Source: Leucoraja erinacea (taxonomy: Eukaryota). Taken from it: a stretch of 64,000 nucleotides of DNA. Of the stretch, positions 1 to 64,000 are shown piece by piece (the stretch's first letter is position 1; every line of letters begins with the position of its first letter). The stretch spans positions 7,378,001 to 7,442,000 of the forward strand of contig NC_073411.1 of NCBI RefSeq assembly GCF_028641065.1, in the 5' to 3' direction. A model generated the notes under the pieces. That model did not search any database and was not told where the DNA came from. It saw only the letters and a program-made list of their open reading frames with translations. The position numbers were made by a program, and so were the translations under genes.

Positions 1-489
1 CAGCACCCGTGGTCAGGATCGAACCTAGGTCTCCGGTGCTGCAAGGCAGCAACTCTACTGCTGCCCCACCGTGCCACGCTGAGTTGGGCAGCATCTCTGG
101 AGAAAATAGATAGGTGACATTTCGTGTCGGGATACTAAAACGTCACCGATCCAAGTTCTCCAGAGATTCTGTCTGACCCGCTGAGTTACCACTCCAGTCC
201 TTTTGTGCAAACCAGCTCCTGTAGTGCCTTGTTTCTATGCACCAAGCACAGCTAGCGATATAATCTGTAATCCTCAAGCTTAGATTTGTAGTGGCTGGGT
301 TAGGTAGTCTCTGGCATGCCTGGGCAGCTTAGTCTCGCTTGCAATAGGCGACCGTCGCCAGTAGGTGGCATGATGTGCACCACCCTAGTCCAGAATTAAC
401 TAGTCAATGGACCTGAACCTCCAGCAATATTCAGTTTTACTGGCACAAGCAGGATGGATGGGCTGAATGGCGTCCAGCCATATCAACTA

Positions 490-1325
<836 letters not shown>

Positions 1326-1417
1326 ACGGGACTGGCGCACTCCTTGCTCACTGAACAACTTCCGCCTGCAACACTGACGTTGAGCCAGTCACAGCGCCAG
1401 GTGGAAGAGGGCTCCGC

Positions 1418-1667
1418 CATAACCAGCCGCCTGCCCCTTTTCCGGGGTTACGTCTGAGCCCGGGTGGTTTTTAGAGGGACTACGCGCTGTCCATGGGCAC
1501 CCTCGGGGATTTCCGGGACCACTGGGGGTGGAATGTATCCTTAATAAGGATAGTGAAATAGTTAGTTAAAGTTCAGTATCATTGTTTCACTTGTACTATG
1601 ATGGTGGGTTTGGTTGAATTGTTTACTATTGTAAATAATTGAATAAATCTAATTTTAGTATAAAAAA
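1418..1667 (+). mobile_element. Tx1/L1-type LINE 3' end
   Basis: CLPLFRGYV-like C-terminal coding remnant, T-rich 3' UTR, AATAAA and a short A tail. Confidence 0.6.
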
Positions 1668-2384
1668 CACTGCAGTTGCCCCGAATGGAAATGCAGCTTA
1701 ACTAAACCGTGACGCGTTTGCGGAATGGGGCTGCACTCAGTGAACTCAGATAACGGACGGAAAAACCTCAGCTCAATCTGTGGTCACTTTTCCGGTCAAT
1801 TGATCTGGGGAAAATAGTCTTGAGTCTCGCCGCAGAAGACGGGCCATTAATATCAGTGTCAGTACTGGGGTGATAACCACAATCCACCGGCCCTGTGGTC
1901 AGACCTCTCATCCACCTTTCAGGGCAGTGAAATCCTTACTCAGTCTGGTCTGTGAACAACCCACCGAGTCCGCGTTGACCTGCGATCTCCGTACGCCGAC
2001 ACCATCCTACACGCTAGAGACAATTTAGTTTTACCGAAGCCAATTAACATATTCTGTTGTGCAGCTGAAAGTAGGAATTTCATTGTTTCATCTGGGACTT
2101 GTGACAGGAAAGCATTCTGGACTTGTTTATTACAGCGCGGAAACAGTCCCGTCTGCCAACTGAGTCCGCGCTGTACACTAGCACTATCCTGGCCCCATAG
2201 CAGAAGAGTCCACGTCACGGGGCTGGAAACTGCAAGTATCCCGAGCTAATTCTGCTACCACCATCATCTATTGCAACAAGTGATGGCTCCCACTGATTGC
2301 CGCCAGAAGCTTGCGTCCTTTTCAGGACGGACAATGACAGCGATGTCAACATTTGAAACATGGAAGATAGGCACGAAAGAAGAA

Positions 2385-2600
2385 GCACTATACTACACAT
2401 TTGGGACAATTTACATCAGCCAGTTAACCGACAAACCTGCCCGTCTTCCGAGTGTGGGAGGAAACCAGAGCACCTGGAGAAAACCCATGTGGTCAGAGGG
2501 AGAATGTACAAACTCCGTACAGGCAGCACCCAATGTCAGGATCGAACCCGGGTCTCTGGCACTGTGAGGCAGCGACTCTAACCCTGCACCACTGAGGCAC
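2385..2600 (-). mobile_element. V-SINE (HE1-like tRNA-derived SINE)
   Basis: tRNA-like head with GGTTCGATCC B-box and the V-domain GGAGTTTGTACATTCTCCC...CTCCCACAC. Further copies at ~1-75, 3930-4110, 6240-6390, 25440-25725, 57400-57500, 60540-60815, 61430-61565 and 63480-63630. Confidence 0.8.
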
Positions 2601-2702
2601 CTCTGACACAGGATGACCTGACCTGACATAGGAATGATCCCCACCAACAATAGTGTTGGCTCAAAGGGATATTCCCAGTAAATCACTCAATTGGAGCTGC
2701 TA

Positions 2703-3712
<1,010 letters not shown>

Positions 3713-3732
3713 TAACCCCCACCGACGGCTCA

Positions 3733-3852
<120 letters not shown>

Positions 3853-5138
3853 TCAAACTTAAAGCTATCCCATCATTACCTTAACATTTATATACAACTT
3901 CTGGCACTCAATGGACGAGTGCAAATAGGGCAGTCTTACAGCACCAGTGATGAAGGTTCGAACCCGACTATGGGTGCCACTTGTCTGTGTGGAGTTTGAA
4001 CTTCCGTTTCCTCCCACACTCCACAGGCGTCCCTTATGCGTGTAGGATAGTGTTAATGTGCTGGGATCGCTGGTTTGTCTATTTTGAACTGGAAGGGCTG
4101 TGTATCTATAAACTATATTAAATTGGTGCTACTGGTGTTGTGTGGAGTCTGCACGTTCTCCCTGTGATCATGAGAGTTCCCACCAATTGCTCTAATTACC
4201 ACCAACATCCCAATAACATAGGGATGGCAAAATAGGATGGTGGAAACAAATTCAACGGTAACTTTCGGATGAGAAAAACCTGGCAATCTGACACAATTAT
4301 TTGCATGTCTGCAGGGAAAAAACAGACAAAATGGATCAACCTCAGTAAAATATTATTGGGCAGAGTGCATGTGATTTAACAATAGCGCACAAGATCTGAG
4401 AGGACTTTGTTAAATTTAACTGCAGATACCAAAATCTGTGTGAATCCACTGAAGTTCGGGGTGTCAAAAAAGGAACAAAGTGTTGGAATAATTCAGCAGG
4501 TAAAACAGTGTCTGTTGAGAACATGGATGGGCAACGTTTTGGGTTTTGGGGACGTTCTACAGATTGATTCTGTGTGTGTTTAAAAGAGGGAAGAGAAGAA
4601 AGCTGGAAGAGAGAAAAGGCTGGAATGGTTAGGTGTGAGAATGAGAGATCAAAGGAAACGGAGTTCAAGGAAAATGTAGAATAGATCATGGTTAGCTGGG
4701 GGATGGTAACAACGAGGTGTACAAAGTAAAATTTAATCAGGAGGACTGTCAAATTGGTCAGAGAAATAGGATGGGGGAGAGATGGAGAGAGGTTGATACA
4801 GGTGGTGGGGGGCTGATAGGAGGACGGTGGACAAATACCAGAGATGAAAAGGCAGAGGATGGGAGACAAAAGCATTAAAGAGCCGCAAATTGTGAAGCGA
4901 GAGGAAGAAATGTAGCTGGAAGGGGGGGGAGGGGAGTAATAGGTGCAAATCCAGTGAGGCACAGGAGAGGGAAGGCTGGGGATTGGGAGGGTGACGCATA
5001 ATTTAACCCCAAACGGCAACACAATGGACTTTGTACCCAATATGGGACTATTCTGTTTAACATGAAATGCTGGTGGACGCTCAGTCCGAATCAAGGTTGC
5101 CGTTGGTAGATTTTTGGACACCAATGAATGGGAAATCA

Positions 5139-5330
<192 letters not shown>

Positions 5331-6019
5331 TTAGAACCAGCGGTCAGTTATCACTCAATACAATGTCCTTCTAAACCCAGAATGTTCTGCTTTTAGTGAT
5401 GCTCAAGGAAGACGGATAACTACTCAGTTTACAGATCTGCTAACCTGGGTTTACCAATCCATTTTGGGGAAAGTTTAGTTCAGAGGTGCAGCATGGAAGC
5501 CGCCCCTTCGGCCCAAAGCACCATCGAGTTTGCGTTGACCATGATCACTTGTACATTAGTCTGGACCACGGGCCCAATGCACGACATCGTCGGGAGCTCG
5601 CAGGTCACAGGTTGGTGACCTGTTCTCCGGAGCTCTCGCAACAACAGCTGCGTCCGCCGGACTGGAGGGCCGCAGCTTCGACCACCCCGGGCCGCGGAGT
5701 TCGGATTCAGCCGCGGGACTGACATTACTTACCATCGCCCGGCAGGGTCACAACATCTGAAGCCTGGATCGCTTCGGCGCAGAGGGAGAATAAGGGAAGA
5801 GACAAAGACTTAAGACTTTTGCCATCCATCACAGTGAGGAGGTGCCTGGTGAACTCACTGTGGTGGATGTTAATTTGTGTTTATTGTGTGTTTTTGTCAT
5901 CTTTACTATATGCAGGACTGCAAGGCAACAACATTTCGTTCAGACAATAAAGGCTACTTTGACAGTCATATCCTAGACACATGGGGGACAATTTACAGAA
6001 GTCAATTAACTTACAAAAC

Positions 6020-6240
6020 TGAGATAGGCACAAAAAGCTGCAGTAACTCAGCAGGACAGGCAGCATCTCTGGTGAGAAGCAATAGGTGACGTTTCGGGTC
6101 AAGACCCTTCTTCAGAGTCTAAAGAAGGGTCTCGACCCGAAACGCCACCCATTCCTTCTCTCCAGAGATTCTGCCTGAGTTACACCAGCCTTCTGTGTCT
6201 ATCTTCATTTTAAACCAACACCTGCAGTTCCTTCCTATAG
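6020..6240. mobile_element. Palindromic PLE-derived mini-element nested in a V-SINE
   Basis: Two inverted copies of the GCTGGAGTAACTCAGC...GACCCTTCTTCAG repeat plus a CATCTGCAGTTCCTTC-type tail; SINE sequence on both sides. Confidence 0.8.
6088..6115 (-). ncRNA. Minimal hammerhead ribozyme motif (sense to PCNA pre-mRNA, intron 1)
   Basis: Minus strand reads CTGAAGA-A-GGGTC-TT-GACCC-GAAA-CG-TC. Confidence 0.6.
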
Positions 6241-8479
6241 AATTTACAAACCTGCACGACTTCGGAATGCGAGAGGAAACCAGAGCACCTGGAGAAAACC
6301 CTCACGGTCACAGGGAGAGCGTGCAAACACCGGTGCATACAGCACCCGAGGTTAGAATCGAACCTGGTACTCTGGCAAAGTAGGGAAGCAAATCTTAAGG
6401 AAGCTGTTCCACGCTTACAAACCTGGCTCCCTCTCCTGATGCTGCCTGATCCAGGGAACATTGTCCATCGCCAGTTTCTGCTTTCTAACATCTGCACAAT
6501 TTACGTCAGTTTTAGGAATATATAGGCACCCAGTACCCGGAAGGATCAAATAATCTATCCAGATCATTATTCATCTTATAGGATGCACACAGTCCATCGC
6601 CTAGTAACCCACCACCACTTTGGTGAAGATGACTTTTGAGGGTCGTTGGGTGTGAGAATAGGATATTCTGCACTGTCTCCCATTGAGTCTATACAAGCTC
6701 TTTGATCAATCTCATCTCACCATCTATTTATTCCCACATGATCCTCAACCTTCAACCTCAACCATTGATTACCAACCAATTACATATTTGGTGCAATTTG
6801 AAACCATTTTCAAAATAGATCAGCCACCATCGATTGGCAGGCAAGACTCTGTGGGCGTAATTTCTGCTCCTACGTCTTATGGTCTACACTGACGATGTCT
6901 TGGATCATGGAAGGATGCTGGAGCAGCTGGAAGAATCCCATTCAGTCACAGGGATAACGTACAGATCCACACATATAATGCCAGAAATCAGGATCGAACA
7001 CGGGTCAGTAGATGCACGCGGCTGCAGTTCTACCAGCTGCACCATCCACGGCGGTTTGAAGAGGTCATACGGTAGGCAAAACGCATGCTAGCATCGAGTA
7101 TGAGAAATTCTCTTTTACAGATACATTTTAACCATTGGTCCATAGACATTTGTTCATGTTATCGGAACAGATTAGGCCATTCAGCCCATCAAGCCTTCTC
7201 TGGCATTCAATCATGCCGTTCTCTATTTCCCTCTCAACCCCATTCTCCTGCCTTCTCCCCATAACCCAACATCCATGGGCAAATAAATGCACAAAGTAGG
7301 AGCAGGCACAGGGCCTCAAATCTGCTCAGCCTCCACTGATACCATAACCTCAATGCCACGTTCCAACCTACCCTTGCCCGCCAACTCTTCGGTGAAACTA
7401 TTCAGAATCAGTCTGAAGGTCCCGACCTGAAATATCACCCATACATGTTCTCTGGAAACTCCAGCATTTGGTGTCCTTTTGTGTAAACCACCATCTGCGG
7501 CTCCTTGTTTCTACATCTATTGCCCTTTGAGGTAGATTGGCAAATACTTACGATTCTCTGCAAGAACAAAAAGCTACCCGCCTTAAACAGGGGACTGCTT
7601 ATTACTTTTGTCATCATTTGAACTTGAATCTCCCACGAGAGAGAAAACATCTTCTCCCCATCAAGACCCCTTAGAACTTGTCTATTTCAAGCAATCTTTG
7701 GTTTAATTGCAAAGACGCACTCAACAGCCAACTTATTCATTACTCTGAAGATAGACACAACATGCTGAAGTAACTTGGCAGGACAGGCACCATCTTCTTC
7801 AGCAATAACTCAGCCGGTCTGATAACATCTCTGGAGAAAAGGAATAGGGACAGGCACCATCTTCTTCAGAAGGGTCTCGACCGAAACAGCACCCATTCCT
7901 TCTATCCAGAGATGCTGCCTGTCCCGCGGAGTTAAGGCACAAAATGCAGGAATAATGCAGGCACAAATAGACACAAAATGTATGATATCTGTCTGTTGCC
8001 TGTCCCGCTGAGTTACTCCACCATTTTGTGTCCATCTTCGATTTAAACCAGCATCTGCAGTTCCTTCCCACACATTATCCTCCTCTTTACACTCAAGAGA
8101 TCTGGATGAAATATGGAGTCAGGTCGTTGGCCTAACACCATCTACATTAAAGGTGGATAGTCACACAAAGCTGGAATAACTCAGCCGGTCTGATAACATC
8201 TCTGGAGAAAAGGAATAGGTGACATTTCGGGTTGAGCACCCCTGGAGAACATTACGGGTCGGAACCCTCTCTCCCTCCCCTTCTTAAGACCGAGTGGAGG
8301 CAAATAACTGGGGGCTACACAGTAACAAACGTGTCTGTGCAGGAAATTGCTTGGAAGGAGGGGGAGGGGGGGGTTAATACAGGACAGGAGGCATCATCCA
8401 ACAGTCAAAAAAAACAAACGAGAGGAAAATTAAAAAGCTAATTTGAGTTCGCAACGTGATTGAAACTAAATCTCCCCGC

Positions 8480-8580
8480 TTTTTGAATGAAATGTAACAA
8501 GTCTGGGCAGGTTCCCGCCAACCCGGCCTTTGTCGTTTCGCGCGCAAGTGACGTCACAGCCGGTCCGGTGGCGCCTTTTT
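8480..8580. promoter_or_regulatory. PCNA intron 1 CpG-rich E2F/CRE module
   Basis: TTCCCGCCA (8512-8520), TTTCGCGCG (8536-8544) and the palindromic CRE TGACGTCA (8549-8556) in a small CpG-rich patch. Confidence 0.65.
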
Positions 8581-8951
8581 GTAACAAAAACGGAGGGAAA
8601 TGTCGGGGGCAGGTTTGGAAAAATAAAACCCCATGTCCCAGCCACACATCCACAAACATGCTGAAGTAATGTTACACACACACGGGTAAAAGTCAGTGAC
8701 ACTCACTCGACTACTAGCCGCTGCAACCATTGTAGCAATAAACACACAAGTTGCACAAAAACGCTACATGCATTTGGACCACTATGTAACATTTCCCAAG
8801 TTTAGATATAAGCCTTGAATCTAAAGCATATACATGATGCTTTTTTGGGGTGAGTGGATGTCATATTCCAAGACAGGACCCCATTTTCTCGGTGTATTTA
8901 ACATAGAATAGTGTTTTTAAATTTATTTTTTCTCTTGCAAACGTTACGTTA

Positions 8952-9360
<409 letters not shown>

Positions 9361-9477
9361 ATTTAAAAATTATGGACCTAAAAATAAATTTTGAAAACCC
9401 TCATTATTTGAATCACATTTTCCTGATACTAACTCAATTAATATTAATATGAAGGGTTTCGGCCCGAAGCGTTGCCA

Positions 9478-9870
9478 GTAATGTTTGTGGCTGCAGGCGT
9501 CGGTACTTTAGAAGCTATCCTAAGAAATCACATGTATAAATTCCCATTTGCAAGATAAATGACTAAAAATGTTATTATTGTGGCTTTGTCAAAATAAGGG
9601 TTAGCACTACACGCTACGAATCCCAGCTGTGGGGACACTGGTATCGTTGTCTCATTGTAGGACATTGATCATTCTTTTAATCTGGATTTTTAATTCATGT
9701 ATTGTGTTTTTAAAAAATATATAATTTATGATGCTTTTATAAGTGATACACTAAGATTTTATATGTACTTTATGATATATTTTTTAATATGCAATGCATT
9801 TTTTTAATGTAATGTTGCCCCTTGTCTGGACCTCGAGTCCGTAATAAAGTTTATTACTATTATTATTATT
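9478..9870 (+). mobile_element. LINE 3' end (RTE-X-like) nested in a PLE mini-element
   Basis: Remnant MFVAAGVGTLEAILRNHMYKF...LWGHWY, AT-rich UTR, AATAAA and a (TTA)n tail. It splits a PLE repeat (9451-9478 / 9870-9926). Clade assignment is from memory. Confidence 0.55.
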
Positions 9871-11673
9871 TCCTTCGCTGCATAGGTGCTTCCTCACCCG
9901 GAGTTTCTCCAGCATTTTTGTCTACCTAATATTAATATTAATTGAGTCTCAAGCAAAGTCCTGGCACGATACGTCACCCAATCTTTTTCTCCCCGCTGAG
10001 ATACTCCAGCTTTTCGTGTGTAAGCCAGTACCTGCAGTTATTTTCTGCACATATTAAGACTTATTCCTGAAAATTGACAGTTGCAAATTCAAAGCAAACG
10101 ATGTAAACATCTTTTAGATTGTAAAACACTGTGTTAGTCCCTGCTTAATTTGCTCGTTTTCTACTGCTCAAAGGTCTAATCGGAAATGTACAATGAGCAA
10201 ACATTATCTGTTCATGTCTGAATCGTCTTCTAACCTTTTGGCATGTAAGAATTGTCTGCTAACCTTTTTGCTGTCAGTTAGTTGTTCATCAGTTGAAAGG
10301 AAATAGCGATATTGTATAGTTATATATTAGAATTTACAACAAACTGTCAGATGCATTAGAGTCCACTTAGACACCAGAGGGTGCTGCAATCTGGAGCAAC
10401 AAATGATCTGCTATCCAGCATCCTTCTACCACCACCCTAAGCACCTTTCTTTCCACTCGTCCTGCTCCCACTACCCACCTCCCACTATTCCAGATCCCCC
10501 ATTTTTTTATCCCCTCCCCTTCCCTTTCCTCCGCTCTCCTTTCCACCCACCCTTCCCCACTTATTATCTCCAGCCATGGTTCGGTCCAACTTTGGTTACC
10601 ATCTGCCTTTCCCCCCTCCCATCTGGCATCTGTCAAGCAACCACTTCACCTAGATTCACCTATCACTTGCCAGCCCTTGGCCCACTTCACCTCTCTACCA
10701 GCTATCTCATTTCTACTACATCAGCCTGAAGAAGGGTCCCGACCTGAAACGTTGCCTGTACATTTCCTACCACAGATACTGTCTGAGTTCTTCCAGCAGT
10801 TTGTTTTTTACTCATGGACACAGTCCTCCCCAACATTAAAAGCGTCCACATGAGATGTTGCCTCAGGAAGGTGGCGTCTATCATCAAGGATCGTAACCAT
10901 CTGGGCCAAGCCCTCTTCCTGCTACTACCATCCGGCAGAAGGCACAGAAGCCTGATGCCCCATGGAACCATGTTCAGGAACAGCTACATTCTTAATGAAG
11001 AAGAGTCTCGACCTGAAATGTCACATATTACTTTTCTCCAGAGATGCAGCCTGTCCCGGCGAGTTACTCCTGTGGTGTCTGTAAAGATTTTCATTGTACC
11101 TTTATCTCACCGTACTGGTGCATATGACATTAAACTCGACTTGATCCATATAACCTCTAATGCAATTGGAGAACAATTCGACAACCATATCACAATGCAG
11201 ATAGATAGACACAAAATACTGGAGTAACTCACAGATCTCTGGAGAGCATCTCTGGAGAGAAGGGATGGGTGATGTTTCGGGTTGAGACTCTTCTTCAGAC
11301 AGTGAGTCAGGGGAGAGGTAGATTAGAGATATGGAAGGGTAATGTGTGAAAATGGCAGATCAAAGCAGATGATCATCATTCAAAATGTAGAATGATTCAT
11401 TGTTAGCTGAGGGAAAGGTGACCAGGAGGCACACAAATAAGAATTGGCACTTTCATTTCACTGCACATCTCGTATGTGTATGTGACGAATAAACTTGACT
11501 TAACTTGACTTGACTTGAAGAAAATGAATCAGGAGGGCAGTGAAACTAGTCAGAGAACTAGGGTGGGAGAGGGACGGAGAGAGCGGGAAAGCAAGTGTTA
11601 CTTGAAGTTAGAGAAGTCAATATTCATACCACTGGGTTGTAAGTTGCCCAAGTTTCACTGTGTCCTGCATTTA

Positions 11674-12290
11674 GGAGGACCATTGCCCTGGTGTTGGGAG
11701 GACCATTGACCAGTGCTCTGCCCCGACCCCTGGTGTTGGGAGGACCATTGCCCTGGTGTTGGGAGGACCATTGGCCAGTGCTCCCCATCGCCCCCTGGTG
11801 TTGGGAGGACCATGCTCCCCATCGCCCCCTGGTGTTGGGAGGACCATGGGCCAGTGCTCCCCATCGCCCCCCTGGTGTTGGGAGGACCATTAGCCAGTGC
11901 TCCCCATCGCCCCCCTGGTGTTGGGAGGACCATGGGCCAGTGCTCCCCATTGGCCAGTGCTCCCCATCGCCCCCTGGTGTTGGGAGGACCATGGGCCAGT
12001 GCTCCCCATCGCCCCCTGGTGTTGGGAGGACCATTGGCCAGTGCTCCCCATCGCCCCCTGGTGTTGGGAGGACCATTGCCCTGGTGTTGGGAGGACCATG
12101 GGCCAGTGCTCCCCATCGCCCCCTGGTGTTGGGAGGACCATTGCCCTGGTGTTGGGAGGACCATGGGCCAGTGCTCCCCATCGCCCCCTGGTGTTGGGAG
12201 GTCCATTAGCGGGTGCTCCCCTGGTGGGAGGTGCTCTGCCGCGACCCCTGGTGTTGGGAGGACCATTAGCGGGTGCTCGTCATCGCCCCC
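11674..12290. repeat. Minisatellite directly upstream of CDS2 exon 1
   Basis: About 15 copies of CCCTGGTGTTGGGAGGACCAT, arranged as ~42-nt units (with GGCCAGTGCTCCCCATCGCCC added) mixed with 23-nt units. Confidence 0.95.
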
Positions 12291-12610
12291 CGTCGGCCGG
12301 GACGACCGGACAGGACAGGACAGGAGCGGAGCTGTCGGTCGGCAGACAGACAGACAGACAGTGCGGGTGGATGCCAGGCGGTTCGCCCAGGAGGTGCGGC
12401 TTTCTGTGACTCCCGCTGCCGGGGCCTGGAGTTGGTCAGCGGGCGAGAGCCGGAGCGGAGGCGCGGGATCGGCAGCGAGCGGCAGCGGACGGGCGGAGAG
12501 CGACATGGCGGAGCTGAGGCGCAGGGCCCGCGATGATTCGCAGGATCTGCTGGTGAGCGACGCGTGCGGGATGAAGGGGCGCTCTGCCCCGGCCCGGACT
12601 CGGGCCCAGC
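12230..12610 (+). promoter_or_regulatory. CpG island / CDS2 5' region
   Basis: High GC and CpG density around the ATG, with short (GGACA)n and (GACA)n runs at ~12308-12360. Confidence 0.75.
12505..12552 (+). CDS. CDS2: CDS2 exon 1
   Basis: GACATGG Kozak context in a CpG island; encodes MAELRRRARDDSQDLL (cf. CDS-family M-x-ELR-x-R start); donor CTG|GTGAGC. Confidence 0.88.
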
Positions 12611-14165
12611 CCCCCCCCCCATCCCTGTTTTCCCCCATCCCTTAACATCCCCCATCCCTGGTTGCCCCATATCCTTAACTCCCCCCCCCCCTCCCCTTTA
12701 GGCCCCCCCTTTAGTTGCCCATTCCCTTTAACACTTTACCCCCATTCCCCATTCCCCCCCCCCCCCCCCCCCCCCCCTTTATTTTCTCCCCCCATTCCCT
12801 TTACCCCCCCCCCCCCCCCCCCCCCCCATTCCCTTTATTACCCCCCCCCCCATTCCCTTTTCTCCCCCCCCCATTCCCTTTTCTCACCCCCCCCCCCATT
12901 CCCTTTACCCCCCCCCCCATTCCCTTTAGCCCCCCATTATTCCCTTTATACCCCCCCCCCCCTTTCCCTTTACCCCCCCATTCCCTTTACCCCCCCCCAT
13001 TCCCTTTACCCCCCCATTCCCCCCCTCCCCCATTCCCTTTAAACCCCCCCCCATTCCCTTTACACCCCCCCCCCATTCCCTTTACCCCCCCCCCATTCCC
13101 TTTAACCCCCCCCCCATTCCCTTTACCCCCCCCCCATTCCCTTTACCCCCCCCCATTCCCTTTACCCCCCCCATTCCCTTTACCCTCCCCCATTAGCCCC
13201 CCCATTACCCTCCCCCCCTTCCCATTACCCCCGCCCCCCATTCCCTTCCCCCCCCCCCATTCCCTTTACCCCCCCATTCCCTTTACCCCCCCCCCCCCAT
13301 TCCCTTTAACCCCCCCCATTCCTTTTTATTTCCCCCATTCCCTTTATTTCCCCCCCCCCCCCCCCCCCATCCATTTTACATCCCCCCACTGCCTTTACAC
13401 CCCTTTTCCTCGCCCCACTTGTCCTTTCTCACCCCCTCCCCCATTCCCTTTACCCCCCCCCCATTCCCTTTACCCCCCCCATTCCCTTTAGCCCCCCATT
13501 GCCTTTACACCCCCATTGCCTTTTACCCCCCCATTGCCTTTACAAACCCCCATTGTCGTTTCCCTTTCGCCCCTCCCCCTTTCCCTTTACCTCCCCCATT
13601 CCCTTTACCCTCCCCCATTCCCTTTACCCTCCCCCAGTCCCTTTACCACCCCCATTCCCTTTACCCCCTCCCCCATTCCCTTTACCCCCCCCCCCCCCCC
13701 CTCCCCCCCCCTTTCCCTTTCCCCCCCATTCCCTTTCCCCCCCATTCCCTTTCCCCCCATTCCCTTTATTCCTTTATACCCCCCCCCCCCCCCCCCCATA
13801 TTTCATTTTCTCCCACTCAATCTCTTTTCTCGCCCCAAATTGTGTCCCACCCCCACCCCCCCCCGTTCCTTGCCCTCCCCATTCCCTCTCCCATCCCCTG
13901 ATGCCCCCCTCATTCTCTGGTGTTCCCTTCTATTCTCTGGTTGCCCCTTTCCCCTTTTTTTCACACCCCCACCCGTTTCTATGTCCCCCATTCACTGTCT
14001 TTCCCCCTCCTCCGATTCCTTGGTGTTCTCCCCCCCTCATTCGCTGGTTGCCCCATTCCCTTGTCCACCCACCTACCTGCTATTCTCCGCTCCCATTCTC
14101 TGGTTGCCCTCCCTGTTCCCTGATTTCCCCCCTCCCAGTTCTCTCATCCCTCTCCCCATCCCCTC
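12610..14165. repeat. C-rich low-complexity tandem repeat (Cn-ATTCCCTTTA)n at the start of CDS2 intron 1
   Basis: Dozens of units of CCCCCCATTCCCTTTA with variable C runs, decaying toward 14165. Confidence 0.95.
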
Positions 14166-14463
14166 ACCAGTTTTTCAGATTGTTGGAAGGCAGAATGATG
14201 TCATGGTAAATGTGCTGCCAACCCCTTTCACATACAAGTCAAGCTGTCGCCAGCTGCTCCCCACAGATGATCTGTTTGTTCGAAACCTTGACCTAGTTAA
14301 AGGTTAAATATTTACTACTCGGGAAATCTGTGCAGATTCAGTACAAGCACAGTTTTTCCACATGGCTCAGAGCCTTGGTACCCATGTGTCGGAAGGAACT
14401 AGAGATGATAGTTTACACTGAAGCTGGACAAAATGCTTGCGTAACTCAGCGGGACAGGTAGCA

Positions 14464-15571
14464 GGTACACAAAATTGCTGGAGAAACTCAGCGGATGCAG
14501 CAGCATCTATGGAGCGAAGAAAATAGGCGACGTTTCGGGCCGAAACCCTTCTTCAGACTGATGGGGGGTGGGAGGGGAGAAGGAAGGAAAAAGGGGAGGA
14601 GGAGGAGCCCGAGGGCAGGGGGATGGGAGGTGACAGCTCGAGGGTTAAGGAAGGGGAGGAGACGGCAAGGGCTAGCAAAATTGGGAGAATTCAACATTCA
14701 TGCCATCAGGATGCAAGCTGCCCAGGCGGAATATGAGGCGCTGTTCCTCCAATTTCCGGTGTTGCTCACTCTGGCAATGGAGGAGACCCAGGACAGAGAG
14801 GTCGGATTGGGAATGGGAGGGGGAGTTGAAGTGCTGAGCCACCGGGAGTTCAGGTAGGTTATTGCGGACTGAGCGGAGGTGTTCGGCGAAACGATCGCCC
14901 AACCGCCGCTTAGTCTCCCCGATGTAAATCAGCTGACATCTAGAGCAGCGAATGCAGTAGATGATGTTGGAGGAGATACAGGTGAACTTTTGTCGCACCT
15001 GGAACGACTGCTTGGGACCTTGAATGGAGTCGAGGGGGGAGGTGAAGGGACAGGTGTTGCATTTCTTGCGGTTGCAACGGAAAGTGCCCGGGGAGGGGGT
15101 GGTACTGGAGGGAAGGGAAGAATTGACAAGGGAGTTGCGGAGGGAGCGGTCTTTGCGGAAGGCAGACATGGGGGGAGATGGGAAGATGTGGCGAGTGGTG
15201 GGGTCACGTTGGAGGTGGCGGAAATGGCGGAGGATTATGTGTTGTATTTGCCGGCTGGTGGGGTGAAAGGTGAGGACCAGGGGGACTCTGCCCTTGTTGC
15301 GAGTGCGGGGATGGGGAGAGAGAGCAGTGTTGCGGGGTATGGATGAGACCCTGGTGCGAGCCTCATCTATGGTGGCGGAGGGGAATCCCCGTTCCCTGAA
15401 GAACGAGGACATTTCCGATGCCCTGGTATGGAATGTCTCATCCTGGGAACAGATGCGGCGTAGGTGGAGGAATTGGGAGTAGGGGATGGAGTCTTTACAG
15501 GGGGCAGGGTGGGAAGACGTGTAATCCAGATAGCCATGTGAGTCAGTTGGTTTGTAGTGTAAGACCGCAGA
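14464..15571 (-). mobile_element. 5'-truncated Penelope-like element (Neptune type): RT C-terminus, Cys linker, GIY-YIG endonuclease and 3' repeat
   Basis: Uninterrupted ORF from ~15560 down to 14672: YKPTDSHGYLDYTSSHP...SIPYSQFLHLRRICS (PLE RT thumb), CNRKKCNTC (Cys-rich linker), NIIYCIRC..C.LIYIGET.R.L..RFAEH (GIY-YIG). Flanked by an 11-bp duplication GACAGGTAGCA. Confidence 0.92.
14529..14556 (-). ncRNA. Minimal type I hammerhead ribozyme motif in the PLE 3' repeat
   Basis: Minus strand reads CTGAAGA-A-GGGT-TTCG-GCCC-GAAA-CG-TC: conserved core, stem II with a UUCG loop, palindromic ACGT in place of stem III, and a GUC cleavage triplet. Confidence 0.7.
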
Positions 15572-16284
15572 GACAGGTAGCATCTCTGGAGAGAAGAAAT
15601 GGGCAAAGTTTCTGGTCGAGACCCTTCTTCAGATTGAGAGTCAGGGGAGAAGGAAAATGGAGATATGGAAGAGTAGAAAAAGAGTATAAGGTGTACCCAT
15701 AATCCTTTCCCTATATTTCTAGCCAACATCTTGTGCAGTAACTATGTAAGCTTGAATTGGATCAGGGTTTGCAGCAAACAGACTTCACATTTGATTGACT
15801 CGGGCTTTTCTGATCAGCCTCCATCTATTTTTTGAGTTCCTGCCCACACTGTGATTTTATGCACATTTTCTTCACCTGCCACCATCAGGTTTCAGAAAAC
15901 CATTGGATGTACTGAGCTGAATGGAGAAGGGAGGGTGAGATTCAATGACTAGGCTTCCGAGACGAAAAAGAAACTCCTTCTCCCCTGTCTTACAGTGTGG
16001 TAGCCCATCACAAGAATGCCCCAGGTCTTTCGACAAACATAATGGGATTAGTAGAGAGTATACTTCCTCTATTCTCTGCCATGACAAACCCTGTGAACTA
16101 TAAGGGTCTGAAGAAGGGGTTCGGCCTGAAACGTTGCCTATTTCCTTCGCTCCATAGATGCTGCTGCACCCGCTGTGTACCTGTGAACTATAGTTGGATG
16201 TTCTGATTACTTCAGCCAGTTATAACCAGCATACAATTGGAAGAAAATTCCAAGAAGTTACTTTTTGATTTTATTAATTTTTAA

Positions 16285-17080
16285 GGTTGTAGATGTTGTT
16301 GGCAAAGGCCATGGCAAATTGTTCTTCCCAATTGCCCTTGAAAAGATAGAGGGGGGAGACACCTTCCTGAATTATTGTTGTTTTTATGGAGAAGGTTCTC
16401 TGCAACGCTGTATGGTAGAGAGTTCCAGGATATCATTTCAATTAATGGTAATATATTTGCAATTCAGGACGCTGCACATCGCGGAGGGCAAGCTATGTGT
16501 GGTGGTACTCCAAAATGCCTGCTGCCCCTTGTGCTACATTGTGGTAGAAGCCATGGGTTGAGGAGATGCTAAGTGCATTTCTGCAGTTCATTTTGCGGAT
16601 GACATGCTCATGCAGTTCATGACTGTTCAGGCTGTGGTTAGGTGCCAATGGTGTTGTTGAAGTTGCACTCATCCAGATAAGTACAGAGTATTCCATCTCC
16701 CTCTGCTCTGTAAGTGTTGAAATGTCCTTGTGGGGTGGAGTCATTTGCTGCAGGATGCCTAGTCTCAGGCTAACCTAATGGACTAATTGATCAATGGTGA
16801 CCCCAAGGATAATGATGGTCGGAGGAACTGTGATGATAGCATCATTGCATATCAAGAGAAAGTGGTTGGATGCTCTCTTGGTCATTGGATTACACTTCTG
16901 CAGCAAGAATGTTCCTTGGCATCTGTTTATGCATAACTGTTATCTGAGTCTTACTGCATTTCGTAGGCCTGGACATCTTCGTTTGATGAAATATTGCTAA
17001 TGATGTGCAATCATCAGTGAATTGCCTATGTCTGACCTTATGATGGAAGAAAGTTAACTAATCAAGCAGCTGAAGATGTT
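16285..17080 (-). mobile_element. Old decayed LINE fragment (CR1/L2 group)
   Basis: Degenerate RT-like antisense sequence with the CCCAATTGCCCTTGA 3' motif typical of chondrichthyan LINEs; no intact ORF. Confidence 0.45.
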
Positions 17081-17084
17081 TAGA

Positions 17085-17555
17085 GACAACACGGAAACAG
17101 GTTCTTTGGCCCAACTTGCCCATGGCGACCAAGATGCCCCATCTACATTAGTCTCACCTGCCTGTTGTTGGCCCACGTCCCTCTAAACCTTTCATATCCA
17201 TGTACCTGTCCAAATGCCTTTTACATGTTGGTATTGTAGCTGCCTCGACTACCTTCTCTGGCAGCCGTTCCATGTATCCACCAGTCTCTGTGTGAAAATA
17301 TTGCTTCTCGGGTTCCTATTAAATCTTTCCCTGCTCACCTTAACCAATGTCCCCGGGTTCTTGATTCCTCTATTCTGGGCAAAAGACTGTGCATTTACCC
17401 TATCTATTCCTCACATAATCTTACACACCTCTATGTGATCACTACTCATCCTCCTGCATTCCAAAGAATAAAGTCCTAGCCCGTCCAACCTCTCCCTATA
17501 GCTCAGTCCTTCAAGTCCTGGCAACAACTCATGTCTTCTCTGCACTCTTTCCGGC
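17085..17555 (-). mobile_element. CR1 LINE 3' fragment
   Basis: ERVQRR..LLPGLEGLSYRERLDGLGLYSLECRRM on the minus strand, plus 3' UTR. Confidence 0.8.
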
Positions 17556-17927
17556 TTAAGCCATGAAGAAAGATTATCCGGAGGAACACCTTGAATGAAG
17601 GCCTGGGGCCGGGATAATTGAAACCTGGGATCCACTACCATCATCCTTTGATTGAGATATGTCTTCCAAAAATGAAGTGTGAATGTCTTGATGACCATTG
17701 GCTTCCATTTTATAAGGGCTTCTAAAAGCCAAGCTGGATGAGATGTTGTCTTGATGTCAATGGTGTTGACTCACGCGGTGTTTGAAGGTGGAAGGTTGGA
17801 TTTTGGGGCATACATATGATGCTACAAACAAGTTTACCTTTTTTTTACATGTTAAGTGACCTTTATCACCTGTATTCCATTACTCCAATAAGTCGATTGT
17901 CAACTGTCTGATCTTGTTTTAATTTAG

Positions 17928-18049
17928 GAACCAGATGCGGGGCCAATCACAAGTGAAGTGACAACGGAATCGGGGAGTTCGGACATTCCTCCTTCTGTTG
18001 ATAACACTCCAGAGGTGCTGAACAAGGCTCTATCAGGACTGTCTTCAAG
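17928..18049 (+). CDS. CDS2: CDS2 exon 2
   Basis: TTTAG| EPDAGPITSEVTTESGSSDIPPSVDNTPEVLNKALSGLSS(R) |GTATAG. Confidence 0.9.
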
Positions 18050-18605
18050 GTATAGTAATATTAGGGATGAAAAAGATTTGTTATCAGGTTCCTCGGGTTT
18101 GTTCTTGGCATAAGACGTAATTAGAAGTCAATTCCTTTTGACCACGAAGACTAATGCTTGCAGTTTGGACAGACATATGAAGTGTGATGTAGATCTATGC
18201 CTAGCTTGCATGTCGGGGAAATTATTGGGATTAAGTGTAAGTAATACTGCTGAAGTCAACAGAAAGCAGTATCAGGTGTAAAACCAATGATACGCCATGT
18301 GTAGACACAAAATGCTAGAGTAACCCTTCTTCTGAAGAAGGGGCTTGACCCAAAACGCCACCCATTCCTTCTCTCCAGAGACGCTGCCTGTCCCGCCGAG
18401 TTACTCCTGCATTTTTGTGTCTATAGTCACTTTAAACCAGCATCTGCAGCTGCTTCCTTCACGATACACCATGGGTCTTCCACTTGCTAAATTAGGTAAT
18501 AGAATGCTACCCCAATCAGGAATTTAAAGTATTGAGCAAATGAATTGAATTTATGATTTGGATTTAATCCACATGTTGGAACTAAAGATGTTTTCCTTTT
18601 GACAG

Positions 18606-18702
18606 ATGGAAGAATTGGTGGGTGCGAGGAATTCTGACACTGGCCATGATTACGTTCTTTTTCGTCATCATCTATCTAGGACCCATGGTTTTGATGATGA
18701 TC
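18606..18702 (+). CDS. CDS2: CDS2 exon 3
   Basis: WKNWWVRGILTLAMITFFFVIIYLGPMVLMMI; boundaries GACAG| and |GTAAGT. Confidence 0.97.
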
Positions 18703-19959
18703 GTAAGTTGCATTTAATTTATCATTCATGCTCTCTATGTATTTAGTCTGTATACTGTTTTATCTGGGGTCCTCCATTAAACTAATTTCCACATAAACAT
18801 TCAATGAACCAGCTTCAAGCTCTTGTGTTTCTGCAAGAGCAGGAAATTATTTTAATTCCATTTATCTCCCATCATACTGACTGATACGGGGATTTGGCAT
18901 CTTGAAGGTCATTTGCCATTCACTGTCCAAGAAAGATTTAACTTCCGTTTATAAAATGCCCTTTCTCAACTTTCCAACACCCAAAAACATAGTTGACTGC
19001 TTTCGAAATGTTTGGAAATGTGCCAGTTAATTTACGCGCTGCAAGTTCCCACAACATGCAGAGATTAATTGCCAATGATTTTTTATTTAAGTGGAAAAAA
19101 ACCAGCACTACAGATGCTGGAAATCTAAAACAAAAGCAGAAAATGCGAGAGATATTATTCAGGTCAGGCAGTATCTGGAGAGCGAAACTGACTTAATGCT
19201 TTATGTCAATGACCTTTCATTAGATGTGGAAAAAAAATTCAGAATAATGATTTAAATTTGCAGAGAAGAGATGGAGAGAATAAGATGAATGTCAGAGATA
19301 GGATTGTGACCAAGAAAAAAGGCGATACAGATAGGTATTGAATAGGAGAAGGTATTGAAGGCTTGTTAAAGACATTACATGGAATCACAATTAAAGGAGA
19401 GGAGGGGAGTAGGGAGCCTGTAGGGGGAACACACACTTGATTGGATTGCAACCGCCTCACTTCCATGGAAAAAATCCCCACTTTCGCTGAAGCCCAGGAC
19501 TGGTGCGATGAGTCTATGACTATATAAATAAGAGGCCAGAAGAGAGAAAATAAACTTCTCAGGCTGTAAAATACAGAATACAGCAGTTCTATAAAGTGGA
19601 AGCAGAATGTACGGGGTCAGAAAATCCAGGAGGACAAATAGACAGTATCAGGAGAGAAGGGAGACAAAAAAGCTGGAGAAACTCAGTGGGTGCAGCAGCA
19701 TCTATGGAGCGAAGGAAAAAGGCAGCGTTTCGGGCCGAAACCCTTCTTCAGTATCAGGAAAGAGCTGAGTTACTTCAGAGCTGGCCAGGGATTGAAGGCA
19801 AATAGCTCTCGATGGTAACAGCTGAAACTAAAGGAGAAAGTGCTGGAGATGTCATTAGGCAGGGCCACGTTTGCATGGGAAGAGAAAAAGAGCTATAACA
19901 CACCAGACCAGCAAGAACACATCATAAGGGATCATCGACTAAAGGTGATTGAGTTGATG

Positions 19960-20960
19960 ATCTCTCCTCTTGCTAACCCTCTCCCTAGGGCAACCCCACC
20001 ACAAAAGCAGGTGCTGTCATGCTTACAACAGAACTGTCTGGTTCAACCACAAACTGGTGGAGCTGGTTTACTGAAGTTGTCGAAATTGATGTTGAGCACT
20101 GGGGGCTGGAACATGCAAGACTGGTAGATATTGCACCATCAGATTATGCTGGGACATGAGAGCAGTGTAAGAGGCCAAAGGCGGAGACACAAGAAACTGC
20201 AGATGTTGGAATCTTGAACAAAGGAAAACGTGTTGGAGGAACGTGCAGCAGGCAGCATCAGATAGGTGATGTTTTGGGTTGGGATCCTTGCTTAAGAAGA
20301 TGTCCCGACTGAAACGTAGCCTGTCCATTCCCTTCCCTGCTGCTGCCTGACCTGCTAAGTTCCTACAGCACCTTGTGTTTTGACATAGAGGTCGGGGTAG
20401 GAGTGTAACGGGGAATTGAAGTGACAGGCAACTGGAAACACTGGGTCACCTACATGGAGTGAACAGAGGATTTTTACAAAGCAGTCATCTGATCATCAGT
20501 GTAGAGGTCACCACAGTGTGAGCAGCAAATGCAGTACACTAGAACTGCCTGGCAGTTTTGGAGGAATGTCGGACAGAAATGGGCAAATGTGACTTGCGTA
20601 GGTTGGCATCTTGGTCGGCTTAGATGGGTTGGTCAGAAGGGTTGGGTCCAAGCTGCGGGACTCTAACTCTATAGATTGCAAATGATCACTGGTTTAACTG
20701 GGATTGCTTGTGTCCTTGGATGGTGGGAAGAGAGTAAAACACCAAGGGTTGCCTCTTCTGCAATTGCATGGGAAGGTGCTGTGAGAAGGAGATTGGTATT
20801 GGTACAGATGGAAGAGTGAACCATGGGCGATGGAAGAAAACATCCTGTCAAATACTGAAAGAGGAGGGGAGGAGAAGATGTGTCGGTTGGTGGCATCTCA
20901 TTTTAAAATTGTAAAGGATCATCTGTTGAAAGTGGAGGATGGTGGTGCGGAACGTGGGGG
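19960..20960 (-). mobile_element. Degenerate Penelope-like element fragments with a nested palindromic mini-element
   Basis: Decayed similarity to the GIY-YIG region of 14672-15560 (e.g. GGGGAATTGAAGTGACAGGCAACTGG), interrupted at 20185-20385 by a palindromic repeat. Confidence 0.65.
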
Positions 20961-22023
20961 GGGGGCAAAGGGAACCCTGTCCTTGCACTGAATGACAGCG
21001 TGGGCAGTTAGGACCATTGGAACGCTACCTTTGCACGGGATGGGAGTTGGGAACGGAAGTGTGCAAATTGGAACATGTAGAACACATCTATTCAGTCCAC
21101 AAGTGTGGCCCAGAGATTTTAGTTGCTTGTCATCCTAATTCTCTATCCCACTTCAGCCTGATCGCTGCGTGCTCTGCATCTCACAGTTCCAGCACTTTTT
21201 ATATCTCCTCTGACCACTGGTCCAGACATATTAGCTGCCTTCAGTCTCTTCCCTTTGACACAGGCTTGTGTTATCTGGAAATAGACACAAAATGCAGGAA
21301 TAATGCAGGCACAAATAGACACAAAATGTATGCTGTCTGTCTATTGCCTGTCCTGCTTAATTACTCCACCATTTTGTGTCTATATCTTCAGTGTAAACCA
21401 GCATCTGCAGTTCCTTCCCACACACTGTGTAATCTGGTTTCTTTTGACCTTCATTTTAGTGCAGATTTCACTTTGTTCTTTCCATTCTCCTCTTTGTTCT
21501 GCAAGTTTAATCATGCCTCTTTTGTAAACGTTCCCAGCTATGAATAGACATTACCTACCTGCAACATCAACTGTATTTTTATTTCATTAGATGATGCCTG
21601 GTCTGAGTTTCTCCAGTATGTTCTGTTTAATGATCTGTTTTCAGTTACTGGGAGAATACTAAATGTTGGCCAAGACAGTGTGGATAATTCTAGCCTGCTA
21701 CTGGGAACTAGAGCTTCGGGTTCTTTTAGCAGCTGAGGGAACAAGCAGATTCTCGGTTATGTTTCTCATTTTGAAGGAAAGCACCTTCCAATATAATGTG
21801 TAGGAAGGAACTGCGGATGCTGATTTCCACCGAAGATAGGCACAACATGCTGGAGTTATTCCTCCCAACTGTTTGGGTAGTTTACACCCCAGTGGTATGA
21901 ACATTGACATTAAATTTCAGGTAGTCCCTGCTTTCTCCTCCCCTTCCCAGCCCTCCCTCAGCCCACTGTCTCCGCCTCTTCCTTTCATCTTCCTGCCCCC
22001 CCCTCCCCCACCCTCACATCAGT

Positions 22024-22051
22024 CTGAAGAAGGGTATTGACTCGAAACGTC
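22024..22051 (+). ncRNA. Minimal hammerhead ribozyme motif (sense to CDS2 pre-mRNA, intron 3)
   Basis: CTGAAGA-A-GGGT-ATTG-ACTC-GAAA-CG-TC in the 3' repeat of a PLE fragment (21870-22135). Confidence 0.55.
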
Positions 22052-22777
22052 GCCTATAATTCACTCCATCGTTTCCTTCGCTCCATAGATGCTGCCTCAC
22101 CCGCTGAGTTTCTCCAGCATTTTTGTCTTCTTCACAATATAATGTTCCCTAAGTACTGAATGTCAACCGGGATACTTGTGCTCTTAAGTGTGAAATGGAT
22201 CTTAAATCTACAACAGCTTATGGATGTAAGATTTGTAACAGACTCAAGAGCTCAGTCTGAAGAAGGGTCCTGACCCAAAAAGTTACCCATCCATTTTCTC
22301 CAGAAATGCTGCCTGACCCGCTGAGTTACTCCAGCATTTTGTGTCTACGGTATAAACCAGCATATGCAGTTCCTTTCTACAGCTCAGTTGTACAAACTGA
22401 GTCCACGGCTGCAATTTGTATCACTTCTGGGGGCAGCGGGGTTTTGACTGTAAAATGCATTACAGTCTACCCTCGTTACTATGGACCACTTTATAACAGA
22501 TTTTGGTTATGATTGGCGGAGTGTCCCCATAGTAATCAGACACCACTGTCTCTTTAAGAACACAGGCCTGCTTGTTACACTGCTGGAGGTTTTTGCCTTG
22601 AAAATGCCAACCTATCTGACTCTCGCAAACTCGTATTGAATTTTTATAGAAGGGTGTTGACATTTACCAATGTGCTATCGATGCAATCCTTTGTCGAATG
22701 CCACAATTAGCACCTGTGATTAGGCCCAAATAGCACTAAGAAATTATTAATTCCTTATCTGTCTATTATTTCCTTAG

Positions 22778-22875
22778 GTTCTATGTGTACAGATCAAATG
22801 CTTTCACGAGATTATTCTCATTGGTTACAGCGTTTATCGCTCCTACGATCTGCCATGGTTCCGGACTCTTAGCTG
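22778..22875 (+). CDS. CDS2: CDS2 exon 4
   Basis: [32 protein letters not shown](W); boundaries CTTAG| and |GTGAGC. Confidence 0.97.
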
Positions 22876-25800
22876 GTGAGCACGTGATAAGATTTGGCAT
22901 AAAGGCACACTTGTGGAATGTTACTGTTAAATTAAGCCCTTAGTATCATGTGAAATTTTTTAAAAAGCCATTATTATTGCATGAGTTCTTTCACGTGAAC
23001 AGCCAAAGGCTTAATTTTGTTTCTGATCAAGGTTTCTTCTGTTTTACCCAGACAATTCTGTTTCCATTTTCTCTGAGGAGATTTATGAGGTGTCTTGGTA
23101 CAATTTGACTGGCACATGTGGAAAAAATTGAAAATGCCATGTGAGATTTAAAAGCCAATTATCTAGATATACGTCTCGGCCTAACTAAGCCTTTAACTAG
23201 ATAGTAGTATATTGAAAATTAATGAGTAGGGGATGGACATTACAGCGACTCAATTCTAACCACTTGCTTGTGCATATATTGTAATGTGAGGTATTGAATA
23301 CAGTCATGCTAAAGATGGTTCTATCTTTACTGTTGTTTGATAATCTCAACCTCCCTGCACCAATGGCACATCTACACCCACTCCACCTTGCTCCCACAAC
23401 CTCATCCCCTGGAAATGAGATCTTAAGAATACAGAAAACAGGATTTACATTAAGCATTCTAATCTCAGATAGACACAAAGTGTTGGGGAAACTCAGTGGG
23501 CGAGGCAGCATCTCTGGAGAAAAAGGACGGGTGATGTTTCTGGTTGGAACCCTTCTTGAGACCTTTTATTAAAAAAATAAAAAAAATCTTAAGAGGGAAA
23601 CAATGTGGAGAACTGTGGAACTGGTAAAATGACGAAGGTGGAGGAAGAGGGGATGGTAGGGGAGGTTAAGTAGTAGTTACTTAAAATTAAATAATTCAAT
23701 GTTCATTCCTCTGGGTTGTCAGCTACCCACACAAAATATGAGGTGCTGTTCCTCCAATTTGCATGTGGCCTCACTCTGGCAATGGAGGGGGCCCAGGTCA
23801 GAAATGTCAGTATGAGATTGGCAAGGGGAGTTGAAATGGCAACCGTAAGATCCCGTATGCCTCGGCGGACCGAGCGAGACGTTTGCCCTGTTTATGTTTG
23901 GTCTTGCCGATGTACAGGAGCCCACATCAGATACACTGGTCTGAAGAAGGGTCCTGACCCGTAACATCACCTGTCCAGCACTCCAGGACTTTGTGTCTAC
24001 TGCTTGCACAGACCTCCTTGGTCTCCTTCACCCTCACCCTCACCCCTCCCCCCCCCCCCCCCCCCCCCCCCATCTCTGCAACATCTCCCAATTCCAAAGC
24101 TTATTACATGTCTTAGCTCGTTGAATTCTGTGGAATTGCTTTCTTCTGATTAATTGCTTTTTGCAGATATTCATTTCTCAATCTGTACTGTCTCCATGCT
24201 CTCAGAAATTAAAAATTTCGAATTCTCTCTGAAACATGATGGAGCATAAATCAAATGAAAATCTAAATCTTGCAAACGCTGGAAGTATGAAATCAAAGCA
24301 GAAGGTGGTGGAAATACTGAGCAGATCCAGTAGCATCTGTGGAAGGAGAAACAAAGTTAATGTTTCAGATCAAAGATCCTTCATAAGAACTGGGAACACT
24401 TGATAAAATTATTCATTGATATTGACTCTCTTGGCATAATATCAAATTTCTGTTTAATGTTACTCATTTTAAATGCTTTGGTACATTTAATTACACAGGA
24501 GATACTCCATGTAATCAAAATATTGGTCGTTTTGGTGACCCAGTCTGAGCCACAGATGACACAAACCCATCTAATTCCACTGTAAATTATTATTAATATT
24601 CATTGGTGTTTAATCATACATGAAAGCATCTATCAACATGCATTTCATTTCGAGCAATCGTCTAGACATTTATTATTAAATTAGTGACACGGAGACTCAG
24701 GACTGCAAATGTTGGAATATGGAGCAAAAATGCAAACTGTTGTCGGAACTCAGCCGGTCAAGCAGCATCTGTGAAGGCAAAGGAATGGTTGGTGTTTCAG
24801 GTTGAGATTTTGTATTAGGACTGAATTTCTAAATTAGTCCCTTGTGCCACATTCATTGTACTGATTTTTGTACTCAATATTATTTTAAGGAGTCATCAAC
24901 AACAACATGTATATTTTTTCAGCACTTTTTAATATAGTACAACATTCTATATTATTCACGGAAGTGTAAGAGAGTGTGATATAGCATGGAAAGCCCCTTT
25001 AGCCCATCAAGTTGACGATGACTATCAAACACCCAGTTACACTCTTGAATGGCAGGGTATCCCAAACCATACAATACTCCATGTTCTGCCTTACCAATCT
25101 CTTGAATAACTGAAACAAACTTCTATACTCAATGCCCTGACTGATGAAGGGATGTGAGCTAAATGCCTTCTTCACACCCTGTCTACCTGTGACGCAACGT
25201 TCATGGAATTATCATGTACATGTAATCATGTATAGTCTTTATGCTGACTGAATAGCACACAACAAAAAGCTTTTCACTGAACCTTGGTACACATAACAAT
25301 AATAAACTAAACTAAACTTATCGGCTTGTACTCCGAGGTCCCTCTGTTTTGCAAACATTTCCCAAGGCCCAAACATTTGCTGTACGAGTCCTACCCTGGT
25401 TTGACTTCCGAAAATGCGAGTTAAAGTTTAGCCTTTAGTGAGACAGTGTGGAAACAGGCCCTTCGGCCCACCGAACAGCACCAACCATCGATTACCCATA
25501 CACTAGTTCTATCCTACATACAAGGGATAATTTACAGAAGCCAATTAACCTACAACCCTGTACATCTTTGGAATATGGGAGGAAACCAAAGCACCCGGAG
25601 ATAACCCATGGAGGCAGGTACACAGTGAGAATGTACAAAATTCGTACCGACAGTACCTGTAGTCTGGATCAAACCCGGGTCTCTGCCCTGTACGGCAGCA
25701 ACTCTACCGTTGCACCACTGTGCCTCCCCACTTACTTGAATTAAATGCCATTTTCCATTCCTTGCCCACTTACTTAGCTGATCAAGACCCCACTGTAATT

Positions 25801-26024
25801 GTTGATAGTCTCCTTCACCGGCCTATATGATAATCCAATGACCACAATGGGATAGTGGTGAATTAGACAGTTCCCTTGTTTATGGAAGGCCTGTTCAGAA
25901 GCCTGACAACAGAGGAGCATGAGTCCATTGGTGCTAGCCATCCATCTTCGTAATACAATGTAGTATCCAAAAATATTGTTTACTGCTGGAAACCGTTTGA
26001 CTTTTTGCTGTTTTTCTCTGAAAG

Positions 26025-26164
26025 GTATTTCTTATTATGTGCAAACTACTTCTTCTATGGAGAGACGGTAACAGACACGTTCTTCGCATTGGTTCAGAGG
26101 GAGGAACCTCTCCGGATCCTGAGCAAATACCATCGCTTCATTTCCTTTGCTCTTTACTTGGCAG
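26025..26164 (+). CDS. CDS2: CDS2 exon 5
   Basis: YFLLCANYFFYGETVTDTFFALVQREEPLRILSKYHRFISFALYLA(G); boundaries AAAG| and |GTACTG. Confidence 0.97.
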
Positions 26165-28427
26165 GTACTGCTATGTTGTTGTGCCGTGTCAAAGTAAGGT
26201 CGACCAAACCACTTAATCTGTCCAATATCTGAGGAAAAACTTCCCAAAGTATAACATTTTGTCAGTGAGTTGAAAGGTTTTACTGGAGAACATTTTGCCT
26301 AGAAATTAGATTGCTCCCTTTTTGAGCACGTTAAATGCTTTCTCCATTCTGCCCTCATACCAAACCGTGTAACGTCATGAATAACTCTTGCTTTTAGAAA
26401 TAGTTACCATGCTTTATGGCATTGCAGAGGCTGTCTTAAGTATTCACAGTCAGAGGCTGTGGAAAGCTGCTGCAGTAGTCAGGAAGTATGTCAGTCTTTT
26501 TAAGGGTATTTCACTATGAAAGCCAAACAAGATTCAGTATGAGACTGAGATGGGAAGGATTCAGATTGAATAGCTCAGGAGAAATCCGTGGTGGGGGAGA
26601 GAGGAGATTCATGACCCAGTCTTTCCTGAATAATGGAGTAACTCTGAAGGTAGACACAAAATGCTGGAGTAACTCTGCGGGTCAGGCAGCATCTCTGGAG
26701 AAAGGGGATTCCAAAGAAAGGACTCGATCCTAAACGTCATCTATTCCTTTTCTTCAGAGATGCTGCCTGACCCGTTGAGTTTCTCCAGCATTTTGCGTCT
26801 ACGTTCGGTGTAAGCTAGCATCTAATAACACAACATGGAGTAACTCTGTTTGGTTAGGTATTACAAATGAATCCCAAGCTATCGCTGACTGTAGAATCAA
26901 TGCCATAGCTCCAGTCACCTGTGGACTGGAGTTACCAGTATATTATTCTATGCCAAGGGTAGCCAACATTTAATTTATAATGCAAGTGAAATACTGAGAG
27001 AAGGAATTTAGAAAATATTAAAACCATGCTCAGCAATGTCTCTTCATTTCCTACAGGATTCACTACTTTAAATTACAATTAAAACACAAAAGTACTTACG
27101 CTATAACACCAGGATAAGCACTCAACCAAGAAAACTAAGACCAAAGCCAAAGTACTATCTAATCTATGCTAAGGACAATAACTAACTCCATATGCAATAA
27201 TCAGCTACCTACGTGTTAACAAGCACAATTAAAAAAAAACTGATCATGTAGATGCAAGTTTATGCAAAAAGGTTATCAAGAGTGCTAACTGAAAGCCATC
27301 GTATAGTTTTATGATATTACACTGTTAATAGATAAACATACACCGTGAGAATGCCATCATGTGTGGAAATATGAAAGGGAAATGACAGTGGTGCAATTGC
27401 AACAGGAAATAACTAGTCCTGTTTCCCAATGGTTAGCACCTCAACAAAAAATGAACACAGGCAATTCAAAACATGCCACAATCTATCTTATGTACTATTT
27501 ATGCATTGAATAGTATCTCTTATCTTATTCAATTATTATAAAAAAGAAATACAATTATTTTACATGTTAAATCAGCAAATATTTTGAAGTGCAACAGGAA
27601 GTTAACACTGTACTTACGGAAAAGCACTCTTGGTGATGGCTGGTTAATCTTCAAATGTAATTGACTTCATTTTCTGTTAGTTACAGATTAATTTATCTAC
27701 AGAGAAAGCCTGTCAATAAATTCAAAGGGAACTAAGAGTTGTGGTCTGCAGTTCATGTAGAGCTACCATTTTTTAACCCTATTAGTACAGAAAACAACAC
27801 CGATAGCTTTAACCTTCAGTCTAGACTACAATTGCACAGTGAAGACTAGGCTCCTGGTATTACTTTTGAATCTATGGTGGAGATCCATGAAGCAAAGAGG
27901 ATTGCTCTATAATGCTTGAAAGAAACCCATCAAACTTGAATATGCATGTTTTGTAGTTGGGTTGTCACTTTCAGAAGCTGACTGACCTGTCTTTACTACC
28001 TTATACTTAGATGGTTGAATCTATCTAAGAATCCCATGGTTTTCAAATGTTCTTACTGAAGTTCCCTCTTAATACATTTTATTTTGTATGGCAACATGCC
28101 AAAATAGCAACAGGTAAAATTAGGCTGTCATCGGAAATGTGTTATGTGCATTTTCAGTTGAAGAGAATGTTCACAAGTTGCTTAATTTGAATTCTGTGGT
28201 TTGTGGTTTTCTAAACACTTGAATCACATTTCTGAACAGAACCGTATATTGGAACAGTTTGAAGAACACAGTGCAGGCTTTCTAAAATGAACAAGCAGTT
28301 CTGGGGAAAAATGACAAAATGCAGCTTTTCAGTTTAGTTTTGAGAAATTAAAGCCATCATAAAGTTTTTTGATATTCACTCGTTAATGGATAACATACCC
28401 AGTGAGATTCAACCTTTTTGTCCCTAG

Positions 28428-28486
28428 GATTCTGCCTGTTTGTCCTGAGTCTTGTGAAGAAGCACTACCGACTGCAGTTCTACATG
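28428..28486 (+). CDS. CDS2: CDS2 exon 6
   Basis: FCLFVLSLVKKHYRLQFYM; boundaries CCTAG| and |GTATGT. Confidence 0.97.
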
Positions 28487-28815
28487 GTATGTCATTCACT
28501 GTTGGCCAGAATAAGTCACTGCACAGTGTATTTTGTTCAACTCGAGTGATGGAATGGGCCAGAGAGGGAACGAGAGAGAAACCGATCATCCAGCATAGCC
28601 AATTTTTATTATAGCTAGCACGTTCACTGATTGTGTTGCAAATCCTATTGTCATTAATCCAACAGCATTATAGTACGTGAAATAGCAGGTCTATACCAGT
28701 ATACATTCTCTTTAATTAAGGCCATTATTTTTTATTTTCAAAGGTGTTAAATAGGTGATATAACAAAATTTTAATGTTATCTTATAAACAGATGCTTTGT
28801 CTGTGAATCTTTCTA

Positions 28816-29353
28816 CTGTGCCCTCCATGATGTTTGGGATAAAGACCCATCATTTATTTAGTTGCCTCTGTACTCCACAATTTGAGATTTGTAATAGAAA
28901 CAATCACATTATCAGATTTTATTAAAGGGTATTTTTTTACACATTTTGGTTTCACCATGTAGAAATTACAGCTGTTTTTATACATAGTCCCCCTATTTCA
29001 GGGCACCATAATGTTTGGGGTCATGGCTTCACAGGTGTTTGTAATTGCTCAGGTGTGTTTAAATGCCTCCTTAATGCAGGTATAAGAGAGCTCTCCGCGC
29101 CTAGTCTTTTCTCCAGTTTTTTCCATCATCTTTGGAAACTTTTATTGCTCTTTATCAACATGAGGACCAAAGTTGTGCCAATGAAAGTCAAAGAAACCAT
29201 TATGAGACTGAGAAACAAGAATAAAACTTATTCTTTGCAGTTAAACACTTTAACCACATGTGATTTTCTTTCTATTCCAAATCTCAAATTGTGGAGTACA
29301 GAGGCAAATAAATAAATGATGGGTCTTTGTCCCAAACATTATGGAGGGCACTA
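28816..29353 (+). mobile_element. Internally deleted Tc1/mariner element
   Basis: TA-flanked long TIRs (C[A/T]GTGCCCTCCAT[A/G]ATGTTTGGGA[C/T]AAAGACCCATCATTTATTTA...) and a transposase start MRTKVVPMKVKETIMRLRNKNK. Confidence 0.85.
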
Positions 29354-30782
29354 TATGTCCTGTGGTACATAATTCTAAATTTACAAAAGATAGACCCAAA
29401 ATGCTCAGCGGGTCAGGCAACATCTCTGGAGAAAAGAAATAGGTGACGTCTCAGGAGGAGACCCTTCATGAGACAAAGGTCACCTGAGTAAGGCACCCAA
29501 GATTCATTGCCAACTTTGCTGATGAAATGAACAAAGATAGAAAATAAAGTTGTGGACACGGGGAAGCTACAAAGGGATTTTGATAGATTATGTCAGTGGG
29601 CATAGATCTGAAAAAAATGAGTGTAATGTTGGAACATGTGAAATTGTCCCATATGGCAGAAGGAATGAAAGAGAAGCATATTATCCATGTGGTGCGAGAT
29701 TGCAGAGATTGGGGATTCTGATGTTAGGTTTACCACCCTCCAATCTGTAGGAACTGCTTGACAGTCTTGAAGAAACTGCCAATATTACTGGTATATCCAG
29801 GGCAACGTCTTTAATAATCGGGGATGTGGATTATCAGACTGGGTATCAGTCAGTCTTAATCCCCATTAAGTACTCATTACCTTCAGTTTTTCCTTCTCAC
29901 TGGACTCTGATTCCTTAACATCCCGGAGGTCATTTGAGCCCTCTTTTACGAGGTCTGAAAAAACGATTAATTTAATTATTCTCCCATTTTTTCCCAATTA
30001 TAGTTATACAATTTCTGACTTTTCATATTTATCAACGCTTTTACAGTTAAATGCTATGTTCCCTGCAAGTTTACTTTTATACTCTTACCTTTCTCGTCTA
30101 CCATCCCAGCTTATTCATCGTTTTGTCTCACTTTGTTGAATTTAAACTGCTCCCAATCCTTAAGCCTGCTGGTTTTTTTCTAATAATTCTCTTTTCATCG
30201 AAAACTATTCTGAATTTTATTTGTACGCCACAGATTTTCCATCTTTCCTGACATATTTTTGTGCCAGGAAGGATTGAATAATTGTCATAATCTGTGTATA
30301 CATTCTTTAAGTGTTATCTAGAACACATTCACCATCAACCCGTTTAGTTAAATTCCTAAATCTATCACAGCTAGTATACCACTTCTTCCTTCGTAGTTTC
30401 CATTGTTCAGATTCAGGTCCCTGGTTTCTGATTCACCTATTTTTACAGCTTTCGATTACTTATAAACCAGCAGTAGACGGATTCCTAATGAAGTAGGTGA
30501 AAGGTTACTGTGGGTGGAGTTGACTTTATTAAATGGTGGAATAGGCTGAGGGCCCAACTAGCTTACTGAGTAGTTTGTACGTTTGCTTTTGTGAAGATTG
30601 ATCAGTCTTGGCACAGTTCAGTCCCAGTGCCTGTGGCAACTTTGCGGAGAATGCTGTGATGACGCAAACATTTCATATTTGTGTCCAATTGAATTCTGGG
30701 CTGTTTAAATTCTGTTGACCTAATATGTTCTGCATTTGCAGTCCTCTGCCTCTGATGTCTGATGTTCATTTCTAATTCACAG

Positions 30783-30865
30783 TTTGGGTGGACTCATGTG
30801 ACTTTGCTAATAGTCGTGACTCAGTCCCACCTCATCATCCACAACCTCTTTGAAGGAATGATTTG
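30783..30865 (+). CDS. CDS2: CDS2 exon 7
   Basis: [27 protein letters not shown](W); boundaries CACAG| and |GTATGT. Confidence 0.97.
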
Positions 30866-32679
30866 GTATGTGCCTGCCCAGCAGTTTCTTCCTTTCAATG
30901 TTATTGTTTAAAATGCACAAATTAACATGTATTTCTAATTGGCAGAATTGAGAACAACTGCAGCACAATGGGGGTTGAGTTCCTTGTGCATGAAACAGAA
31001 CAGACTAGTGCGGAAGTACAATAGGTAGTAGAGTTATAGAAAGAATTTGAAATAAAACGCATTAAAGATGAAGGGAAAGTTGGGAGAGGAATTAATAGAA
31101 GCAGAGTGTTATACCGTGTGGAAACAGGCCCTTTGTCCCAACTGATCCATGCCGACCAGGATTTCTATTTGAGTTAGATGCAGCTACCTGGGTTTGGCTC
31201 GTATCCCTTTTCTGTCCAGGTACCTGTCCACATATCATATAAACATCGTAACTATACCTGCCTACAGCTTCTACAGGAAGCTTGTTCCACACACCCCCCA
31301 TTAAGTCAATATACTAGGTCCTTCCTATACTGCAAAGCCTTAGACAATCAGCAACTGTAAAATTAGATCCCAATTCACATATTTTCATATAATAGGAGGA
31401 AGATGTGACACAATCCTTTCACCATCATGTCAGACAAATTATATGGATGCAACATGAGATGTTCTTTATTGAACTTCAAGTTTTCCATAGTTCATTTTTC
31501 TTTCCCTCAGTACGACAATGATTAGTGGGCTCGATCTTTGTGCTCGGGTCTGTAATAGGGTTTGAACCTACAATTTACAGGCGTGAGAGTGCTTCAAACC
31601 GAGCAACAGTTAATTGGACTGAAATCCCACCCACCAAATCACACAACAAATTCTAATATAACCAGTGACTGTGAGTGTTACGTTGTGATTATATCAGGCA
31701 TTTTGCACCTCGTGAGCTTCTGAAAAATTGGTGATTGTCTAAGCTAGTGAGGATTTTTGTTTTGTTGTGGAGCATCTGCTGAAGTACAACCAATGTGAGG
31801 TGATGATATTATTACTGAGTAGCATCAGCACATTTGATGTAGAAGCAGCAAGCTCCCTCTCAAGAACCAAACATAGGAATCAAGAACCAGAGGACATGGG
31901 TTTAAAGTGAGAGGTGGAAAGATTTGATGGGAACCCAAGGTTTAACTTGCACAAGTGGTGATGGGTATATAGAACGAGCTGCCGGGGGAGATTGTTAAGG
32001 CAGGTACTATCATAACATTTACGAGAAATTTCGACGGGTACATGGTTAGGATATGTTGAGAGGGTTAATGGCCAAGTGGGCAGGTGTAGATGGGACATGT
32101 TGATCGGCATGGGCAAATTGGGCTGACAGGACTGTTTCAACACTGTATGACTGGCAAAAATATGTTTTGAGAATCTAGGGACGTGGCTGTGACTGATACT
32201 GAAGACAATTGTTTGGCCTTGTCATCTTAACTGTACCAGCCTCAACTGAGGATTGATCTTGCTCCCACTTTGTCAGCATTTACTATAAGGATTGATGATT
32301 ATGATGCTTCCAATTGAGTCCTGAACATGTATTGCCGCAGTTCCGCAGAATTTAAATGGACTGGCTCTGGTTGAAGGTGCATCGATAGTCCCCATCTGAG
32401 TCAGCTTACTACAGGATCCACTGAGGGAAGCAGAGCTCTGATGCTATGTCTATCCACGCAAGTGATTCCCAAGCAGGGCAATGTCAAATGTGTTGAGAGT
32501 TACGTTAACTAAATCCATCAGACAGCATTTCACAAGGTGTTGTTGCACTTACAGTATAAATTGCAATTGCTGGTTTAAGTCACCGACAAAAAATGGATTG
32601 AATATTCATAAGGCATAAATATCTTGAGGATGCCTGTTAAGTCTTTCTCTCTACATGTCTATTCTTTCTTGTTGCTCAG

Positions 32680-32767
32680 GTTCATTGTGCCGATTTCTTG
32701 TGTGATCTGCAATGACATCATGGCTTACATGTTTGGATTCTTTTTTGGCCGGACTCCACTCATCAAG
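32680..32767 (+). CDS. CDS2: CDS2 exon 8
   Basis: [29 protein letters not shown]; boundaries CTCAG| and |GTCAGT. Confidence 0.97.
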
Positions 32768-33376
32768 GTCAGTAAGAAGACCAAGAGGCGGTGAGGAGTA
32801 CTGGGGCACAAAATGAAAAGTTCCACCCAGATGAATGAAGCATGTTCCTCTGAGGCACATCATGAGATAGATTGGAGGGAGCAAAATTTTCATGAGGCAC
32901 TTATGTAATGCCAGTTGATTTGAATCTGTTGATATTCTGAAGAAGAGTCTCGACCCGAAACATCACCCATTCCTTCCCTCCAGAGATGCTGCATGTCCCT
33001 TCCGCACTTCCAGTTAAGTCCTAAGCCCTGGAAACTGCAGAGAAGGACAACATGTCTGGCTTTGTAATTCAGATGCGTTTGGAGAAGTTGGATAGGAACA
33101 TGAGGGAGAAATGAATAGACACACATTTTCACACACACTTTCAGATGGCACAATGAAGACTACTTTGGGACCATTCAAGAGATATTGGTTGCTGGTGCTA
33201 CTTGAATTGCAGATATCTGTGTGAGAGATAGGAGTAAATATCTTTGTTTTCTGTATATTTTGTACAAATTAAGGTGGATTCTAGATTTAACAGAATAGGT
33301 CGTACATATAACAACTGTTTGGGGGTGTGATTATGTGGGTATATGATGTGGTGTCATTGAAAGCTAGGTCACTGTT

Positions 33377-33662
33377 TAAGGATAAGGGGCAAGTCTTTTA
33401 TGACTGAGATGAGAAAAACATTTTTTCACACAGAGAGTGGTAAATCTGTGGAAATCTCTTCCACAGAAGGTAGTTGAGGCTAGTTCATTGGCTATAGTTA
33501 AGAGGGAGTTAGATGTGGCCCTTGTGGCTAAAGGTATCAGGGGGTATGGAGAGAAGGCAGGTACAGGATACTGAGCTGAATGATCAGCCACGATCATATT
33601 GAATGGCGGTGCAGGCTCGAAGGGCCGAATGGCCTATTCCTGCACCTATTTTCTATGTTTCT
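33377..33662 (+). mobile_element. CR1 LINE 3' end
   Basis: FFTQRVVNLW motif and the GATCAGCCA...GAAGGGCCGAATGGCCTA 3' UTR, shared with copies at 53670-53915, 55660-55840, 56060-56725, 59605-60070 and 62466-62765. Confidence 0.85.
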
Positions 33663-34042
33663 AAAAGGATGGTAATGACGAGAGAGGGGGGGCGGGATAT
33701 GTGACCATTCTGTGATGCAAGTTGTGTACACATGAGACTAGGAGAGAACTGGTTTAAACTGAAGATAGGCACAAAAAGCTGGAGTAACTCAGCAGGACAG
33801 GCAGCATCTCCGGAGAGAAGGAATGGGAGACTTTTCGGGTCGAGACCCTTCTTCAGACTATCCATGTTGTTGCCCACAGGTTGCCTCGCAATTCTTCGTA
33901 AACTACAGACATTTCTTCACACTAAATTTGAACAAGAGCGTTCAATTGTCATATGTACCAACAGATCAATAATATGCAATATCACCACCTTATAATATGT
34001 TACTGCAGCAAAACTGACCATCAGTTTTACCATTTTTTGCAG

Positions 34043-34111
34043 CTGTCTCCCAAGAAGACCTGGGAAGGATTTATCGGAGGATTCTTTGCAACCGTCGTGT
34101 TTGGACTTTTG
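34043..34111 (+). CDS. CDS2: CDS2 exon 9
   Basis: [23 protein letters not shown]; boundaries TGCAG| and |GTGAGA. Confidence 0.97.
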
Positions 34112-34499
34112 GTGAGATGCTGTTTTAAACAAATGACCCATTGTCAATAGTCAGAAAGACAATTCCATTTGTTTGGTTTGAACCCCCCTGCTAGTGACGG
34201 TCAAGTCAAGTCACTTTTATTTATATAACACATTTAAAAAACAACTCTCGTTGGCCAAAGTGCTTTACATTGGTATAAGAATAGTATAACAAACAACAAC
34301 AAAAAATTGGGTCATCTGAGAAAAGCAGCGGGGATTAAAGAATGCTGGAAACTGGAAGATTAGTTCCAGAAGTTAGAAACTTCTGCTGGCGTCAACCTGA
34401 ATTGCACCTTGTATCAGTTAGGAGGCTTCCTCATTTCATGTTTATTTCAGAGACACAATATACAGTGCACTCCATAATGTTTGGGACAAAGACTCATCT

Positions 34500-34905
34500 T
34501 TTGCTTCGGGTCGTGACCCTTCTTCAGACTGATGGAGGTGTGGGGTGGGGGGGGGGGGGGGGGGGGTGGGGGGGGAGGGAAGAAGAAAGGAAGAAGCAAA
34601 GACAATAGGCTGTGGGAGAGCTGGGAAGGGGAGGGGAAGGAGGGAGAAAGCAAGGACTACCTGAAATTGGAGGAGTCAATGTTCATACCGCTGGGGTGTA
34701 AACTGCCCAAGCGAAATATGAGGTGCTCCTCCAATTTGCGGTGCGCCTCACTCTGGCCATGGAGGCCCAGGACAGAAAGGTCGGATTCGGAATGGGATGG
34801 GGAGTTGAAGTGCTGGGCCACCGGGAGATCAGGTTGGTTAGTGCAAACCGAGCGGAGGTGTTGGGCGAAGCTTGGGTCTCACCAATGTTGAGCAGCTGAC
34901 ACCTA
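34500..34905 (-). mobile_element. Penelope-like element 3' fragment
   Basis: Endonuclease C-terminal sequence (VAQHFNSPSHS-like) and 3' repeat similar to 14470-14940. Related fragments lie at ~11200-11655 and ~23465-23995. Confidence 0.75.
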
Positions 34906-35029
34906 GTAACATCCATCTTGTGACATTTGGTTTCTCGGGATTTGCCTACGCCTCCATCTTGTAGCAACCTCCCAGCTGATCTATTGTCATTAAGGGTCAA
35001 GAGTGTTTCATTGTTGATTCCACCAAAAC

Positions 35030-35600
35030 CGAACAATGAAATTCTTACTTGCAGGAGCACAACAGGTTTGTCAGCACGGTACTTAATAGATAACATAATA
35101 AAGAAATTAAAAAAAAAACGATATTGTCCAAAACCAATCAAAAGCCCAAAGTCCCTCGTGCAACGAAGACAGTTTGCAATCAAGGTTTATTTTGTGTCTG
35201 TAGTGTTCAACAGCCAGATGGTTGTTGGGAAGAAGCTGTTCACGGTTTTCAGAACTCTGTTTTCAGTCTTCTGAACCTTTATCCAAATGGCAGGAGTGAA
35301 ATGAGAGCATGGTCAGGCTGGTGTGGGCGCTGATGACACTGGATGAATATTTGAAGCAATGCCTCCTGCAAATCTCTTCAATGGTAGGGAGCTCAGTATC
35401 TGTAATGGACTGGGCAGTGTTTACCACTTTATGTAATCTCCTTTGTACCTGTGCTTTTGAAGTGCCAAACCGGTACATGATGCAACCATTCAACATGCTC
35501 TCCACCGTCCACCTGTAGAAGTTCAAGAAAGTATTTGTCTACGTAACGAATCTCCTCGATCTTTTAAGGAAGTAGAGGCATTGATGGGCTTTCTTCATGA
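35030..35600 (-). mobile_element. Rex1/Babar LINE 3' fragment
   Basis: NFYRWTVESMLNGCI..FG.....RRLHKVVNTAQSI...LPTI on the minus strand. Confidence 0.75.
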
Positions 35601-35770
35601 TTAAATGAATAGATCCAATAAGTAGGTCAATAAGAAATGAAGCTGCATAATAGTCTTAACTGAAAGTAGTAGCAGCAGCCCGGATGGCATTTGCGGTATT
35701 ATTGCACCTGATTAATGTATTTTCCTGTACCCCACATTGCAATGCTGTTTTATCTTTCTCGTTCATGTAG

Positions 35771-35923
35771 CTGTCCTACGTGATGGCAGGGTACAATTTC
35801 TTTGTCTGTCCTGTGGAGTTCAACAATGAGGCCAACAGTTTCACCGTGGAATGTGAACCATCAGAGCTGTTCCTCCTGCAAGATTACACAATCCCAACTG
35901 TTCTTCAGTCCGTTATAGGCTGG
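35771..35923 (+). CDS. CDS2: CDS2 exon 10
   Basis: LSYVMAGYNFFVCPVEFNNEANSFTVECEPSELFLLQDYTIPTVLQSVIGW; boundaries TGTAG| and |GTATGA. Confidence 0.97.
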
Positions 35924-36027
35924 GTATGACATTGCAATCTTTGTATTTTCATCACGTTTCAGGGAGTGAATTTCTGAGTCTGTGCCTGCTGGACAAATGA
36001 ACATTCCTGCCGTTTCCTCAGTGTTTA

Positions 36028-36058
<31 letters not shown>

Positions 36059-36164
36059 ATGACTGGGCCAAAAGACTCTGAAACTCACCCCTTTAAAATT
36101 ACAATGGGTAACAAACATTGCAATCCGCTAGTTAATTGTATTTCTTCTTGTCTTATTTCTGCAG

Positions 36165-36284
36165 CGGTCGATCAAGATGTACCCTTTCCAGATTCACAGC
36201 ATTGCCCTTTCTAGTTTTGCATCACTAATCAGCCCATTTGGAGGATTCTTTGCCAGCGGCTTCAAGAGAGCATTTAAGATCAAG
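36165..36284 (+). CDS. CDS2: CDS2 exon 11
   Basis: [40 protein letters not shown]; boundaries TGCAG| and |GTATTT. Confidence 0.97.
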
Positions 36285-37859
36285 GTATTTGTTGCCATGT
36301 GACAACATTTGGGGAAGAAAGTAGGGGGGGGGGGGTTAGAAGGGTGGTAATATAAGCACGTTCATAAGTTATAGGAACAGAATTAGGCCATTCGGCCCAT
36401 CAAGTCTACTCCGCCATTTAATCATAGCTGAACATAGAAACATATACAATGCTTAAAGAATTGGACAGGTTAAATGCTGGAAAATGCTCCTGATGTTTGG
36501 GGGTCACAGGTAACAATAAGGGGTAGGCCATTTAGGACTGAGACGAGGATAAACTTTTTCACCCAGAGAGTTGTTTCAAGAGAGAGTTAGATTTACCTCT
36601 TAGGGCTAAAGGAATCAAGGATATGGGGAAATAGCAAGAACGGGGTACTGATTTTGGATGATCAGCCATGAAGGGCCAAATGTCCTACTCCTGCACCTAT
36701 TTTTCTATGTTTCTGTGATCCATCTATCTTTCCCTCTCAAGCCCCATTCTCCTGCCTTCTCCCCATACCCAATGACACCCATACTAATCAAGAATCTGTC
36801 AATCTCTGCTTCAAAAAATATCCATTGACTTGGCCTTCACTGCCTTCTGCGGCAGAGAATTCCACTTCCACACCTTGTAATATGTTACTGCATATTGTAA
36901 GGGAATCTATGGTATTATTTCAATAAAAGACTAGGGTTATTACCCACCATGACCCGGCAAAACATTTATCCCTCAGTCAAAATAATTTTCACAGATAATC
37001 TCCTCATCACATTAGATTTTTGTCAGAGCAAGCGATGTATAAATTAAGTGCCCTGTTTCTACATTTCGCTTCATTGGCTGTGACGTGTTTTGGACATTAG
37101 ACCAGAATTAAAGTTACCATTGGAAACATTGCATGTGAAATTATGATCAAAAGAATATTGTTTGGGGAGCAAAAATTGGGTCTCTTGTGTGCTATGGTAT
37201 TGGTGGAAGGTTTAGCAAGTGCATCCAAGCCAGTTATGGACTTATGGAGGGCGGGTCATTATGTCAGTTTTCTTACAATATTTAGCAGTCCAATGCAAAC
37301 CCCTTTTAACCATGAGTGGCTCAACATGAGCTAGCTAGCCGCTAGAATCCAGCACTGTATAAACGAGCATCAGCTCCAAAGATTAATTTCTTCTGGCAGT
37401 TGGTTTGATTTTTGAGGTGCTTTCCATTCTTTCAACCCAAGCACATCTACACATAATATGAGAGCCTTGTTGCCACAAGAAAGATGAGACCCAGGGCACC
37501 TTGAAGCATTGATGCCACTTCCCTGCAGTGTTTGGTTTCAAGATTCATGAAGGGCTGTGCTATATTGAATTGAGTGAAAGATGTTTCCCTGTAGTTCCTG
37601 TTTTATTTTTGAAATCAATTTGCAAACTCCAGAGTTTAGATCATTACATTGCAACATCAATTTTTTTGTGAGCGAAAGGGATTGTTTGCCCTCAAGGATT
37701 GTTTGGAGTTGAGGCAGCAACTTTACCTTCATGTCACTGACATCCACCATATTTTGATATTTCCATATTTCCACACAAAGGTGTGTCCCCATAGAGATAA
37801 TCAGTAACAGGGAGGAACTTGTGCCAACTCATGAACAAATTCATTTTTGCTCCACCCAG

Positions 37860-37963
37860 GATTTTGCTGACACCATTCCCGGGCATGGTGGAATTATGGA
37901 CCGCTTTGATTGTCAGTATCTCATGGCGACTTTTGTTAATGTCTACATTGCCAGCTTCATAAG
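37860..37963 (+). CDS. CDS2: CDS2 exon 12
   Basis: [34 protein letters not shown](R); boundaries CCCAG| and |GTAAAT. Confidence 0.97.
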
Positions 37964-38776
37964 GTAAATGCTGCTCATTGAATCTAAAGTGTCATCTCCT
38001 AACACTTACTGGAGCTCAGCACTCTGATGCAGAATCTTCAAAAATAAAAGCATTAACTGTGAGGCCTTTTTCCGGATCAGGCCATACACAAGTACAACAG
38101 ATAGTGCAATGTGAAAAATATCAGAATGCAGAATATAATTTTACCACATTGTAGCGTTACAGTTTACGAGAAAAAGTGCTGTGTCTGCAAAGAAGGTAGG
38201 TTGGAAGATTGGGACTACCCCCTGACCTATGGTAGAACCATTCAGTAGTCCACTAACAGAGGGGAAGAAGCAGTTCCTGAGTCTGGTGGTATATGCTTTC
38301 AAACATTTGCATCTTCTGCCCGATGGGAGATGGGAAGAATATATAATGATTATGGTGATGAATGTCCTTTATTATGTTAGCTACTTTCCCAAGGTTGTGT
38401 GAAATGAAGGTGATGGTGGGGAATCTGGTCTCCGTGGGTACTTCCTGAATTACAAAAGGAAATAAAAATGGAAAGCCTTTCTTTTCCTCTTGATGGTCAT
38501 GTCCTCCCAATGGGAGGCGCAAGGAACCGCAGATGCAAAAAAAACCCCAAAGTGCTGGAGTAACTCAGCAGATCAGGCAACAATTGGTCCAGAGAGGATA
38601 GAAGGCCACATTGGGTGTCTATGATGAGGAGGAATGTTGCAGACTGGAGAAGGGGTCGTTGCCAGACTGAAGAAGGGTTCCGACTTGAAACGTCGCCTAT
38701 CCATGTCCTCCAGAAATGCTGTGTGACCCGTTGAGTTACGTTAGTACTTTGTGTTGATTTTTTTTCTCCCAATAGG

Positions 38777-39817
38777 TAGGTATGTTACAAAACCTACCTG
38801 AATCGGCATTGAGAATCTGTCCCAGCCTCATGTGCGTGATTTTGCCGCTGTTTAGAGGGGGCGGGTTTAAAACGCGATTTTTACTAGGCTGTTGCAATCA
38901 AAAATGTTCAGCCTAGTAAATCATTAACGGAAAATCGCTGAAAGACCCCGTCGCAAAAGGTATTATTAGTTTTTATGGCCTTGTATAATAGTTATAGTAG
39001 TTTAAAAACCACTCTCTCAACCCGCGACCTCTCGCAGCCCCAGGGTTTTATAAAGCAAACAATTAAAGGTATGTACCTTATTTTTACATTAAAAGGGGCT
39101 TCTTAAGAACCCTGTATATAAAGTTTTCTATAGCAAATAGTTCATTTTGGGCTCTTTATATCCCGCAGTATTTTTCTGGGCATTTGAGGGCACAAATCCA
39201 GCGCAATGTGAACGTTCTAAACCAGCTCGTTCCACAGGAACCCACTAGAAAGCCGATTTTAATGGACTTTAATTTACAGCAATTGAACACTAAATTCCTT
39301 CCATTTGGCCTATAAATTGATGTAAATGAGATTTAAAAATCATGTTTTATTGTGAATTATTTGTGAATATTATTTGGACACTTAGGCTATTTAAAAATGT
39401 TAATCATTTATTAAGAAATGGATAGATGTTTAGATCTAGTAATTGAAGTTTGAAATTAGCTACAATTGGGTAACTAACTAATTATATGCTTTAATTTCAG
39501 GTCCTCCAAGTAAGATTATTTTATATTTGTTTCAGAATGGTTCAATCTATGATAACTAAAAATTTCATTCAGTTCTCTTAATTTTTAAGAAGGTTATGGG
39601 CTTTTGACTGTCCTCGATCACAGCTTTTTTGTTATGTCGATAGAAAATCAATAGGGAACAAGATGCTAATTTCCGAATATGAAAATGGCCATAACGTTTT
39701 TATTACTTGAGATATGAAAGTGAATTAGGTGTCAAATTAAACTTATTGTTATGCTTTATCTGATGGGATAAATTGCAGACTTGATTTTTTAAATCTCAAA
39801 ATTTTGTAACATTGCTA
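38777..39817. mobile_element. Non-autonomous DNA transposon (TAG...CTA termini, 7-bp TSD; hAT-like)
   Basis: TIRs TAGGTATGTTACAAAA / TTTTGTAACATTGCTA, flanked by CAATAGG at 38770-38776 and 39818-39824; no ORF. Confidence 0.8.
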
Positions 39818-39891
39818 CAATAGGGGTGTGCAGCTGGAACTGGGAAGGGGAGCTTAAAATGTATTCAACTGTTTGTTTGGTTGTTTTCTAG

Positions 39892-40015
39892 GGGGCCGAA
39901 TCCTAGTAAACTGCTGCAGCAGTTACTGGCACTTCGCTTGGACCAACAGTTGCAGATATTCAAGAGCCTGAAAGCCAATCTGCTCCAGAAGGGTGTGCTG
40001 CCTGCAGGGGCGTAG
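39892..40015 (+). CDS. CDS2: CDS2 exon 13 (last coding exon)
   Basis: TTCTAG| GPNPSKLLQQLLALRLDQQLQIFKSLKANLLQKGVLPAGA-TAG. Confidence 0.96.
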
Positions 40016-41769
40016 GACCGGGAGAATCACTGAAGTGGTTGCCGTATAAAGCCTCAGGAAAGAGTCCAGCCAGTGACCTTTCTCTCAAACGCAGTGCGTC
40101 CAAATTACCCTACCAGGAATTTCCACATGTAATCGAGAGTTCCATGCTCCTTGTGTAGCTAGAGCTGTGCATTCTTTATTGTTATCTGGTTGATGGGATT
40201 AATAGGTAGCAATATGTTTAATCATGGGATCACAGCTCATTAGTAGGCACATTAATGATGGCCACTGACCCGTGATTAATCATCAAAACGACACACGGAG
40301 GTTTTTTTTTGTTTTAAATGACTCGCCATTGCTGTTTACAGTGAAAGATCGGGAGGCTGGCACTGAGCTCTGTATAAATCATGGACTCTGCTCCAGTTGA
40401 ATCCCAATCTGAGCCTGTCCTGCACCAGTGCAGGAGTCTCGCGTTACAAGTCCAACTGATTGTCCATGATTTATTTGTTGCTCAGCTCTAATGTACGCTT
40501 TAGGGTGGAGTAGATGTAGTATTCAGTCTAGCCTTGACCATGTAGTTTGTGAAGAACCTGCTGTTTTACATTTGCATTCATAGGGTTTCTTGAGCCACCT
40601 GAAGGAGCTTAGAATATGATGTTTACACTGGCTGTCTCGTAGGATGTAGAGGAAAGTCTAGTAGAAACACGTCGCACTTGCACGCTGGAGAGTTTGCAGT
40701 GAGGTGTCGGGAACAGATTTAAGTGAGGAGCAATATTCTCCATTTATTGTCGATTTATTGCAAACTATCCAGCTTGCAACGTGAATGGTATCATAAACCT
40801 GCTCAAAACATTGCCTTTCTTTTGAAGTGTTCATGGGTGAAGTGGTCCTTTTGAGACGAGCATCTCCATTTTATCAGATCCTGGCGACCCCATCACTTAG
40901 TAAGGAAAGTGTTAGCTTTTACAATTATATTTAATCAAAAAAAAAATCTGTGCACTCAAGTATTATTTAGATATTAACCTGTAATATTAGCTGTTTTCTT
41001 GTGAGGCCTTTCAACAAAATCGCTGCATTGTGATTTCACGCCACTTCATGTCAATAATTTATTCGGGGAGTATAGTTTCAAAGATTGCACTTGACCTCTG
41101 GTGTCTGAACCAGATGATTGCTCTTCACGTAGATGCCATTTACAACCTGTTCAGCTATGTGGGAAATCACTATGAAGCTTGCTGTTTTTATTCTCTGTTT
41201 CCCCCCCCACCCACACTCACTTCTCATCATTCCTCGTCCCCCTCATCCACCCCCACCTCACTTGCCCAAATGACCATTCAGGCACCAGGTAACAAACAGA
41301 TGACCCAGTTGATTTACCTTTGTTCCAACCAAGAAAACGCAGGGTTAACCATACAGCCTCTGTGAGATCGATCTTGTCAGTTCGGTGTAGGTAGCTTGTA
41401 TCTGAGATGGGGATGGGACGATGATGGGAGTGAAGGTCAGGTGCATGACTAAACCGGGTCGCCTTCTGCTTGCTGATACACACGACAGCGAAAGCTAACT
41501 GTGGGGAAGGGAGTGACGGCCATTTCTCAGGAGCGCCTGAGGACTACATCGTGCCAAAGGGCTGTTGTGGAAGATTCCACTTGACAAACATGACTGTGGA
41601 ATATAATGTTACTCGTTGACTCTGGTATGAACCTGAGGGATGCCAGAAGGCTCAATAATTCAGGGAGAATGAACAGATGATTATTTTTGTGCAAATTATT
41701 ATTTTATCAATATTTCAACAAAACCTAAGAAGTAAAGATTTTCCGAACCCAAGCCTTTTGGTTTTCTGT

Positions 41770-41940
41770 GTGTTTAAGAAGGAACTGCAGATGCTGGAAA
41801 ATCGAAGGTACACAAAAAAGCTGGAGAAACTCAGCGGGTGCAGCAGCATCTATGGAGCGAAGGAAATAGGCAACGCCTATTTCCTTCGCTCCATAGATGC
41901 TGCTGGACCCGCTGAGTTTCTCCAGCTTTTTGGTGTACCT
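41770..41940. mobile_element. Palindromic PLE-derived mini-element with 16-bp TSD
   Basis: Tail plus a ~65-bp inverted repeat, flanked by CCTTTTGGTTTTCTGT at 41754-41769 and 41938-41953. Confidence 0.85.
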
Positions 41941-44898
41941 TTTGGTTTTCTGTCCTGTTAATGTATACATTGAATTCCCCACCGAAGTTTTAAAATACAC
42001 CAAACATTTGTCAATAGCCAATATTCAGTATCACCCAAAGTGACCGGAAATAATTAGTAGTTGACGCTCTAAAGATTTTACAGAGAACTATTGTGTTGAC
42101 AATCCTTATATAAATTGTGGAGATGATACATCTCTATGATTAATTGTAGACATCTTCGGAGTGAACATTGACCTGCTGTGAAATGTACTTCACCATGCAG
42201 TTCATGCATTGTACTATTTTTAATTGTTAAGGGAGGGAGACCAGTTTGAGTGGACAAATGCTGTGCCACTAATTACCATCTGCTTGTTTTATTTCCCCTC
42301 TTGTTAGCCTTCATTCCAGTATTATTAGTTGTCCGGCTGCACAGAGTGTAGAATGGAACAGGGTGAGAGGGAGAGTGAGAGCGAGAGAGAGGACTGTGTT
42401 GAGAAATATTGTGAATTACTGAGCACAATTGTTAAAGATCCCCACATACTGAACCTGCGGTGCGATCTTCCATCAATGTTTCTTCCTATGTGGTGGGTCA
42501 AAGAGAGATAGTTTACTACCAAGTGTGGATTTAGGACAATAATAATGATGGGATAGGAATGAGAAGAACTCAGGAATTGTCTCAGTCTGGTCTGTTTTTA
42601 CTGAGAAACTGTTTTCTAATTTCTTTCAAATCATTTGAGTAAGTTCACTGGGAAAGATAGCCACTAGCTTCATTGATCTGGATAGGTCCTACTTAGGCTG
42701 CTGCGCTTGGAACAGCATAAATTACTTTGAACCATTATAATATTCTTGAGATCGCCAACCTAGAAAATTCCCGTTGTTTTTTGACATTTGCTGGAATTGC
42801 ACACTGAAGCCCAATTTATTTCTCTACATGGGAGTGGGGGCCAGAGAATAGGAGTAGATTTGGTCATGTACCAGCATCACCTGCGGTGATCTGACGAAAG
42901 TTCTACGAATTTCAGCATCTTAGCTATGATTTCTCCTTAAAGCAAGACTGATGATTGAATAATGTAATCTGTGCCACACCGAATCCTTTTGCAGCCACAC
43001 GTATGTTGCAATAACCTTCCTTTGAAATATTTTATCTCTCATTATTGGTCTGTGAACATAACGGCAGAATTTCTGCAATACATGAATGCATAAAATGTTG
43101 ATAGTCTGTAACTTTGATATACTGTGAATTAATAATATTTCTACTGTTTACTTTTCTGATTGAATATTGCTAGAGGGTACGCAGTTATTGCAAAGGTTTG
43201 TGCTTAATTTATGAGCAGAAGCCTGTGAAGTTGTGGCATCTATTAAATATTTTGAACAAACCAGAAAATATTTTGAACAAACTTTGCGAAGGAATCAGGT
43301 TTTTAAAACATCAGCTGAAGAATCAGTGTGGTATAAAATGAGTCAACTTTTTTTGTCAGCTTGATGAAGGATATTACAATTATTTTTTCCTCTGTTATAA
43401 AAATGTATCCTTTTAAAATATATTCCTATTACATTTAAATTGAAGTTTTTGTTGATTCAGACTTATAACCTATAGCTCTGCAAACTATATACCGTACACG
43501 CTGTCTTCAATTAATATTTTGTGTATTTAAGTTCATAAAAGGAATATCTGGGACATGATTCTATCTCAGGCTCAATAATGTTCTGAAAAGCAGTCTGCTA
43601 CCTTTCCATGAGTGTCAATCTGAACAGCATCAATGATCTTCCGAAAATGAACAAGTGCTAAATGTGCCTCTCCCACACAGGGCTGTCAATGTAGGATGTT
43701 TATCAAAGTGATACACAAACCGTTTGAAATAATGACAATCCCTTAAATATCTTAAATATCCTCTCTTGCAGTGTGCCCTAATATTATTGAGCAATTTAAG
43801 TTTGTTTGAATGGAGTATATATTTTGCCAAAGTATCCCTTAGTCTTTGATAATAGTGCACAAATACTTAATACATGGCATGAAATTGCTGTCCACTGGCA
43901 TAAAATACATGTACCAAATACATGCCTTGGTAGGACAGCTGAGAAGATTCAAAACATGGATCAGAAACTGAAAAATGGTAGTTGGGAGAGATTTGGTTGC
44001 AAGCTTAATTATGGGGTTGCAGAGGTACAAGAATTTGATGATGTTTCTCCGAGCCTCGAGCAAGTGACCTAGAAGTGGACTAAGTGTTGTGATTACTCTG
44101 GAGAGATATTGAAGTAAATCATGCAGGGGATATGCACGAGTTGCACACTGGCCTGTGGTAAATATAGGTGATGTGCAAGTCAACACTACACCCAAAACAC
44201 TTCAGCTTCCACACTGCAATCTGTGGTGCCTGCAGAAATGTTATTTCCTCCCTCTTGGTATGAGAGATTCTAATGAGAATCAGGAAGCAGTCATGAATGT
44301 CTTTTTTAATTCACAGAGGATATTTCAAAACAAAAACAACATCTAACAAAGGTGTTGGGTGTGAGGGTGCTTGCAAGAACTATATTAATTTTGAGTTTAG
44401 TCACGCAAAGTGTCTTGTGGAAGCTATGAAACATGTTTTTATTCTTTAAACATTGTCCATGCACTGTTGTACAGTATCTTTAGATGAACAACTTGTGAGG
44501 AAATGCTGTGTCTGATCTCAGAGAGGTTCGTCTTTCTGCCCCTTGCCTTGATTCAGTAGTGTAAAGTAGAGCCAGCCAATACTCTTTACATTTTTACACT
44601 CTACTGATGTATATGTTTTTTTTTTTTTACATATCCAAAATCTGAGTCTGTTGATCGATAGATGTATTAACATGAATACAGAATGCAGTTTGCTATATTT
44701 TTAAATAAATTAGTTAAATATGCTGCAGTAGCTCAAAAATCTGTTAACAAATGTGATAAATATGTAAAGTGACATTTCAATGCCTGGAGTAGTGGGACAG
44801 TATTTGCAGCTGGTGGAGGTATTGTATAGAGCTGATGCATAGTGAGATGGTATCATGCCCACACAATGGAAGGGACAGCAAACATGGGATTATATAGC

Positions 44899-45105
44899 AG
44901 GACACAAAGTGCTGCAGTAACTCAGTGGGTCAGACGGAATCCCTAAAGAATGTGGATAGGATACGTTTTGAGCCTGAACCCATCTTCAGTCTGTCCCAAA
45001 ATGTCACCTATCCATGTTCTCCAAGAATGCTGACTGACCCACTGAGTTACCCCAGCACTTTGTGTCCTTTTTAGTAAACCTGCATCAACAGTACCTTGTT
45101 TGTAC
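44899..45105. mobile_element. Older palindromic PLE-derived mini-element
   Basis: AGGACACAAAGTGCTG...CAGCACTTTGTGTCCT inverted arms plus a tail. Confidence 0.75.
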
Positions 45106-46285
45106 ATGAGATATAGTAGTACAGCTCTGATGCAATATGAAGGCTGCCTAATGCTTTGTTGAGGGAATCATTGCTTTTCTTTGATAGTGCCCTGTGAGTG
45201 CATCCACTGTATAGATTTCACAGCTTTGACTACCAAGCTTGTAGAATGAAAACCCCCGTTTCCAAATAAGTTGAATGCTTCGAGCTGAGATCCAAAATAG
45301 TAATGTTGATGCTGATTTTGTTTACAACTTGAAAATTTCCTGAGGATATTTTTCGGATAGGATTTCTCTTGCTTTACCTGCTGAGGCTGATGCCTCCGAA
45401 TTCAAGTGTGGCTTTCCAGCTGAATACAATGAAGTGAAACGCTACTCTTTGCTCCCTCTTTAGGGAATCACATTTTGCCAGGGCACAGATTGGGAATTGA
45501 AGCAGGGAATCATACCATGGCTTTACACATTATCGGATACTAAATGCAACAATGTTGTCAAATTAGATATCCACTTTTAATTACACTCAAGCGCTAACAA
45601 TTGTTGCATTAATCAAATATGCTATTGCAATAAATTTATTGGTGGAATGGCTCGATATACAAAAAGGCATCATGTATAATTTGCACTCTACTTTCCTCAC
45701 AGTAAAGTCAGTGACCTGGGTACAAAGGGCATTAGAAGGGCTGCAACACAAATGAAAGTGTGAGTTGTGTAGACCGAGCGATGTATGGTGTGAAGTGTGG
45801 AGCTGTAGATGTCAGAGCAGGTGAATGAGGGTCATCTTCCACTTTGGATGAATGATTTATTTTCAACCATCAAGCCAAAAAAATTCTAATATGAGATGTG
45901 AGTTCTTCCACTTGCCCAGTGATCTTAACAGTTCTGCATAAAAGAAGGAAGCTGCTCCTAACTTTGAAGCCTCTTGAAGACTAGACACAGCATTCCCTTT
46001 GGATTAGATTGCAGCACGGACTAATGCACACATTTAGTTAGGTAATGCGCTTGAGTAAATTGCTTATTTTCTTAATGCTAAATATTTGTCTGTGTGAAGT
46101 ATAAAATATTCAGTTCAAGTGAAACCTGCCATGTGTTACTGTACATGTCTGTATTTGTATTGAACATTTCAACACATGTGTTCATATGTGTGCGTGTATG
46201 CATATATAGTATAGATGCGCTAACACACACGTGTATGTGTATATTTGATGTTGTTAAAGAGTACACATTATTTATATATGTTCGA

Positions 46286-46305
46286 AATAAAAAAATCCTA
46301 TTAAA
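46286..46305 (+). terminator. Candidate polyadenylation signals for CDS2
   Basis: AATAAA (46286-46291) and ATTAAA (46300-46305) followed by a T-rich downstream element (TCATTCTTTTTG). Confidence 0.5.
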
Positions 46306-47099
46306 TGACAAAGCGGTCATTCATTCTTTTTGACCTTGCAGCTGCAATATTTTTATAAAGATAACCAGGTAACGTTTGAACTTTAGCAAAGGAAAACTTA
46401 CCTGGTGTAGTCTTTGTGATTCCATTACCACAGCCCTGTGTCTCACATGCCGAGTAACCTACAAATACCTACAGATTATACAAACAATCACAAAAAAATA
46501 TGATAAAAGGTAGAAACACAGAGCTGCAGATGCTGTTTTATGTCAAAGATAGACACATAATGCTGGTTTAACTCAGCAGGCCAGGCAGCATCTCTGGAGA
46601 TAAAGGATAGGTAAAGTTTCGGGTCAGGTCCCTTATTCTTCAGAACCAGGGTCAAGAAGGGTTCCGACCTGAAATATCACCCATTCCTTCTCTCCAGAGT
46701 TGCTGCCTCTCCCGCTGAGTTACTCCAGCATTTTGTGTCTATCTTCAGGGTATGCACTGCTCCACACTTCAGAACCAATGACGGGAATCTATGGACTAGT
46801 CACCTTCCCCACCAACCCTCACCAACATGAGACTGTGGTTGAATATATTCTTGGAGTAGGCAACATGCGGCAAACATTGGTTGGCTGACACAACCACCCA
46901 TTATGCTGCCTTCCAAGTCTGAAGTGGAAAGGGAATTGATCTTGATGACCCAATTGGATGAATTGATTTTAACTAGATCACTTAAGAAGGATCTTGCCCC
47001 GAAACGTCACCCATTCCTTCTCTCCAGAGATCCTGTTCCGCTGAGTTATTCCAGCATTTTATGCTTATCTATTTTTAAAATTTGAGCTATGGCTATTAA

Positions 47100-48400
47100 A
47101 CCGAAGACCTTTTTCTCCTAAAAAAGTCTTGTTAAACAATGCTTATTACAGTGTCTTTGAGGTGAGACATTGACATGTTTCTAAGATAGTTGTGTGATGC
47201 AGACTATAATAATGATTATATATGATAATGATTCTTGATTTGTATGGGTGTCGGGGGTTATTCAGAGAAGGCAGGAGAATGGGTGTCAAGTCTTCTAATG
47301 TTTTTGTGCAGATTCCCCGCTTGAAAGGGATCTGATTCATCAGATTCAACTGGATTTCACTCAATGACCAAACCACTTCTTTTCCATTTTTTTTTTTGTT
47401 TCCTTTTATTTTGGCAGATTCAGCAATTAATTGGCAGTTTCACTTGATTTATTGCTTCAGCCATTACTTTGAAGGCATTTGGATGTTGTAGGTCTTAAGG
47501 TATTTAACAGTTTAGTCTTTTAGCAGGTGCAAAACTGGCTGCCAATCGGGTGCTGTAGATAATCAGTCCTGCATGCCTTCGCTGGCGATCGTGGCAGTTT
47601 TTAGGACAGTGTCTTAGATTATACTGTTCAAGTTTTTAGCCGCAAGTCAACTTCCATCTTTTTCCTCGCTTCTGGTGCTGTGTGCCCTTTTTTAAAGCCC
47701 CGGGCGGAACTCGGCTTATCTCCGCTTCTCTGTTCACGGTCGGGCTTTCTCTGCTTTCTCCCCCCACCGGGTTGACTGTTCCCAGTTGGGCTGAAGACTC
47801 AGCCTCTTGTCGGTGGCTTTTCTGGACCTGTCCGTGGCCTTCACGGTACTAGGCCCCCACCCGACATCTGTGGCTGCTGCTTGGGCTTGGCTGCGGGCTG
47901 CACAGCCCTGGATACATTCCAGGTAAGCTGACACCGTGCTTGGTGACCCTTACTGCCCCTGCTTGTTTTCCTAGCTCTTCCCTGAGCTATTGCTTCCCGT
48001 TCCTACCTTTTTTCTTTTTAGGCACCAATTCAAAACCATTTGGCTTGGTGCTGTTCCACTTGTTTCCAAATACTACTATTTTTAACTTTTGTTTTCGATT
48101 CTTCTTGCTGGCCTTGTTCTTATCTTCGTTCTTTTCTCCTCGTCGCCAATTGTTGTGTATTCGGATGCTTTGAACAGTCGTGAATAAAGGCTCGGACACG
48201 GGAGGAATCATACAAGCTTCTTTACTGCAGGACGCCACCTTGTCTTTTTTTGCTCATGCGTACTTGCCCCAGACATCACAAGACACCAATTACTTATCCT
48301 AATTATCCCATACCTAACACTCCTCCCCCTTTAACTTGGAGGACGGTAACACCAATTATATTACATATATAATACTCCTCCCCCTTGAACTTGGAGGCAG
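47100..48400 (-). mobile_element. LTR-retrotransposon remnant: PPT, 169-bp LTR, PBS and ~1 kb internal sequence
   Basis: Minus strand: AAAGGGGGAGGAG (48320-48332), TGTT...AACA (48319-48151), then AT and TGGCGACGAGGA (48148-48137). The left boundary is uncertain. Confidence 0.7.
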
Positions 48401-49656
48401 GTAATACCTTTCATTACAGTTTGACTTGACAATGGGGTTAAGAGGGAAAGGTCGATCAGCCATGATTGAATGGCAGAGTAGACTTGATGGGCCAAAAGGC
48501 CTAATTCTTCTATCACTTATGGATGATGAAGGAGGCTGCGTGGTGATCTGATACAAATATATTAGATTGCAAAAGGCGTTGGTAGTTAAGATCTTTATCT
48601 CTAGGTGGAAATGTCAAAAACAAGTGGCTATACTTCAAGGTTTAATGCGAAAGATAATTGTTTTTAGGAGGATCCAAAGTGTAGGTTTTCAACATAGCGA
48701 ATGCTTGATATCTGGAATGCATCGCCAGAGAATGTGATGGAACCAAATACAATTACTGTGTTTAAGATGCATTTTTAGACAGGTTCAAATAGGCAAGACA
48801 CAAAAGGATGCCGTTCTAATGTGGGTAACTGGATTATGTGCAGATGGGCCTGAAGGTAGCCTTGGATATGGTGGGCCAGGGAGTCTGGCTCTGTTCCGTA
48901 CAACTCTAATACACTATCTTTTTTATAGTTTATTTTTTATGGATAGTTATATGGACGGGAAGGGAATGGAGGGTTATGGTCTGAGCGCAGGTATATGGGA
49001 CTAGCGGAGATTATGTGTTCGGCACGGACTAGAAGGGTCGAGATGGCCTGTTTCCGTGCTGTAATTGTTATATGGTTATATGGTTATAAGTATATTGATA
49101 GTAGAGACCTGCACAGATGTGGTTCTATATAATTAGATGGTTCTATATGTGGGCTAAACGTGGTTCCATATAATTAGAACAACACATCACATGTATTTAA
49201 ATCTTCATACATTAAACGCAACATACTGTTTGCCTGCCTTATTTACTTGCTGAGTCTCTATGATTTGTGCATAACCACACTCTGATCCCTCTGAACCACC
49301 TTTCAGGCCTTTCACCAATTTCCCTTTCAATTTTGTCCACTAACTTCACTCTGAGGCACCTCTGCATCTTTCTGATGGCCCATGGAGCCGCCTAACCTTG
49401 TGTATCATTTTATTGGGTGGCACGGTGGTGCAGCAGAAAAGTTGTTTCCTTACACACACACACAGCGCCAGAAACCCAGGTTCGATCCTGGCGCTGGTCT
49501 GTATGGAGTTTGTGCGTTCTCCCGTGACCTGTGCGGGCTTTTTTCTGAGAACTTTGGTTCCCTCCACACTCCAACGACGTACAAGTTTGTGGGTTCATTG
49601 GCTTGGCATAAACGTAAAATAATTGTCCCTTGTGTAGGAGAGTGTTAATATGCAGG

Positions 49657-49862
49657 AAGACAAAAATGCTGGAGAAACTCAGCGGGTGAGGCAGCCATCT
49701 ATGGAGCGAAGGAATAGGTGACGTTTCGGGTCGAGACCCGGAAGGGTCTCGACCCGAAACGTCACCTATTCCTTCGCTCCATAGATGCTACCTCACCCGA
49801 TGAGTTTCTCCAGCATTTTTGTCTACCTTCGATTTTCAAGCATCTGCAGTTCTTTTTTAAAC
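49657..49862. mobile_element. Near-perfect palindromic PLE-derived mini-element inside a V-SINE
   Basis: ~80-bp inverted arms centred on GAGACCCGGAAGGGTCTC, followed by the TTCGATTTTCAAGCATCTGCAGTTC tail. Confidence 0.85.
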
Positions 49863-50409
49863 AACGTTATTGTGCAGGGATCGCTGATCACTAGATGGCG
49901 CTGACCACTAAATATATGTAAGATGGAGCTGGAATCAGTATCTGCTCTGGTGACAAAAGTGTTTAATTTTCCATTTGATTTCATTACCACCACAGTCATC
50001 AAGATGTCACAAACTGGCCGGGTGCAGTGAAATGAAAGTGGAACTGTGGCCAAAACTGACAACATTTTTACACACATATTTTTTACATAATAAATCGGAA
50101 CCCAAGTCCCTTGAGAAAGTTTAAGTCCATTGATGAAGGACCTTCAACCTCTCCGTTCTCACTGCATGGCAACGGAGGCGTTACTGTCGGCTGCAAGTCT
50201 GTTCAGGGGGAAGAGGTCTCTCATGATTTTGTTTTCTGGAGTTGCAACATGTATAGTTCCTGCAGGGGGGTGAGTGCTCTAGTTGGGCCGATCACTAGCA
50301 GAGGTTGTCCTATTCCCCACCAGATGGTAATTCTCTGGAGATGCTGCGCTGCGTAGGCTGGATCCTCGGAGACACTTACTTGCCAGCCTTACTCACCATG
50401 TGGACTCCC

Positions 50410-50605
50410 AGATATTTTGTGTCCTTTTGTGCATTAACCAGCCTTCTCGTTGTTGTCTCTGCAGTTACTTGTTTCTAAGAGTCAATGACTTTGCTGTGGG
50501 TCTGGATGCTGCCTGACTGGCTGAGTTACTGCAGCACTTTGCGTCCTTTTGTGCATTAACCAGCATCTGCAGTTACTTGTTTCTAAGAGTCAATGACTTT
50601 GCTCT
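50410..50605. repeat. Local tandem duplication (~120-nt period) of a PLE-repeat tail
   Basis: GTCCTTTTGTGCATTAACCAGC...CTGCAGTTACTTGTTTCTAAGAGTCAATGACTTTGCT occurs twice. Confidence 0.75.
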
Positions 50606-52974
50606 GGACTCACACATAAACCACATCTCATAACAATGGTAATGAATTTGGATATAACAACTGACATTATCAATAATATTCCTTCCTGCAATGTATATCT
50701 ACCTCAGTCAGGTAACGAGTGCAGTGAACAGTCTGAAAACTGACCAAGGTACTGTTGACCCATGAAATCCTGAGCTCAGGGTCAAACCAATACCTTTAAG
50801 TGGCACAGGGACAATTCTCTCTTTTAACCATATAAGGAAGAAGCAGAACTCTCAAAGCAGATACACAATTATGAACAAGTGCAGAACTGTTTTTTTGTAA
50901 TAGGAATGAATGAATTACCTGCTTGGATCCAAAGTGGTATTCTGGTATAAGTTATACGAGCAGAATTAGGCCATTTGTCCCATCAAGTCTACTCTGCCAT
51001 TCAATCGTGGCTGATCTAGCTTTCCCTCTCAACTCCATTCTCCTGTCTCCTCCCCACAACCCCTGTCACCCGTACTAATGAAGAATCTGTAAATCTCTGC
51101 CATTAAAAAAATCCATTGATTTGTCGTCCACAGCCTCCTGTGGTAATGAATTCCACAGATTCACCATCCTCTGGCTAAAGAAATCCCTCCATCAATGGAT
51201 TCTTGTACCTCACTGTCGAAGGGTTGGATGTTGTGATTACTCACTGCCTGGTATTAGGTATTTACTCATTCACACAGACGGAGACATCAGTTGAATGAGT
51301 CAGGCAGTGAGGTCACTGACTGGGTGCAGATTGGCCCCATTACAGAGGGAGCCTGTACTTTGTCTTCGTGTTTGCCAGATTCACAGGAATAAGTTTGTGG
51401 TTTAGTCCCTTGGAAAGTAGGTTGGGGCAGTGCTGTGAGAATCGAATTCATGGGTGTCCGAACATGGACACTGCAAAAGGTCACCTCCTCTCTCCTCACA
51501 CCTGCTGCTAATATATTGCGTGTATACACAGTATATATATACATTGGAAACCAACTCAAGGCATTTCACAGGGGAAAGTCAGGCAAGAACTGACAGTGTA
51601 CAAGAGGACTGAGAGATCAGCTTTAGTGCAAACCTTTAAAGGAAAGAGAGAGATGGAGAAAGGGAGAGAGTTTGGTTCATTATTGTCATGTGTACCGAGG
51701 TACAGTGAAAAGCTTATAGTTGCCTGCTATCCAGTCAGCGAATAGACGGTACATTATTACAATAAAGCCATGCAGAGTTTACCCATACAGGATAAGGTAT
51801 AACGTTTACTATATGATAAAGTTCAATAAAATCCGATTAAAGATAGTTTGAATGTTTCCAATGAGGTAGATGGAAGTTCATAACCGCTCTCTAGTTGCTG
51901 TTAGTTGCCTTGATAACAGCCGGGAAGAAACTGTACCTGAATCTGGAAGTATATTCATCTTCAAACTTCTGTATCTCTTGCCCGATGGGAGAGGCGAGAA
52001 GAGGGAGTGATCTGATCTGATGAGACTGATCCTTGATTGTGTTGGTGGCCTTGCCATGGCAGTGTGAAGTGTGGATGAAGATAGAGCAGGAGAGAGGGAG
52101 AGAGATGGAGAGCGAGAGAGAGAGACAGAGAGACAGAGAGAAAGAGAGACAACAAAGATGAGAGTTTGAGAGCAAGGCACACCGCCAATAGAAGAATGAA
52201 AACATTGGAGGAAAGCACAATAAAAGCTGGAAGAAAATAAAGAGTTCTTGAAAATCAACTGAGCAATTGGCATGGAGCATGGGCATGGAGAGATTTAACA
52301 TAATAAGAGATGTTTAGAAGTGCAGCTTTGCTTAACCAACAGCCGGTGAAGGTTGAGCTGCGTGAATAAATTGGATGACCAGATGTCCTTGCATGTAAAG
52401 ATCCTGGCAGCAGATCTTGTTTAATAAGAGAAGATAAGATACGGCCCTCTTGTCCCCTCCAATGCCTAGAATTGGATGTGCATGCTTATAAGTGATTTGA
52501 GCAGAATCAGGCCATTCGGCCCATCTAGACTACTCCGCCATTCAATCATGGCTGATCTATCTTTCCCTCTCAACCCCATTCTCCTGCCTTCTCCCCCTAA
52601 CCCCTGACTCCCTTACAAATCGACAATCTGTCAATATACACCTTAAAAATACCCAATGACTTGGCCTCCACAGCCGTCTGTGGCAATTAATTCCACAGAT
52701 TCACCACCCTCTGATTAAAGAACTTCCTCCTCATCATCTTTCTTTAGGTATGACCTTTTATTCTGGCCCTTCCTACCAGTGGAAACATCCTCTCCACATC
52801 CACTCTATCCAGGCCTTTCACTATTCGGTAAGAATACATCACCGCAATTGGTGCCAGACCTGTGTTTCATGCTTATCCATTCTCTCCCCTCTCTTAAATT
52901 AGCGTTGGTTAATTTGCATTTGTTAATTTTCAGATTTAATCATGACTCCTTTCAGCATCTTAATACAAATCTTG

Positions 52975-53915
52975 TACTTGGCTTGTACTCGCTAGAATTT
53001 AGAAGATTGAGGGGGGATCTTATAGAAACGTACAAAATTCTTAAGGGGTTGGACAGGCTAGATGCAGGAAGATTGTTCCCGATGTTGGGGAAGTCTAGGA
53101 CAAGGGGGAAATCTTTTAGGACCAAGATGCTGCTGACATACTGCATTACGGCATGGTATGGCAGCTGCACCATGGCAGACAGGGAGAGGCTTCAGAGGGT
53201 AACTAGGACAGCGCAGAAGATCATTGGTTGCCCTCTCCCCTCCCTGATGGATATCTACACCTCCCGCTGCCTTAGCAGGGCAAAGAATATCATCAAAGAC
53301 AGCTCCCATCCTGCGTTTGGACTGTTCGACCTGCTGCCCTCTGGAAGGTGCTATAGGTGCATCAAATCCAGGACAAATAGACTCAGAAATAGTTGCTTTC
53401 CGAAAATTATAACTACTCTTAATTCAAATTCACACTTGCACTGACTTCACAGCCCAACACCCGGACTTCCATCTGTATATATGTATATATGTATATAGCA
53501 CCGCAGAATTGTGCACCTATCGCCCCCCCTTCTCCCTTCTGTTTTTTGTTTTTCTGTTTCTTGTTTTTTGTACTAAATTATATGTATGCACTGAGTACGA
53601 GCAGCTTTCAATTTCACTGTACATGTATAGTGACAATAAATGGCATATCTATATATCTATCTATATCTATGAGAAAAACATTTTTCACACAGGTGAATCT
53701 CTGGAATTCTCCGCCACAGAAGGTAGTTGAGGCCAGATCATTGGCTATATTTAAGAGGGAGTTAGATGTGGCCCTTGTGGCTAAAGGTTTCAGGGGGTAT
53801 GGAGAGAAGGCAGGTACAGGATACTGAGTTGGATGATCAGCCATGATCATATTGAATGGCGGTGCAGGCTCGAAGGGCCGAATGGCCTACTCCTGCACCT
53901 ATTTTCTATGTTTCT
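52975..53915 (+). mobile_element. CR1 3' fragment interrupted by a Rex1/Babar 3' fragment (~53125-53668)
   Basis: LGLYSLEFRRLRGDLIETYKILKG (CR1) switches to LLTYCITAWYGSCT..DRERLQRV.RTAQKIIG..LPS...HPAFGLFDLLPSGR (Rex1) with an (ATCT)n tail, then CR1 resumes. Confidence 0.85.
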
Positions 53916-54019
53916 AAATGAACGGAAAGGGAGAGCAAAGAGGCCCAGATCTGTTAAGTAACAGTTCGCAAAAACCTTGCACTTTGCTTAACGCTTGGAT
54001 AGCTGAGAATGTGAAACAA

Positions 54020-54270
54020 ACGCCCACTTCCTTATCAAGGACTTTCAAAACTGTATTTGCTTTGCAACCTCAGCAAGCCATGCAACTGGCGCACCTGTCC
54101 TCATGAAACTGAAAAAAAGAGCTGTCAGAGTGGGAGAAGCTAGATTGTGCCCAACCTCCAGCAAGGTTTCTTTAACAATATATGAACTGAAACACAGGGT
54201 GCACCGTCCTTGCTTGCTTGCGCGGGCTGGGCTTGCGTCTGGTCACGGAAGAGTTGTACAGGAACAAGGA
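54020..54270 (+). promoter_or_regulatory. Putative ARHGAP25 promoter with ETS/GATA and IRF motifs
   Basis: Unique sequence upstream of exon 1 containing CACTTCCTTATC (54025-54036; overlapping ETS and GATA) and GAAACTGAAA (54105-54114; ISRE-like). Confidence 0.45.
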
Positions 54271-54383
54271 TGTGGGCTGGCAGACAACTGCACAGGCTGA
54301 GACAGGGACTTGCCCTAACCGAGGAGAAGAGCGTGCACTTTGAAGACAAGCTATCTCCTCCGCGCTTTCCGAAGAGGGAGATC

Positions 54384-54447
54384 ATGTCACTGAAGTTGCC
54401 GCGGAACGTCTGGGATTTCAACCTTAAAACAGATTCTGCACGAATAG
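54384..54447 (+). CDS. ARHGAP25: ARHGAP25 (Rho GTPase-activating protein 25) first coding exon
   Basis: ATCATGT start encodes MSLKLPRNVWDFNLKTDSARI, then a phase-1 donor G|GTATGG. This matches the recalled human ARHGAP25 N-terminus MSLKLPRNWDFNLKVEAAKI. Exon 2 (PH domain) was not found before 64000. Confidence 0.85.
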
Positions 54448-57400
54448 GTATGGCGGGGGCATAAGCCTGGTCTGTTAACCCATTAAACATTTCCTCCTCT
54501 CTAAATAGTTTGGTCCACGACTGAGACTCTAGTGGGATCACTCTCATGTTGCAGTTTATGCGTTTATCTGGTTTCGTGACTTAGATGAGATAGTGAGATT
54601 GGGGGGGAGAGAGGGGAAGTGTCACAATTCAACAAATGTTGTATTGTAGTGTAGTGCAGACACCAGGAGTCAAAGTGGAGGGAATTAGTGACAAAATGGC
54701 ACATGTCTAGATATTCCCAGGGATCTGTTGGTAATAGACCGATAGAGAGGTTAACTGGAGAGTTTGTGCGATTCACAACGTTAGGCACGCAGCAAGGTAT
54801 TATATTTAACTGGGATAGACACAAAATGCTGGAGTAACTCAGCGGGTCAGGCAACACCTCTGGAGAAAAGGAATAGGTGATGTTTCGGGTCTTTGAAGAA
54901 GTTATCTTTCTCCCTCCGATGCCTTTTCAACAGAGATGTTACCTGACCCGCTGGGTTACTCCAACATTTTGTGTCGAAATTCGGTGTAAACCAGCATCTG
55001 CAGTTCCTTCCTACATATTCTACTGCGTGTTGGTTTATTAATCTTCATGCTTCTCTGATGCACAGTATTCCGTGGAGCAATGTATGACAATTGCTTGTAA
55101 CAATTAAAATATATTTCAATTTTGCCTTTACATCACAAGGATCTGAACTGTAGACCGTGTGCGAGCTTTGGGGGAAATTAAATCTAGTTGCAACAATATC
55201 TGCTGAGAGTAGGATTGGATCAGTGACCTACTTAATGTTACTCAGAATGGCGGTTGCATCATGTGAAATGACTTTGCTGCTGCAGTATTTCACTCATTTG
55301 GATATTCCTGTCGATGGGCTTTTTGTATATGTAACATTTGCACTGAATCTCCTGCTGTGGTGGTACATACTGATGGTCTGAAGGAACAGGCTGATCTGTC
55401 AGTTTTAACCAGAGAGTTAAATATTACAGTGCATTATACAGAATCCATTTCTCTTCCAATTTATATCTGTCTTCAAATCCCTCTTCATTTCACTGTCCAA
55501 CTTCTTTGCTCTTTCATTCACTGGGGTCTTGTTGATTATCATTTCCTTCCTAAATTTCTCTTTCACGTCTTGGTCTTCACAAAACATCTCAAATCAGCTC
55601 ATTAACAAAACATCTCAAATAGCCACAAGGGCCACATCTAACTCCCTCTTAAATATAGCCGTTGAGGCCAGTTCGTTGGCTATATTTAAGAGGGAGTTAG
55701 ATGTGGCCCTTGTGGCTGAAGGGAAGGCAGGTACGGGATACTGAGTTGGATGATCAGCCATGATCATATTGAATGGCGGTGCAGGCTTGAAGGGCTGAAT
55801 GGCCTACTCCTGCATCTATTTTCTATGTTTCTATGTTTCTATTATCAAGAACTTTGGTCCCTGTCTCATAAACCCTTATTTCCCTGCTTGCTGTACACTT
55901 TCTTACCATTGATGTTTTGACATGGTCCATAGGAATTAAGAGCCCAGGTATTCCCGGGATGGTAGTATGGTCATATGCTGAAAGAATGGAGCGGCTGGGC
56001 TTGTACACTCTGGAGTTTAGATGGATGAGAGGGGATCTTATTGAAACATATAAGATTATAGAAACATAGAAATTAGGTGCAGGAGTAGGCCATTCGGCCC
56101 TTCGAGCCTGCACCGCCATTTAATATGATCATGGCTGATCATCCAACTCAGTATCCCGTACCTGCCTTCTCTCCATACCCTCTGATCCCCTTGGCCACAA
56201 GGGCCACATCTAACTCCCTCTTAAATATAGCCAATGAACTGGCCTCAACTACCCTCTGTGGCAGAGAGTTCCAGAGATTCACCACTCTCTGTGTGATAAA
56301 ATGTTCTCCTCATCTCGGTTTTAAAGGATTTCCCCCTTATCCTTAAGCTGTGACCCTTAAGCTGATTATTAAGGGTTTGGACACGATAGAGGCAAGAAAC
56401 ATATTCCCGATGTTGGGGAGTCCAGAACCAGGGGCCACAGTTTACGAATAAGGGGGTAAGCCATTTAGAACGGAGACGAGGAAGCACTTTTTCTTACAGA
56501 GAGTGGTGAATCTGTGGAATTCTCTGCCTCAGAGAGCGGTGGAGGCCATTTCTCTGGATGCTTTCAAGAGAGAGCTAGATAGGGCTCTTAAAGATAGCAG
56601 AGTCAGGGGATAAGGGGAGAAGGCAGGAACGGGGTACTGAATGGGGATGATCAGCCATGATCACATTGAATGGCGGTGCTGGCTCAAAGGGCCGAATGGC
56701 CTGCTCCTGCACCTATTGTCTATTGTTGCTTGCTTTAGTGACCACCCTCTATGATGTATCAATCCACGATACTATGAGATTGGTGTCATGCAGTCATATA
56801 GAACAGAAACACTCTATATAACCCATCCTGTCCATGCCAGCAATCAAGTAACCATTGATACTAATCCTATTTACCAGGACTCAGTCTGTAGCCCTCTATG
56901 CCATAACATTTCAAGTGCCTAGATTATTTGTGCCTAGAGTATTTGTAAATGTGACAGTCTCTGCCTCCAACACCCCTTCTTGCAGTGAAATCCAAACTCC
57001 AACCATCCTCTAATGGAAGGACATCTTGTGTTTATCACGTCTGAACCACCTAGGCCTTACTTTAAAATCGTGCCCTCTGGTTACGCCATTGGGGAAACAT
57101 TTATGACTGCCAATCCTATCAACTCGCTTTGAAATTTTGTGTGCCTTCATTATATTTTATAATATTGTATAACATTCTGCAAAGTTCATGATCAAGACTC
57201 AAGGCATCAAAAGGGTTTGTTGGCAGCAATTCAGTGCAAATTCTGGAACAATTCCTCTTTCATGGTTCATCGTTGGGCACATACATGTTCACTCTGATTT
57301 AACAAGTACCAGTGCCATCTCCCAGGTAAGTAACACTGCGTAACAAAGCACCCATCATAAATATTAATAATATGCTATCACAGTATATTATGCAGAGTGG

Positions 57401-58499
57401 TGCAGTGGGATGGTAGCTGCCTTGCAGCATCAGAGACCCGGGTTCGATCTAGACTATGGGTGCTGTCTATATAAAGTTTATATGTTCTCCCTGTGACCAG
57501 GAATGTTACAACACATGGCATTAACTGCAACAACACCATGGGCAAAGCACCTTCAGCAATAATGAAATGCATGGAATGTACTGCATGTGTCAACCACAGT
57601 ATATTGACTATTATTTAACTTATGCTGCTGTGTCTGATATGTACAATGTGCTGGTCAATATAATCTCAATATGATTGTGATCGAGATGTGGCCCAACACC
57701 CTAAGACATGACATCCATTGTCAGAAGAGGATTATTCCAATTCTACAAAAAAAAAGAATATTTAAGAGGTGATAGTGATGAAATGTATGTACTACAGGAC
57801 AGTGATGCAGAAATAATACTTTAACATATTTGAAAGTACTTTATTGTCAGCAATGTAATGTTTGGTGAGTAATAACAAGATATAAGTTCCAACTCTCTCA
57901 CAGTAACTGAAGAATTTAACTTCAAGGCAGAGACAGGGTAGACAGTCTGAACCTTTTTATCCAGGGTGGAAATGACTATGCATAGCTTCAAGAACAGAGT
58001 GGGAATTTTAAAAGGGACATGTTTATTTTACATTGAGGGTGGTGGGTGCCTGGAACATGCTGCTGGGGTAGTGGTGGAGGCAGGTTTGATAGTGGTGTTT
58101 AAGAGAGTTTTGGATAGGCACATGGACATGCATTGAATGGAAGGATACGGATCAAGTGATTAGATTAGATTAGATTAGATTCGTTTATTGTCATTCAGAC
58201 CATTCGGTCTGAACGAAATTCTGTTTCCCTGCAGTCATACATATAATTTAAAAAAAATGACAAAACACATAGTCAACACAAATTTAACATCCACCACAGT
58301 GAGTTCACCAAACACCTCATCACTGTGGTGGAAGGCAAAATCTTAAAGTCTCTGTCTAAGTGGAGCAGGTAGAGTGGACCAGTTCAATTTGGCTTCATGT
58401 TTCGCATAGACATTGTGGGCTTAAGGGCCTGTTCCTGGGCTACACTCTTATATGTTTTGTCCAGAAGTACGGTGGGGTTGTGGTACAGTTGCTGCCTAA

Positions 58500-58723
58500 A
58501 GCCCCTGCCCCACTTAGGAAACCTCTGGCGACTTTGTGCCCCACCCAAGGTTTCCGTGCGGTTCCTGGAGGTTGCAGGTGGTTGCCGGAGGTTGCAGGTA
58601 GTGGAAGCAGGTAGGGAGACCGACGAAAACCTCCGGGAACCTCTGGGAACCGCACGGAAACCTTGGGTGGGGCGCCAAGTCTCCAGAGGTTTCCGTTCAG
58701 GTTTCCTAAGTGGGACAGGGGCA
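58500..58723. mobile_element. PIF/Harbinger-like MITE nested in a V-SINE
   Basis: TIRs GCCCCTGCCCCACTTAGGAAACCT / AGGTTTCCTAAGTGGGACAGGGGC with TAA/TTA flanks; the host SINE continues on both sides (58468-59000). Confidence 0.7.
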
Positions 58724-60957
58724 TTAGAATGCCACAGACCTGGGTTGATCTTGACAACGGGTGTTGTCTATACGGAGTTTGTACGTTCTCCCCGTGACCT
58801 GCGTGAGTTTTCTCCTGGAGCTCCGGTTTCCGTCCACACTCAGAAGACGTACAGGTTTGTAGGTTAATTGGCTTGGTATAAATGTAAATAGTCCCTGGTG
58901 AGTGTAGGATAGCGTTAGTGTGCGGGGATCGCTGGTCGGTGCAGATTTGGTGCGCCTAAGGGCCTGTTTCCGCACCGTATCTCCACACTAATTTAAACTA
59001 AAGTAATGAAATGTGATTCTTGGATGAGTGGATTTAACCGTCTATTTTAGGAAGTCAGTGAGCCTGCTTGTGTGTGAGTCATATCACTAAAATTCAGATG
59101 GTTTTCTAATAGTGATTTTGTAATATCGCTAGGAACCGTTCGTCTGAGTCATGTTGTTTTCAGATCTCAGCGTACAAAGCGAACATTGATTGGCTGAATG
59201 CTGTGACAGGATGTGGGTTGACGATAAGGCTGCAGTGTTAAAGGAAACACCAGAGCACAACGAGAAGTGTGTCCATTTTCCCATGCCGCCCAGCTGACCA
59301 ATGTGATTCAGCGGCTGATGCGATTAGATGCCAATAAAGGCTTGATGAGCAAAGGGATGAGGAATTACTGGGCACAGTGTGAAATGAGCGGTGATAATCA
59401 GATCACACCAGGATCACAACTGGTGATTGATTGTGGACAATCAATGAACACACTGTGTACACACGGACAATCAGATCACAAAAGGACGGCACAGTGGCAT
59501 GGTGGTAGAGCTACTGCCTTACAGCGCCAGAGACCAGGGTTCGATCCTGAGTACGGGTGCTTGACTGTACAGCGTTTGTACGTTCTCCCCGTAACCTGCA
59601 TTTTAGAAACATAGAAACATAGAAAATAGGTGCAGGAGTAGGCCATTCGGCCCTTCGAGCCTGCACCACCATTCAATATGATCATGGCTGATCATCCAAC
59701 TCAGTATCCTGTACCTGCCTTCTCTCCATACCCCCTGATACCTTTAGCCACAAGAGCCACATCTAACTCCCTCTTAAATACAGCCAATGAACTGGCCTCA
59801 ACTACCTTCTGTGGCAGAGAATTCCACAGATTCACCATTCTCTGTGTGAAAAATGTTTTTCTCATCTCAGTCCTAAAAGATTTCCACCTTATCCTTAAAC
59901 TGTGACCCTTGTTCTGGACTTCCCCAACATCGGGAACAATCTTCCTGCATCTAGCCTGTCCAACCCGTTAAGAATTTTGTACGTTTCTATTAGATTCCCC
60001 CTCAATCTTCTAAATTCTAGCGAGTACAAGCCGAGTCTATCCAGTCTTTCTTCATATGAAAGTCCTGACATCCTTACAGCGCCAGAGACCTGGGTTCAAT
60101 CCTGAGCATGGGTGATTGGCTGTATGTAGTTTGTACGTTCTCCATGTGACCTGCATTGGTTTTCTCCAAGATCTTCGGTTTCCTCCCACACTCCAAAGCG
60201 TACAGGCTTGTTGGTTAATTGGCTTGGTATGAATGTAAAACAAATGTTTAAAAACATGTAAAAATTGTCCCTCATGTGTATAGGATAGTGTTGGTGTGGG
60301 GATCGTTGATCGGTGGGGACTCAGTGGGCCGGGCCTGTTTCTGCACTGTATCTCTAAATGGAACTAAACTAAACACACAATCAATTAATTTGCAGAGCAA
60401 GTTCCAGAGGTTGAGAAGCCAACTGGCCTCTTCCTGTTCCTAATTTATATATATATCAACAAATAGTATACATGTATTCAAAGGGGAACAAAAAGCCCCT
60501 GAACTGAATTCTACTTCTTATGTTGATACAACTTTAGTTTAGTTTAGAGACACAGCACGGAACAGGCCCTTTACCCACCGAGTCCGCACACTAACACTAT
60601 CCTGCGTACACTAGGGACAATTTACAATGTTACCGAGCCAATTAGCCGACAAACCTGTATGTCTTTAGATTGTGGGAGGAAAACGCAGCACCCGGAGAAA
60701 ATCCATGCAGGCCACGGGGAGAACGTACAAACTCCATACAGACAGCGCCCGTATTCGGGTTCAAACTTTGGTCTCTGGTGCTGTAAGGCAGCAACTCTAC
60801 TGCTGCACCACCGTGTGGTCCATACTTAGTGGGTAAAATTCAAAACAGAACGTTTTCAGATGTCTAGAAATCTACTTGGTTTCGGCCCGAAAAGCTGCCT
60901 ATTTCCTTCGCTCTCTCACAGGAGTATCTGGAACATTGAATCTAAAACAAAGGAATT

Positions 60958-61180
60958 AAGGTAGACAAAAGTGCTGGAGAAACTCAGCGGGTGCAGCAGC
61001 ATCTATGGAGCAAAGGAAATAGGCAAAGTTTCGGGCCGAAACCCTTCTTTAGACGAAGAAAGGTTTTGGCCCGAAACGTTGCCTATTTCCTTCGCTCCAT
61101 AGATGCTGCTGCACCCGCTGAGTTTCTCCAGCACTTCTGTCTACCTTCGATTTTCCAGCATCTGCAGTTCCTTCTTAAAT
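60958..61180. mobile_element. Near-perfect palindromic PLE-derived mini-element
   Basis: AAGGTAGACAAAAGTGCTGGAG...CTCCAGCACTTCTGTCTACCTT arms (~90 bp) plus a ~30-nt tail. Confidence 0.85.
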
Positions 61181-63734
61181 AACGGAGATGAGGAGTTTCG
61201 TTAGCCAGAGGGTGGCGAATCTGTGGAATTCATTGTGACAGAATGCTGTGGAGGCCAAGTCATTGGGTAACTATTAAGGTGGAGGTTGACAGATACTTGA
61301 TTGGTAAGGGGGATGTTTGTGATGGGGAGAAGGCAAGAGAATGGGGTTGAGAGGGAAAGATAGATCAGCCATGATCTAGTGATGGGCCGAATGGCCTAAA
61401 GCTTCTCCTAGAACTTATGAACTTATGCGGGAGGAAACCGGATCACCCGGAGAAAACCCACGTGGTCACAGAGAGAAGGTACAAACTCCGGGTGGACAAG
61501 AACCCGTAGACAGGATCGGGTCTCTGCCACTGTGAGGCGACAAGCCTATCTCACCGCCACTGTGCCTTCCTGTGAAAAGGGAAGAGAAACAAATGCTCCC
61601 TAAAAGAGGAAGTCTCACCTTCAAGAAACAAAATACATGGTGTATTTCGAGTAGTGAAAGAAGTCCCCATTTAAAGACATTTTTAAAAAAGCCCACATTT
61701 TGCCCTCGTGCAGCTATTTCTGAATGCAAATGAAAGATTCCAACGTGTATATTTTAACTGTGGACACCATCCAACACATGGGGGAAGTGACTGGGTGCTG
61801 CAGGAGAGATGAATGCATTACCTGCACCCAGAAATCCAACTAAATGAAAGACACTTAATATCTAGATATGACAATCTGTAGCACAAGGATGTAGCGTGTT
61901 GACAGCAACTTCCTGATCTCAACTTCCTGCTGTGGTTGAGTGATCACAGCCGTAACTGGGGTTTACTAAGATGAGGGTTATCGGCACATTGGCTGCGCGC
62001 TTCTCTGGAGGAATATTCTGGTGGGAGAGCAAAGCAAATGCCTTGCATTCTTCGTGTCAGCCTCTTGTATAAGATGCGGACACCCATAGTGTCAGGAGCC
62101 ACTGATACCATTTAAAAAAAATCTGACTAATACCATCACAGATCTGTACCAGTCTTGCAGGTGCAGGAAATATGTAATCAGAGGTGGTGATAGAAAAGTC
62201 AAGAGCAATTTTTTTTAAAACCTTGAAAGACAATAAAAATAGAATGCATTTTTAGAATACATTTCACAGCATCACGAAATTCCAAAGTGCTTTGAAGCCA
62301 GTGAAGAACGTCTTGTCGTCTTTATAAAGTGGGAAACATGGCAGCTGAATTCCCCAAAGTCCAGTTTCAATGATAGCAACGTAATGATCAGATTATCTGC
62401 CTCGGTTGTTGGTTAAAAGAATCAGTCTGAAGAAGGGTCCCGACCCGAAACGGCACCTATCCATGTTTAGGAATAAGGGATAAGCCATTTAGAACGGAGA
62501 CGAGGAAACACTTTTTCTCACAGAGAGTTGTGTGTGTGTGGAATTCTCTGCCTCAGAGGGCGGTGGAGGCCGGTTCTCTGGATGCTTTCAAGAGAGAGCT
62601 GGATAGGGCTCTTAAAGATAGCGGAGTCAGGGGATATGGGGAAAAGGCAGGAACGGGGTACTGATTGGGGATGATCAGCCATGATCACATTGAATGTTGG
62701 TGCTGGCTTGAAGGGCCGAATGGCCTACTCCTGCACCTATTGTCTATTGTTTATTGTCTATTGTCTATCGGAAGGAACTGCAGATGCTGCTTTAACCCGA
62801 AAATTAACACAAAAAAGCTGGAGTAACTCAACGGGACAGGCAGCATCTCTGGATAGAAGGAATGGGTGACGTTTCGGGTCGAGACCTTCTTCCTATGATC
62901 CATGTTAACCAGGGATGCTGCCTGACCCGATGAATTACTCCATCATTGTGTGCCTTTCCTTTCCCATAACACAAAATAGATATAACGCGGATGATGACTT
63001 CTGTCACAATCAGTCCGAAGAAGTGTCTCGACCTGAAATGTCACCTATCCAAAGCATTTATTCAAAGCATTTGAAAATACCTGGTGAAATTTTCCAGCTT
63101 TTTAGTTTAGTTTAGTTCAGAGATACAGCATGAAACCAGACTGCTCTGCATAAGGTAGACAAAAGTGCTGGAGAAACTCAGCGGGTGCAGCAGCATCTAC
63201 GGAGTGAAGGAAATAGGAAACGTTGCCTATTTCCTTCGCTGCTCTGCATAAGGAATGCATAGGAAGGAACTGCAGGTGCTGGTTTAATCCCAAGATAGAC
63301 ACGAAATGCTGGAGTAACTCAGCCGGACAGGCAGCATCTCTGGAGAGAAGGAATGGGAGATGTTTTGGGTCGAGACCCTTCTTCAGCACAAGGGGTCCCT
63401 CGCTGACAACCGATCGCCTGTTCACACTAGTTCTATGTTATCCCACTTTCTTAACCCCTCCTTACATACTATGGGAAGCCAATTAACCTACACATCAAAG
63501 CCGGAGGAAACTCCGCGCATACACAGGGAGAACGTGCAAACTCCACACAGGCAGAAGCCGGGGTCAGTATCGAACCTGTGTCTCTAGCGCCATGAGGCAG
63601 CAGCTTTACCCGCTGCGCCACTGTGCACCGTTGCAGACTCAATGGGTGCAGAGGAGCCTGTGGATAATTGAATAGGCCTCACGAAGGCACAGTCTTTGAA
63701 TGCTTATCCTTTTCATTATTTCTGATTCATTGCG

Positions 63735-63915
63735 ATCGCGCCTCTGTGGTTGCAGCTCCCAGACTGTGGAACAGCATCCCTCTTCCCATCAGAACTGCCC
63801 CCTCCATCAACTCCTTTAAGCCGAGACTTAAAACCCATCTTTACTCTCAAGCCTTTCTTGACGTCCTCTGAGTGAGGGCTATATGTATGTATTTATGTAT
63901 GTACTTAATCTATGA
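63735..63915 (+). mobile_element. L2 LINE 3' end
   Basis: DRASVVAAPRLWNSIPLPIRTAPSINSFKPRLKTHLYSQAF is a typical L2 ORF2 C-terminus; a CR1 fragment starts at ~63920. Confidence 0.8.
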
Positions 63916-64000
63916 TTGATTCCTGGGATGTCAGGACTGTCTTATGAAGAAAGACTGGATAGACTTGGTTTATACTCTCTAGAATTTAGGAGATTGAGGG

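Follow-up and report, generated by a model that had tools for sequence, protein, structure and literature searches.

Minimal hammerhead ribozymes have been described in the terminal repeats of metazoan Penelope-like elements (PLEs), including fish Xena, Poseidon, and Neptune (Cervera and de la Peña 2014; PMC4209133). The consensus given in that study contains an extra nucleotide separating position 9 from 10.1, a G10.1-C11.1 pair, a palindrome at 15.2-16.2, and a helix I of 3 bp. Its count was ~4,000 motifs for the coelacanth and 9,000 for Xenopus, most of them single and probably belonging to truncated elements, and it found monomers to be inactive and dimers to cleave weakly; the dimer model is confirmed in a review (PMC6765202). 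For an anole element, Frangieh et al. (PMC11167929) showed that the hammerhead cleaves only with the element protein, that cleavage is dispensable for insertion in vitro, that reverse transcription starts internally, 111-118 nt into the ORF, and that the cut site has no RNA-seq reads ending at it. In addition, a preprint (10.64898/2026.07.22.740005) describes PLE-derived retrozymes in one cartilaginous fish and cleavage by one of nine Xenopus dimers. Cartilaginous fish are absent among the rows of Fig. S3 examined in PMC4209133, and a search by titles, outside which lay subscription journals, Repbase, and bioRxiv supplements, found no prior description from this group. The supplements of the retrozyme preprint may list the Penelope hammerhead family studied here.

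We analyzed a 64-kb stretch of the genome of the skate Leucoraja erinacea (hereafter the window; coordinates are those of this stretch). The minus strand from 14556 to 14529, read as the reverse complement, is CUGAAGA-A-GGGU-UUCG-GCCC-GAAA-CGUC. The surrounding features are as follows.

14393..14528, minus strand: terminal repeat downstream of the core, of A-type as far as ~14463 and followed by a second, core-less 3' piece of B-type; outer end approximate.
14527..14558, minus strand: stem I of the focal core, with the pairs U2.1-G1.1 (wobble) and G2.2-C1.2 and a mismatched third position.
14529..14556, minus strand: minimal type I hammerhead core, recognized from the sequence, the core scan, the intactness table, and the consensus of Fig. 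S3 in PMC4209133.
14557..14671, minus strand: pyrimidine-rich 3' UTR and start of the pLTR, ending (Y)n-CAG|U immediately before C3.
14672..15574, minus strand: 5'-truncated Penelope-like ORF, 300 codons free of stops, with the end of an RT thumb, a CX4CX2C linker, and a GIY-YIG endonuclease.
15575..15670, minus strand: B-type stub adjoining the point of ORF truncation, with a broken core at 15632; upstream end approximate.

By its sequence, the focal motif is a minimal type I hammerhead of a PLE 3' terminal repeat, a class whose published members cleave weakly, as dimers or with protein help. C3 lies at 14556, and the boxes CUGANGA and GAAA, followed by N-U-H, are all present. An extra A follows A9, preceding a G10.1-C11.1 pair and a 4-bp stem II closed by a UUCG loop. 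Positions 15.2-16.2 form the palindrome ACGU, the core has no stem III of its own, and the cut is predicted 3' of C17 (14529). The core sits in the pLTR behind the PLE ORF, 115 nt downstream of the stop (14672). The skate family and the published minimal hammerheads share CUGANGA with the extra nucleotide, G10.1-C11.1, GAAA, ACGU, and UH; in both, the motif follows the endonuclease within the 3' repeat, is dispersed and for the most part single, and occurs in opposite-strand pairs (PMC4209133). The nearest stem II row printed there is that of Acropora digitifera Neptune, GGGC UAAC GCUC, which is reproduced by one of the related loci described below (L001). However, stem I in the skate is 2 bp, closed by U-G or U-A, compared with 3 bp in the consensus, and the 4-bp stem II is at the short end of the published range (PMC4209133). 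The focal helix I is thus at the lower published length limit and, with its wobble closing pair, more weakly paired than the published 2-bp cases, which consist of two G-C pairs (PMC4209133).

These results confirm what the initial annotation observed and bear out part of its interpretation; its letters for 14529-14556 match the reverse complement exactly. Consensus, position, and relatives all bear out its reading of the motif as a minimal, dimer-type hammerhead of a Penelope-like terminal repeat, the copies are as dense as it stated, and the stem I that it called weak measures 2 bp. It had also pointed to the extra A, citing a viroid precedent; the nucleotide is present, but the precedent is unneeded, as the PLE consensus CUGANGAH already contains it. 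A loose core scan found 11 cores in the window compared with 0.76 ± 0.91 (maximum 4) in 50 dinucleotide shuffles, and nine of the 11 are members of the Penelope repeat. Rfam gave no hammerhead match in the window even at E<=10, as expected because the core lacks stem III.

The ORF upstream of the focal core has a GIY-YIG Pfam match (E 2e-4, slightly below the cut-off) and the linker CNRKKCNTC. Among its 57 longer homologues, the majority contain RT PF00078; a complete RT is present in longer homologues at 43-65% identity, and the named vertebrate homologues come from the bamboo shark Chiloscyllium (61-65% identity). The RT core is missing from the focal ORF, and none was found elsewhere in the 64-kb window. 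Because of the GIY-YIG match, the linker, and the RT-bearing longer homologues, we regard the ORF as the 3' part of a 5'-truncated EN+ PLE; of the C-terminal GIY-YIG and telomerase-like RT that define such elements, the endonuclease and the RT thumb are found here and the RT in the homologues. A CX2-5CxxC linker between RT and endonuclease marks Neptune and Nematis elements (PMC8557442), and the focal element is likely a Neptune-type PLE, judged from a linker that is common to Nematis. It shares with both the C-terminal GIY-YIG, the linker, and inverted truncated copies; unlike them, the focal copy is without an RT core and a 5' repeat (PMC8557442). Remnants of related PLE families also occur in the window. 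One of these extends to the hammerhead.

34505..34869, minus strand: 3' remnant of a related element, 77% identical over 71 aa of the endonuclease and cut off within the second core box.

Counting its endonuclease part, three endonuclease remnants besides the focal one are seen, at 20382-20542, 23683-23838, and 34663-34869, all on the minus strand and with 51-77% identity; in the alignment, the remnant at 23683 has no core directly behind its UTR.

Comparison with three other described systems places the skate family further. The Drosophila virilis Penelope hammerhead shares the 2-bp helix I and a 3' splice site at its 5' edge, proven there and apparent here, but its helix I consists of two G-C pairs, its stem II is bulged and longer, its palindrome has 2 nt more, and it belongs to another clade. 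The anole Poseidon element PAc has in common with the skate family a core in the pLTR, copies that end ~100 nt downstream, and a lack of RNA-seq ends at the cut site; protein-assisted cleavage of PAc was shown experimentally, whereas the skate family is known from sequence (PMC11167929). The non-LTR retrozymes likewise carry PLE pLTR-derived type I hammerheads, with many monomers, but are defined by tandem units (10.64898/2026.07.22.740005), none of which is present among the 61 matches in the window.

As a single protein, the focal ORF found no relative in metagenome contigs. When used as an alignment of 21 proteins, it fetched 79 related loci from them, 43 of which were testable (ORF end reached and at least 200 nt present downstream). 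The same alignment found no relative in viral contigs, in which the core pattern also gave 0 matches. A sense core was located within 400 nt of the ORF end in 15 of the 43 loci, 14 of these at 89-139 nt, compared with an antisense core in none of the 43 and with 4 of 263 ORF control windows; in the other 28 loci, a core was sought within 400 nt and none was found. All 15 related cores contain the extra A. The 15 loci represent ~7 families, and eight of them form a single family that matches the Acropora Neptune row (PMC4209133). Over 12 hand-picked family representatives, which include cores upstream of the ORF, stem I summed to 48 contiguous pairs compared with 10.9 in strand-swapped combinations (0/20000), a test that is not circular because stem I lay outside the search filter. 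Stem II pairing belonged to that filter, so its score is circular. The covariation score was 0.915 compared with 0.212 in shuffles that ignore relatedness (0/500), in a set of 13 aligned sequences composed of two from the window and 11 loci, three of these from one family. Stem I is 3-7 bp long in 11 of the 12 related families and 5 bp in the nearest locus by protein (L016, 51% identity over 297 aa).

Two of the related loci have features of their own. One (L058:2021, plus strand) has a hammerhead with a 6-nt palindrome, ACGCGU, in which position 17 is occupied by A, stem I measures 7 bp, and stem II contains a long insert. Another (L031:269 and L031:3421, plus strand) is a full element with both terminal repeats, each harboring an intact minimal hammerhead, 3.15 kb apart, and provides a natural dimer test case.

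In the window, the hammerhead-bearing repeat is dispersed on both strands.

74..63386, both strands: dispersed repeat family, 54 matches (E<1e-3); 12 inverted, head-to-head pairs account for 24 of these.

The repeat profile was built from 18 copies and gave 61 matches at E<=1 and 54 at E<1e-3, compared with 0 in each of 10 block shuffles; all family counts refer to the 64-kb window. Head-to-head inverted truncated copies are typical of PLEs (PMC8557442). Near-perfect fold-back pairs lie at 60959-61146, 41806-41940, 49652-49828, and 74-189, and pairs of this kind would give long double-stranded RNA hairpins if transcribed. Rfam scores them as sub-threshold miRNA precursors; we rejected the miRNA matches in the window as fold-back pairs of the Penelope repeat.

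Thirty copies, taken from the 61 matches, span the core without gaps. Only five have an intact core, defined by the two boxes, all four pairs of stem II, the palindrome, and a base other than G at position 17, and three of the 30, at 14556, 6115, and 22024, additionally keep a Watson-Crick G10.1-C11.1 pair. Changes affect 46 of 180 CpG bases, 32 of them as CpG-type transitions, compared with 25 of 300 non-CpG catalytic bases and 10 of 120 downstream bases, both 8%; the CpG excess is significant (Fisher p 5e-7), and catalytic and downstream bases do not differ (p 1.0), in a test of 30 copies found with a core-containing profile, a bias that would inflate the apparent conservation of the core. 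A two-sided change is seen at one of the four stem II pairs, in one sequence, and the stem II covariation score of these 30 copies was reached by 137 of 500 shuffles. Neither covariation nor slower core decay, the signs of selected intronic ribozymes, was seen among the dispersed copies of the window, which are likely neutrally decaying relics, inert on host RNA.

The copies listed in the initial annotation all exist (10727 and 16107 correspond to 10726 and 16108, and the others are exact), and its intact sense cores 6115 and 22024 do lie in the introns that it named, PCNA intron 1 and CDS2 intron 3. Its broader claims fared less well. The copy at 62427, which it placed among the paired ones, has a damaged core in which U16.1 is a G. 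Its parses GGGUC-UU-GACCC and GGGUC-CC-GACCC require a 2-nt loop; the actual stem is the 4-bp GGGU/ACCC in both, with the loops CUUG and CCCG, and the stem II differences are not compensatory because the changes fall in these loops. We therefore rejected the compensatory variants, which are explained by loop changes and CpG decay, and the proposal that stem II changes while staying paired does not amount to covariation given the shuffle result. A genome seeded with working cores is likewise hard to reconcile with the few intact copies and their neutral decay.

The two host genes are arranged head to head, with start codons ~3.3 kb apart (9173 on the minus strand and 12506 on the plus strand). 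We take the minus-strand gene to be PCNA, on the basis of a Pfam PCNA_C match, with exons placed from known motifs, and its last exon falls outside the window. The plus-strand gene is presumably CDS2, its name and exons coming from known motifs and its splice sites being read in the sequence. The same head-to-head arrangement of PCNA and CDS2 is found in mammals. The focal element lies in antisense orientation within CDS2 intron 1 (12553-17927), core 6115 is sense in PCNA coding intron 1 (8952..5311), and core 22024 is sense in CDS2 intron 3 (18703-22777). Copies of note in or near these genes are as follows.

6029..6235, both strands: head-to-head inverted pair in PCNA coding intron 1, composed of core 6115 (minus strand, intact, sense to PCNA) and core 6119 (plus strand, broken).
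10726..10789, plus strand: stub with intact core boxes and a G10.1-U11.1 wobble, antisense to PCNA and 5' of its start codon.
21850..22126, plus strand: 3' end of a C-type element with the final ORF codons, the UTR, and intact core 22024; it is oriented in sense within CDS2 intron 3, and its stem I measures 2 bp.
38667..38739, plus strand: stub in sense orientation within the last CDS2 intron; its core boxes are intact, G10.1-U11.1 is a wobble, and stem I is lacking.

The orientation of copies shows no bias in either host (nine sense and ten antisense in CDS2, five and three in PCNA). In the PCNA-sense RNA, the 6115/6119 pair is predicted to form a hairpin of -122.6 kcal/mol in which all 28 core bases are paired and the probability of stem II is 0; core 6115 is thus predicted to be sequestered by its inverted twin. 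Core 22024 is a single monomer with a 2-bp stem I and a stem II probability of 0.012. The evidence does not support the weight given to these sense intronic cores, which the initial annotation singled out.

Other repeats and relics are seen near these genes. The promoter region shared by the two genes contains, immediately upstream of the first CDS2 exon, a tandem repeat at 11650-12280 with units of ~25-45 nt and a CCCCTGGTGTTGGGAGGACCA core. A C-rich low-complexity repeat of ~1.5 kb (12600-14150; ATTCCCTTTA plus C runs) occupies the beginning of CDS2 intron 1 and ends 250 nt from the PLE insertion; its minus strand is prone to form G-quadruplexes. At 2179-2256 on the plus strand, antisense in a PCNA intron, lies an HDV/CPEB3-like ribozyme relic, which Rfam CPEB3_ribozyme scores at 29.2 bits against a gathering threshold of 35 (E 6e-6 for the local stretch); P3 contains one mismatch, and repeat-like sequence follows. 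LINEs carry HDV-like ribozymes, and by analogy this relic is possibly the 5' end of a LINE. Stretches at 3140-3620 and 52990-53440, both on the plus strand, presumably represent the 3' ends of CR1/L2-type LINE ORF2, which they resemble in their motifs; neither has a Pfam match.

The ends of the family copies bear on how they arose. Downstream, the ends of 22 of 32 copies fall 88-127 nt from C3, which fits internal initiation of reverse transcription, and loose read ends occur at 14463 and 14428 within the downstream terminal-repeat part. Upstream, 25 of the 32 lose similarity within 6 nt of C3, and six of the other seven are long-upstream reference copies; the measure is ungapped and the window holds three upstream types, so upstream extension may be understated. 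The stubs thus start at the 5' edge of the core rather than 28 nt inward, at the cut site. A start at this edge could mark where the RNA begins, where it is spliced, or where RT halts at the bound motif. Collectively, these data make it probable that the focal motif is a minimal type I hammerhead in the pLTR of a 5'-truncated Neptune-type PLE, and that the scattered copies are aborted reverse transcription stubs that decay neutrally and do not cut. The core of an active tandem parent would cleave 3' of GUC, assisted by dimerization through the ACGU palindrome or by the element protein. The element enzyme would begin cDNA ~90-130 nt downstream of C3 and mostly stop soon after, and such early stops would leave the stubs and head-to-head pairs; a lone stub that has a 2-bp stem I and lacks a partner would be inactive within a host intron. 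The review that confirms the dimer model (PMC6765202) cites Lunse et al. (RNA Biol 14:1499). For the focal copy, the core at 15632 is unable to act as a dimer partner because it is broken (C11.1 to A, palindrome ACUU), and we rejected a cis dimer of 14556 and 15632.

The activity of the parent is itself uncertain because stem I is a weak 2 bp and stem II is disfavored in the predicted monomer fold. Stem I comprises U-G or U-A plus G-C in all three upstream types, and in a 128-nt monomer context the probability of stem II is 0.000-0.033 for the five intact copies (0.001 for the focal one), whereas eight of 11 relatives reach at least 0.46 and the remaining three do not exceed 0.05. Minimum-energy folds of dimers of three short copies contained no hammerhead dimer, in nearest-neighbor models that omit core tertiary contacts. 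Four RNA runs gave 9,023 to 40,347 reads on 14330-15600 at 88% likeness, and only 133 of 9,023 reads in run X21 were 99% alike, so the reads report the family and not the focal locus. Read depth was highest over the core, ~10 times that of the ORF in X21 and X24. Reads across the cut site in X21 numbered 1794 and 1971 by direction, which may not equal transcript strand, and ORF reads in this run had a two- to four-fold direction bias. Molecule starts or ends were numerous at no position, the cut site included, in fragmented poly(A) and single-cell libraries that would hide most cut ends.

An alternative is that the parent hammerhead of this lineage has lost catalysis and is retained as a signal, for protein binding or for a boundary, or because the element RNA starts there. 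Such a motif would explain the short stem I of all three upstream types, the competing predicted fold, and the stub starts near C3, where loose read ends with mixed flanks also pile up, at 14558-14559 (agreement 0.32-0.48); likewise, no clear pile-up marks the cut site, and only three of the 54 matches start there, at model positions 28-29. In addition, anole hammerhead mutants were unimpaired in insertion in vitro (PMC11167929). However, the catalytic bases are all kept in the majority line and across subfamilies with differing UTRs, and both paired-position differences between subfamilies, U-G versus U-A at 10.4-11.4 and at 2.1-1.1, retain pairing. A 2-bp stem I has also been published for PLEs of Drosophila, Culex, and Oikopleura (PMC4209133). 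We consider loss of catalysis a minority reading, roughly a one-in-four matter. A similarly tentative place belongs to the idea of a fixed step of the PLE cycle at the first base of the hammerhead, at which the template RNA begins or a protein-bound hammerhead halts reverse transcription, so that the motif acts uncut.

Completion of stem I by splicing is less probable. The (Y)n-CAG|U that ends before C3 recurs in three upstream types and looks, by sequence, like a 3' splice site; splicing onto it could supply a new 5' strand that completes stem I, making only the spliced RNA active, and the intron end of D. virilis Penelope maps to the 5' end of helix I (PMC4209133). Yet no GT donor in the upstream sequence yields a stem I of at least 4 bp; three GC or GT-like sites 730-860 nt away do so for the focal copy and none does in the two C-type copies. 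The stubs have no common upstream exon, no such intron is present among the best 15 of 224 read joints, and the spliced and unspliced D. virilis forms both have 2 bp (PMC4209133). We regard this route as improbable.

The short copies might instead belong to a non-autonomous element of their own, resembling a retrozyme or a SINE and replicating by way of RNA that is circular or cut by the ribozyme. The excess of 54 matches over four ORF remnants and the fairly sharp stub ends are in line with this, as is the presence of non-LTR retrozymes in one cartilaginous fish (10.64898/2026.07.22.740005). However, retrozymes form tandem arrays, and no head-to-tail array occurs among the 61 matches in the window. 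Units cut by the ribozyme would begin or end at the GUC site, which the stubs hold internally, and the stubs match the pLTRs of ORF-bearing copies. A separate element is thus about as doubtful as the splicing route. Least credible, and very improbable in our judgment, is a genome seeded with functional cores whose intact sense copies (6115, 22024, and 38667) cut PCNA and CDS2 pre-mRNA, with plentiful family RNA providing trans partners for 54 matches in 64 kb, since 25 of 30 copies are broken, covariation is absent, decay is neutral, orientation is unbiased, core 6115 is predicted to be sequestered and 38667 lacks stem I, and published monomers (PMC4209133) and eight of nine Xenopus dimers (10.64898/2026.07.22.740005) are inactive.

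With the preferred reading of a PLE terminal-repeat hammerhead and its aborted stubs, the skate motif contributes a further lineage to a ribozyme class that was described in 2014 and of which fish and amphibian genomes contain thousands of copies. Cutting of host pre-mRNA by intact sense copies, if true, would matter for gene regulation in these fish, and the evidence points against it. The in vivo role of PLE hammerheads is still described as open (PMC8557442, PMC11167929). With nearly one stub per kilobase, sharply defined ends, and many fold-back pairs, the family allows the positions at which reverse transcription begins and halts to be analyzed statistically with respect to the core. If the motif acts as an uncut structural signal, these abundant stubs would constitute a record for testing the purpose of PLE hammerheads.
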